Source: Patescibacteria group bacterium (GTDB lineage Bacteria > Patescibacteriota > Minisyncoccia > Phycocordibacterales > JAKFXT01). Taken from it: a stretch of DNA of 64,000 bases. Each line of letters opens with the position of its first letter. Position 1 is the first letter of the stretch. The stretch is from assembly GCA_038063555.1 (NCBI GenBank), contig JBBTUX010000010.1, positions 22,936 through 86,935 of the forward strand. Direction: 5' to 3'. Both the position numbers and the translations under genes were made by a program. Positions 1 to 64,000 of this stretch are shown piece after piece. The notes beneath the pieces are model-generated. The model ran no database searches. It had not been told where the DNA came from and worked only from the letters and a program-made list of their open reading frames with translations.

Positions 1-1
1 T

Positions 2-643
2 TATGAATGCGGAATATTTAATCTAGACCCAAGAGTTATATCAATTCTAGGACGCCTACATTTCCGCACAAGTTATGGTCAAAATGTTTTACAACACTCA
101 ATTGAGATGGCTCATATTGCCGGTGTTATGGCGGAAGAACTTGGCGCCAATGTGGCGGTTGCTAAAGCGGGAGCCCTTTTACATGACATAGGCAAAGCCG
201 TGGACCACGAAGTGCAAGGAACACACGTTGAGATTGGTCGCCGAATCCTACAAAAATTTGGAGTCGGTGAGCAAATTATTATCGCCGTGTCTGCTCACCA
301 CGAGGAATACCCTTATGAAAATGTAGAGTCCATACTGGTACAAGTGGCTGATGCTATTTCTGGCGGTCGCCCTGGGGCTCGTCGTGACACCATAGAAAAT
401 TATATAAAACGCCTTGGCGATCTTGAAGCCATAGCCACCTCATTTCTTGGTGTTGAAAAGGCCTTTGCCATTCAAGCCGGTCGTGAAATGCGTGTTTTTG
501 TTAAACCCGACCAAATTTCCGACCTTGAAGCGCGTAAATTGGCCAAAGACATAGCCACTCGCATTGAACAAGAAATGAAATATCCAGGGGAAATCAAAGT
601 TAATGTTATTCGCGAAAGTCGTTCCATCGAATACGCTCGTTAA
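2..643 (+). CDS. rny: Ribonuclease Y, C-terminal part (5' end outside window); HD domain
   Basis: Frame open from position 2. Translation ...GRLHFRTSYGQNVLQHSIEMAHIAGVMAEELG...LLHDIGKA...SAHHEE matches the RNase Y KH/HD region. Ends TAA at 641-643. Confidence 0.8.
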   Translation, partial: YECGIFNLDPRVISILGRLHFRTSYGQNVLQHSIEMAHIAGVMAEELGANVAVAKAGALLHDIGKAVDHEVQGTHVEIGRRILQKFGVGEQIIIAVSAHHEEYPYENVESILVQVADAISGGRPGARRDTIENYIKRLGDLEAIATSFLGVEKAFAIQAGREMRVFVKPDQISDLEARKLAKDIATRIEQEMKYPGEIKVNVIRESRSIEYAR

Positions 644-750
644 TATGTTTTAGATTCCCATTTTTTGCGCTACTTGCACAAAAAATGGCCTATTATATAC
701 TTATTTCATTGGTCGAAAACAATAAACCCACTTCATTTTTAATAAATATG

Positions 751-1020
751 AATAAAGCAGGATTGGTTGATGCGGTACAAGGAGTTTTGGGTGGCACCAA
801 AGTGCAAGCAGAGCAAGCGGTTGAAACATTTATAGGCGGTATAGTTAATGAATTAAAAAAGGGCGGCGAAGTATCAATTGCTGGTCTTGGAATATTCACC
901 GTCAAACAACGCGCCGCTCGCACTGCCAGAAACCCACGCACAGGAGAAATGGTGCAGGTAAAAGCTATGAAAGTACCGAAATTCCGCGCCGCTAAAGCTT
1001 TGAAAGAAGCTGTTAAGTAA
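751..1020 (+). CDS. hup: HU family DNA-binding protein
   Basis: MNKAGLVDAV...GEVSIAGLGIFTVKQRAARTARNPRTGEMVQVKAMKVPKFRAAKALKEA is a classic HU/IHF fold, ~90 aa. Internal ATG 751 preferred over the 685 ORF start. Confidence 0.85.
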   Translation, partial: NKAGLVDAVQGVLGGTKVQAEQAVETFIGGIVNELKKGGEVSIAGLGIFTVKQRAARTARNPRTGEMVQVKAMKVPKFRAAKALKEAVK

Positions 1021-1051
1021 AATTCTTCAAACTTTTGGAGAAAAGAAAAAA

Positions 1052-1084
1052 GCCCCAGATTAGCACGGGGTTTTTTCTTTTTTT
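1052..1084 (+). terminator. Rho-independent terminator after hup (GC stem then T-rich run)
   Basis: agCCCCagattagcacGGGGttttttcttttttt. Confidence 0.5.
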
Positions 1085-1089
1085 AATTA

Positions 1090-1197
1090 AATAAAAGAAT
1101 CGCTCCTTACAGGAGCAGTCCCCTCATTGGATATTTTATTTCGCTTCACTCATAAAATCTGCTCAATGAGAATTCGATTCTCCCACGGAAGTGCTCC
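1090..1197 (-). ncRNA. Candidate structured small RNA X1, directly 3' of tRNA-Gly(TCC) on the minus strand
   Basis: Minus-strand read: GGAGCACUUCCGUGGGAGAAUCGAAUUCUC...GGGGACUGCUCCUGUAAGGAGCGAUUCUUUUAUUU. Terminal hairpin CUCCU-GUA-AGGAG plus U-tract. The 5' GAGAAUCG can pair with the 3' CGAUUCUU. No ORF. Paralog at 5167-5272 carries compensatory changes. Confidence 0.45.
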
Positions 1198-1371
1198 TGC
1201 ACTTCCTATCCTCGCATCGGCAATAACAAAAAATCTCTTCGCCAAAACGGAAGAGATTTTTTGTTAAAAGCCTTGTCCCACAATAATTCATTCTCCGTCG
1301 AGAATGAATTTTCCAGGCCCGGACTCGGCATTTTTTGTACTCAAAAAATATGCCTCCGTCTCACGCGAGTA

Positions 1372-1401
1372 CAAAAAAATCCCAAGCAGTTGGGATTTTT
1401 T
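1372..1401 (-). terminator. Hairpin + T/A runs between tRNA-Gly and downstream; bidirectional terminator-like
   Basis: aaaaaaatCCCAAgcagTTGGGattttttt. Confidence 0.5.
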
Positions 1402-1410
1402 TGTCTCTTG

Positions 1411-1481
1411 TGCGGGATGGGAGAATCGAACTCCCGACATCAGTTTGGAAAACTGAAGTTATACCATTTAACTAATCCCGC
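1411..1481 (-). tRNA. tRNA-Gly (anticodon TCC), no encoded CCA
   Basis: Reverse complement GCGGGAT-TA-GTTA-AATGGTA-TAAC-T-TCAGT-TTTCCAA-ACTGA-TGTC-GGGAG-TTCGATT-CTCCC-ATCCCGC-A folds as a cloverleaf. Anticodon loop is TT-TCC-AA. Confidence 0.85.
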
Positions 1482-1549
1482 AAATTCTTGCTTCGCTACT
1501 ATAGCAAAGCATTATCTTATCTTCAACAAAATAATGATAATATTAATTA

Positions 1550-2779
1550 ATGTTTTCTCTATTTGAAACTTTAATAAAAGTGGCTGCAGTTGGCTTCATT
1601 TCCCTTCTCGTTGCGGCAAACATCATTTCTCCCAACAAAACAAATACTTATGTTAAAGAAGATTTGAAAATAGCGACCACTACCCCATTAAACATAATTC
1701 TATCTACCTCTACAGAAGAAAAAATTGTCGAAATATCACAATCTTCATCCACTCCCGAAATAAAAACCATAACCAAAATTGAAAAAACCACAAAAATACC
1801 GAGCCCAAACACCCCAAACAAAACAAATGACCCCATAAAAGAAACTCTCGCCCCAATTGAAGAAAAATTAAACCTTTCCATTAAACAAATTGCAGAAACT
1901 CCGCAAGTAATTCCTAACGCCAATGAGGTCAATGTTTTGGTGAGAAAAGCCGCTGTAAACATCCTTTGTTATACCGAAGCTGGAAGTATTTTGAGACCAC
2001 TCACAGGAAGCGGGATCATTATAGATGAGAGAGGTGTTATTCTTACAAACGCTCACTTAGCTCAATACTTTCTTCTTAAAGATTTCCCAACCCCAAACAA
2101 CATCGATTGCATCATTAGAACGGGAAGCCCAGCGACAATAACTTACAGGGGGGAACTTTTATACATCTCCCCTCCTTGGGTTGAAGAAAATAAAAAAAAT
2201 ATAATTGAAGAAAATCCATTGGGGACAGGCGAACACGATTTTGGCCTCATTCTAATAACAAGTTCTGCCAATAAAGATATACCCCTACCCGTCACCTTTC
2301 CTTTTATCCCCTTTAATACTGAAGAACCCAATGAAAAAATGGCTCTTTCGGACTCTTATGTCGTCGTCGCCTACCCTGCTGGCTTTTTAGGCGGTCTCAC
2401 CGTTTTGCAAAATCTCTACATTTCTTCAACCGTTTCCAGCATTAAACAATTCTTTACTTTTAAAGACACAACCCTGGACTTAATGTCTTTAGGTGGCTCG
2501 ATTTTGGCCCAAAAAGGATCATCTGGGGGTGCTGTGGTAAATGTAAGAGAAAAGAAAGTCGTGGGAATTATTGTGACCACAACCACAGAGGGCACCACTT
2601 CAGCTAGAGACATGCGCGCCATTACCCTTTCGCATATAAACCGAAGCATTCAAGCCGTAACGAATCAGGGTTTAAGCGAATATCTTTCGGACAATTTAGT
2701 AAAAAAAGTTCTGGACTTTCGTCTAAGTAAATTTGATTATTTAAAAAACATTCTTGTTGGAGAATTAACGCACAACTAA
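1550..2779 (+). CDS. Membrane-anchored trypsin-like (S1 family) serine protease
   Basis: N-terminal TM segment. Catalytic-triad contexts GVILTNAHL (His), DFGLILI (Asp), GSSGGAVV (Ser). Confidence 0.7.
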   Translation: MFSLFETLIKVAAVGFISLLVAANIISPNKTNTYVKEDLKIATTTPLNIILSTSTEEKIVEISQSSSTPEIKTITKIEKTTKIPSPNTPNKTNDPIKETLAPIEEKLNLSIKQIAETPQVIPNANEVNVLVRKAAVNILCYTEAGSILRPLTGSGIIIDERGVILTNAHLAQYFLLKDFPTPNNIDCIIRTGSPATITYRGELLYISPPWVEENKKNIIEENPLGTGEHDFGLILITSSANKDIPLPVTFPFIPFNTEEPNEKMALSDSYVVVAYPAGFLGGLTVLQNLYISSTVSSIKQFFTFKDTTLDLMSLGGSILAQKGSSGGAVVNVREKKVVGIIVTTTTEGTTSARDMRAITLSHINRSIQAVTNQGLSEYLSDNLVKKVLDFRLSKFDYLKNILVGELTHN

Positions 2780-3087
2780 TTAAAGAACAACAGTAATCCT
2801 CCAATCGCTAGGATTATAAAAAAGAAAGTTACTAGAGTGTAAATAAAAAGTGACACCGCTTCCCTCTTTTTCCCCTCCATATACCAAAGTATTGGCTTAC
2901 CAAGCACAAGACCCGCAGTTACAGATGCTGAAAAAACAAAAAGTGACAACATAAAAATTGGTATCAAAATAAATGGCTCCTCTATTTGGAGACGCTTTGG
3001 GACAAAAAATAAAAAACTAGCAACAAGTGCAATATAAGCAACTGTCGCGAAGGCGTTAAAGATTGCGGTTTTAAGTATTGGGGTCAT
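2776..3087 (-). CDS. Small hypothetical membrane protein (3 predicted TM helices)
   Basis: 103-aa ORF, strongly hydrophobic, convergent with the protease gene. Confidence 0.45.
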   Translation of the reverse strand: MTPILKTAIFNAFATVAYIALVASFLFFVPKRLQIEEPFILIPIFMLSLFVFSASVTAGLVLGKPILWYMEGKKREAVSLFIYTLVTFFFIILAIGGLLLFFN

Positions 3088-3116
3088 ACAACTAAAACTG
3101 TCCTCGCTTCTCTAAG

Positions 3117-3746
3117 TCACTTTTTACTTTTTTCTAACTTTTCTAATCTATCTTTTATAGACTCTACCAAGTTTGCAAGTTCATTAAACTTTTTAGGAAA
3201 ATCAGAAATTTTATCAGATCCTTTTATCATGTGTTTTTGTTTACTTTTAAGGCTTTCGACCAAATATTGGATAATTTTGTCTCCTATTTTTATACCATTT
3301 TCACATTCATTTATGGTAAGTTTTTGGGCTGAAAACATCTTGTGTGCCAGAGCATCTCTTTTATCTTTGTAACTTTTAAGATCAGTAATCAAATTCAAAT
3401 CAGAATCATTTTGAGCACAAACATTCAAATAACTAATTAGGGCTCCGAGCTGTAATCTTTCTAATTCCTTCTCAAAATTACCAGTTGGGTTAAAAGATCT
3501 AAGAAAAATCAATTTTACCAGATAAAATTGAACTTCGTTCGTTTGAAGAATAAATCTGCCATACTTACTATTTTCTTTAATTTCATTTTGCTTAAAAACT
3601 TCTTCGACAAATTTTTTACGTAACCTTACATATTCTCGAGCTCTAGTTTCCTTATCTTTATTCACCATCTGACCATCTCTAACCAAACCAGCTAACTCAT
3701 GGTAACGCTTAAAAACAAGTTCTTTTGTTACTTCGGATTCATCCAT
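3117..3746 (-). CDS. Hypothetical protein with HEPN-like R-x4-H motif (possible Abi/HEPN RNase)
   Basis: 209-aa ORF. C-terminal segment KDKRDALAHKMF contains RDALAH, which fits the Rx4-6H HEPN signature. Adjacent to a tRNA with a duplicated 3' end. Confidence 0.35.
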   Translation of the reverse strand: MDESEVTKELVFKRYHELAGLVRDGQMVNKDKETRAREYVRLRKKFVEEVFKQNEIKENSKYGRFILQTNEVQFYLVKLIFLRSFNPTGNFEKELERLQLGALISYLNVCAQNDSDLNLITDLKSYKDKRDALAHKMFSAQKLTINECENGIKIGDKIIQYLVESLKSKQKHMIKGSDKISDFPKKFNELANLVESIKDRLEKLEKSKK

Positions 3747-3756
3747 ACTTTAGATT

Positions 3757-3800
3757 TTAAAGATTTTGAATTAAATTCTTCATAGTCGGGGCGCTGGGTG
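3757..3800 (-). repeat. Direct-repeat copy of the tRNA-Pro 3' end plus ~25 bp trailer (attL/attR-like)
   Basis: aaagattttgaattaaattcttcatagtcggggcgctggg repeats aaagattttttaaattaagttcatagtcggggcgctggg at 3946-3990. Confidence 0.6.
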
Positions 3801-3975
3801 AGAACGCGAAGCGTTCGCAAGACCTTGTGAGGTATTTTAGAACGGAGTTATAAAATATCCACAAGGTATAGAGCTTCTGTAAGAAGTCGAACCTTTCTAC
3901 TTAAATTTCTTATAGAAATTTCCGCAGAAGTATCCCATACTTCTGGTTAAAAGATTTTTTAAATTAAGTTCATAG

Positions 3976-4046
3976 TCGGGGCGCTGGGAATCGAACCCAG
4001 TCTACTTGATCCCAAATCAAGCGTACTACCGGTATACTACGCCCCG
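3976..4046 (-). tRNA. tRNA-Pro (anticodon TGG), no encoded CCA
   Basis: Reverse complement CGGGGCG-TA-GTAT-ACCGGTA-GTAC-G-CTTGA-TTTGGGA-TCAAG-TAGA-CTGGG-TTCGATT-CCCAG-CGCCCCG-A. Anticodon loop is TT-TGG-GA. Confidence 0.8.
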
Positions 4047-4199
4047 ACTATGAACTCAATATCTAAATTTCAAAAATCTTTTAACCCCAAATCAAACACT
4101 AGCAACACCTTCGGTGAGCAGTGCCGGCATATTCACCCGCCTAAATTTTGCTCGGCAAAACTTTGGCGGGCAAGCCCCGTAAAAACAAAAACAATACTA

Positions 4200-4240
4200 A
4201 CATTAAAAAGTGTAAATGTCTTAAAGGACATAAAAGACAT
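4200..4240 (-). terminator. Hairpin terminator downstream of yraN
   Basis: GATGTCTTaaaggacataAAGACATC stem (8 bp), followed on the minus strand by a U-rich run. Confidence 0.4.
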
Positions 4241-4627
4241 CTAGAAAATTCCCTCTATATACTTAACTTTAGCTTTTTTATTCTCCTTGTCCAAAATAAC
4301 CACTATCAAATCCATTTGCCAATCGCTCTCCCCTTCTCCTTTTTCTAATAAATAAGAGTTTATAGTCCTTTCAAGGCGCCTTAGCTTAAAAGGGTGCACA
4401 TTTTCCTCTGCTTTAAAGCCAGATGTTTCATGTGTAACGGTTTTAACCTCAATAAAGTAGAGATTATTCCCTTTCTTACAGATAATATCTATTTCACCCC
4501 AAGGTTTAAGATAGTTACGCTCTAACAATTTAAAACCCTTACTCTCTAAATACTTAATGGCAATGGATTCACCCAAATCCCCTATTTTTCTCTTTTCTGT
4601 CTTTTTTTTAGGTTTAAAATCTTTCAC
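4241..4627 (-). CDS. yraN: YraN family (UPF0102) endonuclease
   Basis: GDLGESIAIKYLESKGFKLLERNYLKPWGEIDIICKKGNNLYFIEVK is the typical YraN N-terminus. The start looks like GTG embedded in a CACGTGAAAG palindrome. Confidence 0.7.
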   Translation of the reverse strand: MKDFKPKKKTEKRKIGDLGESIAIKYLESKGFKLLERNYLKPWGEIDIICKKGNNLYFIEVKTVTHETSGFKAEENVHPFKLRRLERTINSYLLEKGEGESDWQMDLIVVILDKENKKAKVKYIEGIF

Positions 4628-4907
4628 GTGTAATCTTTTCTTTAATTTTTCTAGTGTTTCACGTGAAAACTATTATTTTATTTCACATGAAACTATTTAC
4701 TCTTAAAATGTCAAATAATGGCTTACTTTGGCTCTTTAATGACTTTTAGCACAGAAATTTACTTTTTTACAATTGTCTTTTATAAACACAATCCCCATTT
4801 TTATCCACAATTTTTATAATTTGGCTTAAATAAAGAGTTTTCTGGACTTTTTTTTGACATATTCAAATGTCCGTTATTATTTTCTGTCCTTTTAAGCTCT
4901 TTTTACC

Positions 4908-5047
4908 TATTTTAGTGCGAGTAGGGAGACGCTTCGCTATCGAACACCTTGGAAACCTCTCGGTTTTCCAACTCTCGCTTCGCTCGTTGCCTTCCTCCAC
5001 GGGAAACTTCCGTTTCCCGACCCCTTCCCAGTTCGATTCTCCCCATA
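4908..5047 (-). ncRNA. Candidate structured element Y, 3' of tRNA-Gly(GCC); contains two GNRA-capped hairpins and a T-arm antisense segment
   Basis: Minus-strand read: GGGGAGAAUCGAACUGGG...GGGAAAC-GGAA-GUUUCCC...GGAAACC-GAGA-GGUUUCC...GUUCGAU. The 5' GGGAGAAUCGAACU is the reverse complement of the adjacent tRNA-Gly T-arm. ORFs 4867..5235 and 4937..5128 over it are judged spurious. Confidence 0.35.
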
Positions 5048-5121
5048 TGGTGCGGGTAGGGAGAATCGAACTCCCATCATTTGATTGGCAACCAAATGTT
5101 CTACCATTGAACCATACCCGC
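5048..5121 (-). tRNA. tRNA-Gly (anticodon GCC), CCA encoded
   Basis: Reverse complement GCGGGTA-TG-GTTC-AATGGTA-GAAC-A-TTTGG-TTGCCAA-TCAAA-TGAT-GGGAG-TTCGATT-CTCCC-TACCCGC-A-CCA. Confidence 0.85.
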
Positions 5122-5166
5122 TATACAAACCTACTTGGGAATTCTAATATAAATATCCTATTTCTC

Positions 5167-5272
5167 CAAAAAATGGACTCGTTCCTTACAGGAACAGTAC
5201 CCCAATTGGATTTTTCTTACGCCTACGGCTTATAAAAATCTCAATCGGGCTTCGAGTCCCGCGGACACCTCC
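5167..5272 (-). ncRNA. Candidate structured small RNA X2 (paralog of X1), directly 3' of tRNA-Arg
   Basis: Minus-strand read: GGAGGUGUCCGCGGGACUCGAAGCCCGAUUGAG...GGGGUACUGUUCCUGUAAGGAACGAGUCCAUUUUUUGG. Terminator hairpin GUUCCU-GUA-AGGAAC carries compensatory changes relative to X1. The 5' GGACUCG pairs with the 3' CGAGUCC. The 5' segment is antisense to a tRNA-Arg-like T-arm. Confidence 0.45.
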
Positions 5273-5314
5273 TAAAAGCAAAATTACCATTGAAAAACAA
5301 TGCTAATTTTGCTT

Positions 5315-5389
5315 TGGCGCCCCCGGCAGGACTCGAACCCACAATAACAGTTCCGAAGACTGCTGTGATATCCATTTCACCACGGAGGC
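5315..5389 (-). tRNA. tRNA-Arg (anticodon TCG), CCA encoded
   Basis: Reverse complement GCCTCCG-TG-GTGA-AATGGATA-TCAC-A-GCAGT-CTTCGGA-ACTGT-TATT-GTGGG-TTCGAGT-CCTGC-CGGGGGC-G-CCA. The T-stem has two G-U pairs. Confidence 0.65.
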
Positions 5390-5391
5390 AA

Positions 5392-6066
5392 TTATCTCTT
5401 AACTTGATGATAATAGCTTAGAATAAGCTTTTTCCAAACATTAAGAGTGCGAATATTGTTGATACCGGATACAGAAATCTGTAAAAACCCTTTATTTGAG
5501 CCATTTTCTTTAGTTTTTTGCCTAGTTTTATATATCACCGGCTTTAGAAATTGCTTGTCATTTATAGCTATTTTACGAATCCAGGCGCTTTGTGCCTCTA
5601 AATGGGATATATTGTTATTTATATATATTCTACAGCGTGTAGCCGAAACTGGCACTCCCAGAAAGCGAATTAACCAATCTAGGAATATTTGCACCACCTC
5701 CTCATCACTCGAACTAAACTGCAAGTAAGAATTGCCGAAAGATCCATGCGAAAGATACATAGAAAGCCCCACCAAAAAGCGAGTGTCGGACTGAAACTTT
5801 TTAAAACTTTTTTGCCCCCCCACAAGCGCCTGTCTTTCGCCAAAAACTTTCTTCATTTGGCGACTCAATTTACTCTTATTTCGGGACCGTAAAATGACCT
5901 CTTTTTGATGCTTCAAGAGACCTTCTTTTTCCAAAGGAGAAAGAGTGATGCCTTGGAACCATTTTGAAAGTAGGCCTCTACTTAATTTCAATTTTAGAGA
6001 AATTTCAGAGTAAGTAGCCCCGTTTTTTCTCATTAAAAGCGCTTGTTCTTTAATTGAAACACTCAT
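5392..6066 (-). CDS. Hypothetical protein with N-terminal helix-turn-helix
   Basis: 224 aa. N-terminal ATYSEISLKLKLSRGLLSKW is HTH-like. The C-terminal half has a weak LxGLxxxxxHGSFG segment, possibly a degenerate LAGLIDADG-like motif (speculative). Abuts the tRNA cluster. Confidence 0.4.
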   Translation of the reverse strand: MSVSIKEQALLMRKNGATYSEISLKLKLSRGLLSKWFQGITLSPLEKEGLLKHQKEVILRSRNKSKLSRQMKKVFGERQALVGGQKSFKKFQSDTRFLVGLSMYLSHGSFGNSYLQFSSSDEEVVQIFLDWLIRFLGVPVSATRCRIYINNNISHLEAQSAWIRKIAINDKQFLKPVIYKTRQKTKENGSNKGFLQISVSGINNIRTLNVWKKLILSYYHQVKR

Positions 6067-6167
6067 ATACAGTTATATAACATATTATATATACAACCCT
6101 ATAAAAAACAAGGTTAAAGTGGAGTGTAAATAGCATAAAAGTTGTAAATTATGATACAATATTTCAC

Positions 6168-7652
6168 ATGAAACGAGCGTCATCAGAAGGAATTGAAATA
6201 CCAAAGGAAGTTCTTTCCGTTTCTTCCGATTTAGGAAAAGCGGGATTTGAAAACTATCTTATTGGTGGCTGTGTTCGCGACCTGCTTCGCGGTCAAAATC
6301 CCAAAGATTGGGACATTACGACCAATGCCACGCCGGAAGAAATTTTGAAGATTTTTCCCCACACTTTTTATACCAATACTTTTGGCACAGTTGGAGTGGT
6401 AAACAAAGAAACAAACAACGAATCCCTTAAAACAATTGAGGTCACAACTTACAGAGAAGAAGGAACTTATTCAAATGCAAGACACCCAGATGAAGTGAAG
6501 TTTAGTAAAAATATAAATGATGACTTGAAGCGTCGCGATTTCACCATTAACGCAATTGCTCTGGACCCCCACAATGGAAAAGTGATGGATCCATATGACG
6601 GTCAAAAGGACATAAAGGACAAAATCATACGCGCAGTGGGGAAAGCCGAGGACAGATTTGAGGAAGATGCTTTAAGAATACTCCGCGCTATACGACTTTC
6701 CTCTGAAATTGGCTTTATTATTGAGGCAAATACCGAAAAAGCCATACAAAATAAGGCTAAAACGCTAGAAAAGATATCCAAAGAACGTATTAGAGACGAG
6801 TTTTGCCGTATTCTAATGTCTCCCGAACCTATGAAAGGCCTTAATTTAGCCCTAAAATTGGGAGTTTTACGGTATGTTGCCAAAGATTTAGAGAGGGGAA
6901 TTGGCGTAAAGCAAAACCAGGCTCACAAATATGATGTTTTTGAGCATAATTTACGCACCCTACAACACGCGGCGGATAAAAAGTATGATTTGGACTTACG
7001 TCTTTCCTCGCTTTTTCATGATATTTCCAAACCAGAAACACGTCGCTTTTCACGTGAAAAGAATGATTATACCTTTCACGGTCATGACGTAGTCGGTGGC
7101 AAATTAGTCAAAAAAATCCTTACAGAGCTTAAATTCCCGTCCAACCGAGTTGAAAAGATAGGGAAGATGGTCCGTTGGCACATGTTCTTTTCAGACCCAG
7201 AACAAATCACACTTTCTGCGGTAAGACGACTCATTTCTAATGTTGGTAAAGAAGATGTTTGGGAGCTTATGAATTTGCGCATTTGCGACCGCATAGGCAC
7301 CGGCAGACCCAAAGAAAACCCTTATAGATTCAGAAAGTATAAATCTATGGTAGAAGAGGCGTTACAGGACGCCGTTTCCGTTGGAATGCTCAAAATAAAA
7401 GGGGATAGCATTATGAAAGTGCTCGGGGTACCACCCGGACCTAAAATCGGTTATATTTTACACGCTCTTTTTGAAGAGGTGTTGGATAAACCTGAATTAA
7501 ACACTTTAAAATACTTAGAAAAAAGAGCAGGAGAATTGAACAAACTTGGAATTGGCGAATTAGAGAAATTGGGTAAAAAGGGTAAAGAAAAAAAAGAACG
7601 AGAACAAGAGAAAAAAGTAAAAGAAATAAGAGGAAAGTATTTCGTAGAATGA
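6168..7652 (+). CDS. cca: CCA-adding tRNA nucleotidyltransferase with HD domain and Lys/Glu-rich C-terminal tail
   Basis: GGCVRDLLRG...DWD polymerase-beta-type head motif and an HD region. Start ATG sits inside a TTTCACATGAAAC palindrome. Confidence 0.8.
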   Translation: MKRASSEGIEIPKEVLSVSSDLGKAGFENYLIGGCVRDLLRGQNPKDWDITTNATPEEILKIFPHTFYTNTFGTVGVVNKETNNESLKTIEVTTYREEGTYSNARHPDEVKFSKNINDDLKRRDFTINAIALDPHNGKVMDPYDGQKDIKDKIIRAVGKAEDRFEEDALRILRAIRLSSEIGFIIEANTEKAIQNKAKTLEKISKERIRDEFCRILMSPEPMKGLNLALKLGVLRYVAKDLERGIGVKQNQAHKYDVFEHNLRTLQHAADKKYDLDLRLSSLFHDISKPETRRFSREKNDYTFHGHDVVGGKLVKKILTELKFPSNRVEKIGKMVRWHMFFSDPEQITLSAVRRLISNVGKEDVWELMNLRICDRIGTGRPKENPYRFRKYKSMVEEALQDAVSVGMLKIKGDSIMKVLGVPPGPKIGYILHALFEEVLDKPELNTLKYLEKRAGELNKLGIGELEKLGKKGKEKKEREQEKKVKEIRGKYFVE

Positions 7653-7655
7653 CGA

Positions 7656-7690
7656 CAACCCCATCAATCAAGGTCCGACCTTGATTATGA
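7656..7690 (+). terminator. Hairpin after cca (ATCAAGG-tccga-CCTTGAT)
   Basis: ccccatcaATCAAGGtccgaCCTTGATtatgat. Weak T-tract. Confidence 0.35.
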
Positions 7691-8199
7691 TAATTGAGGG
7701 AAATCAAAAAGGCCATCGAACAATTGTGACTGCGTCAAAGAACATGGCTTCTAATATTGAAGTGAGAAGAAGCCGAAAACTTAATGCAGTCGCATCTGTG
7801 GCGAATGGCCTTGTTTGCGCCCTTACAGGATATTCCCAGGTACTTGCCTAATTCGTTTAATCAATTACCCAAATTCCAATGAGATTCGGTGTAAAAAATC
7901 CTAAACTTTAAGATTCTCTATACCGAATCCCTTATATATTTGTGAGATAATGCGATATTTATAACGATTATTCTGGCCCAGAAAGTCCTCAGGCAGATCT
8001 TTTAAACGAGCGTTTAAAAGACAAGAGGAAGGAGAAGGCAAATTATCAGTGTGCCTTCATAAAAAATTGTACAAAGAACTTATTGCTTTTTACTGCTCTA
8101 GGACAATTATATTCTTTATAAAAGACATGTAAAGGACAAAGATGTGGATAATAAATTTATATCTTAAATACCTATACCCAACAAAATAGGGCAGTGGTC

Positions 8200-8967
8200 C
8201 TAAACATTGATTTCCATCAATATCGGACAATGGTCGGAACCATAAATCTCGTCTAATATAGCCACTTTTTTTACTTTTTTGACTAAATTATTGCCAATGA
8301 AAAAATAGTCAAGACGCCAACCGACATTTCTTTCTCGAGAAGCTGTTTTCACATCCCACCAAGTGTATTGAACTTTGTTGGGGTGCAGGTGGCGCCAAAT
8401 ATCTACATAGCCAGAGTATTCTAATTCATCTATCCAAGCTCTTTCTTCGGGAAGAAAGCCAATTTCACCTTCATTTTCTTTTGGGCGCGCCAAATCAATT
8501 GGCTCGTGCGCCACATTTACATCCCCGCAGAAAATTATTGAGTGTCCGCCTTTTCGTAAATTTTCAATATGTTCCAAAAACTGATCGTAGAAAGTTAATT
8601 TGTATTTGAGGCGATGAGGTTCACCTCCACCATTTGGAAAATAACAACCAATGACCACCAATTTGTTTGAATAATGCGCTTCAATATAGCGTCCCTCTTC
8701 ATCTTTTATTTTCTTAACATCATAAACCACCATTTCCGGTTTCACTTTACTATACAAGGCAACACCGGAATAACCATTTCTGCTTGTCGCAGAGTTAAAA
8801 TAGGCATAATAATTTTCCGGTTTTTGTAATTCTTCTGGAAGTTGCTCGGGGTGGGCCTTGGTTTCGTTTATAAAAAATATGTCTGGGTTCATTTTCCAAA
8901 TAGGGGAAAGTGCATCTTTTCTGTGTACGGCACGCAGACCATTAACGTTCCAAGAAATAATCCTCAT
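8200..8967 (-). CDS. xth: Exodeoxyribonuclease III (AP endonuclease)
   Basis: MRIISWNVNGLRA...FINETK...GDVNVAHEPIDLARP...WWD...SDHCPILMEI. Start at the internal Met (8967); the longer ORF N-terminus is non-homologous. Confidence 0.85.
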   Translation of the reverse strand: MRIISWNVNGLRAVHRKDALSPIWKMNPDIFFINETKAHPEQLPEELQKPENYYAYFNSATSRNGYSGVALYSKVKPEMVVYDVKKIKDEEGRYIEAHYSNKLVVIGCYFPNGGGEPHRLKYKLTFYDQFLEHIENLRKGGHSIIFCGDVNVAHEPIDLARPKENEGEIGFLPEERAWIDELEYSGYVDIWRHLHPNKVQYTWWDVKTASRERNVGWRLDYFFIGNNLVKKVKKVAILDEIYGSDHCPILMEINV

Positions 8968-9046
8968 ATTAAATTGGTTAATATTAACACATGAGGATAT
9001 GATTAATGTTAGTAGGTCATTCAACTCAACTTCGGGGAGAGTGTCC

Positions 9047-9439
9047 ATGAACATCGACATGACAGTCCGCATGAGGAAATCGCACGACGGAACACCTCTT
9101 CCTGTGTGGTTGACCGAGGGAGATGAAGTCTTCGTCAGCACGTGCAGGTTACTCAGAGGTGTTTGGGACGATGGCTACATTAAGGATCTAGAAGAATGGG
9201 GATTAAGTGTTTTACCCCATCAAAAAATCGCAATGGGCCCTCTTAACGAACACAGGTTCGCTCTCGCGATTCTGCCTATGACAGAGATCATCGAAGAGGC
9301 GAACCGTAAAAATCCGAAGAGGAATCCGGCAAGATTTTGGGTATACATAGTAAGAAACTATCTGACAGGATCGTACATCTATCGAGTGCTTGATCCCCAA
9401 GAGAGGAGAGCCTGTCTGATAAAAAGCATGCTAAACTGA
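9047..9439 (+). CDS. Hypothetical protein encoded in a GC-rich (~48%) island
   Basis: 131-aa ORF preceded by a GGGGAGAG SD with 5-nt spacing. Composition is distinct from the flanks. Followed by a strong terminator. Confidence 0.45.
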   Translation: MNIDMTVRMRKSHDGTPLPVWLTEGDEVFVSTCRLLRGVWDDGYIKDLEEWGLSVLPHQKIAMGPLNEHRFALAILPMTEIIEEANRKNPKRNPARFWVYIVRNYLTGSYIYRVLDPQERRACLIKSMLN

Positions 9440-9446
9440 TCGTCAG

Positions 9447-9486
9447 TGATCGGCGCGACTTGGGACGCGCCGATTTATTTTTTATT
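9447..9486. terminator. Bidirectional rho-independent terminator
   Basis: gATCGGCGCGacttgggaCGCGCCGATttattttttatt. Serves the 9047..9439 ORF (+) and the desaturase gene (-). Confidence 0.7.
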
Positions 9487-10267
9487 ATCTTTTCGGAATT
9501 TCGGCCAATTTGAACAGACACAAAATTTCTATAAAGGTTCCCGCCAAATCAAATTCAAACCATTTGTGGGAAAACTTAAATCTGTCTTGATAAGCATGAT
9601 GATTATTATGAAACTCTTCGCCAACCGCCAAACCAAAAGTTGGCACGTTTCTGGAGTCCCCAATTCTTTGAAATATTTTCCCTTCGGGACTCATTTCTCC
9701 TTCTTTGTATCTTTGTGTTCCCCAAACATGAGCCACACCGTTTATGAATCCCGCGGCAATTACCGGAATAACGAGCATTTGCAAAGGCCAAATAATTATG
9801 GCGGGAAGCCCAAAAAGAAATGTCTCAATAACAAAAGTGAGTCCAATTCCCAAATATCTTTTGTTATATAAATTATTTTCCAACCAATCATCTGGTGTCC
9901 CTTTGCCATATTCATCCAAAAGCGGTTTATTATCTCTTCCAACTTTGGTGTAAATATCTGCTCCTTCAAAAAATACTTTTTTAAGTCCCAAAAGGCGCGG
10001 AGAGTGCGGGTCCCCCTCAATGTCAGTAAAAGCATGGTGTTTTCGGTGAATTGCTACCCACTCTTTGGTAATCATTCCTGTAAAAACCCAAAGTATAAAA
10101 CGAAAAATATGATTTATAGGAGCGGCCAAAGTAACAGAACGATGAGTTTGCGAACGATGAAGAAAACAAGAAACTCCGAGTAGTGTCAGTAGGGAAGTAG
10201 CGATAAAAAATAATATTAAAAATATGGGAGTTGGATTTAAATATCCGTGTAATAGATATTGAATCAT
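9485..10267 (-). CDS. Membrane fatty-acid (acyl-CoA/lipid) desaturase
   Basis: His boxes HRKHHAFTD, HVWG and HNNHHA. Multiple TM segments. Confidence 0.75.
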   Translation of the reverse strand: MIQYLLHGYLNPTPIFLILFFIATSLLTLLGVSCFLHRSQTHRSVTLAAPINHIFRFILWVFTGMITKEWVAIHRKHHAFTDIEGDPHSPRLLGLKKVFFEGADIYTKVGRDNKPLLDEYGKGTPDDWLENNLYNKRYLGIGLTFVIETFLFGLPAIIIWPLQMLVIPVIAAGFINGVAHVWGTQRYKEGEMSPEGKIFQRIGDSRNVPTFGLAVGEEFHNNHHAYQDRFKFSHKWFEFDLAGTFIEILCLFKLAEIPKR

Positions 10268-10285
10268 ATATTTATATTATCATTT

Positions 10286-11056
10286 TTATTTAGCTATATT
10301 CCAAAGCATGTCGAAAAACTTTTTATAATTGTCCGCCACTATTTTTGATTTTATAACATAAACCAATGGGGGAGAGGCGAAGCTGTATATAGTTACGGTA
10401 TCAAAACGGACAACTGTATTCACAATAGTTTTCGGTAAGGTATTAAGTATCTTGTATTCAAAGTGTGGGTTCGCTTCTTTAGCAAGCTTAAGCCAATCTT
10501 CTTCTTCAGGACAACCAACGTATCTTGAGTGTAATTTCTGATCTTTGGCCAACCCGCTAAAATCTTTATATTGATCACCAAAAAACTTAATAAAGTGGTC
10601 GCTGGCACCTCCAATAATATATTGCTCGCTGTTTGATTTTAGTGTATTAACAACTTTTTCTTCAAAATCAAAAACTTGCCTTTCCCCCATATAAATTTCA
10701 AAATCTTGTTCCGCGCCAACATTTGAAATTAGTTTCAATTCTTTTTCTATTTCTTCTGCTTCATCAAGTTTTTTTCGCGCTAGTTTTGTTACCTGCAAAG
10801 GAGGGAGGGCTCTATACTTAAATCGTAATTTATCTCTAATTGACTCAATGAGTTTAAATTTTTCTAATTTCTTTAAAGAATTATAAACATACTGTCTGTG
10901 AAGACCTGTTGCTATAGATAATTTAGAACCGCTCATACTGTTACCTCTCTCCAAAAGATAAAGGTAGATCGTAGAGTCATTTGTGGTTAGTCCTACACTC
11001 TCAAGCATTACAGAAAGCTTTTTATTAATTAAATTATCTTCTTTTTTATTTGTCAT
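10286..11056 (-). CDS. TrmB-family transcriptional regulator (winged HTH)
   Basis: N-terminal ...TIYLYLLERGNSMSGSKLSIATGLHRQYVYNSLKKLEKFKLIE matches the TrmB-type HTH. Confidence 0.55.
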   Translation of the reverse strand: MTNKKEDNLINKKLSVMLESVGLTTNDSTIYLYLLERGNSMSGSKLSIATGLHRQYVYNSLKKLEKFKLIESIRDKLRFKYRALPPLQVTKLARKKLDEAEEIEKELKLISNVGAEQDFEIYMGERQVFDFEEKVVNTLKSNSEQYIIGGASDHFIKFFGDQYKDFSGLAKDQKLHSRYVGCPEEEDWLKLAKEANPHFEYKILNTLPKTIVNTVVRFDTVTIYSFASPPLVYVIKSKIVADNYKKFFDMLWNIAK

Positions 11057-11234
11057 AGTTATATATTACATACTATCATAATATCTATATTTTACAATGA
11101 TTTTTATCATTTATTTTTGACATAATCTATATTGACAAATATGTATAAAAATGTAATAATGTTTATTAGAAGCAGATCTTTAACCAAAAGCAAAGGAGAT
11201 TTCAGTGGAGCATAAACGTTTTCTGGAAATAGTC

Positions 11235-11639
11235 ATGTTGTTCTGGAAAGAAGTTCTAAGAAAATTTCCTAACAAAAAAGTCATATGCTTGCCCAATAAC
11301 AGGTGGAAGAGAGTAAGGAATGAAATCTTCCTTTCTTTGCTTCCTCTCTCTCCGAATGGGGAAATCACCCATACCACAGAAAAAGAGAGAGTCATCCGGG
11401 AAGGTTGGCTACCTTTCATCGAGCAAGTCGACAATCTTGACATTGTCGCTTTTGTTCCTGAAATAAAAACCTTCCTTCGCACAGGAAAGATTCCACCGAG
11501 GATGTATGGTTCCAACTACGGGCTAAGACTTTCAATCTCCTACTATGATCGGTGTTTGGAGAAATTGGATTTAAAAAGAAAAAAAATCTCCGAAAATATG
11601 AAGAGACAAGTAAGGAGAGATAGATGGAAGTCTCGGTAG
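11235..11639 (+). CDS. Hypothetical basic protein, cassette-like gene flanked by an 11-bp direct repeat
   Basis: ORF (alternate GTG start at 11205) bounded by GAGCATAAACG at 11208-11218 and 11639-11649. GC somewhat elevated. Terminator follows. Confidence 0.4.
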   Translation: MLFWKEVLRKFPNKKVICLPNNRWKRVRNEIFLSLLPLSPNGEITHTTEKERVIREGWLPFIEQVDNLDIVAFVPEIKTFLRTGKIPPRMYGSNYGLRLSISYYDRCLEKLDLKRKKISENMKRQVRRDRWKSR

Positions 11640-11650
11640 AGCATAAACGG

Positions 11651-11681
11651 CAAGGGCAACTTCGGTTGCCCTTTTTCTTTT
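11651..11681 (+). terminator. Rho-independent terminator
   Basis: aaGGGCAACttcgGTTGCCCtttttctttt. Confidence 0.6.
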
Positions 11682-11720
11682 CACAACATTCTAACGTTCT
11701 ATAGAATGTTGGAATGTTGT

Positions 11721-12644
11721 TTATTTCTTTTTACCGTGGAACCTTTTATGTATTTCTTTCAAATGCGCATCCGTAACATGAGTATATATTTGGGTGGTGC
11801 CAATGTTAGCGTGGCCTAAAAGGGCTTGCACCGAGCGTAAATCAGCCCCATTACTCAAAAGGTCTGTCGCAAAAGCGTGACGAATGGTATGGGGCGTAAC
11901 AACAGAAGAGATGCCGGCACGGGCAACATAGGATTTTAAATGCCTTTGCACATCTCGAGGAATAATGCGATGAAGTTTGTTTTCCCTGCCATCAACAAAA
12001 AGAGCTTCCTCCATATCTTTTCTTTCTTTTAAATATTGCCACGCCGCTTCTTTGGCAGAAGGGGAGAGAAAAACCACTCGGACTTTTTCTCCTTTACCCC
12101 GCACAGAAATTTCATCGCGAGAAAGATCAATATCATTGTTAAGCGCACAGAGCTCGGAAACACGAAGACCGGTTGAAAATAAAAGTTCAAGTATAGCCCC
12201 ATCTCGCAAAAACATTCTTTTTTTGTGAGGATTTTTTTCTTTCTCATATGCTTCCTTAGGAGCTTTGAGCAGACGCAGAAGCTCCGCGGGAGTTACCAAA
12301 TCAAGGTGGCGTTCAGGAAGTTTGGGCAATTCTATTTTTTCCGGAGAAACGGATTCTATGTCGCGCTTCCTTAAAAATTTTAGAAAAGCGCGAATGGCAA
12401 TAATGTAATAATTTTGCGTGCGACGCTTCATTGAATCTTTCCCCGTGCCGCTTTGCCTATTTAACCAAAGACGAAAATCGCGAATATTTTGCTCGCTAAT
12501 ATCACTGGCCTTTTTTATTTCCATTTGACCAAAATAGCGGGTCAAATATCTGTCGTAATTTTCAATTGTCTTAACGGCACGCCCCCTTTCTATTTCAATA
12601 TATTCCAAAAATTGTCTTTTTAGATTTTCAATTTCTGTTGCCAT
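11721..12644 (-). CDS. xerC: Tyrosine recombinase XerC/XerD family
   Basis: N-terminal core-binding domain. Catalytic region ...HTIRHAFATDLL...LGHANIGTTQIYTHV (R..HxxR..Y). Confidence 0.8.
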   Translation of the reverse strand: MATEIENLKRQFLEYIEIERGRAVKTIENYDRYLTRYFGQMEIKKASDISEQNIRDFRLWLNRQSGTGKDSMKRRTQNYYIIAIRAFLKFLRKRDIESVSPEKIELPKLPERHLDLVTPAELLRLLKAPKEAYEKEKNPHKKRMFLRDGAILELLFSTGLRVSELCALNNDIDLSRDEISVRGKGEKVRVVFLSPSAKEAAWQYLKERKDMEEALFVDGRENKLHRIIPRDVQRHLKSYVARAGISSVVTPHTIRHAFATDLLSNGADLRSVQALLGHANIGTTQIYTHVTDAHLKEIHKRFHGKKK

Positions 12645-12669
12645 ATAATTTCTAATAATAAATATTTAT

Positions 12670-13203
12670 TTAGCTCAATATCGAATTAATCATTTTTTGA
12701 ATCATAGGATGAAAGTGGTTTTTGTATTTTTCTTGAACACGAAAAATCTTCCAATCATTCTCTGTCAAAATACGTCGGCAATCTGGGGCCCCACAAGAAC
12801 AGCTGTCTTTGCTATCAGTGTAGCTACTGTCTTCAAAATTCCATGTCCCTTGATCTAAAGTTATTTCCTCATCATTTTCAATATCTTTTTTCGCAACCAA
12901 AGTTACCTCATCTTTAAGCCAGGTATTGGCATCACAGGAATGATTTAAGTTTTCATCCAAACTTTCTTCAGTGTCACTATTTGGTAGAGCCAGATACTTA
13001 TTCTCATTAACTATCCAAATTGAACGGCTTCTATAATTTCCCGACAAGGATTGTTCTTTCGAAATCAATTCGCCTCCAAATTCCATTATTTTTTCTCCTT
13101 TAATTATTCTATCCTTAGCCAAAAGGCCGTCGCCATGTATATCCGATTTGCCAGATTTGAGTTTGGGGCTAACCCAAGTACGACTTAAATAGGATTTTTG
13201 CAT
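12670..13203 (-). CDS. SET-domain protein (lysine methyltransferase-like)
   Basis: NHSCDAN (NHSCxPN motif), ELISKEQ region, C-terminal CSCGAPDCRR post-SET Cys cluster. Start at the internal Met (13203). Confidence 0.6.
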   Translation of the reverse strand: MQKSYLSRTWVSPKLKSGKSDIHGDGLLAKDRIIKGEKIMEFGGELISKEQSLSGNYRSRSIWIVNENKYLALPNSDTEESLDENLNHSCDANTWLKDEVTLVAKKDIENDEEITLDQGTWNFEDSSYTDSKDSCSCGAPDCRRILTENDWKIFRVQEKYKNHFHPMIQKMINSILS

Positions 13204-13351
13204 ATATTTGCAGTGTCGCACAATATTATACCTCCTATGTTGTAGACTTGACAAAATTCGTATATATGATACCATCTGAAAGTCAATCGGCGATTCGCGG
13301 CTCGAAAGACATGACCGTTACAGCGACTTTCTCAAAGGGCCGTTTCCCAGA

Positions 13352-13470
13352 CCCGAGAGGATGCAAACCTAGAAAGCACTGATAGGGATAGGCCCCCGCA
13401 ACGTCGCGCGGGAAGCTGAAAGAAGGCAGCCGGAGGACACTCCCATGATGGAGAAACGGTCCCGGCTTTT
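13352..13470 (+). ncRNA. ffs: GC-rich structured ncRNA candidate, possibly SRP (4.5S) RNA, with intrinsic terminator
   Basis: ~57% GC in an AT-rich genome with no ORF. Ends pair (GGGCCGUUUC with GAAACGGUCCC) to form a ~115-nt hairpin. Contains CCCGCAACG and GGGAAGCUGAAAGAAGGCAGCC, which resemble the SRP helix-8 motif GGAAGCAGCC. Followed by CCGGCUUUUUGUUUUC. Confidence 0.3.
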
Positions 13471-13524
13471 TGTTTTCAAAAAAACCCTTGTAAAAATAAG
13501 GGAAATGTGCTAGTGTATAGGGTA

Positions 13525-13791
13525 ATGCTTACCAAGCGAAAGAAGGAAAAAGCTGTTAAATTCGTGCAAAAGCACGATAAGGACACGGGGTCGCCCGAAG
13601 TCCAGATTTCCATATTAAGTAAGAGAATTGATGAATTGGCGGGTCATTTGAAGAAAAACCCTAAAGACAAGCATTCCCGCCGAGGACTTTTGCAAATGGT
13701 GGCGGATAGACGCACCCATATGGCATATTTAAAGAAGAAGAGCGAAAAACGCTACGCTTCTGTCGTCAAAAAACTAGAACTTAGTAAGTAA
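13525..13791 (+). CDS. rpsO: 30S ribosomal protein S15
   Basis: 89 aa: ...DTGSPEVQISILSKRIDELAGHLKKNPKDKHSRRGLLQMVADRRTHMAYLKKK. Alternative upstream ATG at 13507. Confidence 0.85.
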   Translation: MLTKRKKEKAVKFVQKHDKDTGSPEVQISILSKRIDELAGHLKKNPKDKHSRRGLLQMVADRRTHMAYLKKKSEKRYASVVKKLELSK

Positions 13792-13796
13792 GCATT

Positions 13797-13828
13797 TTCT
13801 GCAAAATTGTGCCTACAATTTTGCAGAA
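13797..13828 (+). terminator. Perfect 14-bp-stem hairpin after rpsO
   Basis: TTCTGCAAAATTGTgcctACAATTTTGCAGAA. No T-tract, so may be a processing site rather than a terminator. Confidence 0.4.
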
Positions 13829-13829
13829 T

Positions 13830-13900
13830 GAGTTATGAGCCAGGTGAGTTAGGAGTTATGAATTTAAAAATCGTAACTCATATCTCTTAACTCTTACCTC
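13830..13900. repeat. 'Empty' copy of the GAGTTAYGA inverted-repeat hairpin element
   Basis: Left arm gagttatgagccaggtgagttaggagttatga, loop atttaaaaa, right arm tcgtaactcatatctcttaactcttacctc (reverse-complement units). Confidence 0.6.
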
Positions 13901-13975
13901 GAAGGGGCCACTAGAAACGACAGACTTCGAAATATTTTATAAGTTTATTTTCGCGCTAAGTCGCGAACAAATTTT

Positions 13976-14587
13976 ATGAGTGTAATAAAACATAAGGAAC
14001 AGCGCGTTGGCATGTTTATTGATGCGCAAAATCTTTATCATAGCGCCAAAAATCTTTATCACGGTAAAGTAAATTTTGGACAAGTAGTGAAAGACGCTGT
14101 TTTTGGCCGTGAACTTATTCGCGTTATCGCTTATGTCATAACAACAGAAGCGGGAGATGAAACGGGTTTTTTTGAGGCCCTGACAAAAATGGGTATTGAG
14201 ATAAAAACAAAGGACCTGCAGATCTTTTGGGGCGGAGCCAAAAAAGCCGATTGGGATGTCGGGCTTGCGGTTGATGCAATTCGCATGGCACCCAAACTAG
14301 ACACAATTATTCTTGCAACGGGAGATGGCGATTTTGTCCCGCTAGTAGAATTCATGCGAAATAGTTTTGGTTGCCAAGTTGAAGTTGTTTCTTTTGGTAA
14401 ATCAACCTCAAGCGCTCTGAAAGAAGCGGCTGACGATTTCTTTGACCTCTGCGAGAACCCTAAAAAATATCTTTTAGGCGGTGGAGGGGGCGTAAGTAGA
14501 CGACCAAGAAAAGGATATCGCTCACCAGAAGAAATTCTTTCAGATGAAAAAGTAGAAGAACAAGAATTGGGGGAGAAAGATGAGTAA
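13976..14587 (+). CDS. NYN-domain (LabA-like, PIN-like) protein
   Basis: RVGMFIDAQNLYHSAK...ILATGDGDFVPLVEFMR are NYN/LabA hallmarks. Gly-rich, basic C-terminal tail. Confidence 0.65.
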   Translation: MSVIKHKEQRVGMFIDAQNLYHSAKNLYHGKVNFGQVVKDAVFGRELIRVIAYVITTEAGDETGFFEALTKMGIEIKTKDLQIFWGGAKKADWDVGLAVDAIRMAPKLDTIILATGDGDFVPLVEFMRNSFGCQVEVVSFGKSTSSALKEAADDFFDLCENPKKYLLGGGGGVSRRPRKGYRSPEEILSDEKVEEQELGEKDE

Positions 14588-14621
14588 AGCGAGCTTAAAG
14601 TTTTATAGCTTCTAGGTTTTT

Positions 14622-14649
14622 CCGCCAAAGGCGGATCCGCCTCAGGCGG
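14622..14649. repeat. GGCGG-family tandem palindromes (intergenic copy)
   Basis: CCGCCaaaGGCGGATCCGCCtcaGGCGG. A 19/20 match to the in-CDS copy at 56190-56209. Confidence 0.6.
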
Positions 14650-14686
14650 AAGCTTTAATACAAATACAAAAAATTCAGAGAGTTGC

Positions 14687-14724
14687 AAAACCCCTCCGCC
14701 TTAGGCGGAGGGGTTTTGTTTTTT
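14687..14724 (+). terminator. Rho-independent terminator built on the CTCCGCCTTAGGCGGAG palindrome
   Basis: aaaaCCCCTCCGCCttaGGCGGAGGGGttttgtttttt. Confidence 0.75.
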
Positions 14725-14795
14725 GACATATTCAAAAATAAGAGTAAGTTTTAAAAAGCTGATCGTACAAACCTTTCATTTTTTGTGAGGTAAAC

Positions 14796-15134
14796 ATGTC
14801 CTGGTACAAAAATCTTTCGCCGGTTGAACAAGAATTTTTTCGAATGCAAGAAGAAAAAAAAGAAGAGGAGGCATTATTCACAGCTGACTCCGAACTGACA
14901 GACGAGAAAAAGTCTCCTTTCTGCTTATGCGGAGAAAAACCACAAGCTGGCTATTACATCAGACAGAATGACGAGGGAGAAACTGGTGAACACAAGCGGT
15001 GGCGTTGCGCTTGTACAAATACCGAGTGTCCAATTCTCATGTGGGAGGGTTGGCACAACACCAAGGGTGAAGCGTTATCCGATTGGGCAAAGTTCATAAA
15101 AAACGAAAAAAATAAAAAACCCAAAAAGAAATAA
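14796..15134 (+). CDS. Small Cys-rich hypothetical protein (possible zinc-ribbon), cassette bracketed by GGCGG-type terminators
   Basis: 112 aa. CLCGEKP...RWRCACTNTECP Cys pairs. Lys-rich tail. Confidence 0.45.
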   Translation: MSWYKNLSPVEQEFFRMQEEKKEEEALFTADSELTDEKKSPFCLCGEKPQAGYYIRQNDEGETGEHKRWRCACTNTECPILMWEGWHNTKGEALSDWAKFIKNEKNKKPKKK

Positions 15135-15154
15135 TTCCGTCCGAACGACTCTTC

Positions 15155-15188
15155 AGCCCTCCGCCTTAGGCGGAGGGCTTTGCTTTTT
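15155..15188 (+). terminator. Rho-independent terminator, same palindrome family
   Basis: aGCCCTCCGCCttaGGCGGAGGGCtttgcttttt. Confidence 0.7.
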
Positions 15189-15331
15189 CACTTGAAATTA
15201 ATTAGAGTGGATTCACCCCATTAGATAACTCGAATTGTCTAATGGGGTGAATTATAAGTTAGCGAAGCTTTTAGATAGGCAGATCTGAAGAAAAATCTTC
15301 AGCGCTGAAATCTAAAAGTTTCTTTAGAAAA

Positions 15332-17518
15332 ATGGAAACAAAAAAATATTCTCTGGATTTTGCTGGAGAAACTTTAGTCGCAGAATTTAGCGACCTTGCC
15401 AATCAAGCCAATGGTTCAGTAATTTTGAGATATGGCAACACAACTGTTTTAGCAACAGCTGTAATGGGCAAACACGATAAAGAAAGTGATTATTTTCCCT
15501 TAACGGTAGATTATGAAGAAAAGTTTTATGCGTCCGGCGTGATAAAGGGCAGTCAGTATGTTCGTCGCGAAGGTAGGCCCGGGGATGATTCAATTTTGCG
15601 TGGTCGCATACTTGATAGAACAATTCGTCCACTTTTTGATCAATCAATTCGTCGCGAAATCCAAGTGGTAATAACGACTTTGGCGGTTGATAAACACGAC
15701 CAGGACATTCTGGCTGTTTTGGCGGGGTCTCTTTCAATTGCTACCTCTGACATTCCTTGGCATGGACCAGTGGGAAGTGTCAGAGTTTCTAGAAAAAAAG
15801 GCCTGCCTGCCGCGACGGGTACGGCGCAGGCAGGAAGTAAGGATTGGATATTAAATGCCACTTTTGCAGACAGAACAGAAGATACCTTGGACTTTGACAT
15901 GGTTGTTTGTGGCAAGGACGGACTCATAAATATGATAGAAGTTGAAGCTGGTGAAATATCAGAAGATGAAATGAAAGAAGCGTTAGAATTTGCTAGTAAA
16001 AATATTTCTATTCTTGAAGAGTTTCAGAAAAAAATAATCAAAGAAATTGGAAAAGAAAAACAAAAGTTTGAAAAAACTAATTTAAGCGAAATAGAGTTAA
16101 CTCTGTTTTATGGAATTGTGACTCCAAACTTAGACAAAGCGATATTTTCTGGCTCGGGAAAGGTGGGAATTTACGCCTTAAAAGAAACTTGGATGAATAA
16201 ATTTGCAGAAAATTTTCCAGAAGGAAAGTCTGCTCTTGCAGAAAATATATATGATGAAGCGATAAACGATTGTCTCCATAAAGAAACAATAGAAAAAGAA
16301 AGGCGGCCCGATGGGAGAAAACTAAACGAGTTACGATCTTTATTTGCTAAAGCTGGAGGAATATCCGACGTGTTGCACGGTTCAGGTATTTTTTATAGAG
16401 GTGAAACTCATATGTTTTCCGCGCTAACTTTAGGTGGACCAAAAGATTCGCAAACAATTGATTTTGTTGACGGATCAGAAAAGAAAAAAAGATTTTTACA
16501 TCATTATAATTTTCCGCCATTTTCTGTTGGTGAAGTGGGCAGAATGGGTGGAACAAACAGAAGAATGGTTGGGCACGGCGCTTTGGCGGAAAAATCCCTG
16601 CGCGCCGTAATTCCCCACAAAGATATTTTTCCTTACACCATAAGATTGGTTTCGGAAACCCTTTCTTCAAATGGTTCGAGTTCAATGGGAAGTGTTTGCG
16701 CCTCATCTTTAGCTTTGATGGACGGAGGCGTGCCAATTAAGAGAGCTGTTGCGGGAATTGCTATGGGTTTAATGTATAAAAATGAAAATGAATACAAAAT
16801 ACTAACGGACATTCAAGGCCCAGAGGATGAACATGGTGATATGGATTTTAAGGTAGCAGGAACCAGCGAGGGGATTACCGGCGTGCAACTTGATGTAAAG
16901 GTTTCTGGAATTTCTCTAAAAATATTGGGGGAGGCACTTACACAAAGCAAGAAAGCCCGATTGGAAATTATAGAAACATTAAACAAAGCGATTGAGAAAC
17001 CTAGAGATTCAATTTCACCGCGTGCACCAATGATTGTGGTAATAAAAATAAAACCAGATCAAATTGGACTCATTATTGGTTCTGGGGGCAAAACTATAAA
17101 TGAAATTCGTGAATTAACAGAAACAGAAATTGACATTGAAGATGACGGGTCTGTTTTCATAACAGGAAAGAATGGGGGAGCCGAAAAAGCAAAAAAAATA
17201 ATTGAGGAGATGACCCGCGAATACTTCAAGGGAGATCGTTTCAACGGCATGGTTGTAAAAATTTTGGATTTTGGCGCTTTTGTAAAAATTGGTCACAACA
17301 CTGAAGGACTGGTTCACATTTCGGAAATTGCACCCTTCCGCGTAGAAAAAGTTTCTGAAATTCTGAAAGAAGGAATGCTGGTTCCAGTTGTAGTAAAAGA
17401 GGTGGACGAAAGAGGTCGGGTTAATCTTTCCATCAAACAAGCAGATAAAGATTTTGCCGAGCGCCATGGAGCAAAGCCACCGCAAAACGCTAGTGGAGGT
17501 AGTGCCACAAAAGTGTAG
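15332..17518 (+). CDS. pnp: Polyribonucleotide nucleotidyltransferase (PNPase)
   Basis: Two RNase PH-like domains, a KH domain (...IKPDQIGLIIGSGGKTINEI...) and an S1 domain (...GDRFNGMVVKILDFGAFVKI...). Confidence 0.9.
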   Translation: METKKYSLDFAGETLVAEFSDLANQANGSVILRYGNTTVLATAVMGKHDKESDYFPLTVDYEEKFYASGVIKGSQYVRREGRPGDDSILRGRILDRTIRPLFDQSIRREIQVVITTLAVDKHDQDILAVLAGSLSIATSDIPWHGPVGSVRVSRKKGLPAATGTAQAGSKDWILNATFADRTEDTLDFDMVVCGKDGLINMIEVEAGEISEDEMKEALEFASKNISILEEFQKKIIKEIGKEKQKFEKTNLSEIELTLFYGIVTPNLDKAIFSGSGKVGIYALKETWMNKFAENFPEGKSALAENIYDEAINDCLHKETIEKERRPDGRKLNELRSLFAKAGGISDVLHGSGIFYRGETHMFSALTLGGPKDSQTIDFVDGSEKKKRFLHHYNFPPFSVGEVGRMGGTNRRMVGHGALAEKSLRAVIPHKDIFPYTIRLVSETLSSNGSSSMGSVCASSLALMDGGVPIKRAVAGIAMGLMYKNENEYKILTDIQGPEDEHGDMDFKVAGTSEGITGVQLDVKVSGISLKILGEALTQSKKARLEIIETLNKAIEKPRDSISPRAPMIVVIKIKPDQIGLIIGSGGKTINEIRELTETEIDIEDDGSVFITGKNGGAEKAKKIIEEMTREYFKGDRFNGMVVKILDFGAFVKIGHNTEGLVHISEIAPFRVEKVSEILKEGMLVPVVVKEVDERGRVNLSIKQADKDFAERHGAKPPQNASGGSATKV

Positions 17519-17568
17519 GCAGAATATAAAAAGATGCTATTAGCACCTCTCCCTGCCAGCAGAGAGAG

Positions 17569-18966
17569 ATGCTAATATATATTCAAATGAAAGATGATCT
17601 GCAAAAAATGATTGATGAGCAATTGCAGTCTGGTAAAGGTGACCCTAAAAAGGCCTTTTCCAAAGTAGAGATTGACAATATTATTTTAAATCCGGACGAA
17701 ACAAAAATACCAACCAATAATACTATCCCCCCAAAATCCACTGTAACAGAAACAGTCGAAACGGAAGATTCGGTTGAAAAAGAGCTCCCAGATCACGTAG
17801 TGGATCTTGATAAAGAGTTTGGAGTAATAAAACAAAAACCAATAGACGTAACTCCTATTGCTAAAACGAAAGCTCCGAAAACTATTGCCGAACTTCTTTC
17901 AATAGAAGCCAGTGTTGCCAAAAATCCTCCCAAAACTAGACCCCAATCATCTTCCGAATATTCTTATGAGAATACAAAAGAGGCTATTCCGCCATCTGGC
18001 ATAGATAAAGTAAAAGAAACCCTCAAACAAATTTCTTATACACCAAAAAGCAAATCGTCAACAATTATAAAAAAACTAAGAACCCTAGAGGGAGATATTG
18101 AGGAAGCAATGAGAAGCGGTAAAACCACTTTAACTTCCTTTGTAACATCAGAGTTAAGCCGTAAAACAACAGTCGTTGCTCCGGAGGGAATGGCTAAAGA
18201 GGTTGAGGAAAAAACTTCCAACAAAAACTCGGTTCCCCTAATAAAATTTGTTGCAATTTTTGTTGGACTAGCCCTTTTGGGAGGAGGAATATACGCTCTC
18301 TATTACATAATGGTGAAAGAAAAAGAACCAATAATAACCATTGATGCCTCCAAGGCTAGCGGCCCTATTGTTCCGGCACAATCTGAAGTAAAAGTTAGCG
18401 CAGATAAACACAATTCTTCCTACCTTCGGGCGGCAATCGCAACCGAAAGAAATCAAAGTCAGGGCAATTTGAATGAAATAAAAAATATTATTCTTACAAA
18501 AAATGGTCTTTTGGGAGACATTGCCTTGAGCACAGAAAGTTTTATGAAAATTCTTGAAATGCGCATACCACCAGAGCTTTTGCGCACCCTGGCTTCTTCC
18601 TATATGCTCGGGGTTCATAAATTCAGCGAAAATCAGTCCTTCATAATTTTAAAAACCGATTCATATGACACGGCAAGAGCCGGTATGCTTGACTGGGAAA
18701 AAAATCTTGAAGAAGATGTGGGAAAATTGATACGGTCTTCGGGCGATTTTACCTATGCCACTTCAAGTGACGCAACAACAAATAGACGCACTTTCAAAGA
18801 TGAAACCATAAAGAACCAAGATGCTCGAGTACTTTATGATGAGAATAATAATTTTCTCTTCCTATACACATTTCTTAAAGATAGGGAAACAATTGTTTTT
18901 GCTTCACACCCCGAAACCCTGGCTGAAATTATAAGCGGTCTTTCAGGAAGAAAAGTGGTTGAATAA
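17569..18966 (+). CDS. Hypothetical single-pass membrane protein
   Basis: 465 aa. Central TM (FVAIFVGLALLGGGIYALYYIMV). Start possibly at 17587. Confidence 0.4.
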   Translation: MLIYIQMKDDLQKMIDEQLQSGKGDPKKAFSKVEIDNIILNPDETKIPTNNTIPPKSTVTETVETEDSVEKELPDHVVDLDKEFGVIKQKPIDVTPIAKTKAPKTIAELLSIEASVAKNPPKTRPQSSSEYSYENTKEAIPPSGIDKVKETLKQISYTPKSKSSTIIKKLRTLEGDIEEAMRSGKTTLTSFVTSELSRKTTVVAPEGMAKEVEEKTSNKNSVPLIKFVAIFVGLALLGGGIYALYYIMVKEKEPIITIDASKASGPIVPAQSEVKVSADKHNSSYLRAAIATERNQSQGNLNEIKNIILTKNGLLGDIALSTESFMKILEMRIPPELLRTLASSYMLGVHKFSENQSFIILKTDSYDTARAGMLDWEKNLEEDVGKLIRSSGDFTYATSSDATTNRRTFKDETIKNQDARVLYDENNNFLFLYTFLKDRETIVFASHPETLAEIISGLSGRKVVE

Positions 18967-19033
18967 ACCCCATTAGATGACAGAGCTATCTAAACGGGGT
19001 AAAAAATTATCAAAAAAATGTATTAGTGTTAGT

Positions 19034-19432
19034 ATGTCCAATATGTCCATAGATACAAATCATTTTAAGAAAAGGTTGGAGGAAGAATTGCAGATTTTAG
19101 AAGGAGAATTAAAAAGTGTGGGACGTCGCAACCCTGATAATAAAAATGATTGGGAACCAACTCCCTCTGATTTAAAACCGGACATGGCTGATGATATGGA
19201 AGTTGCAGACTCCATTGAGGAATATGAAACTAACGCGGGGATTCTAAAACAATTAGAAATTCGCTATAACGATATCAAAAGCGCTTTAAAAAGAATCGCT
19301 GACGACACCTACGGAGTGTGTGAAATATCGGGAAAACCAATTGAAAAAGAGCGTCTTGAAGCAAATCCTGCCGCCCGTACTTCAATTGCTAATAAAGACA
19401 AAGAGGGAAAGTTGAGAGAAGAGGGTAAATAA
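19034..19432 (+). CDS. DksA/TraR-family C4 zinc-finger protein
   Basis: C-terminal ...YGVCEISGKPIEKERLEANPAARTSI is typical DksA/TraR. Start uncertain, 18977-19043. Confidence 0.55.
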   Translation: MSNMSIDTNHFKKRLEEELQILEGELKSVGRRNPDNKNDWEPTPSDLKPDMADDMEVADSIEEYETNAGILKQLEIRYNDIKSALKRIADDTYGVCEISGKPIEKERLEANPAARTSIANKDKEGKLREEGK

Positions 19433-19442
19433 CTTTTTACAA

Positions 19443-20975
19443 ATGAAGCACTTTGCCAAAGTTCATAGTGCTCAAACCCATTTAATAAATGGTTTTATTG
19501 TTGATGTTGAAATAGACCTATCCAAAGGGTTGCATTCTTTTTCTATTGTGGGACTGCCAGATAAAGCAAATGAAGAAGCCAAGGATAGAGTTTCGGCGGC
19601 TATAAAACACTCTGGGTTCAGCTCTCCAAAATCACATAATCAAAAAATAGTGGTTTCTCTTGCTCCAGCCAATCTAAAAAAGGAGGGTCCCCTTTTTGAT
19701 TTAGCAATTGCTCTTGCTTATTTACTAGCCAAAGAAGAAATAGATTTTGACACCACAGATAAAATTTTCATAGGCGAACTTTCTTTGGATGGAAAATTGC
19801 GAGGAGTTTCTGGGATACTGCCTTTGGTTGAAACAGCCAAGAAAAAAGGATTCAAGGAAGTTTATGTGGCCGAAGAAAATGCAGAGGAGGCGGCTCTTAT
19901 TCGTGACATAAAAATTTACGGGGCACCTTCACTTTCAAAGGTGGTGGAACATTTAATAAGTAAAACTCCGATACTAAAATCGCAAGAAGAAACAAAAATA
20001 GAAAAAGGTTTAAAAAATAATGAAAATCCTGAAACTGACTTTGTTGATATAAAAGGGCAAGAAACGGGAAAAAGGGGACTTCTAATCGCGGCTTCTGGCG
20101 GTCATAACATTGCCCTATATGGTCCAGCGGGAACTGGAAAAACAATGCTAGCAAGAGCTTTGCCAACAATTTTGCCAGAGCTTTCTTATGAAGAAATTTT
20201 GGAAGTTACTTCTATTCACTCTGTTGCCGGAGTGCTTCGCGAAAACTATATTTCTATTCCACCGTTCCGCTCCCCTCATCACACTTCCTCTTATGTTTCC
20301 TTAGTTGGCGGAGGAACATTTCCCAAACCGGGAGAAGTAACTCTTTCTCATAGAGGCGTTCTTTTTCTGGATGAATTCCCAGAATTTGAGAGACGTGCAA
20401 TTGACGCTTTGAGACAACCACTGGAAGACAAAACAATTTCAATTTCCAGAGTAAGGGGGAGCAGTGTGTTTCCAGCAAATTTTATTTTAATTGCCGCACT
20501 TAATCCCTGTCCTTGCGGAAATTTCGGAAGTACCAAAACTTGTAATTGCACTCCCAAAGATTTGGCGCGTTACAAAAAGAAAATATCAGGTCCTATAGCT
20601 GACAGAATTGACATGTGGATTGAAGTACCTCTAATTAAACACAAAGTTTTGGGAGAAAAATCTGGCGGAAAAAAGAGTTCTGAATTCAAAAAAGAAGTTA
20701 TTGCGGCAAGGACGCATCAAGAAAAAAGGTTTGCGAATAAAAAAAGAAAAACATTAAATTCAGATATGAGCGCTAAAGAGGTTGAAAATTTGGTTCCACT
20801 GAGTAAAGAGGTGAGAGAAATTCTAAATAATTCCGCCGAAAAATTGCAGCTCTCTGCAAGAAGCTATCACAAAATTATAAAGTTGGCGCGAACAATCGCC
20901 GATTTAGAACACGAAAGATTTGTGCTCCCCCAACATATCTTAGAAGCGCTTCAATATAGACAAAAAGAAATCTAG
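19443..20975 (+). CDS. comM: YifB/ComM-family Mg-chelatase-like AAA+ ATPase
   Basis: Lon-like N-terminal domain, Walker A GPAGTGKTMLARALP, ...VLFLDEFPEF... and a C-terminal ChlI region. Confidence 0.8.
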   Translation: MKHFAKVHSAQTHLINGFIVDVEIDLSKGLHSFSIVGLPDKANEEAKDRVSAAIKHSGFSSPKSHNQKIVVSLAPANLKKEGPLFDLAIALAYLLAKEEIDFDTTDKIFIGELSLDGKLRGVSGILPLVETAKKKGFKEVYVAEENAEEAALIRDIKIYGAPSLSKVVEHLISKTPILKSQEETKIEKGLKNNENPETDFVDIKGQETGKRGLLIAASGGHNIALYGPAGTGKTMLARALPTILPELSYEEILEVTSIHSVAGVLRENYISIPPFRSPHHTSSYVSLVGGGTFPKPGEVTLSHRGVLFLDEFPEFERRAIDALRQPLEDKTISISRVRGSSVFPANFILIAALNPCPCGNFGSTKTCNCTPKDLARYKKKISGPIADRIDMWIEVPLIKHKVLGEKSGGKKSSEFKKEVIAARTHQEKRFANKKRKTLNSDMSAKEVENLVPLSKEVREILNNSAEKLQLSARSYHKIIKLARTIADLEHERFVLPQHILEALQYRQKEI

Positions 20976-21862
20976 AAAGGATTAGCCGCACCGCGAATTT
21001 CAAAGTGAACATGCGTTCCCGTTGCTTTACCTGTGGCGCCCATTTCTCCAATTACTTGTCCTTGCACTACCCTCTCGCCCGGTGAAACCAAATTTTTACT
21101 TAAGTGAGCATATAAAGTTTGTGTGCCATTGCCATGTTGCACTACAATATATTGACCATAACCCGCATTCCAACCAGAAATTCTGCTTGTAAGGACTACA
21201 CCTGTAGCTGAAGCTATGACTGGCGCACCCCTGAAACTAGCCAAATCCACACCATTATATCCGTGAAGTCCTTGCGTTCTGATGCCACCAAGAATCGGCC
21301 TTAGGTAAAAGCCATCAATTTTTGGTCCACCGACACTTTTCCTCCAGGCGCTAGTAACAGCACTCACGCTTGGCGCAGTTGCGATTTCCCCATCTGGAAC
21401 CATGACTATTTCGCCAATAGCCAAAACAATATTTCCTTCAAAATTATTGAACTGCAAAATTTCTTTTTCATCAGCTTTATACTTTTTAGCAATTGATTTT
21501 ATAGTATCTCCTTTTACAACAGTGTGTTGAACCCCAGAAATCGGTAAAATAATAAGTGTTTGTCCTGGTTTAATAATGCCACCAGAAATATCATTGGCCC
21601 AGGCTATTGTATTTTTAGAAACACCAAAAAGTTTAGCAATTGAAGAAAGGCTGTCCCCAGATCTCACCACATACAAACTAATGTGACCCATAGCAATTTT
21701 CTCTTCAACGTCAAGTGCCGTTCCTTCTGGTCCGTCTTCCGAAAGAAGGGCGCTACCTGAAACAACCGTAATGTCGCCACCCCCCTTTGCAGGATTTGGG
21801 TCTGGGCTCACCGCCGCTTGAAGCAAACCCATTGTTTGCGTATTCATAGACCTTCTTTCCAT
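20972..21862 (-). CDS. LysM-domain M23-family peptidase
   Basis: Two LysM motifs (YVVRSGDSLSSIAKLFGVS, HTVVKGDTIKSIAKKYK). M23 signature ...HGYNGVDLA...GTHVHFEIR. Confidence 0.75.
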   Translation of the reverse strand: MERRSMNTQTMGLLQAAVSPDPNPAKGGGDITVVSGSALLSEDGPEGTALDVEEKIAMGHISLYVVRSGDSLSSIAKLFGVSKNTIAWANDISGGIIKPGQTLIILPISGVQHTVVKGDTIKSIAKKYKADEKEILQFNNFEGNIVLAIGEIVMVPDGEIATAPSVSAVTSAWRKSVGGPKIDGFYLRPILGGIRTQGLHGYNGVDLASFRGAPVIASATGVVLTSRISGWNAGYGQYIVVQHGNGTQTLYAHLSKNLVSPGERVVQGQVIGEMGATGKATGTHVHFEIRGAANPF

Positions 21863-22257
21863 GATTTCCTTTGGTTTTTCAAAAAAATCAGTAATAAGCG
21901 AGAAAAAACCAGCGTTCGCGGCGCTGGGTACAATAAAAAATAGAGCAAAAACGGCAAACAGAATGACTTGTTTTAGAAAAAACGATAAAAATCCACTACC
22001 ATTATGTGGCCCCCCGAGAACAGCTTCGGTGGAGCTTTGTTTTTGTTTTATTTTAATAAGCCCTAAAGGTTAAGCTAACTCCTCTCTTTTCTTTACCATT
22101 TTGGTGAATAATGGCTTTGTTAAGCCACTTTTATTAGCATCCTTCTCTTCCTATACATCTAATATACCCCCCTCAAACCGAGTGTCAACCTTTGGTTTTC
22201 TGGCATGTGGATAAGGTAAAAAATAAGAAAGTAGTCAAAAAATAACATTCGGTACGT

Positions 22258-24228
22258 ATGTTAAACTGCCAAATGAACAACGAAATGTCTCATCTTGAAG
22301 GATTAAACTCAAAACAAAGAGAAGCAGTTAAGGCCACAGAGGGTCCTCTTTTAATATTAGCGGGGGCGGGGGCGGGAAAAACCAAGACCATAACCCATAG
22401 AGTCCTAGAAATAATAAAAAAGGGGGTCTTTCCACATCAAATACTGGCTGTTACTTTCACCAATAAAGCGGCTAAGGAAATGCGCGAAAGAATTTTTAAC
22501 CTAATAGAGAAAGACCAGACCATAAATTTACCTATTTCGGAATTTACTCGACCCTTTATTTCTACTTTTCACTCATTGGGGGTGCACATTTTGCGAGAAA
22601 ATTCTTCTTTACTTAAAATCCCGCGCCATTTCACAATTTATGATAGAAGCGATTCTTTAAGCACCCTACGAAGTGCCATAAAAGAACTTTCATTGGACCC
22701 AAAACAATTTGAGCCAGCGAAATTTTTAGCAATAATTTCTAAACAAAAAGGAGAGGGTATTTCTTTATCATATTATGAAGAAAGGGCTAGTGAAAATTAC
22801 CTTGACCGCATTCTTCTTTCCATTTGGAAAAAATATGAAGAAAAACTTTTAAAGGATAAATCCTTTGACTTTGATGATTTGCTTTTGGTTACCAAGGATT
22901 TGTTGAAAAAAAATGAAAACGTGAGAAAACATTATCAAAATATTTGGCATTACATTCACATAGACGAATATCAAGATACCAATAAAGTTCAATATGAAAT
23001 TACCAAACTTTTAACTGGAAAAGAAAAAAATGTTTGTGTTGTCGGGGACATTGATCAAAGTATTTACAGTTGGCGTGGCGCTGATTTCAAAAACATTATG
23101 CGTTTTGAAAAAGATTATCCCGAAAGCAAAACGATTTTACTGGAACAAAACTATCGTTCCAGCAAAATAATATTGAAAGCGGCCAATTCTATTATTGAAA
23201 AAAATACTTTACGCAAAGACAAGAAACTTTTTACAGAAAATGCGGAAGGGGAGAAAATTTCTCTTTTCGGCTCTTATGATGAAGTGGGTGAAGCATTGTT
23301 TGTAGCCGAAAAAATAAAAAGTTTGTTGCGAGAGGGGAAAAAAACAAGAGATTTTGCCGTTTTGTATCGCGCCAATTTCCAATCTCGGATATTAGAGGAA
23401 ACTATGCTTAAAGAAAATATTCCTTATCAGGTGCTCGGCACAAAATTTTATGAAAGAAAGGAAGTAAAAGACATTATCAGTTATTTACGCGCTTCTCTTG
23501 ATGAAAATAATCTAAATGATTTCCGAAGGATTGTTAATACCCCTCCAAGAGGAATCGGCAAAACTACTTTGTTAAAAATTATAGAAAAGAAAGAAGGGGA
23601 ATTGCCAAATGCAACCAAAGAAAAAATATTTATGGTTAGAAAACTTCTAGCGGAAATAAAAAATATGGCTTTAAATAAGAAGTTATCGGAAACAATAATG
23701 TTTATTATAGAAAAAAGCGGTCTTAAAAAATATTATGAAGGTGAGGGGGATGTTGGGGTGGAAAGATTGGAAAATATGTTTGAATTAATTTCCGTATCTA
23801 GTAAATACGATTCATTTACAAGAGAAGAGGCCTTGGATTTATTTCTGACAGAGTGCGCACTTTCTAGTGACCAGGATGATTTGAAAGAAGAAAAAGAGGG
23901 AGTGCGATTAATGACGGTGCACGCCGCTAAAGGATTAGAATTTGATTATTGTTTTATTACAGGATTAGAAGAAGGGCTTTTCCCTCACGAAAAACCAGAA
24001 GGCAAAAAAAATCTCGAGGAAAAAGAAGAGGAAAGAAGGTTGTTTTATGTTGCCTTAACCCGCGCCCGCAAAAAACTATTTTTAACTTATTCATCTGTAA
24101 GGAGCCAATATGGCACGAGGACTATGAATATACCTTCCTCTTTTATAGATGATATAGCTCCAGAAATTTTAGAAAATGAATTTGGCGAAAACGATAGCGC
24201 CAAAGGAAAAGTAATTTATCTTGAATAA
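22258..24228 (+). CDS. pcrA: UvrD/PcrA-family ATP-dependent DNA helicase
   Basis: Walker A AGAGAGKTKTITHRV, DEYQDTN, and helicase motifs through ...VHAAKGLEFD...LFYVALTRARKKL. Confidence 0.85.
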   Translation: MLNCQMNNEMSHLEGLNSKQREAVKATEGPLLILAGAGAGKTKTITHRVLEIIKKGVFPHQILAVTFTNKAAKEMRERIFNLIEKDQTINLPISEFTRPFISTFHSLGVHILRENSSLLKIPRHFTIYDRSDSLSTLRSAIKELSLDPKQFEPAKFLAIISKQKGEGISLSYYEERASENYLDRILLSIWKKYEEKLLKDKSFDFDDLLLVTKDLLKKNENVRKHYQNIWHYIHIDEYQDTNKVQYEITKLLTGKEKNVCVVGDIDQSIYSWRGADFKNIMRFEKDYPESKTILLEQNYRSSKIILKAANSIIEKNTLRKDKKLFTENAEGEKISLFGSYDEVGEALFVAEKIKSLLREGKKTRDFAVLYRANFQSRILEETMLKENIPYQVLGTKFYERKEVKDIISYLRASLDENNLNDFRRIVNTPPRGIGKTTLLKIIEKKEGELPNATKEKIFMVRKLLAEIKNMALNKKLSETIMFIIEKSGLKKYYEGEGDVGVERLENMFELISVSSKYDSFTREEALDLFLTECALSSDQDDLKEEKEGVRLMTVHAAKGLEFDYCFITGLEEGLFPHEKPEGKKNLEEKEEERRLFYVALTRARKKLFLTYSSVRSQYGTRTMNIPSSFIDDIAPEILENEFGENDSAKGKVIYLE

Positions 24229-24310
24229 TGTCTCTTGAATAATTAAAAACTTAAAAATCAATCTAGTAACATAATTGGTGCATATACTCCTTTTATGTTA
24301 GTGTATAAAA

Positions 24311-24856
24311 ATGACTACAAAAAAAGAATTGTTCACTAAAATAATTTTGACAACTTTGATAGCCGGGACAGTAATAGCGAGTGTGGCTATCGCTCCAGGA
24401 CTTGGTCCCGTTCTTCGTTTATTTGACAATAAAAATAATAAGAGAAGGTTGGGTTTTTCGCGTGCCATTAAAAATTTGGAGGAAAAAAGAATGGTAAAAA
24501 TTTTTAATAAAGACGGAAATTTAATTATTAAAATAACAGATAAAGGAAAGGGGAGGGTTCTAAAATATAAATTTGATGAAATGAAAATTTATAACCCCAA
24601 AAAATGGGATGGGCTATGGAGAATTGTCATGTTTGATATTCCAACAAAAGACAACAAAAAACGAGATATTCTCCGTTTAAAATTAAAAGAAATGGGCTTT
24701 GAAATGACTCAAAGATCTGTTTTCGTTTATCCTTACCCAGCAAAAAACGAGATTGACTTTCTGGGAGAGTATTTGGGAATTAGAAAACATATTACCTGTA
24801 TTCTTGCAAAAGAAATGGAGGGGAGTAGGAATTATAAAAAACTTTTTAAACTTTAG
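24311..24856 (+). CDS. PaaX-like regulator / Cas2-fold domain protein with N-terminal TM segment
   Basis: C-terminal WDGLWRIVMFDIPTKDNKKRDILRLKLKEMGFEMTQRSVFVYP matches the PaaX_C / Cas2-like pattern (W.G.W..V.FdiP...R..LR..L...GF...Q.SVF). Gene flanked by an 11-bp inverted repeat GCATATACTCC (24280-24290) / GGAGTATATGC (24918-24928). Confidence 0.45.
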   Translation: MTTKKELFTKIILTTLIAGTVIASVAIAPGLGPVLRLFDNKNNKRRLGFSRAIKNLEEKRMVKIFNKDGNLIIKITDKGKGRVLKYKFDEMKIYNPKKWDGLWRIVMFDIPTKDNKKRDILRLKLKEMGFEMTQRSVFVYPYPAKNEIDFLGEYLGIRKHITCILAKEMEGSRNYKKLFKL

Positions 24857-24982
24857 TTTTTAAAAAATTAACCCTCTAGATTATAGATTTCTTGAAAAAA
24901 CTCTTAGCAACACAAACGGAGTATATGCTCTGTTTGTGTTAGTGGGGATTGTCTTAATTTAAAAAAGGTATAAGGTGACCTC

Positions 24983-25798
24983 ATGCCAAAGATAAAAAAC
25001 AATATAAGAATCAAGAAGTGGCCCAAGAAACAATTTGGGCAAAACTTTCTGACCAACAAAACAATCGTTAATAGAATGGTGAAAACTGCTCTAATAAAAG
25101 AAGCTGACATTGTTCTTGAAATAGGAGCGGGCAAGGGAGTTTTGACAGAAGAATTACTCAAAAGTGGAGCAAGAGTTTTGGCTGTTGAGAAAGATCGCGA
25201 CTTGATACCAGAATTGAAAGAAAGGTTTTCTGAAAAAATAAAAAATGAAAAATTAATTTTGATTGAAAAAGATATTCGCGACATTAATTTAAAAAATTAC
25301 AAATTTAAAAATGGTAAGTGGAAGTTGGTTGCCAACATTCCTTATTACATCACTGGAGAAATTCTAAGAAGATTTTTGGAAAATAAAATACAGCCATCTC
25401 TAATGGTCCTAATGGTGCAAAAAGAAGTCGGGCAAAGAATTGTGGCGCGAGATGGCAAAGAAAGCATTCTTTCAATTTCTGTAAAAGTATACGGCAAAGC
25501 AACTCTTGTTTCCTATGTTTCCCGTGGCAATTTTACCCCGTCGCCAAACGTTGATTCGGCTATTATAAGCATCTCAAATATCAACAAGAATTTTTTTAAA
25601 GGTTTCAGTGAGAAAAAATTCTTTGAAATACTGAGAACAGGCTTTGCTCATAAGAGAAAATTCCTTTTTTCTAATTTATCTATTCTTTTTTCTGTAGATA
25701 AACTGAGAAAATCTTTCAAAAAGGCAAATATACCCCTAAATATAAGGGGGGAAGACCTTTCTTTATCACAATGGGGTGAATTATCTCTGCTACTTTAG
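24983..25798 (+). CDS. rsmA: 16S rRNA (adenine1518/1519-N6)-dimethyltransferase
   Basis: ...KKQFGQNFL...VLEIGAGKGVLTEEL...NIPYYIT... are KsgA motifs. Confidence 0.85.
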   Translation: MPKIKNNIRIKKWPKKQFGQNFLTNKTIVNRMVKTALIKEADIVLEIGAGKGVLTEELLKSGARVLAVEKDRDLIPELKERFSEKIKNEKLILIEKDIRDINLKNYKFKNGKWKLVANIPYYITGEILRRFLENKIQPSLMVLMVQKEVGQRIVARDGKESILSISVKVYGKATLVSYVSRGNFTPSPNVDSAIISISNINKNFFKGFSEKKFFEILRTGFAHKRKFLFSNLSILFSVDKLRKSFKKANIPLNIRGEDLSLSQWGELSLLL

Positions 25799-25887
25799 AG
25801 AGTGGGGACGATCTTAAGGCCAAATATTGAAAACTATCCCCAAAGGTAGGTGTCTTTAAGGAATTAAGGGACATTTGTCTGATACAA

Positions 25888-26952
25888 TTGGTGGAGGCAA
25901 AGATGGAAAACTTTGCAAAAATACTGCCTAGCAGACGCTTTTCGGCCGTGTTGGGGTCGTTGGTATTTGTTATTGTCTTAGTTTGGGGAGCCAAAGCCCT
26001 TTCTATGTCAAAAAATTCTTCTGTTTCCATTGCCGATAGCCCCTCTCTCATTACAAGCAGTGAAATAGAACGTCTCTCTTTTGAAAAAGTAAATTTGATT
26101 GATAGCGATGAAGATGATCTGAAAGATTGGGAGGAAATTCTCTGGCAAACCGACCCTAAAAACCCCGACACTGATAGCGACGGAACAAACGATGGGGAAG
26201 AAATAAAGAAAAATAGAGACCCTAAAGTTAAGGGTCCTAGCGACACTTTGCATTTACCAGTTGGCACCGACCAAAGCACAGTAAATAAAGTTGAGGAAAA
26301 ATTAACAACCACAGATTTGGTGGCGCGAGATTTTTTCAGTAAATACCTCGCCGCAAAACAAAGTGGGCAACCTATAGACAGTAATATATCTGGCCAAATA
26401 GCTTCCTCTGTTTTAACGCAAACAAAAACTATAGGAATAGTCAGACTTTATAGCCAAGGCGATTTAATAATTGATAAAAACGACAACACCGAAAATTTAA
26501 AAAGTTATGGTGAAAAAATGGGAAGCATTATAAAAAATACACCTCCTTGGAAAGAAAGTGAGTTAGAAATTATTAAGCAAGCGCTTGAAAGAGAGGACGA
26601 GAGCATTTTGAAACGACTTGACCCTATTATAAATGGCTACACTTCAATGCGCGAACAAATGTTAAAAATTACTGTGCCAGAAAAAGCGATTCCTACTCAT
26701 TTGGATTTATTGAATGCTATGGAGAAAATAATTTCTTCACTAAAATCCGCTCAAAATGTTTTCAAAGACCCGGTAACAGCATTGACGATTTTTGGAAAAT
26801 ATTCAGAAACAATTACAGGGCTTCATAGAGTTTTTATTGATATACGAGGACTTTTCCAAAGAAATAACATTACCTATGACAGCTTAAAAAACGATGGATA
26901 TTACTATGCCAATTTTGCAGATTTAATTGAATTGAGCGCAAAAAAACAATGA
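25888..26952 (+). CDS. Hypothetical signal-anchored/secreted protein with acidic DTDSDGTNDGEE Ca-binding-like repeat
   Basis: 354 aa. N-terminal hydrophobic segment, DxDxDG motif. Confidence 0.45.
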   Translation: MVEAKMENFAKILPSRRFSAVLGSLVFVIVLVWGAKALSMSKNSSVSIADSPSLITSSEIERLSFEKVNLIDSDEDDLKDWEEILWQTDPKNPDTDSDGTNDGEEIKKNRDPKVKGPSDTLHLPVGTDQSTVNKVEEKLTTTDLVARDFFSKYLAAKQSGQPIDSNISGQIASSVLTQTKTIGIVRLYSQGDLIIDKNDNTENLKSYGEKMGSIIKNTPPWKESELEIIKQALEREDESILKRLDPIINGYTSMREQMLKITVPEKAIPTHLDLLNAMEKIISSLKSAQNVFKDPVTALTIFGKYSETITGLHRVFIDIRGLFQRNNITYDSLKNDGYYYANFADLIELSAKKQ

Positions 26953-28598
26953 TTATTTCTTCTTTGCAAAAGCAAAATAGGTTGATATTTAAGGCCGTTT
27001 CTGTGTTTGTAGTATTAGCGTTTTTATTTTCACCTATTCTACCTGCCAAAAAAGTCGAGGCGCTAGTTGTGAGTTGTCCAGTTTGTGAGGCCATACTTAC
27101 CACCATAAGCACTGTGTCGACCTACATAATTGGCGGTGGCATAGCGTTTTTGGTTACTAAAGAAAAAGTCCTAGACCCGATTTTCAAAATGATTGCGCGC
27201 ATGATTTTACGGGGCATAACACAAAGCATTATCCAATGGGCAGCTGGTGGCTTCCAAGGCAATCCATCTTTTATACAAAACCCCACACAATTTTTTGCCA
27301 ATGTGGCTGACCAGGCCATAGGACAAATAATTTATAACAACGCCGGCCTACAATGGATGTGTAGTCCATTCCGGCTTCAATTGAAACGCGCTCTTATTTA
27401 CAATCGCTCTTTTACCCAAAGGTCACAGTGTACCTTGACCGGCATAGTCGGAAACTATGAAGGATTCATAAGTGGAGTTAATAATGAACTTGGAACTTTG
27501 GGTGGTTGGAATGCCTGGAACGTAATGGCAACGCAACCAGAAAATAATCCCTATGGAGCATACGCACTTTTTAATCTTCAGGTTGAAGCCGCTATTACAA
27601 CTGACAAAACGCGCGAGCTCAATCTTCTAAATTGGGGTAAGGGATTTTTCTCTTGGAAAGAGCCTGGATGTGTTCAAAGGGCAATGGCAAATAAGCAAAT
27701 ACAAGATACAAGAGATGTTTACGAAGGTGAGGGAGGCGGAGCTCCACTTCCTCAAGTAGTAAGTGAGGACGCTGCGGGTAATGTGAATCTTTACGATCGA
27801 GTGCCAGAGAATACCAACCCAAACAAATGCGACACAATCACTCCCGGAAGCGTCATCGCTGACTCCGTCAACAAAGCTCTTGGTGCGGGGCAAGACGAAC
27901 TTATTGCGGCGGATGAAATCGGTGAGGTTTTGGGAGCCGTGCTTTATGGACTGGTTACCAATGTTTTGGGGGATGCTGGTTTGTTTGGCGCCGGCGGAGG
28001 GGGTGGCGTATATTCAAATGATTACGAGGCACAAGTAGAGCAAGAGGATAGAGAGGTTTTTCAAACAACTAAAAACGACACTGTTTCTCAAATAGTTTCT
28101 AGTGCAAACGATGAAAATAGTTATATTGCAACTAAAAATCAATCTATTGCTCGTATAGAAATTTCAGCCCAAAAAGTGCGTGACATTATAGGGTGCTATC
28201 AACAAAGAATTGCTCTTGCCGCAAGTAGCACAGAGCCGGTTAATATAGCTCTGTTCCAAAATGAAATTGCTAGCGCCTCAACCACGCTTGCTCAAGTTCT
28301 CTTAAGAAAAGCACCTCTTCAGAGGGACATATCAATAGGGGAAAACAACTTAAACAATTTAAATTCATTGGGCGACCGAATGAGTGCTTTGCCGTATGAA
28401 AGAAGAGATTCTTTCCGCTCCCTTGCAAATGAATTTGCAAACTTGCTTTCTCAAATACATTACCAAGGAGATGTGATACAGGCAGAATATGAACGCGATT
28501 TCACCATTCCTGAAAGTTTGAAAACAATAGATACTCAGAGTGATCAGAAGTTCCAACAATGTCAAAATCCGCCTGAAACAAACAATCAAGCAGTATGA
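26949..28598 (+). CDS. Hypothetical membrane-anchored large extracytoplasmic protein (first gene of T4SS-like cluster)
   Basis: 549 aa. N-terminal TM, Gly-rich GAGGGGGV segment. Overlapping start/stop with neighbours (operon). Confidence 0.45.
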   Translation: MIISSLQKQNRLIFKAVSVFVVLAFLFSPILPAKKVEALVVSCPVCEAILTTISTVSTYIIGGGIAFLVTKEKVLDPIFKMIARMILRGITQSIIQWAAGGFQGNPSFIQNPTQFFANVADQAIGQIIYNNAGLQWMCSPFRLQLKRALIYNRSFTQRSQCTLTGIVGNYEGFISGVNNELGTLGGWNAWNVMATQPENNPYGAYALFNLQVEAAITTDKTRELNLLNWGKGFFSWKEPGCVQRAMANKQIQDTRDVYEGEGGGAPLPQVVSEDAAGNVNLYDRVPENTNPNKCDTITPGSVIADSVNKALGAGQDELIAADEIGEVLGAVLYGLVTNVLGDAGLFGAGGGGGVYSNDYEAQVEQEDREVFQTTKNDTVSQIVSSANDENSYIATKNQSIARIEISAQKVRDIIGCYQQRIALAASSTEPVNIALFQNEIASASTTLAQVLLRKAPLQRDISIGENNLNNLNSLGDRMSALPYERRDSFRSLANEFANLLSQIHYQGDVIQAEYERDFTIPESLKTIDTQSDQKFQQCQNPPETNNQAV

Positions 28599-31021
28599 GA
28601 AAGAAATTTGAATACATAATAGTAATTTCAATAATTCTTCAAAGTATTTTTGGATTTGTTTTGCCGGCGCAGGCGCAAGAAAATGACAATGTAAGTGCCA
28701 CATTTAATGCCGAAAATGCCACACAAATAAATAATGCCAACACCACCATTCCCTCAGGAGGATTGGAAAACCCTGCAAACAATCCAAGCAATCCAAATGC
28801 TTACAGTCCTCAAGCCGCCGCACAAGAAGCGCAACAAAAACAAGAAGCCGCTAAAAATGCGAAAAAAACTGAAATTCCAGAATTATGCACTTGGAAAGAG
28901 AAAGTTACGTTAAACATATCGGAATGCGTGGGAAACCTTCTTTTAGTCATAGGAGGCGCTTTTGTGGGAATAACAGGAACATTTTTAAACTTCTCAATCG
29001 AGATTACAGTTTTACAAATGTCAAAATTTGTTAATGACGTTGGAGTTATTACCGCGGGATGGAAAACTTTCCGCGACCTTGCCAATATGTTTTTCATCTT
29101 TATATTAATTTATATTGCCATTGCCACAATTATAGGTGCTGCCAGTATGAATACCCGCAAATCGCTGGTAATGGTAATAATTGTAGCCCTTCTTATTAAC
29201 TTCAGTATGTTTTTCACTAAGGTAGTAATTGACGCATCAAATATTCTGGCCATTCAATTTTATAATTCTATAAGCAAAGGGCCTAGTTCTTCAAATAATG
29301 GTTTCTCTTGGGTTTTTATGAACGCTTCGCGTCTTACCACCCTTTACCCGACCGACAGTTCTGCGACTGATAGTGCTAAAGCTAAGGGGTATAAAGGATC
29401 AAATATTCTTCTAATTGGTTTCTTCGGGCTTATATTTGGGATTATTTTATCTTTTTGTTTTCTTGCTATAGGAATTTTATTTGTTATAAGATTTGTAGTT
29501 TTACTTTTCTTAATGATGCTTTCGCCAATTGCCCTTTTGGGTCTTGTTGTAAACAGAATGGGAGAAGTTTGGACTAAGTGGCTTAACACATTATTTAGAG
29601 AAGCCATTTTTGCTCCGACTATTATGGCCATGCTTTGGATTATTGCTTCAATAGTGAACAATACGGCCTTCATAAATGCAATAAACCGAAATGGTCAAAC
29701 AGATGGAGGATTTTATAATATCATTGGGGAAACAATCAAAGATTCCATGGCTGTGGCAGTTAATTTTGGAATTTTGATAGCAATGCTCATAGGAGCTCTC
29801 ATTATTTCAAAAAACTTCAGTGGTTCAGCCGGCGGCGCCGTCTTGGGCGCCGCCGAAAAGTGGTCCAGAAAAGCAGCTGGTGGCATGACTTTCGGCGCCG
29901 CCGGCTTTGCTGGAAGAAAAAGCTTTGGCTGGGCAGGAAACAAATTGGCTGAAAATAAGGGGCTTGAACGCTTTGCGGCTAGAAATCCTTTTGTTGGTGG
30001 AAATATTTTGAGAGCGGCAAAGGGAGTTGCGAGTTCTAGTTTTGACGCTCGTGGCGCAGGAATCAGTGCCTTGGGAGATGCCGGAGGGAAGGGTGGTTAC
30101 AGAGGCATACTTGAGGCGCAAGTTAAAGAACGCCAACGCAGAGCGACAGAACTTAAAGATGTAAAAATCTATTCTGATGAAAAAACTGAAACCGAAGCCA
30201 CAGGCAGAGAAGAAGCTATAAAAGGATATGACACTCGCATTGCTGAATTAAATAAAAAAGCCGCTGAATTGAGAATGGTAACACCGAAAGACGTGGCTGA
30301 TGGAGAGAGATTGGCGGCAGAAAGAGAAAATATTGAAAAACAAAGAGTGGGAACTATAAATCTAAGAAACGAAGCCCAAGCCAAACTAAAAGAAATTCAT
30401 ACAGATCAAGGCAGAACAAAAACAGGTGAGCAGGTTTATGGTGAGCAACTAATGCAAGGACCAATTGCTGCTGTCATGAAGAGGCTTTCAGCAGAACGTG
30501 AAAAGTCTTCCAAAAAGATAGACGAGCCATACGCCAAAGATCGATATAAACAAGAAACCAAATATGCCGATGATATTACTCTTAATAGACTCGATGCTCA
30601 AATAGAAGAGCTTAGGGCACAGCTAGAAAGGGGAGCGAAAGCGGGGGTCAATGCTTCAGAAGCTATCGCGCGACACACCGAAGAACTTTCTAAGGTTGCT
30701 GAGAAAATGTCTAAAGTGGATTCAGAGGTCAAGTGGGGTCGCGCTAGTAACGAAGAAAGAGAGGTCTTAAAAACTGAGAGTGAAAATCTTAAAAAGAAAA
30801 TCGATGAGATTCAAAAAAACTCAAGTCGAGCGGCTAATTTACAAAAAGAACTTTTAGAAAAACAAATAAGCGACCTTAAAAATCAAAAAAGTAAAATCAA
30901 AGGTAAAAGAGCAACAGAAAAATTCCGCGAAGTGGTAAAAGAGTTTGGGTATGATGAAGAAAAAAAACAAGAAAAACCAACACCTGAAGTAAAAAACGAT
31001 GGTGGGGAAGCGAAAACATAA
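28595..31021 (+). CDS. Polytopic membrane protein, TrbL/VirB6-like, with long Lys/Glu-rich coiled-coil C-terminal extension
   Basis: Signal peptide, then ≥6 TM helices, then a ~350-aa charged tail. Architecture and context (next to PrgI-like and VirB4-like genes) suggest VirB6/TrbL. Confidence 0.4.
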   Translation: MRKKFEYIIVISIILQSIFGFVLPAQAQENDNVSATFNAENATQINNANTTIPSGGLENPANNPSNPNAYSPQAAAQEAQQKQEAAKNAKKTEIPELCTWKEKVTLNISECVGNLLLVIGGAFVGITGTFLNFSIEITVLQMSKFVNDVGVITAGWKTFRDLANMFFIFILIYIAIATIIGAASMNTRKSLVMVIIVALLINFSMFFTKVVIDASNILAIQFYNSISKGPSSSNNGFSWVFMNASRLTTLYPTDSSATDSAKAKGYKGSNILLIGFFGLIFGIILSFCFLAIGILFVIRFVVLLFLMMLSPIALLGLVVNRMGEVWTKWLNTLFREAIFAPTIMAMLWIIASIVNNTAFINAINRNGQTDGGFYNIIGETIKDSMAVAVNFGILIAMLIGALIISKNFSGSAGGAVLGAAEKWSRKAAGGMTFGAAGFAGRKSFGWAGNKLAENKGLERFAARNPFVGGNILRAAKGVASSSFDARGAGISALGDAGGKGGYRGILEAQVKERQRRATELKDVKIYSDEKTETEATGREEAIKGYDTRIAELNKKAAELRMVTPKDVADGERLAAERENIEKQRVGTINLRNEAQAKLKEIHTDQGRTKTGEQVYGEQLMQGPIAAVMKRLSAEREKSSKKIDEPYAKDRYKQETKYADDITLNRLDAQIEELRAQLERGAKAGVNASEAIARHTEELSKVAEKMSKVDSEVKWGRASNEEREVLKTESENLKKKIDEIQKNSSRAANLQKELLEKQISDLKNQKSKIKGKRATEKFREVVKEFGYDEEKKQEKPTPEVKNDGGEAKT

Positions 31022-31042
31022 GATAGAATGTAAAATATAAAC

Positions 31043-31906
31043 ATGCACTATTCACCTGATGAGTTACAAAGAAAATTTGATTCTCTGCCTGAAGAACTAA
31101 GGGAAGCGATTACTTCTGTTGACTTTGCCAAGTCCCTGCAAGAAATTGGCAAAACGAGTGGCTTGCACTTAGACCAATTAGATCAACTTTTTGAAGAAGT
31201 CGGTTTTGTTTTACTTGGAATGACACACCCAAGCGAGTTTGGCAGAAAAATTGGTGTTTTATTTAATCTTCCAGAAGTTGCTAGAAACAGTTTGGTAAAA
31301 GAAGTTGATGAAAAAATATTTAAACCAATTAGAACGTCTTTAATGTCTCTTCACAGTAAAACACCAAAAACGACCAACGACTTACGACCAACGACTTACG
31401 ACAGACAAACAAATGAGGTCAAACCCCGAGAACAAGCAATTCCTCATGAAACTGACTATAGTATGTCGAGAGCTGATATATTGTCTGCAATTGAGAACCC
31501 TGTGACCAAAAAAGTTAACATCGATAACACTCCAAAAAGGAATGTAGAAACTAGTGACCCTCATCTATATTTGTCGGAGCATAATGAAATGATTCAAAAA
31601 ATGAAAATTGCTCCTTTAGCAGGAAACATAATTACTCCTAAAAAATCCTTGGCAGAAGAAGCTGTTTTGGTAGCCCAGAAAAAAGTGGAGGGTGACAAAA
31701 GGACTCCCTCTCCCGACAAATCGCAAAATCCCTCTCCAATAATAATTCAGAAAACGCCCCCCGCTCCACAAAATATTCAACCTTTAACAATAGCCACTTC
31801 TCCTTTGGAAAAATTGAGCAGTGTTGTCCGTATTCCCAGACAGTCTGTCAACATTACGACACCGCCTACAACAAAAGGTGTCGATCCTTATAGAGAGGTT
31901 GTTTAA
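31043..31906 (+). CDS. Hypothetical protein with in-frame tandem CGACCAACGACTTACGA repeats (PTTND/PTTYD) and Pro/Thr-rich C-terminus
   Basis: 287 aa. Repeats at 31371-31406. Confidence 0.45.
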   Translation: MHYSPDELQRKFDSLPEELREAITSVDFAKSLQEIGKTSGLHLDQLDQLFEEVGFVLLGMTHPSEFGRKIGVLFNLPEVARNSLVKEVDEKIFKPIRTSLMSLHSKTPKTTNDLRPTTYDRQTNEVKPREQAIPHETDYSMSRADILSAIENPVTKKVNIDNTPKRNVETSDPHLYLSEHNEMIQKMKIAPLAGNIITPKKSLAEEAVLVAQKKVEGDKRTPSPDKSQNPSPIIIQKTPPAPQNIQPLTIATSPLEKLSSVVRIPRQSVNITTPPTTKGVDPYREVV

Positions 31907-32340
31907 GAACCAACAACTGACGACTTACAACTAACAATGAGAAAATTCAAATTTCTTGACTGGCAGGTCTATAAAGACTCTCGGGACTTGTTTTCTGAAA
32001 TATTAAAAATTGTAAAAAAATTACCAAAAGAATATAGATTTGAATTGGGGAGTCAGGTTATTCGCTCGTCTCTTTCTATAACCCTGAACATAGCGGAAGG
32101 TAGCGGAAAAGAATCTGACAAAGAGCTTGTTCGTTTTATTGAGATAAGCCTGGGTTCTGCGTATGAAACATTGGCCTGTTTAGACTCAATGAGAAATAGC
32201 GAGTTGATAACCTTGGTAGAGTTTAACAATTTGCAAGAAAAAATTTCCTCTGTTTGTAATCAACTCGGCGGACTAAAGAAAAAAGTTGTCTTAACAGAGA
32301 AGTTGTAAGTTGTTGGTTGTTGGTTGTAAGTTATAATTAG
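31907..32340 (+). mobile_element. IVS-like inverted-repeat element carrying four-helix-bundle gene #1
   Basis: Left flank gaaccaacaactgacgacttacaactaaca. Right flank gttgtaagttgttggttgttggttgtaagtt (reverse-complement relationship). Located between two operon genes. Confidence 0.5.
31937..32308 (+). CDS. Four-helix-bundle protein (23S rRNA intervening-sequence protein family, TIGR02436/PF05635-like; Avd-like fold)
   Basis: 123 aa. ...SQVIRSSLSITLNIAEGSGKES...GSAYETLACLD is the family pattern (NIAEG..R/K). Confidence 0.7.
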   Translation: MRKFKFLDWQVYKDSRDLFSEILKIVKKLPKEYRFELGSQVIRSSLSITLNIAEGSGKESDKELVRFIEISLGSAYETLACLDSMRNSELITLVEFNNLQEKISSVCNQLGGLKKKVVLTEKL

Positions 32341-32343
32341 CTC

Positions 32344-32868
32344 ATGCAATATCAAGTTCCACAATTTATAGAGGTTGAGGACAAACTTTTCGGTCCACTC
32401 ACTTTAAAACAGTTTATTTACCTTGCTGGGGGGGTTGGCATCGCGGTTGTTCTCTATATTTTCATTCCCATTAAATTTATAGCCATAATTATAGCTGTTC
32501 CTTTTGTCGCTTTTGCTATAGCCCTTTCTTTTTATAAGATAAACAGCAAGCCGTTTATTTTCACACTGGAGGCAGCTGTTGGTTATTGGCTGAAAAACAA
32601 ACTATACATTTGGAAAAAAACAACAAAGAAGATTGAAGCCAAAAAAGAAATGGTTGATGAAGGTCCTTCCATAGAAACTCTTTTAGCCCCCCGTCTTTCT
32701 GACAGTCGTCTTAAAGATTTGGCCTGGAGTTTAGATGTTAAGGAGCGCCTTGATTCAAGCCCCTTGGCAAAATACAAAGAGAAAAAACTTTCATTTGAAG
32801 AAGAGGAGAAGGAGAGGGTCGAGTTCACTAAGAACTATGACCTGGGTGCAAAAGGTCATAGTTCTTAG
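32344..32868 (+). CDS. PrgI-family-like small membrane protein (VirB3 analogue of Gram-positive-type T4SS)
   Basis: MQYQVPQFIEVEDKLFGPLTLKQFIYLAGGVGIAVVLYIF..., then a second TM and a charged tail. Context upstream of VirB4. Confidence 0.4.
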   Translation: MQYQVPQFIEVEDKLFGPLTLKQFIYLAGGVGIAVVLYIFIPIKFIAIIIAVPFVAFAIALSFYKINSKPFIFTLEAAVGYWLKNKLYIWKKTTKKIEAKKEMVDEGPSIETLLAPRLSDSRLKDLAWSLDVKERLDSSPLAKYKEKKLSFEEEEKERVEFTKNYDLGAKGHSS

Positions 32869-33300
32869 AGTTAAGAGTTACGAGATATGAGTTATGAAAA
32901 AATTAAAGATTTTACCGACCTTAGAGTATGGCAAGAGAGTCACAAATTGGTTCTTTTGACATACTTATTAACTAAAAAGTTTCCTGCTGAAGAAAAATTC
33001 TCACTTACTAGCCAACTTCGTAGGGCAGTTGTATCTATAACTTCAAATGTTGCCGAGGGTTTCGGAAGACAAAGCTATAAAGAAAGGATACAATTTTATT
33101 ATATGGCTCAAGGTTCATTAATTGAAGTAAAAAATCAACTTTTAGTGGCAAGAGATATTGGATATCTTGACAAGATAAATTTTGAAAAAGTTATGGAACA
33201 ATCAAATGTCGCTCATCAATTATTGCAAGGATTAATTAGAAGTTCTAAAGAATATCTTACTCGTAACTCGTAACTCTTATCTCATAACTCATTTTATGGC
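32851..33300 (+). mobile_element. IVS-like inverted-repeat element (GAGTTAYGA units) carrying four-helix-bundle gene #2
   Basis: Left arm agagttaagagttacgagatatgagttatga overlaps the start codon. Right arm tcgtaactcgtaactcttatctcataactc overlaps the stop. Arms are reverse complements of each other. Confidence 0.55.
32887..33273 (+). CDS. Four-helix-bundle protein (23S rRNA IVS protein family) #2
   Basis: 128 aa. ...LRVWQESHKLVLLTYLLTKKFPAEEKFSLTSQLRRAVVSITSNVAEGFGRQSYKERIQFYYMAQGSLIEV is the canonical family sequence. Confidence 0.75.
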   Translation: MSYEKIKDFTDLRVWQESHKLVLLTYLLTKKFPAEEKFSLTSQLRRAVVSITSNVAEGFGRQSYKERIQFYYMAQGSLIEVKNQLLVARDIGYLDKINFEKVMEQSNVAHQLLQGLIRSSKEYLTRNS

Positions 33301-33928
33301 ACAACAACAAACAGGTTCTACGCAAGATTTTGTGCCTATAAAGGAGGTGCGTGATGGAGTTGTAATACTTAAAGATGGCGGTCTAAGAGCCATACTTTTG
33401 ACATCTTCCGTTAACTTCGCTCTAAAATCGCAAGACGAGCAGGGATCAATAATTTTTCAATTTCAAAACTTTTTAAACTCGCTTGAATTTCCTATTGAAA
33501 TATTTCTTCAGTCAAGAAAATTGGACATAAGACCATATCTTTCGCTTTTAGAAAATCGCTATCGCGAACAAGTGGTTGATTTGCTGAAAATACAAACTCG
33601 CGAATATATTGAATTCATAAAAAGTTTCACTGAAAGCGCCAACATTATGACTAAAAGTTTTTTTATAGTAATTCCTTACACTCCTCCAATTTTAACTTCT
33701 TCCTCGGTGGGAAACTTTTTCGGTGGCAATAAAAAACCTACCCCGCAAGATTTATCTAATCAATTTGAAGAACATCGAACTCAATTGGAGCAAAGAATCT
33801 CCGTTGTAGAACAGGGAATGGTGCGTACCGGAGTAAGGGTTGTGCAACTTGGCACAGAAGAAATAATCGAGCTTTACTATAAAATATTCAATCCGGGAGA
33901 GCAGGACAAACCAATGAAATTGTCGTAG
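33296..33928 (+). CDS. virB4: VirB4/TrbE-family N-terminal domain (gene split from the ATPase part)
   Basis: DFVPIKEVRDGVVILKDGGLRAILLTSSVNFALKS resembles N-termini of Gram-positive VirB4 proteins (PrgJ/TcpF type). 210 aa; 210 + 604 gives a typical VirB4 length. Ends in a perfect 18-bp hairpin. Confidence 0.5.
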   Translation: MAQQQTGSTQDFVPIKEVRDGVVILKDGGLRAILLTSSVNFALKSQDEQGSIIFQFQNFLNSLEFPIEIFLQSRKLDIRPYLSLLENRYREQVVDLLKIQTREYIEFIKSFTESANIMTKSFFIVIPYTPPILTSSSVGNFFGGNKKPTPQDLSNQFEEHRTQLEQRISVVEQGMVRTGVRVVQLGTEEIIELYYKIFNPGEQDKPMKLS

Positions 33929-33944
33929 ACAATTTCATTGGTTT
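33901..33944. repeat. Perfect 18-bp inverted repeat overlapping the stop codon of the VirB4 N-terminal ORF
   Basis: CAAACCAATGAAATTGTC-gta-GACAATTTCATTGGTTTG. Confidence 0.7.
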
Positions 33945-34095
33945 GGAGTTACGAGTTAAGAGACGCGAGTTACGAACAAGAAAGTCCCAAAAAATACTGA
34001 ATTTGGAGTATAATTTCAGTGTATGACAACAAATAACTTGTTGGGGTCTTTTGTTAATATCATTCTCATAACTCTTATCTCATAACTCTTCCCTT
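33945..34095. repeat. 'Empty' GAGTTAYGA hairpin element between the two virB4 ORFs
   Basis: Left arm ggagttacgagttaagagacgcgagttacga, ~95-bp core containing aatttcagtgtatg, right arm tcataactcttatctcataactc. No four-helix-bundle gene inside. Confidence 0.55.
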
Positions 34096-35910
34096 ATGGC
34101 TTTACTTGATTTTTTTAAATCCAAACCTAAAAACGAGCCGGGGTTAACGGCTATACTCCCTCAAGAGATTTATGAGTCCGGAGTGTTGGAGCTAAAGGAC
34201 GTTATAGCGCCTTCTGCTTTGAAGATTTCCCCGAAAGAAATAAATTTGGGAGAAAAAATCGTCAGAACTTTTTTTGTTATTTCTTACCCACGCTATTTGA
34301 CTGAAAGTTGGTTTGCTCCAATTATTAATCTTGATAAGGTTTTTGACGCATCTATTTTTATACACCCCATTGAAACTGCCAAAATTTTGCGACAATTCCA
34401 AAAAAAAGTGGCGGAGGTGCAGAGTCAAATACATGAGCGCGAAGAGAAGGGATTGGTTCGAGACCCCGTTCTTGATACGGCTTATCAAGACCTTGAGCAC
34501 TTGAGGGATTCTTTGCAACAAGCCCAGGAAAAAATTTTTGATGTTGGTCTTTATATTTCAATTTATGGCGATTCAAACCAAGAGTTGGACAAAGTGGAGT
34601 CCGAAGTTAAATCAATTCTTGAGTCAAAACTTGTTTATATGAAACCGGCTCTTTTTCAACAAGAGCAGGGTTTCCGAAGCGTTCTCCCCATTGGAACGGA
34701 TGAGCTTGGCGTTCATTCTAAATTAAATTCTTCTCCTCTTTCTAGCGTTTTTCCTTTTATTTCTTTTGACTTAACGTCGGACAAAGGGATTCTTTACGGT
34801 ATCAATCGCCACAACGCATCGTTAGTTCTTTTTGATAGATTTTCTCTTGAAAATTATAATTCCGTCACTTTTGCTAAATCTGGTTCGGGAAAATCTTATG
34901 CTACCAAGTTAGAGATTCTGCGAACGCTTATGTTTGACTCGGAAGTTATTGTGCTTGATCCAGAGAGAGAGTATGAGTATTTAGCCGAAGCTACAGGGGG
35001 ACGTTATTTTAATGTGTCATTAACGTCTGAACACCACATAAACCCATTTGATTTACCAATTCCAAGAGAAGATGAGTCAACGGCCGATGTTTTGCGCTCA
35101 AATATTGTTAATTTAGTTGGGCTGTTCCGTGTAATGATGGGAGGATTAAGTGCTGAAGAAGACGCTATTATTGACAGGGCAATTAGTGAAACTTATGCTC
35201 TCAAAGATATTACGCCGGATTCTGATTTTTCAAACATAGAGCCGCCTTTAATGTCCGACTTTGAATTAGTGCTGACAGGAATGGAGGGTGGTGAGAGTTT
35301 GGCGCAACGGCTTACCAAATACACCAAGGGAACTTGGGCCGGGTTTATAAATAGGCCGACAAATGTTGATATAAATAAAAAATTCGTGGTTTTTTCTGTG
35401 CGCGACATGGAAGATGAGTTGAAGCCCGTTGCCATGTATATTGTAATGCATTTTATTTGGAATGCTATAAGACGAGAACTCAAAAAACGTCTTTTGATAG
35501 TGGATGAGGCCTGGTGGATGATGAAATCCGAAGATACCGCTTCCTTTCTATACAGCTTGGTTAAAAGGGGGCGAAAATATTTCCTAGGAGTTGCCACAAT
35601 TACCCAAGACGTGGGAGATTTCTTAAAATCACCATACGGCATGCCCATTATTACCAACTCTTCACTTCAACTTCTTTTAAAACAATCACCATCCTCAATT
35701 GATGATGTGCAAAAAACATTTAACTTAACCGAGGAAGAAAAATATTTGTTGTTAGAAAGCGATGTGGGAGAGGGAATCTTCTTTGCCGGATTAAAACACG
35801 TGGCTATAAAAATAATCGCTTCTTATACTGAAGATCAAATTATAACGTCCGACCCTTCACAGATACTTTCTATTAGAAAAGCAAAAACCGAGCTTAGTTT
35901 GGCAAATTAA
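34096..35910 (+). CDS. virB4: VirB4/TrbE-family conjugal-transfer/T4SS ATPase, ATPase portion
   Basis: Walker A FAKSGSGKSYATK, ...VIVLDPEREY..., Walker B LLIVDEAWWM, and a C-terminal domain. Own ATG, in a different frame from the upstream ORF. Confidence 0.75.
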   Translation: MALLDFFKSKPKNEPGLTAILPQEIYESGVLELKDVIAPSALKISPKEINLGEKIVRTFFVISYPRYLTESWFAPIINLDKVFDASIFIHPIETAKILRQFQKKVAEVQSQIHEREEKGLVRDPVLDTAYQDLEHLRDSLQQAQEKIFDVGLYISIYGDSNQELDKVESEVKSILESKLVYMKPALFQQEQGFRSVLPIGTDELGVHSKLNSSPLSSVFPFISFDLTSDKGILYGINRHNASLVLFDRFSLENYNSVTFAKSGSGKSYATKLEILRTLMFDSEVIVLDPEREYEYLAEATGGRYFNVSLTSEHHINPFDLPIPREDESTADVLRSNIVNLVGLFRVMMGGLSAEEDAIIDRAISETYALKDITPDSDFSNIEPPLMSDFELVLTGMEGGESLAQRLTKYTKGTWAGFINRPTNVDINKKFVVFSVRDMEDELKPVAMYIVMHFIWNAIRRELKKRLLIVDEAWWMMKSEDTASFLYSLVKRGRKYFLGVATITQDVGDFLKSPYGMPIITNSSLQLLLKQSPSSIDDVQKTFNLTEEEKYLLLESDVGEGIFFAGLKHVAIKIIASYTEDQIITSDPSQILSIRKAKTELSLAN

Positions 35911-35911
35911 T

Positions 35912-36454
35912 ATGGAGCAAACTCAAAAAATAGATAGAATTCCAAACGTATGGGCTTTTTTTATGGTTTCTGTTGCTATTATATTTGACCTTTTAGGTTT
36001 TGGCCTTGCTTTTATTCCAGTTGCTGGCTGGCTTATGGCTTCTGCTGTTGGCGTTGTTGCTTTTTTAACTTTCTTTCTATGGTTTACCTTTCGTGGTGCT
36101 GGATATAACAGCACAAGAAAAGTTGCTATTTCAGGCGGCGGATTTCTTGTGGAATTCATACCTCTTTTAAACGCTCTGCCAGCTTGGACTCTTTCCACCT
36201 CACTAATGATTATGGTTGTGAAAGGAGAGGATTTATTTGAAAATCAAAAAAATAAATTAAAGTTGAAACCAAAATATTATGGTCAAAAACTGACAGTGAA
36301 GCCCGCCGCAAATGATAGAAATTATAAAAGTAATTACACTTCTCCCTCAACACCTTCTCCTGTAAATGCTAGACAAAACCCACCCCTAACAAATCGTGGT
36401 TTCAAAGGCATTGCCTCGTCAGATGACACCTCTCGTTTTATTAAAGCTGCATAA
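35912..36454 (+). CDS. Hypothetical membrane protein (T4SS-like cluster)
   Basis: 180 aa, 3-4 TM helices, Pro/Ser-rich tail. Confidence 0.4.
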   Translation: MEQTQKIDRIPNVWAFFMVSVAIIFDLLGFGLAFIPVAGWLMASAVGVVAFLTFFLWFTFRGAGYNSTRKVAISGGGFLVEFIPLLNALPAWTLSTSLMIMVVKGEDLFENQKNKLKLKPKYYGQKLTVKPAANDRNYKSNYTSPSTPSPVNARQNPPLTNRGFKGIASSDDTSRFIKAA

Positions 36455-36455
36455 A

Positions 36456-37463
36456 ATGACTATTTTTACCAAAAAAATTTTAGTGATACTTGCCCTAAGC
36501 TTTTTAAGTTTTTTACCAACCATTGCTTTGTCCCAAACAATAGATTCTTATAAAGATTCTTTGCGCACGGTTATCACTCCGCCAAACCCACAAGCCAATC
36601 AAACGATATCAATTCATCTTGAAAGCTCTCTCATTGACCTTTCTCTTTCCACTATAACTTGGAGTGTTGATGGGAAAGTGATACTTAAAGGAAAAGACCG
36701 TAGGGTATTGGAAACAAAACTTAAAGAAATTGGCAAAGAAACAAATATTTTGATTTCTGTTAACAGTCCCCTTTATGGCTCTTTTGACAAAGAAATAACT
36801 ATAAATCCGACCTCAATTAGCTTAATTTATGAAGCCAATACCTATACTCCTCCGTTTTATAAAGGAAAAGCTTTGCCTTCCTCTGAAAGCGTTGTTACGC
36901 TACTTGCTTTGCCACGCTTTATAAAAAACAATGGAACCCCAATTTCTTCTAAAGATTTAATTTTCACTTGGAAAAAAGAGGGTGTGGTGGACGGCGCCAA
37001 TTCTGGTTTGGGCAAAGACACTTATGTTTTTATAACGGGTAGATTACCGGAAGACACACCTTTAATTGAGGTTAGCGCTTTATTCCCCGAAGAAAGTCTG
37101 CGTGGCTACTCTTCAATTTTACTCCCTTCGTTTAACCCAGAAATTATTGTCTATGAAAATAATCCAATCCTTGGCGTTATTTTAAATAAAGCGATGTCTA
37201 ATGACAATCTTTTGTCAGGTAAAGAAATGTCACTTGTCGCTTACCCATATTTCTTTTCCGGAAAAAACAGAGAGTCAATCAATTTTGAATACGCGTGGTA
37301 TATTAACAATGAAAAAGTGGCTGATATTCCCCAAAACCAAAGCGGGCTAACCATAAGAAGCCCCGAGGGCAGCGGAACTTCCGCTTTGAGAGTGTCGCTT
37401 TCCAATATTAGAAAAATTTTCCAGGTCGCTTCAACAAATTTATTGGTAAAATATGGAGAATAA
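36456..37463 (+). CDS. Hypothetical secreted protein (signal peptide)
   Basis: MTIFTKKILVILALSFLSFLPTIALSQ is a signal peptide. Start placed at 36456, immediately after the upstream stop; the longer listed ORF overlaps the previous gene. Confidence 0.45.
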   Translation: MTIFTKKILVILALSFLSFLPTIALSQTIDSYKDSLRTVITPPNPQANQTISIHLESSLIDLSLSTITWSVDGKVILKGKDRRVLETKLKEIGKETNILISVNSPLYGSFDKEITINPTSISLIYEANTYTPPFYKGKALPSSESVVTLLALPRFIKNNGTPISSKDLIFTWKKEGVVDGANSGLGKDTYVFITGRLPEDTPLIEVSALFPEESLRGYSSILLPSFNPEIIVYENNPILGVILNKAMSNDNLLSGKEMSLVAYPYFFSGKNRESINFEYAWYINNEKVADIPQNQSGLTIRSPEGSGTSALRVSLSNIRKIFQVASTNLLVKYGE

Positions 37464-37501
37464 AAACAGCTTTTAGGTTTCAGCTTTCAGCTTCTAGCTT
37501 T

Positions 37502-38164
37502 ATGATAAAAAAATTAAGAAAAATCGTTGGGAAAACTTTTCTAATAGTTGTGGTTTTTTTCGTTATCTCCTCGCCATTAATTGTTTCGGCCGAACCAACG
37601 GCAAAATGCAACCCCGACCAAAAAGACACATATTGTTTGCTGGCGCCCATCCCTTTCTTTGGCGATAGCGGAGACACCTACAAAACCGGCGACATTGGTA
37701 AATATGTAAAAGCTATTATAAATCTTTCTATTGTCATTGCGGCTGTTTTGGCAGTTGTAATGATAACCATAGGCGGTTTTAAATATATGACCAGTGAGTC
37801 TATTGGGCTAAAAGAAGAAGGTAAAAAAAACATAAGAGATGCCTTCTTAGGACTTGTAATTTTGACTTCGTCTTTCTTAATTTTAAAAACCATAAATCCA
37901 GAGCTTCTTAAATTTAATTTAAACATTCAAACAATCGGCGTTCCAGGGAACACGGCTCAACCAAAAAGCACTAGTCCTCCACTAATATATACAGAGGAGC
38001 AAAACAGACAGGGTTTGTATGAAGTAATCCCAGGAGTAGATCTTAAATCGACCCCCAACCTAACACGCGATCAATTCTATACAAACTGTACAGCTAAAGG
38101 AGGGAAGCCTCGTCCAGAAGGACTAGGTCCAGAAAGTCAAGTTTATCGTTGTTACAATAAGTAA
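37502..38164 (+). CDS. Signal-peptide protein with two hydrophobic helices; possible VirB2/TrbC-like pilin
   Basis: Signal peptide, then ...YVKAIINLSIVIAAVLAVVMITIGGFKYM... and ...AFLGLVILTSSFLILKTI... The architecture is pilin-like. Inference only. Confidence 0.3.
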   Translation: MIKKLRKIVGKTFLIVVVFFVISSPLIVSAEPTAKCNPDQKDTYCLLAPIPFFGDSGDTYKTGDIGKYVKAIINLSIVIAAVLAVVMITIGGFKYMTSESIGLKEEGKKNIRDAFLGLVILTSSFLILKTINPELLKFNLNIQTIGVPGNTAQPKSTSPPLIYTEEQNRQGLYEVIPGVDLKSTPNLTRDQFYTNCTAKGGKPRPEGLGPESQVYRCYNK

Positions 38165-38166
38165 TT

Positions 38167-39390
38167 ATGTCTAAATCAACTGCCATCACAATTATTGTCG
38201 TCGTACTCTTGGCCATAAGCGGGGGCCTCGCTTGGTGGTATTTTTCATTGGGACAATCAGGAGTGGGGAACCAAAACAACGACAGTGGTGGAATAAATTT
38301 TTTCCCTTTTGGAAATAACAACGAACCAACGACCAACGACCAACAACTGACAACCGACAAAGAAAATCAAACGGAAAATGCTCCGGAAATTAGAGAGGTT
38401 TCGCGTTTGCCCGTTGCTGGGTTTTTACCACTTGTTGATAATTTAGGATTTCCTTTTGTTCGTTATGTTGACCAGGAAACTGGCAATTTATATGACGCCC
38501 CCCTTGAAATAGTTTCCAAAAAAAGAATAAGCAATACCACCATACCTAAAATCAGAGAAGTTCATTGGCTTTCTGGGGGAAATTCTTTTATTATGCGCTA
38601 CTTGGACGAAAAGGATTCTCTGCAAAGCTTTTATGCCACCCTAAAAGAAAATTCTTCCGCTGAAGGAAGTTTAACGGGACGCTTTCTATTAGAAAATATT
38701 TCTGACTTGAGTTTGTTTAGAACCAACAGTGCTTCAACAAAAATATTTTATTATTTAACAGAAAATTCCGTCGCCACAATGTTTTCCGCCGAAAGCGACG
38801 GTAGCAAGGCCACTCATGTTTACTCCTCCCCAATGAAAGATTGGTTACTTTATGGAATAAATGATTCTTTGGCTTATATTCAAACAAAGTCATCTGGTCT
38901 TGCCCCCTCCTTTGTTTTTTCTCTTAATATTAAAAATGGAACCGCAAACCCAACTCTTTCAAATTTTATTGGCCTTTCTATTCTTCCCAACAAAAAGGGG
39001 GACTTGATTTTATACTCCAGTACTCCTTTTGAATACCCTTTGCTATACATTTATGATGTAAACAAAAAAACTTCAACCCAAACCTCACTTAGAACTTTTG
39101 CTGACAAATGTCGCTGGAGTGAAAGTAATGTAAGTCGCATCATCTGCGCGGTGCCCACAAACATCCCGCGAGGAACTTACCCCGACGACTGGTATAAAGG
39201 CACAATATCTTTTAGTGATAATATTTGGGAAATTGATTCTGTTAGCGGAACGGCAAAGGAGTTGGTAAGTTTGTATAAAAATTCTTTCTTTTTTGACATT
39301 TCTTCTTTTTCTTTAAGCGACAAAGATAAATTTCTTATTTTGCAAGATAAAACAAACAACTCCCTTTGGAGCGTCCGCCTCAAACAATAA
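38167..39390 (+). CDS. Hypothetical membrane-anchored extracytoplasmic protein; contains in-frame CAACCAACGAC repeat
   Basis: 407 aa, N-terminal TM. Repeat at 38321-38358 encodes NEPTTNDQQLTTD. Confidence 0.45.
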   Translation: MSKSTAITIIVVVLLAISGGLAWWYFSLGQSGVGNQNNDSGGINFFPFGNNNEPTTNDQQLTTDKENQTENAPEIREVSRLPVAGFLPLVDNLGFPFVRYVDQETGNLYDAPLEIVSKKRISNTTIPKIREVHWLSGGNSFIMRYLDEKDSLQSFYATLKENSSAEGSLTGRFLLENISDLSLFRTNSASTKIFYYLTENSVATMFSAESDGSKATHVYSSPMKDWLLYGINDSLAYIQTKSSGLAPSFVFSLNIKNGTANPTLSNFIGLSILPNKKGDLILYSSTPFEYPLLYIYDVNKKTSTQTSLRTFADKCRWSESNVSRIICAVPTNIPRGTYPDDWYKGTISFSDNIWEIDSVSGTAKELVSLYKNSFFFDISSFSLSDKDKFLILQDKTNNSLWSVRLKQ

Positions 39391-39395
39391 GCCCC

Positions 39396-39452
39396 TACAG
39401 TATCCCAAACACAACCCCCATACCCCATAGGACTGTCCTATGGGGTATGGGG
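39396..39452. terminator. Long perfect hairpin between convergent genes
   Basis: CCCCCATACCCCATAGGactgtCCTATGGGGTATGGGGG (17-bp stem). Confidence 0.6.
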
Positions 39453-39459
39453 GTTGCGA

Positions 39460-39951
39460 CTAAATATTTAGATTACTTTCCTTCGCCAAAGAAAGTTCTT
39501 TTTGTTCTACATATTTTAAAATTACATGGCGAAACTTACCGAAACCCTCCGATTGCGTAACAATGTTCGGATGGTCTTGAAAAACAGAGTGGACTATTCT
39601 ACGCTCAAAAGAAGGCATGGGGTCCATTTCCACGCTGTGTTTAAAAGTTAAAGCCCTGTTTCCAAGCATTGAAGCTACCCCCTTGACTCTTTCTTCGGCT
39701 TTTTTCCTATAACCGTTAACGTCAACAATTACCCCCATATCAACCCCCCTCTTTTTTTCAATTATCTTACGCAAAATATGATTAAGGGCCGAGAGCGTTT
39801 CTCCAGAATTACCAATCAGAATTGGGCTGTCTTTTGACTCAATGGAAAGAATTACCCTTTCCAAACTGTTCTCAACAGAAATTTCAGAGAAAGCAATAGA
39901 AAGGTTATTTAAAATAATTTCTAACTCCTTTTTTATATCTTCGGTCTTCAT
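39460..39951 (-). CDS. jag: Jag/KhpB-like R3H RNA-binding protein
   Basis: KH-like N-terminal region and a C-terminal R3H region (...FERRIVHSVFQDHPNIVTQSEGFG...). Sits in the conserved yidC-jag arrangement. Confidence 0.7.
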   Translation of the reverse strand: MKTEDIKKELEIILNNLSIAFSEISVENSLERVILSIESKDSPILIGNSGETLSALNHILRKIIEKKRGVDMGVIVDVNGYRKKAEERVKGVASMLGNRALTFKHSVEMDPMPSFERRIVHSVFQDHPNIVTQSEGFGKFRHVILKYVEQKELSLAKESNLNI

Positions 39952-39965
39952 ATGACTTGCTCATT

Positions 39966-40688
39966 TTATACCGTGCGATGGCGCTTCAACGCAAGCTCTT
40001 GACCTATGGTAAAAATGTTGCTGACTACAAAATAAAGCGCCACCGCCGAAGACAAACTGTGACTAATTATTACAATTAGTATAGGAAAAAAATATTTCAT
40101 TTGAAACTGCATATTTCTAGCAAAGTCATCTTTAAAAGACGTTTTTTCACCGTCTTTTTTCGCTGGTGTGGCAGGAAAAGAAAGAATGGCCTGAATATAT
40201 TGAGTCACCCCAGCCAAAATAGCCAGAATCCAACTTTTTTGAGCCATGTCAAATATAAAAAACTTCATGGAAACAAACTCTGGAGACCCCACAAAAGAAT
40301 AAAGAATCTCTGGTTTTATAGAAGGGAGCCCTCCTTTATAAAAAATCCAATATAGGGCAATAACAACCGGTATTTGAATTACCAAAACAAGAATACTGGC
40401 AAAAGGGTTAACTTTTGCCTCCTTATACAAATCCAGAGTTGCCTTGCCTAGAGCCTGCCGATCGTCTTTAAACTTTTTCCTAATCTCCTCCATTTTTGGT
40501 TCTATACCCCTCATTTTTATTTGAGTCAAAAGAGCTTTTTTAGTCAAAGGAAAAAGAAGTAGTTTGACCAAAACCGTTGTCAAAATTACCGCCAAAGCCA
40601 CATTCCCCAACGGTAAAAGATCAATCAAAAAAACATTTAGATTATAAATGGGCTGATAGAATACAGTGAAAAAAATTCCTTCATTCAT
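39966..40688 (-). CDS. yidC: Membrane protein insertase YidC (short form)
   Basis: ...NVALAVILTTVLVKLLLFPLTKK...QIPVVIALYWIF... are YidC/Oxa1 core helices. Confidence 0.8.
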   Translation of the reverse strand: MNEGIFFTVFYQPIYNLNVFLIDLLPLGNVALAVILTTVLVKLLLFPLTKKALLTQIKMRGIEPKMEEIRKKFKDDRQALGKATLDLYKEAKVNPFASILVLVIQIPVVIALYWIFYKGGLPSIKPEILYSFVGSPEFVSMKFFIFDMAQKSWILAILAGVTQYIQAILSFPATPAKKDGEKTSFKDDFARNMQFQMKYFFPILIVIISHSLSSAVALYFVVSNIFTIGQELALKRHRTV

Positions 40689-40702
40689 TTTGTCATTTTA
40701 AC

Positions 40703-41062
40703 TTATTTACTACTCCTTGGAAAAGATTTTTTCATAGAAAGCACGTTCTCTTTTATTCTTTCGGATATCGTTTTATAGGACAAGGAACTTGCTTCTTTTT
40801 TAATAAAACAAATTATGTTCACATTTTCCGGAAAAAACTCTTTGCGGTTTTTAAGAATATGAGCTACCCGTCTTTTGGTTTTATTTCTAAGGGACTTTTT
40901 TTTCTGCCAGGCACCACCCAAAACAACAGAAAACTTTTGTCCTTTATCTTCTCTTAAGGACACCCTAAATGTGAAGTTTGGGAAGTGAAAAGACTTGCCT
41001 TTTTTATATATAGAAGAGAAATCCTTGCGAGAAATCCTCTCTTTTTTAGGAAACATAGACAA
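40703..41062 (-). CDS. rnpA: RNase P protein component
   Basis: Basic 119-aa protein ...RISRKDFSSIYKKGKSFHFPNFTFRV..., sitting between yidC and rpmH. Confidence 0.7.
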   Translation of the reverse strand: MSMFPKKERISRKDFSSIYKKGKSFHFPNFTFRVSLREDKGQKFSVVLGGAWQKKKSLRNKTKRRVAHILKNRKEFFPENVNIICFIKKEASSLSYKTISERIKENVLSMKKSFPRSSK

Positions 41063-41091
41063 TTTTCTTTAATTCCATCCAAGAGACAGAA

Positions 41092-41226
41092 TTAAACGCT
41101 GAGGCGTTTGCGCCTATTTCGACGACGACGAGTGATTGCCTTGCGACCACCTGAAGACCGGCTCCTTGCGAGAAATCCGTGCACCCTTGCTCTCTTTTTC
41201 TTTTTTGGTTGATATGTTTTGGACAT
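41092..41226 (-). CDS. rpmH: 50S ribosomal protein L34
   Basis: My own translation of the reverse complement is MSKTYQPKKKKRARVHGFLARSRSSGGRKAITRRRRNRRKRLSV*. It is below the ORF-track length cutoff, so it is not listed there. Confidence 0.9.
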   Translation of the reverse strand: MSKTYQPKKKKRARVHGFLARSRSSGGRKAITRRRRNRRKRLSV

Positions 41227-41397
41227 CGTGCGATTATAATCTTATTTTTTAACTTAATCAATCTTGGGTAAAGGTCTTTTTAAAAATAGAGGTTTCCACT
41301 ATTCACTCCTTTTCCACTTTTTATCACCACAAATCAAACGTTTTTGTAAGTGTTGCATTTTTTTCTCCTTTGTATAATGAATCTAATTTAAATAATT

Positions 41398-42738
41398 ATG
41401 TTTGACACCAAACAACTTTGGGAAACAGTTTTGGAAAACATTGAAACCGATGTTTCACAGGCAACTTTTAGCACTTGGTTTAAAGATACTGTCATTGTGA
41501 GAATAGAAGATGGCGTTGTTTTTCTTTCGGTTCCCAATCAATTTGTAAAAGAGTGGTTGGCAAACAAATATCACAAAGCCATACTAAAAAAACTGCGCGA
41601 AGGAGCTGAGCAAGTCAGAAATGTTGAGTATGTGGTTAGCAAAGAACCGCCCAAACAAGAAATTGCGAGTAAAAAAGTCAACAACCCAACAACCGAGATG
41701 CCTTTGGCTGATTTTTATGTGAACAAAGAAGACAACTTAAATCCTCGTTATACTTTTGATTCGTTTGTAGTTGGTTCTTTTAATGATTTGGCTTTTGCCT
41801 CGACCCAGGCTGTGATTAAAAAACCAGGAATCGCTTACAACCCACTTTTTATTTACGGAAACACTGGTTACGGCAAAACTCATCTGATTCAAGCGGTGGG
41901 AAATTATATTAAAAGCGTTTCTCCTAGTATGAAAGTTTATTATATAACTTCTGAAAATTACTATTTGGGGCTGGTGAATGCTATGCAAGAAAATAAAATA
42001 CCTCTTTTTAAAGAAAAATATAGAAAATATGATTTCCTTATAATGGACGATGTTCAGTTTTTATCCAACAAAGAAAAAACTCAGGATGAGCTTTTCCATT
42101 TATTTAATACTCTCTATGATAACAACAAACAAATAATTTTTTCTTCCGATAAACACATAAATCAAATACCGAATTTGGAAGACCGTATTCGTACCCGCTT
42201 TGGGGCAGGAATGATAGTGGATATTCAAGCCCCAGACTATGATGCCCGGGTCGCTATAATACAAAAAAAATGCCTTTCCCAAAACAACTCTGTTTCTCCA
42301 GAGATTGTTGAATATTTAGCCAGTTCTGATAATAGCATTCGTGAACTTGAGGGAGCCCTAAACACCATAACCTATCACATGCAGCTAAAAAACAGGATTA
42401 TTTCCTTGACGGAAATAAAAAATATTATAAGGGAAACCAGCAAACCCAAAAGGTCTTTTTCTGTTAAAGAGATTATCAAAACAATCGCTGATTTTTATGA
42501 TGTGCCAGAAAATAGTATTTATGAAAAAACCAGACGCAAAGAAGTGGTAAAGCCAAGGCAAATTATTATGTATATCTTAAGAGAGGACTTCAAAGTATCT
42601 TACCCTACCATAGGGGAGAAGTTAGGAGGTCGTGACCACACAACTGTGATTCACTCTTGTGAGAAAATAAAAAGGGAGTTAAAAACGGACACCACTTTAA
42701 TCGAAGAAATAGATTATATTAGGACAATGTTGAATTAA
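41398..42738 (+). CDS. dnaA: Chromosomal replication initiator DnaA
   Basis: Walker A GNTGYGKTHLIQA, ...FLIMDDVQFL..., and a C-terminal DNA-binding domain ...RDHTTVIHSCEKI... Confidence 0.9.
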   Translation: MFDTKQLWETVLENIETDVSQATFSTWFKDTVIVRIEDGVVFLSVPNQFVKEWLANKYHKAILKKLREGAEQVRNVEYVVSKEPPKQEIASKKVNNPTTEMPLADFYVNKEDNLNPRYTFDSFVVGSFNDLAFASTQAVIKKPGIAYNPLFIYGNTGYGKTHLIQAVGNYIKSVSPSMKVYYITSENYYLGLVNAMQENKIPLFKEKYRKYDFLIMDDVQFLSNKEKTQDELFHLFNTLYDNNKQIIFSSDKHINQIPNLEDRIRTRFGAGMIVDIQAPDYDARVAIIQKKCLSQNNSVSPEIVEYLASSDNSIRELEGALNTITYHMQLKNRIISLTEIKNIIRETSKPKRSFSVKEIIKTIADFYDVPENSIYEKTRRKEVVKPRQIIMYILREDFKVSYPTIGEKLGGRDHTTVIHSCEKIKRELKTDTTLIEEIDYIRTMLN

Positions 42739-42937
42739 AGTTGGGGAAAAGTTATGTATAAAAAGAAAAAACTTTGGGAAAAACACGTCACTTATCAACA
42801 TTTAATTTTTAAAAAATGAAAAATTACAAAAAAGAAAAAAGTAATAAAGGTGTTGTTATTTTAAAGAAATAAATTATAAGTAATAAAAATGGCTTTTTTT
42901 AGGTTTATTAAATAATAAACAGAACTATAATACTAAT
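42739..42937. promoter_or_regulatory. Candidate oriC region (dnaA-dnaN intergenic, AT-rich with a DnaA-box-like site)
   Basis: TTATCAACA, one mismatch from TTATCCACA, inside an 85-90% AT tract. The flanking rpmH-dnaA spacer (41227-41397) also has box-like TATCACCACA. Confidence 0.45.
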
Positions 42938-44038
42938 ATGTATATAGAATGTCAGAAAGATAAATTAAGTGAGTTTGTTATAAGAGCAGAGAAAATAGCG
43001 AATAAAAACGCCAGTCTGCCAATTTTAGCATGCCTTCTTTTGGTAGCGAAAGATAAAAATATTATCGGTAAGGCTACAAATCTAGAAATTGGCGTCGAAA
43101 TGTCTATCCCAGCCAAAGTTAATAAAGAGGGGGTTGTGGCTATTTCCGCCAATATTTTTTCCCAAGCTATAAATAATTTACAAGGAGGAAAAACAGTTTC
43201 TTTGGAGGAAAAAAATGGTTTTTTGGTTATAAAAAATGATATTTCAGAAATTCAATTAAAAACACAATCGCCACAAGACTTTCCTTTAATACCAAAAGGG
43301 GAGGATGGAGAGGTTGTTAATTTTAAAATAAAAGATTTTGTTTATGGTTTAAAGACGGTTATCTTCAGTTCCTCTCTCTCAAGTATAAAACCAGAGCTTG
43401 GCAGTGTCTATGTTTACCCAGAAAACCAAGAATTAGTTTTTGTTGCCACAGACTCATTTCGTTTATCTGAAAAAAGAATTGTTTCTAAACAGATAAATAA
43501 TTTTCCCTCAATACTTATTCCTCAAAAAAACTGCTTAGAATTGATAAGAGTTTTTGATGGGCTTAATGAAGACGCCAATCTTTTTTTTGGTAAAAATCAA
43601 ATTAACATAAGCACAAGCACAACGCACTTTACCTCAAGAATTGTAGACGGGTCCTTCCCTGACTATAAACAAATCATTCCTAAAAAAGGAGAAACAGTTA
43701 TACATTGTTTGAAACAAGACTTGTTTGACGGTCTAAAAGCTATAACAGTTGTTTTTGATAAATTCAATCAAGTTACTTTTGATACAAAAATAAAAGAAGG
43801 ATTTATTATTCTTTCTTCTAAAAACACAGACGTTGGGGAAGGTGAATGTAAATTAAAAATAAAAGGAGAGGGCGAAGATATTGTTATTAGTTTTAATCAA
43901 CAATATATCAAAGAGTCATTTAGCGGTTTTACTGATGATTCTATAACCCTAACTTTTGGGGGGCCACATAAACCACTTTTAATTGAAGGGGGAAAAAGTA
44001 GTTATTTTCGATACTTAGTTATGCCTATGAATAGATAA
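42938..44038 (+). CDS. dnaN: DNA polymerase III beta sliding clamp
   Basis: 366 aa, three-domain clamp, directly downstream of dnaA. Confidence 0.85.
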   Translation: MYIECQKDKLSEFVIRAEKIANKNASLPILACLLLVAKDKNIIGKATNLEIGVEMSIPAKVNKEGVVAISANIFSQAINNLQGGKTVSLEEKNGFLVIKNDISEIQLKTQSPQDFPLIPKGEDGEVVNFKIKDFVYGLKTVIFSSSLSSIKPELGSVYVYPENQELVFVATDSFRLSEKRIVSKQINNFPSILIPQKNCLELIRVFDGLNEDANLFFGKNQINISTSTTHFTSRIVDGSFPDYKQIIPKKGETVIHCLKQDLFDGLKAITVVFDKFNQVTFDTKIKEGFIILSSKNTDVGEGECKLKIKGEGEDIVISFNQQYIKESFSGFTDDSITLTFGGPHKPLLIEGGKSSYFRYLVMPMNR

Positions 44039-44042
44039 AAAA

Positions 44043-44297
44043 ATGAAATCCATAGCCGAAGTATTAAAGGGTTTCAAAATTCCCATACCACCAGAAAACA
44101 TAATTGAAAAACAAATAGAAGATTATATTTTTGACACCAAGAAAAGGAGAATAAAAGTAAAGATATCATTTCAAAATAAAATAATCTTTATTAAAACAGA
44201 CGCCTACTCCAAAAGAGAAATTTTAATTAAACAAAAAGAAATACTTGGAATAATTAAACAAAAATTTCCTAGAATACCAACAAAGACACTCAAATAA
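44043..44297 (+). CDS. Small hypothetical protein downstream of dnaN
   Basis: 84-aa basic ORF, tightly coupled to dnaN. Confidence 0.35.
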   Translation: MKSIAEVLKGFKIPIPPENIIEKQIEDYIFDTKKRRIKVKISFQNKIIFIKTDAYSKREILIKQKEILGIIKQKFPRIPTKTLK

Positions 44298-44300
44298 AAT

Positions 44301-46826
44301 TTAATTGAGTTTAAAATTTAGAGGGAAAAACCTCTCAACTTTTAAACCAGAGGCATTGTAACCGATAATTTTAAGCAAGTTTTCTTCTCTAATAATTCCA
44401 GCAATTTCTCTGTTATTAAAAGAAACATAAAAAGGACTGTTTTTGTATATTCCAATTAAATTATTATTTAGAAATATTTCAACTTTTGATAATCGCGAAG
44501 ATCCTGCGGAAACAACTGTGAAAGAAATTGGAGAAGAAGGTGCGTGTTCAGATTTTTCATCATAACCAATAACATCAAAAGAAACTTCACTCAAAGGGGC
44601 CGTTGAGAAAATGTTTGGTTTAATTGCATCAGTCCCGTACCCATTTGCTACGGCCCACTTTCTAACAGCAAACTCCCAATGAGAAAATTGAGAATCTTCG
44701 TTTGGGTCACTTGGCGGGATTCCGTTTTGTGGGTCATTTTTATTTATCCACTTTAAGATAGAGTGAACCGAGGGGACAATTTTTTCTTGCAACTTTTCTT
44801 CTGGGTAATTTTTATCAACTATAACTCCCGTGTATTTATCCACAAAGTAGGTTTCGCCACCCTGCCAAATCCCACGCAAAACAGGAGACAGACCATCTGT
44901 GTTAATAGGTGCCGCCTGGTGGAATCTTTCATCGGGAAGGGTGGAGATAGCATAAACCATAAATTCATGCCACATTGGGGCCACAATTTGCCCAGCCACT
45001 TTTTTTTCCATCGGTCTGTTATCGTTATTCCCCGCCCAAGAGCCAACCGCAAGTGAAGGGGTGTATCCTACCACCCAAGCGTCCCTATAATCGTTTGTGG
45101 TACCTGTTTTTGCCGCCACTTGGTGGTCGGGAAAATAAAGGGTGGAACGTTCTCCAAAGAGAGGTGAGCGAGCCTTATCATCAGATAAAATATCTGAAAC
45201 TATACGGGCAACATCGCTTGGCAAAGCGTTATTTTGTTGCGGTTCAAATGACTCCAGTATTTCACCGGAACCATTCTCTACCAACAAAATACCATTGGGC
45301 ACACTTTTTATACCGTCGTTTGCAAGGGCTCCGTAACCACCGGTCAATTGCAGAAGAGTTACTTCTCCACCTCCCAAAACCAAAGTTAATCCGTAACGGT
45401 CCGGATCATTAAGAGTGTTAATGCCAACGTCCTCGGCTGTTTGCAAAACATCTTTCATTCCAGAAAGATATAAAACTTTTACCGCGGGTATATTTAAGGA
45501 CTGAGCTAGAGCGTTCCGCAAAGAAACCGGGCCTCTAAATATTTGGTCATAATTTTCAGGGTTATAACAAATTGTTTCTGGGTCATCGCTAGTATAAAGC
45601 GGTTTACTCTCATCATCACAACGAGTAGAAAATTCAGTTTCAAGGTCAAAAACCATTGTGTCCGGGGTGTAACCTTTTTTGAAAGCGGTGGCATAAACAA
45701 AAGGTTTAAAAGAAGACCCGGGTTGTCTTTTGGCTAAAACCACATTAACATTGCCGTCTATTTCTTTGTCAAAATAATCGCGCGAACCAACCATTGCTAA
45801 AATTTGTCCTGTTTTGGGGTCAAGGGCTACCAGTCCAGCATTTTCTGCGTTAAATTTACCTTTGTTTAAAAGAGCGTATTTTTTTACAATTTCTTCCGCT
45901 TTTTGTTGCATGGGGACATCAATTGTGGTGATAATTTTTAAACCCTCTTCTTCCAAAGCCCGTTTACCATACTTTTCTTCCAGAATGCTTCTTAAATAAA
46001 AAACGAAGTGGGGAGCAACGATACCAATTCTTTGTGGTGGCTTAAACTCAACCTTTTCTTTTTGAGCGGAGAGATATTCCGTTTCGTTTATTAAATTATT
46101 TTCATACATTTTCCCTAACACCGAATTTTTTCTATCAGTCAATTCATCTCTGTGATTTCCGTAAGGTGAATAATAGCTTGGCGCCTGTGGCAGAGAAGCC
46201 AAGTAGGCCGATTGAGGAAGATTCAAGGAAGAAGCGCTAACACCAAAAAAAGCATGGCTAGCTTCTTCGGCTCCATAAATATTTCCCCCGTATGGGCTTT
46301 CGTTTAAATAGATCTCCAAAATTTGGTCTTTGGAAATAACCCGCTCAAGTTTTATTGCCAAAACCCACTCCTTCAACTTACGGGCAATGCTCTTGTCTCT
46401 GGTTAGAAGAGAATTTTTTACTACTTGTTGCGTAATGGTAGAACCGCCCTGAGAAAAACCCAAAGAAGTGGCGTTTACTAAAACGGCGCGAAGAAAAGAA
46501 AGAGGCCGTATCCCTTTGTGTTGGTAAAAAGTGTCATCTTCAATTGCCACAGTCGCTTTTTGTAAATAGGGGGATATTTCTGAAAGAGGGACTTCGCTTC
46601 GGCGCACATTTTCTTGTATGTTAAAAAGTAAAATTTTTCCCGTTCTGTCAAAAAACTTGGTTGATTGAGAAACTACGCGAGTATTAAAAGAATTCACGTC
46701 AGGAAGCTGCAATCTAGCCGCCCAAACAAGAATAAGTCCGGTGGTTAATAAACCCAAAGCAAAGATATTAAGCCAAATCTTTTTGGCAAGCCGTTTTTTG
46801 CTTTTTCGAACAACACGGTGATACAT
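44301..46826 (-). CDS. mrcA: Penicillin-binding protein 1A (bifunctional glycosyltransferase/transpeptidase)
   Basis: GT51 motifs EDDTFYQHKGI and GGSTITQQ, then a transpeptidase domain with a SxxK-type region. Confidence 0.85.
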   Translation of the reverse strand: MYHRVVRKSKKRLAKKIWLNIFALGLLTTGLILVWAARLQLPDVNSFNTRVVSQSTKFFDRTGKILLFNIQENVRRSEVPLSEISPYLQKATVAIEDDTFYQHKGIRPLSFLRAVLVNATSLGFSQGGSTITQQVVKNSLLTRDKSIARKLKEWVLAIKLERVISKDQILEIYLNESPYGGNIYGAEEASHAFFGVSASSLNLPQSAYLASLPQAPSYYSPYGNHRDELTDRKNSVLGKMYENNLINETEYLSAQKEKVEFKPPQRIGIVAPHFVFYLRSILEEKYGKRALEEEGLKIITTIDVPMQQKAEEIVKKYALLNKGKFNAENAGLVALDPKTGQILAMVGSRDYFDKEIDGNVNVVLAKRQPGSSFKPFVYATAFKKGYTPDTMVFDLETEFSTRCDDESKPLYTSDDPETICYNPENYDQIFRGPVSLRNALAQSLNIPAVKVLYLSGMKDVLQTAEDVGINTLNDPDRYGLTLVLGGGEVTLLQLTGGYGALANDGIKSVPNGILLVENGSGEILESFEPQQNNALPSDVARIVSDILSDDKARSPLFGERSTLYFPDHQVAAKTGTTNDYRDAWVVGYTPSLAVGSWAGNNDNRPMEKKVAGQIVAPMWHEFMVYAISTLPDERFHQAAPINTDGLSPVLRGIWQGGETYFVDKYTGVIVDKNYPEEKLQEKIVPSVHSILKWINKNDPQNGIPPSDPNEDSQFSHWEFAVRKWAVANGYGTDAIKPNIFSTAPLSEVSFDVIGYDEKSEHAPSSPISFTVVSAGSSRLSKVEIFLNNNLIGIYKNSPFYVSFNNREIAGIIREENLLKIIGYNASGLKVERFFPLNFKLN

Positions 46827-46900
46827 TTCATTAATCCTAGCAAAAAACAGCCCTCAAACAAGAGATTTTATAAATTCTGGCGACATGATAAAGTTATAGA

Positions 46901-48112
46901 ATGTTTGGTTTTGCCGCGAACAAAAAAGCCCTAATACCCAAAGAAAACGAGGTGGGTGAGTTTCTTTCCCGCGGAGTAGCCGAAGTTGTTGATAGAAACG
47001 AATTTAGAAAACTGCTTTTGGGTGGCAAGCCCCTGCGTATTAAATTGGGAATAGACCCGACCAGTCCGAATATTCATTTGGGGCGCGCCGCGGTGCTTTG
47101 GAAATTGAAAAAACTGCAAGATTGGGGGCATAAAATAGTTTTAATTGTGGGAGACTTTACCGGTGTTATTGGGGACTCATCTGATAAAGAAAGTGAAAGA
47201 CCAATGCTTTCTAAGGAAGAAGTGGAACAAAATATGAAAAATTATTTTTCCCAAATGGGGAAAATAATAAATTTGGCATCGGCTGAGCAGTACCACAATT
47301 CAAAATGGCTTTCCAGAATAACTTACGCTGAATTGGGTGCCCAAGCCGACAGGTTCTCTCTTTCTGATTTTATAGCAAGAGAAAATATAAAGCGCCGGCT
47401 TGATAAAGGAACAAGAGTTTCTCTGCGCGAACTCCTTTATCCCTTAATGCAAGGATACGATAGCGTGGCCGTCAAAGCCGACATTGAATTTGGCGGAACG
47501 GACCAACGCTTCAATCTTCTGTCGGGAAGAACATTACAAACTTATTACAAACAAAAACCGCAACAGCTCATGACACTAGAACTTTTGCCAGGGCTTGATG
47601 GCAGGAAAATGAGTTCTAGTTGGGGTAATACCATAAACATAAATGACAGTGCCGAAAACATGTATGGCAAAACAATGCGTCTCCCAGATAGTTTGGTGAA
47701 AATTTATTTTAAACTAGCAACAAATCTTCCAATGGATGAAATTGAAAGCGCGATGGCTTCCCTTAGAGAAAACAAAATACACCCAAAGGAAGTTAAAATG
47801 AAGTTAGCAAGAACCATAACGGCAATGTATTATGGCCAAAAAGTTGCGATTGAAACAGAGCAAAATTTTGTTAAAAAATTTACTGAAGGAGTAGAAGCAG
47901 AAAATATTCCAACAGAAAAACTTATTGGCAGTGAACTTTTGGTGGATGTTTTCTTGCGTGCCAAAGTAATTGAATCAAAATCAGAGTTTGCCAGACTAGT
48001 TTCAAGTGGTTCAATTGAAATTCTTGGCGGACCAAAAATTGTTAATGGTAAGGCTCCAGCTCTCCGCAAAACATACAGAATAGGAAAACACCGATTTCTT
48101 AAAATAATTTAA
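46901..48112 (+). CDS. tyrS: Tyrosyl-tRNA synthetase
   Basis: HIGH-like ...GIDPTSPNIHLGRA..., KMSKS-type KMSSSWG, and a C-terminal S4-like domain. Confidence 0.85.
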   Translation: MFGFAANKKALIPKENEVGEFLSRGVAEVVDRNEFRKLLLGGKPLRIKLGIDPTSPNIHLGRAAVLWKLKKLQDWGHKIVLIVGDFTGVIGDSSDKESERPMLSKEEVEQNMKNYFSQMGKIINLASAEQYHNSKWLSRITYAELGAQADRFSLSDFIARENIKRRLDKGTRVSLRELLYPLMQGYDSVAVKADIEFGGTDQRFNLLSGRTLQTYYKQKPQQLMTLELLPGLDGRKMSSSWGNTININDSAENMYGKTMRLPDSLVKIYFKLATNLPMDEIESAMASLRENKIHPKEVKMKLARTITAMYYGQKVAIETEQNFVKKFTEGVEAENIPTEKLIGSELLVDVFLRAKVIESKSEFARLVSSGSIEILGGPKIVNGKAPALRKTYRIGKHRFLKII

Positions 48113-48145
48113 AAACTCCTCTTTTGGAGGAGTTTTTAAATTTTA
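48113..48145. terminator. Bidirectional rho-independent terminator
   Basis: aaaaACTCCTCttttGGAGGAGTttttaaatttt. Confidence 0.7.
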
Positions 48146-48367
48146 GAGACAATCTTTTTCTTCGGGTTCAAAGTCCATTTTGTCAGCGTCCAATTCATCG
48201 TCGCTCAAAGCTCCCAAACCATCTGAAATACCCGTTTTTCCTTCTAAAGCAGGGTCTAATGTAACTCCCATAAGGTCGTCATCGTCAGGGTTTATTTTGG
48301 CATTTCCCACAATTTCTATATTTTCCTTTTTAAAATCCTCGTTGAGGTCGTCTTGATTTGAATCCAT
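48143..48367 (-). CDS. Small highly acidic hypothetical protein
   Basis: 74 aa, very Asp/Glu-rich. Confidence 0.35.
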   Translation of the reverse strand: MDSNQDDLNEDFKKENIEIVGNAKINPDDDDLMGVTLDPALEGKTGISDGLGALSDDELDADKMDFEPEEKDCL

Positions 48368-48442
48368 ACCTTTTAATTACTTGCATGCTACTTATATGCC
48401 CATTTTGTAACATAAGCGCTTTTTTTTGTAAATATTATTTTT

Positions 48443-48928
48443 TTAACCTGTGGATAATTGACGAAAAGAGGCAGAAGCCGTCAGGGCAACCGCAATAGCA
48501 TCATACTCATCATCAATCATTTTTCTTGCAGGGATTTTTATCAACTTTGAAATCATAAACTCCACTTGTCTTTTGTCGGCTCTGCCATAACCGATAATTG
48601 CGTTTTTGATTTGTAGCGGAGTGTACTCAACCACCCTCGCTTTATTTTTTTTAGCTATATATATAATTGCTCCGCGAACCTCGGCAACGCGCATAACCGT
48701 TTTTTGGTTTTTATTTAAAAAAAGGTTTTCTATGGATAAAAGATCTGGTTTATATTTATTAATTATCTTTTCCACTTTTTCCCCGATAAGGACCAATCTT
48801 TCCGCAAAAGGTAGCTTGGCAGAAGTTTTGAAGCACTCACTGTGTAATAATTTTTCTTCACCTCTTTTTCCTTGAATAACCGCAATTCCAAGTCGTTCAT
48901 ATCCTGGGTCAATGCCAAGTACTTTCAT
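48443..48928 (-). CDS. ruvC: Crossover junction endodeoxyribonuclease RuvC
   Basis: MKVLGIDPGYERLGIAVIQ... plus conserved acidic residues. Confidence 0.8.
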   Translation of the reverse strand: MKVLGIDPGYERLGIAVIQGKRGEEKLLHSECFKTSAKLPFAERLVLIGEKVEKIINKYKPDLLSIENLFLNKNQKTVMRVAEVRGAIIYIAKKNKARVVEYTPLQIKNAIIGYGRADKRQVEFMISKLIKIPARKMIDDEYDAIAVALTASASFRQLSTG

Positions 48929-48933
48929 AATAA

Positions 48934-49473
48934 TTATTCTTGCAGTTCTGCGTTGGTAAAAACTTCTTGTACTTCATCATTACTTTCCAATTTTTCCATT
49001 AAATTTATCAAAGAGGAGCTGGCTTCTTTTGAGAGAGATGTCATTATTGATGGTTCAAAACTATTTTCTGTTTTTTCAAACGCCCACATAGCGCTTCCTT
49101 TGGCTCCAAGAGAGCCCCCATTTTTAGAAAGAATATGTTTTATTTCTTGTGTCGCCTTATTTCTATTATCGGTCAAAACCTCAATTAAAAGTGCGGCACC
49201 GCCTGCGCCATAGGCTTCATAAGTTAAAGATTCCATTTCTGCGCTATTTACACTCACTCCTTTTTTGATGGCTCTTTCTATTGTGTCTTTGGGCATATTT
49301 TCTTTTTTGGCTTTTTCAATTGCCGCTCTTAATTCCGGTGCGTTCACATCACCTCTACATTTTTTGGAAGCTACAGCTAGAAAACGTCCCAGTTTACCGA
49401 ATAATTTAGAACGCGCCGAATCCGCCGCTCCTTTAGCTCTTTTTATTTGCGCCCATTTAGAGTGTCCTGCCAT
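48934..49473 (-). CDS. yebC: YebC/PmpR-family probable transcriptional regulator
   Basis: MAGHSKWAQIKRAKGAADSARSKLFGKL... is the canonical YebC N-terminus. Confidence 0.8.
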   Translation of the reverse strand: MAGHSKWAQIKRAKGAADSARSKLFGKLGRFLAVASKKCRGDVNAPELRAAIEKAKKENMPKDTIERAIKKGVSVNSAEMESLTYEAYGAGGAALLIEVLTDNRNKATQEIKHILSKNGGSLGAKGSAMWAFEKTENSFEPSIMTSLSKEASSSLINLMEKLESNDEVQEVFTNAELQE

Positions 49474-49577
49474 AATTAACAGTTTAACCGTCTAAATTTT
49501 GAAAAGCAAAATTTAAGAAGACGAAGAGAATCTGTTTTTCAGCAAGGTGGAGTTTGGAGCGCTAGTAAAAAACAATT

Positions 49578-49868
49578 TTATTTTCTTAAATGAAAAGAGG
49601 GAAGTGGAGAATGTCCCAAAGAATTGTGAATTGTAGTATGAATTTTATCCCCCCTAATTTCAAAATGTGGATGAAGCGAGGTTCCTTCTGGATGAAATTC
49701 GGTGCGATACACTTTATTGTTGCGCACTTCATACCAAGGTAAAACTTTCGCGCCGTCCTTATGATGAATAGTAGTAAAAATATGATTACCTCTCATTTCA
49801 AATTGTGGTGTGGCGCTGTGAACTCCGCCGGCTTCATGATCTAAAGAATGTAGGAAAGTTCGATCCAT
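49578..49868 (-). CDS. Small His-rich hypothetical protein with internal duplication
   Basis: PQFEMRGNHIFTTIHH repeats as PHFEIRGDKIHTTIHN. Occupies the position where ruvA is usually found. Confidence 0.4.
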   Translation of the reverse strand: MDRTFLHSLDHEAGGVHSATPQFEMRGNHIFTTIHHKDGAKVLPWYEVRNNKVYRTEFHPEGTSLHPHFEIRGDKIHTTIHNSLGHSPLPSFHLRK

Positions 49869-49872
49869 TTTT

Positions 49873-50886
49873 TTAGAGTAATTTATTTTGCGGGTTTATC
49901 GGCGGATTTTTTCCAAGATGTGTAAAACCGCGTTCCGTTACCACCCTGCCTCTTGGTGTTCTTTCTAAAAGTCCCAATTGCATCAAATATGGCTCATGCA
50001 CTTCTTCCACCGTTCCTTCGTCTTCGGAAAGTGCCGCGGCAATGGTTGTAAGTCCAACAGGGCCACCATTAAATTTATCAATTAGCATTGTTAAAAGGGA
50101 ACGGTCAGCGTTTTGTAGTCCCAATTTATCAACCCCCAAAAGTGAAAGTGCCTCATCGGCCATTTTTTTACTCAAAGATTCTTTTTGTACTTGAGCAAAA
50201 TCGCGACAACGTTTTAATAAATAATTGGCAACGCGCGGAGTGAAACGGCTACGTTTACCAATTTCCAAAACAGCCTCTTTTTCAGCGTTTATTCCCAAAA
50301 GTTTAGCTGAGCGCGTAATAATTTTTTCTATTTCTTCTTGTGTGTAAAATTCAAGACGAAAAACTCCTCCACCAAAACGACTTCTTAAAGGAGAGGAGAG
50401 GAGAGCCATACGAGTGGTTGCGGCAATTAGTGTAAAGGGAGGCAACTCAAGCTGTATAGTTCTTGCTGAAGGTCCTTTGCCGATAATGATATCCAAAACC
50501 CCAGATTCCATTGCTGGGTAGAGAACTTCTTCAATTGTTTTATTTAAGCGATGAATTTCGTCTATAAAGAGAACGTCTTTAGGGGTGAGGTTGGTAAGAA
50601 TTGAAGCAAGATCCCCCACTTTTTCAATTGCAGGGCCCGACGTAATTTTTATACCGCTGCCGATTTCTTTGGCTATTAAATGTGCCAAAGTTGTTTTACC
50701 AAGTCCCGGAGGTCCATAAAAAAGGAGGTGTTCCGGAGCATGATTACGTTCTTTAGCGGCAGAGAGTAAAATTTCTAAATTTCTCTTTATTTTTTCTTGG
50801 CCAACATACTCTTCAAAGGAAGAGGGACGTAGGGCCTGATCTAAATAAGTATCTTTTCCGCTTTGCCCTTCGTTTTTCTTATTCAT
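49873..50886 (-). CDS. ruvB: Holliday junction branch-migration helicase RuvB
   Basis: Walker A GPPGLGKTTLAHLIA, then ...LFIDEIHRL..., then a winged-helix C-terminus. Confidence 0.9.
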   Translation of the reverse strand: MNKKNEGQSGKDTYLDQALRPSSFEEYVGQEKIKRNLEILLSAAKERNHAPEHLLFYGPPGLGKTTLAHLIAKEIGSGIKITSGPAIEKVGDLASILTNLTPKDVLFIDEIHRLNKTIEEVLYPAMESGVLDIIIGKGPSARTIQLELPPFTLIAATTRMALLSSPLRSRFGGGVFRLEFYTQEEIEKIITRSAKLLGINAEKEAVLEIGKRSRFTPRVANYLLKRCRDFAQVQKESLSKKMADEALSLLGVDKLGLQNADRSLLTMLIDKFNGGPVGLTTIAAALSEDEGTVEEVHEPYLMQLGLLERTPRGRVVTERGFTHLGKNPPINPQNKLL

Positions 50887-51438
50887 AGTTTATTTTTTTG
50901 GAGTTATGGTCATTGTATCACGCAAAAAAGAGCCCCAAAAACTGCCCCCAAAGAGAAAAGATATGACCATAAAAAACCCTTGACAGCAAGGAGTCTTTAT
51001 GCTACACTTCTAAACAGCCCGTAAGTCTAAACCATGTCTTTTCTTTTATAAGAAAAGAGCCAAACTTACTAAATACAAGTCAAATCCAGTGCAGTATTCT
51101 CTAAGGAATTGGGTCCCCGGACCTACTGGTGTTTTCGCAAGGACGTTTTTGGTTTTTACTTTATGTAAAACACTGATTCTATCCTCAGGAAAATTCTTAA
51201 CTTTTAAAGCCTCGCTTTTAAAGTATCCCTTAGAGAATAATGAACTGGATTTGCTTGTCCTGTAGAAAATTTGGTGACCTAAATTTTCGTTAGGAGCTTT
51301 TTTTACTTTACGCTCACCGTAATTTTTTGGTAGTGGCGCTCTTTCGATTTTTACTTTGTAATTTCCTCGCCAAAATTTTTTGTTATATAAAAAAATAATA
51401 AAAAACTATATAGTTTAGAAAATTTTAGCGGACAGAGC

Positions 51439-53106
51439 CTAAATTTCAAGATCTACCACCCGAATGAGTTCATCCAAGGTTGTAACTCCTTGTAAAACTT
51501 TTACCATACCATCTTCTTTAAGATTCATTATTCCTTGAACGCGAGAAACTTTTTCTATTTCTGATTCTGATGGATTTTGATTTATTATTTTATCTATGGT
51601 GTCATCCATTTTTATAGCTTCATAAATTCCAATGCGTCCCTTGTAACCCAAACCGCTACACTTATCGCAACCCACCGCTTGCCAAATTTTTTCCGTTTGT
51701 AAGTTTTCTGGTCTATCTTTTATTTCAGAAATAATAGAATCTATTATTTTTTTCTGCTCTGCCGTTGCGGGGATTTCTTTGGCGCAATATTTACAAAGTT
51801 TCCTAAGGAGTCTTTGGGCTAAAACCAAATTAACAGTGGAACTTATAATTTTTGGATTAACGTCTAAATCAATAAGGCGTGGGAAAGCTCCCGCGGCGGA
51901 ATTAGTGTGCAAAGTAGAAAGCACAAAATGTCCGGTGTTTGCCGACTGAATTGCAATTTCGGCAGTTTCTGCGTCGCGTATTTCACCAACCATAATCACA
52001 TCGGGGTCTTGGCGCAAGGCGCTTCGCAGTCCCCCGGCAAAAGTGTATTGTTTGTGATCAACCTGCGTTTGCACCGTGCCCTTTAAGTGATATTCAATGG
52101 GGTCTTCAATAGTTATTATTTTTATTTCTGGATTATGTATGCGACGTAAAAACGCGTAAAGAGTGGTGGTTTTACCCGACCCGGTAGGACCCGTGGTTAA
52201 AAGCATCCCATTTGGTTTTTTTATTTCTTTATCAAGAATTTGGAAAAGTTTTTCTGGAATCCCCAATTCTTCCATAGGAACTTGTATGGATTTTGGGTTT
52301 AGTATGCGCATTACAACAGATTCGCTATAAGCGCCCGGCAAAAGGGAGGTGCGTATTTCAATTTCTTCGTTGGTTACTTTTATAGAAAAACGTCCATCTT
52401 GGGGAAGATTTTTGACATTAAGTTTTAAACGAGAAAGAAGTTTAATTCGCGAAAGCAAAAGTTGAAAAGTTTCTTTATCGAATCTTAGGATGTCCGTTAA
52501 TACCCCATCAAGTCTGTAACGAAGACGCGTATCAGTTTCTTCTGGCTCCACGTGCACATCTGACGCGCCGAGCGCGAGTGCGCCAGAGAGAACAATTTCT
52601 AAAATACGAGAAATTCTATAACTTTTATTTTGGTGTAATACCCCTTCAATAAGTTTCACAACATCATTTAAGGTATGAACTTTAGAAAGAAAGACTTCTA
52701 TTTCTTCATTTGATATGTCTAACACACCGGCTTTTGTTTCGGAGGCAAAAGAAATTTCTTTATAGCGTCCCCAGGCTCTTTCAAGAGAGGCCTTAGAAAC
52801 CATGTAAATTTCTAATTCATATCCCTTTCGTTTCAAATCGTCCAAAGCGCTTTTGGCGGAGTCATTTTCAGGGGAGAGAACAGCTACTTTTAGTTTTCTA
52901 TTGGTAATTTCAAAAATAGCTATTTTGGCGCGGCGGGACTCATCTTCCGGTAATAATCTCAAAGCATCAGTCTCTATTGAAATACGAGAAAGATCCAAGT
53001 ATTCCACCCCATACTTTTGGGAGAGTATTATTGCTAAATCCTCCTCCTCTTTTTTCAGAAGATCACTAACTTTTTTATGAGATTTATCTTCATCAAAGCT
53101 GATCAT
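51439..53106 (-). CDS. pilB: Type IV pilus / type II secretion assembly ATPase (PilB/GspE family)
   Basis: N-terminal GSPII-E domain. Walker A TGPTGSGKTTTLYAFL. Zinc-binding CxxC...CxxC region (CKYCAKE...CDKCSGLGYKGR). Confidence 0.85.
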   Translation of the reverse strand: MISFDEDKSHKKVSDLLKKEEEDLAIILSQKYGVEYLDLSRISIETDALRLLPEDESRRAKIAIFEITNRKLKVAVLSPENDSAKSALDDLKRKGYELEIYMVSKASLERAWGRYKEISFASETKAGVLDISNEEIEVFLSKVHTLNDVVKLIEGVLHQNKSYRISRILEIVLSGALALGASDVHVEPEETDTRLRYRLDGVLTDILRFDKETFQLLLSRIKLLSRLKLNVKNLPQDGRFSIKVTNEEIEIRTSLLPGAYSESVVMRILNPKSIQVPMEELGIPEKLFQILDKEIKKPNGMLLTTGPTGSGKTTTLYAFLRRIHNPEIKIITIEDPIEYHLKGTVQTQVDHKQYTFAGGLRSALRQDPDVIMVGEIRDAETAEIAIQSANTGHFVLSTLHTNSAAGAFPRLIDLDVNPKIISSTVNLVLAQRLLRKLCKYCAKEIPATAEQKKIIDSIISEIKDRPENLQTEKIWQAVGCDKCSGLGYKGRIGIYEAIKMDDTIDKIINQNPSESEIEKVSRVQGIMNLKEDGMVKVLQGVTTLDELIRVVDLEI

Positions 53107-53189
53107 TTATTCGTAATGATATCACAAAGCTCTAGGAAAACGGCTCAAAAAACGGCTAAGACAAGCCGTTTTCGGGGGAAGAGAATATC

Positions 53190-53218
53190 TTGACTTTTGT
53201 ATTTTTATGGTGTATAAT
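53190..53218 (+). promoter_or_regulatory. Consensus sigma70-type promoter (TTGACT-17-TATAAT)
   Basis: cTTGACTtttgtatttttatggtgTATAATtg, upstream of the GC-rich lipoprotein-like gene. Confidence 0.55.
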
Positions 53219-53295
53219 TGTGGGTAGGTAAGTTTGGGATTAAAACCCCTTCGAAATTCAACAATTCTGCCACAATGGCAGGGAAAGGAATTACC

Positions 53296-53763
53296 ATGAT
53301 TCGCATCCTTCTGGCCACTTTCGTGGTGGCGCTGCTACAAGGCTGTGCTGGAATGGGAGGGCTTAACGCCCCTGACTCCGGCACATACGGCTATTTCCAG
53401 AGTGACTTCTCAATAAGTGAGCCGAGTTGCCAAGCCGTTCGTGTCCAAAGTGGTTTTTGGGCCGCAACGGAATGCCAACGCGCTTACAACCAACGTGTGA
53501 TGTCCAACCGCCAAGCCTTAGCCGCGGATCAGCGCTCACAGGCATATCAGTGGGCAGAACTTTGCGCTGAACACGCGTGGGTTGGTCCCAACGGGTTTGT
53601 AATTTACCCGTCGCAATATTGTGTGCCACGCAACCCGTATGAGAGCCAGCTTCGCGATTATGCCCAAAATCTTGGGCGTGATCGTGCTTTCCAAAAAGCG
53701 CAGATGGACAGAGATCTTCGGGATCAGGCGGCGCGACGCACGGGGGACGCTTATGTCCGCTGA
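53296..53763 (+). CDS. Putative secreted/lipoprotein encoded in a GC-rich (~58%) island
   Basis: MIRILLATFVVALLQGCAG is a signal peptide with a lipobox-like LLQGC. AAAGGA sits 8 nt before the ATG. Composition is strongly atypical for this locus. Alternative start at 53275. Confidence 0.5.
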   Translation: MIRILLATFVVALLQGCAGMGGLNAPDSGTYGYFQSDFSISEPSCQAVRVQSGFWAATECQRAYNQRVMSNRQALAADQRSQAYQWAELCAEHAWVGPNGFVIYPSQYCVPRNPYESQLRDYAQNLGRDRAFQKAQMDRDLRDQAARRTGDAYVR

Positions 53764-53812
53764 AAGCGGACAGAAGCGGGGTCGGATGGGAGAAATTCCT
53801 CCGGCCTTTTTG
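53764..53812 (+). terminator. Hairpin(s) + T-tract terminator ending the GC-rich island
   Basis: GTCCGCTgaaaGCGGAC ... GGAGaaattCCTCCGGCCtttttgtttttc. Confidence 0.55.
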
Positions 53813-53841
53813 TTTTTCTTAATTAGAGGTAATATCGCAAA

Positions 53842-54279
53842 ATGGTACTAAAAATAGAAAGTTTAAAAGAGTTAAAAAATTTCTCTAAGAAATTTCTTAA
53901 AGAATTAAATCCAGTAAAAACTGGCGCCACTATTTTAGCGCTTCAGGGAAATTTAGGAAGCGGTAAAACTGCTTTTGTAAAAGTTTTGGGAAAGAATCTT
54001 GGTATTAAAAAAACCATAATTAGTCCCACTTTCATTATTATGAAACTGTACGATATATCGTACAAAAATTTTAAAAAACTGATTCATGTTGATGCGTACA
54101 GATTGGAAAAAGAAAAAGAGTTGGAAGTTTTGGGTTGGCAGGAAATTTTGAAAAACCCAGAGAATTTAATTGCTATTGAATGGCCAGAAAATGTTTCAAA
54201 AGTTATTCCCCAAAGTGCCAAAAAACTTAAATTTAAATTTGTTGATGAAAAGACACGAAGTGTAAAGTCCGAGATATGA
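53842..54279 (+). CDS. tsaE: tRNA threonylcarbamoyladenosine biosynthesis ATPase TsaE
   Basis: Walker A ILALQGNLGSGKTAFVK...HVDAYRL. The last codons lie within a GAGTTAYGA repeat arm. Confidence 0.7.
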   Translation: MVLKIESLKELKNFSKKFLKELNPVKTGATILALQGNLGSGKTAFVKVLGKNLGIKKTIISPTFIIMKLYDISYKNFKKLIHVDAYRLEKEKELEVLGWQEILKNPENLIAIEWPENVSKVIPQSAKKLKFKFVDEKTRSVKSEI

Positions 54280-54355
54280 GTTACGAGATATGAGTTATGA
54301 TAAAGGCATAAGAAGGTGAACAATTTTTAATATCGTAACTCCTAACTCATAACTC
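54270..54355. repeat. 'Empty' GAGTTAYGA hairpin element between tsaE and polA
   Basis: Left arm gagatatgagttacgagatatgagttatga, loop ~32 bp, right arm tcgtaactcctaactcataactc, then aaaatttcagtgtATG (the polA start). Confidence 0.6.
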
Positions 54356-54368
54356 AAAATTTCAGTGT

Positions 54369-56831
54369 ATGGCAAAAATCTCAAAAAAAGAAAAAGCTGA
54401 AAGTAGCGCCAAAGCCAAGCGTTTGGTTCTCCTTGACTCTCACGCTATTTTGCACCGTGCCTTTCACGCGCTTCCAGATTTTTCTACAGGGAAAGGTGAG
54501 CCAACAGGAGCCCTTTATGGACTTTCAGCCATGCTCATTAAAATAATCAATGATTTAAAGCCAGATTATGTTGCCGCTTGTTTTGATTTAGCGGGGCCAA
54601 CCTTTAGACACGACGCTTATGAAGGATACAAGGCGAAGCGCATAAAAACTGATGACAATTTAATTACGCAAATAAATAGAAGCCGAGATATTTTCAAAGC
54701 GTTCAGTATTCCAATTTATGAATACGCTGGTTTTGAAGCCGACGATATGCTCGGGACAATTGTAGAGCAAGTATCCGCCAAAGGCGGATTCGCCTCTGGC
54801 GGAAAAGAAATAGATGTAATTATTGCTTCAGGGGACATGGACACTATGCAATTAATTAATGATAAAAAAGTAAGGGTTTACACTCTCAAAAAAGGAATAA
54901 ATGACACTATAATTTATGATGAAAAAGCCGTAATAGAAAGGTTTGGTTTTCCACCCAAACTTTTGCCGGACTACAAAGGGCTTCGTGGAGACCCGTCGGA
55001 TAATATTATTGGTATTGCTGGAATTGGAGAAAAAACAGCCACGGATTTGATTGTTAATTTTGGCACAATTGAAAATATTTATAAAAAGTTAAAAAAAGAT
55101 AAAGAAGCATTTGTTAAAGTTGGTATTAAAGAAAGAATAATAAAGTTGCTTGAAGAGGGGGAAGAAGAGGCGGAGTTTAGCAAGGAATTGGCCACCATTA
55201 GAAAAGACGCGCCCATTGAGTATAAAATTCCAAACGAAGAGTGGACCAAGCAATTTAAAATTGAAGAAGCACTGTCTTTGTTTTCTGACTTGGAGTTTAG
55301 GGCCCTGTCTCGGCGCATAAAGGAGGTTTTTGGAAAAAATGTCCCGGCACCCGAAGAGACGCCTGAAGGGATCGGGACCTCCACCTCTGAAAGTATTCAG
55401 AGCGTCGGGGAGAGTGACATAAAGGAAGTTGGCCTTGCTCTTTGGGTTATTAATTCTAATTACACTAATCCGACACAGGACGACATTTATCATTACGCTA
55501 AAACAAATGAATTTGAAAAAGCCAAAAGTATTATTTTTGCCGAAATAAAAAAGCAAAAGCTGGATTTTATTTACGAAAAAATAGAAAAACCGCTTATTCC
55601 CATTTTGAAAAAAATGCACGAAAGAGGCATTCAGGTTGATACTAAATATTTAAAAGAACTTTCTAAGGAATATACTATTGAATTGCAAAAGTTTGAGAAA
55701 GTTATATATCGTCATGCTGGTTTTGAATTTAATATAAATTCTCCGAAACAACTTGGTGAAGCGCTTTTTGAAAAAATGGGATTGGGTTTAAAAAATCAAA
55801 AGAAAACTTCAACTGGGCAAAAATCCACGCGCGAGTCCGAGCTTGAAAAAATGAAGGAATTGCATCCAATAATTGCCGAGATTCTTTCTTACCGAGAATT
55901 ACAAAAACTCCTTTCAACTTACATAGACAATATTCCAGAGATGGTTGGCGTTGACGGTCGTTTGCATTGCGATTTCATTCCGACCGGCTCTACCACAGGA
56001 CGCTTTTCTTCGGCAAATCCCAATATGCAAAATATCCCAATAAAAACAGAGCTAGGAAGGAGAATCAGAAGCGCTTTTATTGCCGAAAGAGGATTTCTCT
56101 TGGCATCCTTTGACTATTCACAAATTGAACTTAAAGTTGCCGCTTTTCTTTCGGGGGACGAAAAATTGATTGAAATTTTTTCCTCCGAAGGCGGATCCGC
56201 CTCTGGCGGAAAAAGGGCAGATATTCATACATCGGTCGCAGCCCAGGTTTTTGGTGTGCCAGAGGAATTGGTGGACAAAGAAATGCGTCGCCAAGCTAAA
56301 GTGATAAACTTCGGAATTCTTTATGGAATGGGAGTGAATGCTTTAAAACAAAATCTAGGAACAAATAGAGCGGACGCCCAGAAATTCTATAATGATTATT
56401 TCAAAAATTTTTCAGGTATTGCCAATTATTTAAACAAAGTGAAAGCGGAGGCCTTTAGAAAAGGTTATACGGAAACATTTTTTGGCCGCCGCCGCTATTT
56501 TGAGGGAATTAAATCACCCCTTCCCTTTATTCGTGCGGCGGCGGAGCGTATGGCTATAAATGCGCCAATTCAAGGGACGCAAGCGGATATTATAAAAATT
56601 GCTATGAGTAGAATTGAAGAAATGATTAAAAAAGAAGGATTGGAAAAAGAGGTTTTTCCGCTTCTACAAATTCACGACGAACTTATTTATGAAATAAAAG
56701 AGGATTTAATTGAGAGTATTGCTCCCAAAATTCAGAAAATTATGGAAGATGTAATTTTACCCAAAGAAATTTATGGAATTAGGCTTAACGCCAGCTTCTC
56801 AAAAGGTAAAAATTGGGGGGAGATGTATTAG
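54369..56831 (+). CDS. polA: DNA polymerase I (5'-3' exonuclease + polymerase domains) with two in-frame palindromic-repeat insertions
   Basis: 5' nuclease motifs (...LLDSHAILHRAF..., GIAGIGEKTA). Polymerase motifs DYSQIELKVAAFLS, RRQAKVINFGILYG, QIHDELIYE. Inserted GGFASGGK (54783-54802) and GGSASGGKR (56190-56209). Confidence 0.9.
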   Translation: MAKISKKEKAESSAKAKRLVLLDSHAILHRAFHALPDFSTGKGEPTGALYGLSAMLIKIINDLKPDYVAACFDLAGPTFRHDAYEGYKAKRIKTDDNLITQINRSRDIFKAFSIPIYEYAGFEADDMLGTIVEQVSAKGGFASGGKEIDVIIASGDMDTMQLINDKKVRVYTLKKGINDTIIYDEKAVIERFGFPPKLLPDYKGLRGDPSDNIIGIAGIGEKTATDLIVNFGTIENIYKKLKKDKEAFVKVGIKERIIKLLEEGEEEAEFSKELATIRKDAPIEYKIPNEEWTKQFKIEEALSLFSDLEFRALSRRIKEVFGKNVPAPEETPEGIGTSTSESIQSVGESDIKEVGLALWVINSNYTNPTQDDIYHYAKTNEFEKAKSIIFAEIKKQKLDFIYEKIEKPLIPILKKMHERGIQVDTKYLKELSKEYTIELQKFEKVIYRHAGFEFNINSPKQLGEALFEKMGLGLKNQKKTSTGQKSTRESELEKMKELHPIIAEILSYRELQKLLSTYIDNIPEMVGVDGRLHCDFIPTGSTTGRFSSANPNMQNIPIKTELGRRIRSAFIAERGFLLASFDYSQIELKVAAFLSGDEKLIEIFSSEGGSASGGKRADIHTSVAAQVFGVPEELVDKEMRRQAKVINFGILYGMGVNALKQNLGTNRADAQKFYNDYFKNFSGIANYLNKVKAEAFRKGYTETFFGRRRYFEGIKSPLPFIRAAAERMAINAPIQGTQADIIKIAMSRIEEMIKKEGLEKEVFPLLQIHDELIYEIKEDLIESIAPKIQKIMEDVILPKEIYGIRLNASFSKGKNWGEMY

Positions 56832-56852
56832 TTGTTGTAATTACTGGAATAA

Positions 56853-57392
56853 GTGATAATAGAAAAAATATTTATGAAACAAAATGATTTTGCTGAAAGT
56901 ATGCTTAAAGGGCGTATGGCGGAAACTCTTTTTGAGGGATTAATGAAAGATTCAGGAAATAAAGTATATAGATTCGGCTATGAAGCAATTACTCAAAATC
57001 TTGTTCAGCTCGGAGAAAGTTTTGATAAATATGGGGAAGTAAGTGAAAAAATAAGAGCTATTCCGGACTTTATAGTCATTGATAAAAAGGGAAAACCACA
57101 ATTTGTTGAGGTAAAATTTAGATGGGAACCAAACGAACCACTTTACGATCAAAGTGTCGGTATTCTTAATCGCGTTGCGAAGTATTGGAACGCCCCCGTT
57201 GTTTTTATGAATTGTTGGGAACAACCATTTTTTCGAGTCAGTGTTCCTCCATATTTTGATAAAAATAAAAGATTAATATATAAACCAATAACATCAATTT
57301 CTGAATGGAGTATTGAGCAGAAGATTTACAACAAATATGAAAATTTGATCCACAAGTACTTAACCCCAACACTAGTTCCTCCCAAAAAATAA
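56853..57392 (+). CDS. Hypothetical protein, possible PD-(D/E)xK-type nuclease fold
   Basis: ...IPDFIVIDKKGKPQFVEVKFR... fits a D...E-x-K pattern. Start may be 56874. Confidence 0.3.
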   Translation: MIIEKIFMKQNDFAESMLKGRMAETLFEGLMKDSGNKVYRFGYEAITQNLVQLGESFDKYGEVSEKIRAIPDFIVIDKKGKPQFVEVKFRWEPNEPLYDQSVGILNRVAKYWNAPVVFMNCWEQPFFRVSVPPYFDKNKRLIYKPITSISEWSIEQKIYNKYENLIHKYLTPTLVPPKK

Positions 57393-57395
57393 AAC

Positions 57396-58085
57396 ATGCT
57401 CTACATTTTCTATGGAAACGATAGGTTGAGAGCTTTAAAAGCAACTGAGGCAGTTTTAGAAAAATCTAATTCCAGTAAAAGAATTTCCTTTGATGAAAGT
57501 TTGGAAAATCCAATAGAGCTTTTATCATTAGCTACGATTAATGATTTATTTGCCGAAAAAACTTTTATTAAATGTGATGGAGTTTTGGAAAGTGCTTATA
57601 AAGAAGAAGTACTTAAATACACAGAATCATTTCAAGAATCTCAAAACACCTTTGTTTTTTTGGAAAATGCTATAAAAGCAGACACGCTTAAGATTTTAAA
57701 AAAGCATTCGGAAAAAGTAGAAGAATTTAAAATAATTGATAAGAAGAAAGAAAAATTTAATATTTTTGAAGTTAGCGATGCCTTTGGTTTGCGCGATAAG
57801 AAAACTCTCTGGGTTTTATATACCAAAGCATTGGATGCTGGAAAAAGCGGAGAAGAAATTGTCGGCACTATCTTTTGGCAATTAAAATCAATGCTGCTCG
57901 TTTCAAAGGGCGATGCTTCAGGACTTAGTCCATTTGTGGCAAATAAGGCCAAACAATTTTTGAAAAATTACAAGAGCGAGGAAATAGAAAAAATGTCCTT
58001 TGATCTCTTAAAACGTTATCACGAATCTCGTCGCGGGCGTTATGATTTAGAAACCACCCTAGAAAGATTTATTCTTTCGGTTTAG
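57396..58085 (+). CDS. holA: DNA polymerase III delta subunit-like (HolA-like)
   Basis: N-terminal MLYIFYGNDRLRALKATEAV resembles HolA (lYGeD.f.l). Right size and context after polA. Moderate confidence only. Confidence 0.4.
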   Translation: MLYIFYGNDRLRALKATEAVLEKSNSSKRISFDESLENPIELLSLATINDLFAEKTFIKCDGVLESAYKEEVLKYTESFQESQNTFVFLENAIKADTLKILKKHSEKVEEFKIIDKKKEKFNIFEVSDAFGLRDKKTLWVLYTKALDAGKSGEEIVGTIFWQLKSMLLVSKGDASGLSPFVANKAKQFLKNYKSEEIEKMSFDLLKRYHESRRGRYDLETTLERFILSV

Positions 58086-58094
58086 AAAACAATA

Positions 58095-58125
58095 CCCCGC
58101 GCGAAGCGCGGGGCTTTGAAGCATG
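58095..58125. terminator. Bidirectional GC-hairpin terminator
   Basis: aataCCCCGCGCGaagCGCGGGGctttgaag. Confidence 0.6.
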
Positions 58126-58158
58126 GTGCAGTTAAGAGATGTCCCCTCCAGGTCTAGC

Positions 58159-58494
58159 TTAGGTTTTCGTGAGTGCCCCCTGAAGCTTTTGGATTGCTCC
58201 AGCCCGTATGGGCTCGGGCACATCCTCGAGAAGGCGAGCTAGTTCGGAGACGTGTTTGTCTACCTCACTGTTCAACCTGGACGCTTCTCTCGTTATCCTT
58301 TCGGTGATGTGCCCAGGAAGATCCTCAGCATTTTCCCATAGATCGATCGATGCGATAGTTCCGTTGCCGAACCCAGAGGCTCCCCGACCGAGCACCACTT
58401 TTTCGGCGAGATGCATGTTCGAGACATAACCCACAATTGATCTGTCGCGACCGTCTACACCGCAGTCCCAGCACTGAAAAATCGGTTTCATCAA
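58159..58494 (-). CDS. Hypothetical protein encoded in a GC-rich (~52%) island
   Basis: 111-aa ORF (MMKPIFQCWDCG...) with composition distinct from the flanks. Confidence 0.4.
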   Translation of the reverse strand: MMKPIFQCWDCGVDGRDRSIVGYVSNMHLAEKVVLGRGASGFGNGTIASIDLWENAEDLPGHITERITREASRLNSEVDKHVSELARLLEDVPEPIRAGAIQKLQGALTKT

Positions 58495-58571
58495 AGACTC
58501 CTACGTTTACGAGAAAAGACTCGCTCTGAAAGCTAGGTTACTCTTGCAAAAGAGAAAGTCAATTATTAATA

Positions 58572-59729
58572 CTAATTCCGGCTATTAAGCCAGAGTTTTT
58601 CGTAGAAGTAAGTTACTACCGCTCCAAATGAGATTAGCCAAATGAGAGCAAGTATTAACCAGCCCAAAATCGGAATAAAGCAAAGGAGAGAAAGGACTAG
58701 AGCGCCAATGGTTATTGTCTTCCAAGAGAGGTGAAGTGCCTCATCTCTTTTTACCCACTTTGCAATTAAAGATCCTGCTACAAGCGCAGTCGAGGCCTTG
58801 GATAGAATTATCAATAGGGCAAACACAGCAAGGACACCCCAACCTATAAACCAGCCCAAAATTGTTGCAAGAAGTATAATTCCCGCAATTGGCATAACGA
58901 TTGCCGTTATAAAACCGCGAAGCATTGATTGGCCGGTTTTTGTGAGAGAATTTGTTGTTACTTCATTTGCAAACTTTGGCATAAAGAAGAAAAGAAAAAG
59001 TGCGCCTATAAGCATCATTAGAAATGAAGTGGTGGCAAAACCGGCAATAAGAGCTCCAACCCAAGAGGCAGAATTCTTGTTTTCTTTTACGCCTCTGCCA
59101 GCTTTTTCTTCAAAGGTTACTTTGCCAGTAACTACTCCTGTAGGAATTTCCACTTCTTTTTTAGATTTATAATTTAAATTACCTTTTATTTTTGCGTCTG
59201 GTCCGAAAGAAAGTTTTTCATCCGCTTTTACAGAAACATCTCCGTTTATTGTGCCGTTTATAACAATTTCTCCACCTATTATGCGGGCTGTTTTTGCGGC
59301 AATTCCATCAAAAGTAACTATGCCGCCCGCTATAATCAGATCTCCGCCAATATTTGTTTTTGAAGAAATGGTGACGGTGCCTCCAGCCACCATCAAATCT
59401 TTAACAATTAAAGAGTTCACCAAAACATTACTTCCTGCAATACGAGCGTCCCCGCCAACTGCGCCAAGAAGAGAAACTGTGGCTCCTAGAAGCCAAGCGT
59501 CATCAGAGATATTTTCTGAAACCAAAACAGTGGCTCCAGCCGCAAGAGCGTCCCCAAAGATTATTTGTTGAATGGAAACGCTTTTTCCAGCCACATAAAC
59601 ATTTTCGCGAATTTCCGTGTCTCTCTTAACCGAAACATTCCCATCTTTTTCGTGCAAAAAGAGAGCGGCGTTTGTCGAAAGGGGGAGAAATAAGCCCAAG
59701 ACAAGAGAGGTCAAAAGAATCTTTTTCAT
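58572..59729 (-). CDS. Secreted beta-helix-repeat (bactofilin-like) protein with C-terminal polytopic membrane domain
   Basis: Signal peptide, then repetitive G-rich beta-strand repeats (...AGATVLVSEN...GATVSLLGAVGGDARIAGSNVLVN...AGGTVTISS...) typical of bactofilin-like (DUF583) folds, then 4-5 TM helices. Confidence 0.45.
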   Translation of the reverse strand: MKKILLTSLVLGLFLPLSTNAALFLHEKDGNVSVKRDTEIRENVYVAGKSVSIQQIIFGDALAAGATVLVSENISDDAWLLGATVSLLGAVGGDARIAGSNVLVNSLIVKDLMVAGGTVTISSKTNIGGDLIIAGGIVTFDGIAAKTARIIGGEIVINGTINGDVSVKADEKLSFGPDAKIKGNLNYKSKKEVEIPTGVVTGKVTFEEKAGRGVKENKNSASWVGALIAGFATTSFLMMLIGALFLFFFMPKFANEVTTNSLTKTGQSMLRGFITAIVMPIAGIILLATILGWFIGWGVLAVFALLIILSKASTALVAGSLIAKWVKRDEALHLSWKTITIGALVLSLLCFIPILGWLILALIWLISFGAVVTYFYEKLWLNSRN

Positions 59730-59902
59730 ATGTTTATAGAGTTATACTGCCTTTTAATAATAACATGTCGTCACAAGTTTTTTCTTGCTAGAAAAACTCG
59801 CGACCCGACAAGACAATATAGTGCCTAAGCACTTTTTGTCCGCGACCGCCACGCTCCGGCTCGGACAAGTTTTAAACTTTGTCCCACAAACTTTAAAACT
59901 TG

Positions 59903-59974
59903 TCCGCCCGGGAGGAATCGAACCTCCGACCAATTGCTTAAAAGGCAACTGCTCTACCCCTGAGCTACGGGCGG
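59903..59974 (-). tRNA. tRNA-Lys (anticodon TTT), no encoded CCA
   Basis: Reverse complement CCGCCCG-TA-GCTC-AGGGGTA-GAGC-A-GTTGC-CTTTTAA-GCAAT-TGGTC-GGAGG-TTCGATT-CCTCC-CGGGCGG-A. Followed on the minus strand by a palindromic hairpin at 59848-59902. Confidence 0.85.
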
Positions 59975-60023
59975 TTAATCAATAGTGTAGCAATTTACAA
60001 TAGAATTCCCCAAAAGAGAAGGT

Positions 60024-60431
60024 TTATAAAGGCAAATCAAGCGCAATAGCACCGGCGCCAAAATAGATTAAAGAAAAACAAACGGCGCCAAAGAGAACAA
60101 AGAAAAGAATACTTTCTTGTTCGGGGGATTCCTTTATAATTTTCATTGTAATTATAAGCACAGAAAGAACTCCCAAAATAAGGGCGGCAATTTGCGTAAA
60201 AAGTCCTATGATTAAAAGAATGCCGCAAACCAGTAAAATAAAACCAAAAATAAAAGAAAAGAATTTTCCAGGCATTAATTTAAACTTGGCAAATACCTCG
60301 CTATTGTGATTACGTTCTTTACCCAAAGCGCGACTAGCCAAAACTAAAGTAATTATGCCAATCACAATACGTAACACGGAAATAGTTACAAACCAATAAT
60401 TGAGTGCATTTTCAAAAACAGAAAATATCAT
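60024..60431 (-). CDS. DoxX-family membrane protein
   Basis: 135 aa, 4 TM. ...LRIVIGIITLVLASRALGK... is DoxX-like. Confidence 0.5.
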   Translation of the reverse strand: MIFSVFENALNYWFVTISVLRIVIGIITLVLASRALGKERNHNSEVFAKFKLMPGKFFSFIFGFILLVCGILLIIGLFTQIAALILGVLSVLIITMKIIKESPEQESILFFVLFGAVCFSLIYFGAGAIALDLPL

Positions 60432-60481
60432 TATGATATTCTAACATAATGATATAGAGCGTAGAACATGGAACATAAAAC

Positions 60482-60979
60482 ATGAAAAAGGAGATTTGTT
60501 TAATACTGGACAATATTAGAAGTGCAGAAAATGTGGGCTCCATTTTCCGCACCTCGGACGCTGTCGGAGTTTCTAAAATTTTTCTTATTGGCATAACGCC
60601 TTGCCCCATAGATAGATTTGGCAGAGAAAGAAAAGACATTGCTAAATCTGCTTTGGGAGCAGAAAAAACAATTGAATGGGAGTATCGCAAAAACGCTGTT
60701 CAACTTTTGCGGGAATTAAAGAAAAGAAAATTCTTAATAATTGCACTTGAACAAGATGAGAAAGCCCTGGATTACAAAAAAATATCCGCCAGAGGCGGAC
60801 CAGCCTATGGCTGGAAAGGGAGGACAGCTTTAATCATTGGCAATGAAGTCACGGGAATTTCCAAAGAAATATTAAAAATGAGTGATTGTGTAGTCGAAAT
60901 CCCAATGAAGGGCAAAAAAGAATCATTAAATGTTTCCGTTGCGACGGGTGTTGCCCTGTATCGTTTGCTCAAGATATAA
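60482..60979 (+). CDS. SpoU/TrmH-family RNA 2'-O-methyltransferase; contains an in-frame GGCGG-type palindrome
   Basis: ...ENVGSIFRTSDAVGV...LIIGNEVTGIS...VEIPMKGKKESLNVSVATGVALY. The palindrome CCGCCAGAGGCGG-ACCAGCCTATGGCTGG (60786-60814) encodes ARGGPAYGW. Confidence 0.75.
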   Translation: MKKEICLILDNIRSAENVGSIFRTSDAVGVSKIFLIGITPCPIDRFGRERKDIAKSALGAEKTIEWEYRKNAVQLLRELKKRKFLIIALEQDEKALDYKKISARGGPAYGWKGRTALIIGNEVTGISKEILKMSDCVVEIPMKGKKESLNVSVATGVALYRLLKI

Positions 60980-61024
60980 ACTATTCTGATATTCTGCAGA
61001 ATAGCAGAATAGTTTTAGCTCGGG

Positions 61025-61891
61025 TTAATACTCAAAATAGGCGACGGTCTGTTTATTTAAATCCTGAAGCAAAACAATTTCGCGTCTGGTATCCCAAAGG
61101 GGTTCATCATAATTTAAATATATCCACCACTGCTTACCGTAAAAATCCCTATCATTCCTGTGTTTTTTCAAACACTCGGAATAATTTATTTTGGTAGTTA
61201 CATATTGGGCGCAGTCATAGCCAAGGGAAAGCGAAGTTTCAAAATCAAGTGTCGGCACAGTACAAGAAGAAATACTGTCTATATAATCAAAACAAGTGTT
61301 TCTGTAAGTTGCTCCTATAAAAGGCAAAATTTCATCGCGCGGCGATGGACAAGAGGGAAGAGATGGATAATGATTGTATTGACCCAAATAGCCAACGCAC
61401 TTATTTTCCTTGAAAGAATAACCATTTGGCGAACGCCCTGTTATTAAATAAGCTCTGTCGCCTGGAGAAAGATAAATTGTTTCTTCTACATTCAGAACTC
61501 CGGTAAATGGCAGTATGGTCGCTTTTCTAATATCTGTTCCTCTGCCGGAAACGGCGCTTTTAATAGTAAAACCAGTGATATTTATTCTTGAGGGAGCATT
61601 ATTAGAAACCTCAATTTCCAAGTATTCATTTTTAGGGTCGCTACCGCCCAGAGACCCGGCGCGTAAAGATATGTATTCAGAAAGTGGAGAAAGTGTGCCT
61701 ATAGACTTTTTGTTTTCTACTTGCCGTTTTTCTTCTTGAGTTTGAGGGGTGTTGTTTTCAGAGGAGTTTTGATTATTGTTTCCATAATTTCCGCCCCCAC
61801 TTGGAGCTCCAGCACCTACCCAAGCCAAAGCAACAATACCTATTATTATTAAGAAAAAACCAAAATCATCCTTTGGGCCTTTGGACGCCAT
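61025..61891 (-). CDS. Hypothetical membrane-anchored Cys-rich extracytoplasmic protein
   Basis: 288 aa, N-terminal TM, Gly/Asn-rich linker, multiple Cys. Confidence 0.4.
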   Translation of the reverse strand: MASKGPKDDFGFFLIIIGIVALAWVGAGAPSGGGNYGNNNQNSSENNTPQTQEEKRQVENKKSIGTLSPLSEYISLRAGSLGGSDPKNEYLEIEVSNNAPSRINITGFTIKSAVSGRGTDIRKATILPFTGVLNVEETIYLSPGDRAYLITGRSPNGYSFKENKCVGYLGQYNHYPSLPSCPSPRDEILPFIGATYRNTCFDYIDSISSCTVPTLDFETSLSLGYDCAQYVTTKINYSECLKKHRNDRDFYGKQWWIYLNYDEPLWDTRREIVLLQDLNKQTVAYFEY

Positions 61892-61929
61892 GTGTGTTTA
61901 TAATATCAACAAATTGCCCAATTGTTGAA

Positions 61930-62862
61930 TTAGGAACAGAGAAGTTTTTGATGTTTAGAACAAAAGTGAGCACTTCGGCCATTTACTATTTTTCGTAAAA
62001 TTACTCCTTTGCATTGGTGTTTTTGACAGGGCTTACCTGTTTTTCTGTAGGCCATGTGTTTATTTTGGAATTTGCCTTTTTTGCCATCAACATTTCTATA
62101 GTCAGAGGTTGAATCTCCCCCAAAGTGAATACCGCCCTTTAGGGCTGGTTTGATTGCCCGAAAAACTTTTTGCAAAAGTTTTTCGGGTAAATTTCGCACT
62201 CTCTCTTCTGGATTAACCCCAGAATGAAAAAGAATTTCATCAGAGTAAATATTGCCAATTCCAGAAATCACAGTTTGATCCATCAAAGCTGTTTTTATTT
62301 TGGTGTTTTGGCGTTTAAAAATTCGCTCCCTAAAAATTTTATATGTAAAATTTTTAGGGAGGGGTTCGGGTCCCAAGTGCGCAAGGTGAGGGGAATGAAG
62401 AAGTTTGTCGGTTTCAATAAGAGCAATTTTCCCAAATTTTCTCGTGTCGCAAAAAACAAGATGTTTTCCATTACTAAGCGTAAAAACAGCATGAATGAAG
62501 CGATTAAACGGGTTACGGAGAGCCTCGTTCTTTTCTTTTTCGTGTGGTATCCAAACTTCCTTTTTCTTTTTGTTGGTTGTTGGTTGTAAGTCGTAGGTTT
62601 TTTTGTAATACCCAACCATTAAATGACCAGTCATTTTCATATGAATTAAGACCGTTTTATTACCCGAAAGATTTATCAATATATTTTTGGCACGTCTTTT
62701 AATAGAAATTACTTTTTTATTTAATATTTCTTTTTTAAATTTAGAAAAGGCAATGGAGTGAAACATTTTTTCGAAGTCCGTCCAAACATCTTTTATCGAA
62801 AGCTTGGGTAGGACTTTCTGTAGTCCAGAAACGGTTGTTTGTACCTCGGGTAATTCGGGCAT
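61930..62862 (-). CDS. mutM: Formamidopyrimidine-DNA glycosylase; contains in-frame CAACCAAC-type repeat insertion
   Basis: MPELPEVQTTV... N-terminus, H2TH region, and a C-terminal zinc finger (CQKHQC...C..C). Insertion ...YDLQPTTNKKKKE... is encoded by 62570-62597. Confidence 0.85.
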   Translation of the reverse strand: MPELPEVQTTVSGLQKVLPKLSIKDVWTDFEKMFHSIAFSKFKKEILNKKVISIKRRAKNILINLSGNKTVLIHMKMTGHLMVGYYKKTYDLQPTTNKKKKEVWIPHEKEKNEALRNPFNRFIHAVFTLSNGKHLVFCDTRKFGKIALIETDKLLHSPHLAHLGPEPLPKNFTYKIFRERIFKRQNTKIKTALMDQTVISGIGNIYSDEILFHSGVNPEERVRNLPEKLLQKVFRAIKPALKGGIHFGGDSTSDYRNVDGKKGKFQNKHMAYRKTGKPCQKHQCKGVILRKIVNGRSAHFCSKHQKLLCS

Positions 62863-62938
62863 GTATTAAACTTACAATAAGTAACCCACAACTAACAAGT
62901 TTTATAAAAAAATATCATTTTTTGATATAATTGAATCC

Positions 62939-64000
62939 TTGAAAAACACAATTTTGTTTTTTGTCGGTTTGAGCATGCTTCTTTCCATAACGCTTCTCTA
63001 CGCGGGGAGCGCTAATCGCATATTTTTGTCTTATGGGGAAATCACAGAGATGATGGCCTCATTGTTTTTTGCAAAAGGTATAACGACTGAAGAATTGCAA
63101 AATAGATACAATTCGGATAGCGGAGAATCAAAGAGTCTAAAAAAAGTAAAGATTCTCGTGGTGCCAGGACACTTCCCCAATAAAGGAGGAGGGGAGTTCG
63201 GTTCTGTCAAAGAAAGAAATATGGCAGTTTCTCTAGGTAAAAATCTGGTTTCTTTTTTGGAAGAAAACGAACGCTTTGAAGTGTTACTGGCAAGAGACGA
63301 TACAAGATTTATTAAAGAAATTGGTGAATATGTAATAAATAATAAAAAAGAGATTGAAAAATGGATCAGTGAGCACAAAAATGAAATGAACAGTTTGATT
63401 GAAAATGGCAAAGTCATTGATATAGATGGTCCGCCCCACAATACTATAAATCAGGAAGACGCCAACGATCTTTATGGAGTTAATAAATGGGCAAATGAAA
63501 ATGACGTGGCTTTAGTTATAAACATTCATTTTAATGATTATCCGCGTAAAAGCTCCACAACAATTGGCAAATATTATGGATTTACAGTTTATGTTCCGGA
63601 AAATCAATACGGGAACGCAGAAAGTTCGGGTGAGGTCGCGGATTATATAGCAAATCGTTTAGGTTTATTTTTGCCGACAAGTAATATGCCAAAGGAAAAA
63701 GGGGGAGTGGTGGAAGACCAAGACCTAATTGCTCTTGGCAGGTTTAATACTTCTAAAACCGCCAGCATACTAATTGAGTATGGCTATATTTATGAGCCAA
63801 TGTTTAGAACAAAAGAAACTAGAGAAGTTGTTTTGAGAGAAATGGCATATCAGACTTATTTAAGTATTGAAGAATTTTTCGGCGTTATTCATGAGGAGGT
63901 TTCATTTATTACAAATAAAGAAGATATGAAGATTTTTTCTGGAGCAGATACTCCAACGCCTGAAGCCCTGCGTTTACAGCTTGCTTTAATAGGAAACGGT
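62939..64000 (+). CDS. N-acetylmuramoyl-L-alanine amidase (Amidase_3 family), 3' end outside window
   Basis: Open frame to the window end, not in the ORF track because there is no in-window stop. ...KILVVPGHFPNKGGGEFGSVKERNMAVSLGKNL...ALVINIHFND... matches Amidase_3. N-terminal hydrophobic segment. Start TTG 62939 or ATG 62975. Confidence 0.6.
   Translation, partial: MKNTILFFVGLSMLLSITLLYAGSANRIFLSYGEITEMMASLFFAKGITTEELQNRYNSDSGESKSLKKVKILVVPGHFPNKGGGEFGSVKERNMAVSLGKNLVSFLEENERFEVLLARDDTRFIKEIGEYVINNKKEIEKWISEHKNEMNSLIENGKVIDIDGPPHNTINQEDANDLYGVNKWANENDVALVINIHFNDYPRKSSTTIGKYYGFTVYVPENQYGNAESSGEVADYIANRLGLFLPTSNMPKEKGGVVEDQDLIALGRFNTSKTASILIEYGYIYEPMFRTKETREVVLREMAYQTYLSIEEFFGVIHEEVSFITNKEDMKIFSGADTPTPEALRLQLALIGNG

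Follow-up and report, generated by a model that had tools for sequence, protein, structure and literature searches.

Neither the tandem heptamer repeats of the STRR and TAACTGA types nor the PF05635 'IVS protein' family has been assigned a function, although both were recognised decades ago. The STRR1-3 units are CCCCAGT, TTGGTCA and CAACAGT. The Rickettsia palindromic elements (RPEs) of Ogata et al. 2000, a different kind of repeat, are said to be palindromic and about 100-150 bp long. Heptamer direct repeats of the TAACTGA type occur in Beggiatoaceae, Cyanobacteria and some Bacteroidetes; occasional sets lie in ORFs, only in the stop-free orientation and mostly at the peripheries of the proteins, and a selection-filter logic has been discussed for them (MacGregor 2015, PMC4679880). 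[quoted passage not shown] A literature search on a link between PF05635 and heptamers, or on in-frame repeats in the Candidate Phyla Radiation (CPR), returned only these two papers (PMC4990558, PMC4679880).

Here, we describe a 64,000-nucleotide stretch (the window) of a Patescibacteria metagenome-assembled genome from Hainich groundwater that unites heptamer repeats and PF05635 in a third, very different phylum. The window carries five arrays of four to five tandem heptamers with the consensus RACNNAC (Table 1). Two are inverted arms around a PF05635 gene and three lie in frame and in sense orientation inside mutM, g31043 and g38167, which agrees with a first-pass annotation that had placed one repeat family both in the arms and in three genes. 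Runs of at least three tandem RACNNAC units number five in the window and zero in 100 shuffles. Self-similarity within the window (at least 17 of 21 positions) peaks at lag 7 with 45 positions, compared with none at lags 5, 6, 8 and 9, and Tandem Repeats Finder reports periods 7 and 14. The same period dominates 1.43 Mb of related loci (44 period-7 arrays versus 0-8 for other periods), so that the family is strongly over-represented, in the window relative to shuffles and also in these loci.

The 20-mer GTTGGTTGTTGGTTGTAAGT belongs to this family. It occurs exactly twice in the window, at 32312-32331 in the right arm of element 1 and at 62572-62591 in mutM (plus strand), and has no match in 100 dinucleotide shuffles, even when three mismatches are tolerated. 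The first-pass annotation had recognized this shared 20-mer, but its coordinates (32309-32334 and 62575-62594) were off by about 3 nt. When the units were permuted, a 20-nt identical run arose between some pair of the five arrays in ~20% of permutations, and 20 nt is also the longest run that any copies share. Given the shared unit vocabulary, the exact 20-mer was rejected as evidence of direct copying between the two sites (P ~0.2 for any pair, 0.12 for an arm-CDS pair).

Table 1. Heptamer arrays, associated hairpins and host genes in the window.
Feature	Position	Strand	Details
ORF-less hairpin with GAGNTAN arms, downstream of rpsO	13845..13901	+	fold z = -3.75
g31043, conserved hypothetical protein of a T4SS-like operon	31043..31906	+	no Pfam domain found; tblastn orthologues in 36 loci
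Solo 5-unit array in frame in g31043	31372..31406	+	GACCAAC GACTTAC GACCAAC GACTTAC GACAGAC; encodes TTNDLRPTTYDRQ
Left arm of PF05635 element 1	31908..31935	+	AACCAAC AACTGAC GACTTAC AACTAAC; ends at ATG
PF05635 (23S_rRNA_IVP / S23p, bAvd-like) four-helix-bundle gene 1	31937..32308	+	Pfam E = 4e-28
Right arm of PF05635 element 1	32305..32332	-	minus-strand AACTTAC AACCAAC AACCAAC AACTTAC; carries the 20-mer
PF05635 element 2, second heptamer family GAGNTAN	32868..33290	+	arms 32868-32895 and 33263-33290 around gene 32887-33273
ORF-less hairpin with GAGNTAN arms, between g33296 and a VirB4/TraG-like ATPase gene	33946..34090	+	fold z = -4.5
Solo intergenic array, third heptamer family CAGCTTT	37466..37502	+	directly upstream of the start of gene 37502-38164
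g38167, membrane-anchored conserved hypothetical protein of the same T4SS-like operon	38167..39390	+	orthologues in 62 loci
Solo 5-unit array in frame in g38167	38324..38358	+	encodes EPTTNDQQLTTD
ORF-less hairpin with GAGNTAN arms, between tsaE and polA	54271..54355	+	fold z = -4.8
mutM/fpg	61930..62862	-	310 aa; Pfam Fapy_DNA_glyco and H2TH domains
Solo heptamer array in frame in mutM	62572..62599	-	AACCTAC GACTTAC AACCAAC AACCAAC; encodes K-TYDLQPTTN

Heptamer arrays are strongly counter-selected in coding sequence. The 64 kb contain 13 arrays of all families; 10/13 lie between genes and 3/13 in a CDS, although the coding fraction is 0.87 (P = 2.6e-7). Those in real genes always have the stop-free orientation and encode hydrophilic T/N/Q/P/D peptides: long ORFs in 1.81 Mb carry about 15 RACNNAC arrays, all sense, and no clearly antisense array, a reading that would encode V/G/C/W/L plus stop codons. 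The coding arrays of the window measure 28-35 nt and extend their proteins by a flexible loop of about 9-12 residues. Their RNA folds are unstructured compared with shuffles (z = +0.54, +0.93 and +0.16), in contrast to paired arms (z -3.8 to -4.8), and no inverted partner of the mutM and g38167 arrays was found within 700 nt.

In mutM, the gene for the DNA-repair enzyme Fpg, the array is read as A/ACCTAC GACTTAC AACCAAC AACCAAC and translated KK-TYDLQPTTN-KKKK, which contains the in-frame LQPTTNKKK that had been annotated. It represents one block of +33 nt, a multiple of three, and is missing from the closest orthologues P0002/L001 (83-84% identity) and P0003 (72-73% identity). An AlphaFold model puts the insert at the tip of a beta-hairpin with low confidence (pLDDT about 59), and an alignment to the PDB has residues 82-116 of this Fpg in place of 6 residues of the solved L. 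lactis Fpg. Candidate target-site duplications were rejected as inconsistent across orthologues: the window has ACAAAAA at a spacing of 33 nt and L002 has TACAA, but L003 and L168 do not fit.

In g31043, the array sits at the start of a hypervariable linker that follows a conserved N-terminal domain. Tandem Repeats Finder assigns it a period of 14 with 2.4 copies and 100% match, in line with the tandem duplication noted earlier for this gene. The array is absent in L004 and other orthologues, and L027 carries an independent array in the same linker. In g38167, the array occupies a variable linker after the N-terminal transmembrane helix. It is likewise absent in L004, and L051 (a perfect ACCAACG x4) and L020 have arrays in the same linker. 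On orthologue alignment, the coding arrays are thus insertions relative to their closest orthologues in all three genes (P0002 and P0003 for mutM, L004 for g38167 and g31043). The first-pass annotation had expected such lineage-specific insertions and a surface position on the Fpg fold; the modelled mutM insert is at the tip of a surface hairpin, and the other two are in disordered linkers.

The arrays are a DNA-level feature, as their period of 7 cuts across codons and forces NAC codons. In eight mutM orthologues, which were compared at 55-68% identity, four heptamers occupy the same site in the same codon phase. The fixed unit positions A2, C3, A6 and C7 are conserved in 125/128 instances, and positions 1, 4 and 5 vary. 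NAY codons end in C in 24/24 cases inside the arrays versus 184/369 outside (Fisher P = 1.3e-7), against a genome usage of 29% for TAC, 33% for AAC and 39% for GAC. The nearest relatives of every array-bearing mutM have the short loop at 73-86% identity.

Arrays also stay 'fresh' and fit the unit dialect of their own genome. In P0011 the units read AATTAAC, with C3 changed to T in 3/4 units, and in P0019 they read AACNNAT, with C7 changed to T in 3/4 units. On the P0019 contig, an intergenic array 400 nt upstream of the coding array has the same private AACNNAT dialect. This shared dialect, together with the absence of the array in nearest relatives, argues for a DNA-level process rather than protein-level selection. 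The array of P0013 has decayed in periodicity (10/16 fixed positions), and a comparison of unit sharing within and between four genomes was positive only for the window genome.

The repeat had been suggested to be active or recently active, which the population data do not show for this genome. Across the mutM region, contigs from four other samples have 99.9-100% identity and no variation in array length, and the protein clusters at 90% have one member each. The patchy distribution among orthologues and the genome-specific dialects support activity over longer times. That 8-11 orthologues agree in site, codon phase and length (+11 aa in most) could reflect one old insertion followed by many precise losses. 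Parsimony favours repeated gains at the mutM site over a single gain with losses, without amounting to proof.

Outside genes, the arrays form paired arms. The PF05635 elements sit between protein-coding genes of the T4SS-like operon, and their arms are predicted to form duplexes of -46 kcal/mol (element 1) and -49.5 kcal/mol (element 2), compared with a control first percentile of -40.5. The two arms of one element match through the unit consensus alone and are not copies of each other. Arms and PF05635 genes are themselves insertions relative to L001 and L004, and neither L004 nor L005 has PF05635 gene 1 at this position. The GAGNTAN family never occurs in coding sequence in the window. Two of its ORF-less hairpins correspond to much shorter spacers in relatives, of just 8 nt in L004 (hairpin at 33946) and about 6 nt in L001 (hairpin at 54271). 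PF05635 genes are flanked by heptamer arrays in three phyla. Rfam at the gathering threshold detected five tRNAs in the window and nothing else, including no rRNA. A Pfam scan of 40 ORFs, comprising most of the larger window genes, identified one XerC/D-type integrase but no transposase or reverse transcriptase (RT).

The closest described counterpart of the paired-arm elements is the 23S rRNA IVS of Coxiella burnetii and Leptospira (PMC4990558), in which a PF05635 ORF likewise lies within terminal inverted repeats with a stem of ~28 bp. The Coxiella unit GACAGAT is close to the window unit GACAGAC, both systems place heptamers directly upstream of the ORF start, and both are sporadic among relatives. 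However, the IVS resides in helix 25 or 45 of the 23S rRNA, whereas the window elements lie between protein-coding operon genes and include ORF-less versions. Solo in-frame arrays inside genes are not described for the IVS, and the three coding arrays are not themselves IVS. Excision of the stem-loop by RNase III has been shown for the Coxiella IVS (PMC4990558).

The STRR/TAACTGA repeats (PMC4679880) share with the window their tandem 7-nt units, grouped in short sets of 2-6 copies of which each genome has many, as well as a mostly intergenic location, often beside start codons, and a mixing with related heptamers. Their units differ from the RACNNAC, GAGNTAN and CAGCTTT of this patescibacterial genome, in which arrays mainly form inverted pairs that make hairpins. 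The in-frame copies in the window reside in conserved proteins that can be compared between orthologues, including a housekeeping enzyme fold, unlike the hypothetical proteins that host STRR/TAACTGA copies, and the PF05635 link is absent from MacGregor 2015 (PMC4679880).

RPEs and in-frame MITEs such as the Coxiella QMITE (PMC5896051) resemble the window in that one repeat family is both intergenic and in frame in conserved genes, absent from orthologues and surface-exposed. The Rickettsia-style parallel drawn in the first-pass annotation therefore holds for in-frame insertion at permissive surface sites that are empty in orthologues. It fails in that the coding arrays are 28-35 nt long and non-palindromic, lack an inverted partner nearby, show no folding beyond that of shuffles (z +0.2 to +0.9) and share a 7-nt unit consensus instead of a master sequence. 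Phase-variable SSR contingency loci also have tandem short units within or near genes, but the window arrays are imperfect mosaics that are in frame and lack on/off logic, and no variation in unit number was seen among population contigs.

We consider it probable that the tandem RACNNAC arrays belong to a class of heptamer arrays abundant in this Paceibacteria (Patescibacteria) lineage, from which single sense blocks were added in frame at permissive sites. Inverted pairs of arrays would form stems of about 28 bp that bracket PF05635 genes and ORF-less hairpins between operon genes, a paired-arm layout that would correspond to 23S rRNA IVS architecture placed inside mRNA operons. Each of the three genes would have gained one sense array as a single block with a length that is a multiple of three. 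The permissive sites would be the tip of the Fpg beta-hairpin and the disordered linkers of two type IV secretion-like operon proteins. Other arrays may have donated the blocks through template switching or gene conversion, possibly aided by TAC AA / AAC AA microhomology at the Tyr-Lys codons of the loop. Since intermediates of +7 and +14 nt are frameshifts, block entry is more likely than stepwise slippage. Resident arrays may then be re-homogenised against the array pool of the genome, and selection could do no more than filter them by orientation, frame and permissiveness of the site. The coding copies themselves are probably functionless.

Other origins can be weighed against this block-insertion reading. 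Polar residues abound at all three sites, which are loops or linkers, as expected if selection for flexible Thr/Asn/Pro/Gln-rich linkers had arrived at similar codons by chance. Such protein-level convergence is effectively refuted, as the NAY codons are 24/24 C-ending compared with about 50% in the rest of these genes and 29-39% across the genome, the same units build non-coding arms, and a period that is not a multiple of 3 cannot be generated by selection on the protein. Replication slippage of a seed heptamer in place, as in microsatellites and contingency loci, would explain the perfect arrays that are known (L051 ACCAACG x4, L021 AACCAAC x4, L020 AACCGAC x4) and has precedents in the heptamer number that varies between strains in the Coxiella IVS (PMC4990558) and in the 7-nt-step indels of Cyanothece intergenic repeats (PMC4679880); the Tyr-Lys codons TACAAA even look like the end of a unit. 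We nevertheless judge slippage improbable. Steps of +7 or +14 nt would shift the frame of a gene, so an in-frame 4-unit array must come in one step, and the arrays are mosaics of different units rather than expansions of one. Concerted dialect changes of the kind seen in P0011 and P0019 are not slippage products, and the population contigs lack length variation.

A small mobile palindromic element (RPE- or MITE-like) that moves by transposition and persists where an insertion happens to be in frame would account for the presence and absence of arrays among orthologues. In-frame invasion by small repeats does occur in this lineage, as a GC-rich hairpin in polA and spoU indicates, and the Fpg loop of other lineages (L086, L135 and others) hosts unrelated perfect hairpin inserts. 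Yet the coding arrays, at 28-35 nt, lack an inverted half and are no more structured than shuffles, target-site duplications are not consistent, the arms of one element share a unit consensus without being copies, an identical 20-mer arises in ~20% of unit permutations, and none of the 40 ORFs scanned against Pfam is a transposase or reverse transcriptase, which makes such an element a poor candidate. The fixed-position conservation could equally be read as a nucleic-acid function under selection, with coding arrays serving as binding sites for PF05635 or cold-shock-type proteins or as targets of antisense arms that give an RNase III substrate of ~21 bp. Fixed unit positions, synonymous sites included, are kept in eight orthologues at 55-68% identity. 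Because either form of R at unit position 1 can pair with U, RACNNAC pairs with GUNNGUU, and the mutM array is predicted to form a 21-bp duplex with the right arm of element 1; the Coxiella IVS stems that RNase III cuts contain heptamers (PMC4990558), and arrays bracket PF05635 genes in three phyla. However, most close relatives lack the array, which indicates that it is dispensable. In other genomes, such as L171, coding arrays and antisense arms do not agree at unit positions 4-5, chance suffices for the perfect match in the window, and decayed arrays exist (P0013, 10/16 fixed positions). We regard a selected nucleic-acid role as rather unlikely and retain the insertion of sense blocks at permissive sites as the preferred reading.

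A broader and more tentative idea, which we consider possible but doubtful, is that PF05635 (S23p/Avd-like) genes and heptamer arrays constitute a single module that is conserved in Patescibacteria, Cyanobacteria, Bacteroidota and the Coxiella IVS. The protein would recognise, lay down or homogenise arrays, and the in-frame arrays of mutM and the two operon genes would be solo sites that this process holds in register and in the dialect of the genome. If true, the module would link the cyanobacterial STRR-type repeats with the 'IVS protein' family, both long unexplained. If the coding copies are tolerated by-products, they are a well-documented curiosity and not a new mechanism. Many orthologues of a housekeeping enzyme carry the same 28-nt array in one loop and in one codon phase, which constitutes a clean natural experiment. 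An array periodicity that is kept against codon usage and tracks the dialect of the genome renders ongoing DNA-level 'array-writing' or conversion testable. Small CPR genomes gather in-frame repeat insertions in core enzymes, which matters for annotation and for CPR-specific protein insertions.

Two further systems were considered and dropped. The Avd-like PF05635 genes recall diversity-generating retroelements, but no RT was found among the 40 ORFs scanned and the units vary at positions 1, 4 and 5 in a manner that is not adenine-specific. DNA-uptake sequences form inverted pairs after genes and occupy permissive coding sites; this idea was rejected in view of the coexistence of at least three unrelated unit families and the low number of arrays (13 in 64 kb).

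The window and its relatives also carry in-frame repeats outside the heptamer families. The same Fpg loop holds unrelated perfect hairpin inserts in L086, L135, L085, L099, L119, L095 and L101. A GC-rich double hairpin is in frame in polA (twice) and in spoU of the window; it belongs to a separate family that is truly RPE-like and is the closer RPE analogue in this genome.

The window carries 13 tandem arrays of 7-nt units, of which 3 are coding despite a coding fraction of 87% (P = 2.6e-7); the arrays are thus essentially intergenic and the three coding copies are exceptions. Self-similarity of 21-nt words is found at 45 positions at lag 7 and at none at lags 5, 6, 8 and 9, and Tandem Repeats Finder recovers the same window arrays. 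All five copies of the family with the consensus RACNNAC are tandem arrays of 4-5 heptamers, and runs of at least three such units occur five times in the window versus never in 100 shuffles. The GAGNTAN family comprises six window arrays, all intergenic, that serve as inverted arms for three ORF-less hairpins and for the second PF05635 (S23p/IVS-protein) gene (32887-33273). A third family, CAGCTTT, forms a solo array. The over-representation anticipated by the first-pass annotation extends to relatives, where 1.43 Mb hold 44 period-7 arrays versus 0-8 for periods 5, 6 and 8-11. The relatives comprise 80 syntenic loci from genome collections, 80 mutM loci from metagenomes, and single contigs for selected orthologues.

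Positions of heptamer arrays and other repeats in the window
Feature	Position	Remarks
20-mer GTTGGTTGTTGGTTGTAAGT, right arm copy	32312-32331	adjoins stop codon of PF05635 (23S_rRNA_IVP, bAvd-like) gene 31937-32308
20-mer GTTGGTTGTTGGTTGTAAGT, mutM copy	62572-62591	inside gene 61930-62862, minus strand
Array in gene 31043-31906 (g31043)	31372-31406	encodes TTNDLRPTTYDRQ
Array in gene 38167-39390 (g38167)	38324-38358	encodes EPTTNDQQLTTD
PF05635 genes bracketed by arrays	31908-32332, 32868-33290	also in L006, L008, L020, L021, L032, L037, L041, L061, L065, L068; plasmid loci L172-L177
ORF-less GAGNTAN hairpin	13845-13901	after rpsO
ORF-less GAGNTAN hairpin	33946-34090	between g33296 and ATPase gene
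ORF-less GAGNTAN hairpin	54271-54355	between tsaE and polA
CAGCTTT solo array	37466-37502
GC-rich double hairpin copies	14617-14651, 54770-54804, 56177-56211, 60781-60815
AATTTCAGTGTATG motif sites	34009-34022, 54357-54372, 24295-24328

The window is core chromosome and belongs to a 96-100 kb contig of a groundwater MAG from Hainich assigned to Patescibacteria (Paceibacteria/Parcubacteria). Its genes include dnaA-dnaN (41.4-44 kb), pnp, uvrD, polA, ruvB and tyrS, as well as a type IV secretion-like operon that encodes PrgI, a T4SS pilin and a TraG/VirB4-like ATPase. With yidC (39966-40688) upstream of dnaA and dnaN (41398-44038), the region of the chromosomal replication origin is probably within the window. 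A Pfam scan of 40 window ORFs (most of the larger genes) yielded no transposase or reverse transcriptase, and the Rfam families in the window are five tRNAs, with no rRNA.

The 20-mer GTTGGTTGTTGGTTGTAAGT occurs exactly twice in the window, with no additional match there at up to three mismatches and none in 100 dinucleotide shuffles. The first-pass annotation had seen it in an arm of a four-helix-bundle element and in mutM, and in-frame units in g31043 and g38167. Both copies and both arrays are present, and the 20-mer coordinates needed correction by about 3 nt. We identify the third coding host as mutM/fpg because it has Fapy_DNA_glyco and H2TH domains; on its coding strand the array consists of AACCTAC, GACTTAC, AACCAAC and AACCAAC, read from after the first A as the peptide TYDLQPTTN. 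Kinship among the RACNNAC arrays is real. They share a unit vocabulary (AACCAAC six times, GACCAAC four times, GACTTAC four times, plus others), given which about 20% of unit permutations yield a 20-nt identical run between some array pair, so the exact 20-mer is no proof of direct copying.

Orthologue alignments, solved Fpg structures and a structural model bear out the proposal that all three coding arrays are lineage-specific insertions at surface or permissive regions. The closest two of 120 homologues lack the array-bearing mutM segment and have loops 11 residues shorter: P0002, which is 83-84% identical and comes from a contig syntenic with the window, and P0003, at 72-73%. Residues 82-116 of the window Fpg stand in place of six residues of Lactococcus lactis Fpg. 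In an AlphaFold model (mean pLDDT 81), array residues 89-97 (pLDDT ~59) are predicted to be coil at the apex of a beta hairpin whose strands span 86-90 and 102-106. The g38167 array lies in a hypervariable linker past an N-terminal membrane helix, and the g31043 array opens a hypervariable region past a conserved N-terminal domain. Both are missing in L004, the closest orthologue for g38167. Distant orthologues carry independent arrays in these linkers: L051 (perfect ACCAACG x4) and L020 for g38167, and L027 for g31043.

The mutM arrays bear a nucleotide-level signature. Eight orthologues with DNA were compared (window, L002, L003, L096, L168, L169, L170 and L171; 55-68% protein identity to the window), and all eight have four heptamers at the identical site and codon phase. 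Of 128 fixed positions (A2, C3, A6 and C7 of each unit), 125 are conserved, while positions 1, 4 and 5 vary freely; because the period is 7, the fixed positions rotate across all three codon positions. Tyr, Asn, Asp and His codons end in C in 24/24 cases within arrays versus 184/369 in the rest of those genes (Fisher P = 1.3e-7), and genome-wide C-ending usage for Tyr, Asn and Asp is 29-39%. Such a pattern is beyond the reach of protein-level selection, and convergence at the protein level is effectively excluded.

The distribution is patchy. Every array-bearing mutM has nearest relatives with a uniform 12-residue short loop (73-86% identity outside the loop), and array-bearing genes are mutually nearest in two pairs only. 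The array may have been gained at this one site and phase at least seven or eight times, or gained once long ago and then precisely lost many times; the uniformity of the short loop leans towards gains. Unit dialects also shift in concert. The P0011 array has AATTAAC units (C3 to T in 3/4), and its sister P0004 uses AACYTAC instead; the P0019 array is built of AACNNAT (C7 to T in 3/4), and 400 nt upstream on its contig an intergenic array (AACAGAT AACATAT AACAAAT) uses the same private dialect. The array of P0013 is partly decayed. The dialects and distribution argue for a continuing DNA-level process, in which the pool of arrays in each genome may supply either re-inserted copies or templates for gene conversion. 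The concerted dialect shifts and patchy distribution speak against both a static old insertion and a universal selected motif. Unit sharing within versus between genomes was positive for the window only among four genomes compared.

Coding arrays appear to be filtered by orientation. Among 31 RACNNAC arrays in 1.81 Mb, every array inside a long ORF runs in sense, with no clear antisense case. Their hosts include mutM of eight lineages, orthologues of g38167, the L027 orthologue of g31043 and a 296-codon ORF in L021. The sense reading is stop-free for most unit variants and yields peptides rich in T/N/Q/P/D, whereas the antisense reading yields peptides rich in V/G/C/W/L, and GTAAGTC units give TAA. 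The GAGNTAN family has stop codons in several frames and no coding arrays in the window. Identical filter logic was put forward for TAACTGA repeats inside ORFs (MacGregor 2015, PMC4679880).

The arms flanking PF05635 genes are arrays of the same kind as the coding copies, inverted. Left and right arms match via the unit consensus (71-78% in register) and are not mutual copies. In RNA folding, paired arrays give z-scores of -3.8 to -4.8, and solo coding arrays are unstructured (+0.2 to +0.9). Compared with close relatives, both the PF05635 genes and the ORF-less hairpins, the latter lying between operon genes, are insertions into intergenic spacers that are very short: ~6 nt between tsaE and polA in L001, and 8 nt between g33296 and the ATPase gene in L004. 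The PF05635 genes are missing in L004 and L005 and occupy other slots in L006, L008, L020, L021 and others. Period-7 arrays occur on both flanks of 65% of 20 PF05635 genes versus 0.15% of 664 control genes, and flank-flank duplex energy passes the control first percentile for 10 of the 20. Six of these genes are on plasmids (two from Nostoc, and one each from Calothrix, Geminocystis, Picosynechococcus and Riemerella); five of the six have clear inverted arrays, and Calothrix has the downstream array only. Inverted arrays bracket nearly all PF05635 genes, with a unit that varies by locus, as in Nostoc edaphicum (GTAGGGA x7 ... TCCCTAC x4), and the subtype closest to window gene 1 (L020, L021; 58% identity) has RACNNAC arms too. 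In the Coxiella 23S rRNA intervening sequence (IVS), three to four tandem GACAGAT units precede the S23p ORF, the stem measures 28 bp and the RNA is cleaved by RNase III (PMC4990558); we found no literature description of a link between PF05635 and heptamer arrays beyond this IVS. The inverted arrays and this likeness indicate that the window arms are IVS-type arms in an mRNA context. In structure they pass as IVS arms apart from lying outside rRNA; the coding copies are not IVS.

We consider it probable that IVS-arm/STRR-type heptamer arrays were added as in-frame blocks at permissive sites, kept fresh by a DNA-level process, with selection filtering them by orientation, frame and site; the coding copies may have no function and simply be carried along. 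The arrays match the heptamer repeats (STRR/TAACTGA) of Cyanobacteria, Beggiatoaceae and Bacteroidetes in structure and differ in unit sequences and host range. In-frame heptamer sets were known earlier, mostly from hypothetical proteins and protein ends (MacGregor 2015, PMC4679880). New here are Patescibacteria as a phylum, inverted pairs around PF05635 genes in operons, a site inside the fold of a housekeeping enzyme, and an orthologue series with nucleotide-level maintenance and dialect turnover. The arrays are a robust phenomenon and offer a testable handle on two old puzzles.

The main rival is that coding arrays carry a nucleic-acid-level function. It would suit the conserved unit positions, but most close relatives do without the array; we regard it as unlikely. 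In pure slippage, steps of +7 and +14 nt inside a gene are frameshifts, and we give it little credence.

On the preferred reading, given such frameshifted intermediates, the perfect in-frame four-unit arrays in L051 and L021 and the +33 nt mutM insert of most lineages make block insertion in a single step more likely than stepwise slippage. Array ends (TAC AA / AAC AA) match Tyr-Lys codons (TAC AAA) before the insertion point and Lys codons after it, making microhomology-mediated template switching to, or conversion from, another array plausible. Direct repeats flank the array in L002 and in the window (ACAAAAA at 33-nt spacing), but they are inconsistent across orthologues and carry little weight.

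Transposition of the kind ascribed to Rickettsia palindromic elements (RPE) seems just as improbable as pure slippage. The arrays resemble RPE in that an intergenic repeat family also persists in frame within permissive loops of proteins, and this much of the first-pass reading stands, including permissive-site insertion; by length, palindromy or master sequence they are not RPE.

The genuine RPE analogue in this lineage is a second small repeat family in the window and L101, a GC-rich double hairpin (TCCGCC-NNN-GGCGGA-TCCGCC-NNN-GGCGGA). Two in-frame copies in polA add 8 and 9 aa relative to L001 and L171 (SAKGGFASGG, SEGGSASGG), one in a SpoU/TrmH methylase gene adds 8 aa, and one more window copy is intergenic. 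This family also fills the mutM loop of L101. The Fpg hairpin-tip loop is a hot spot for small-repeat insertions: past HMKMTGH (orthologous to 62560-62620), L086, L135, L085, L099, L119, L095 and L084 carry unrelated near-perfect hairpin inserts in loops of 23 to 43 residues, for example TTCCTCATTCCAACGTTCT-CA-AGAACGTTGGAATGAGGAA, encoding PHSNVLKNVGMRK.

The motif AATTTCAGTGTATG lies upstream of the polA start and within the loop of the hairpin following g33296, ahead of a 20-codon ORF (MTTNNLLGSFVNIILITLIS); a related copy is upstream of gene 24311. It may represent a leader or a conserved context for translation start. The longest window inverted repeat (51060-51109 / 51225-51274; 50-nt arms, 76% complementary, 115 nt apart) occupies the spacer between ruvB and a T2SSE/PilB-like ATPase gene and is not a heptamer array. 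A 48-nt direct repeat (1089-1136 / 5168-5215; 79% identical, internal stem CTCCTTACAGGAG) adjoins two similar tRNA genes (1411-1481, 5051-5121) and may represent either a small RNA or a tRNA flank that was duplicated.
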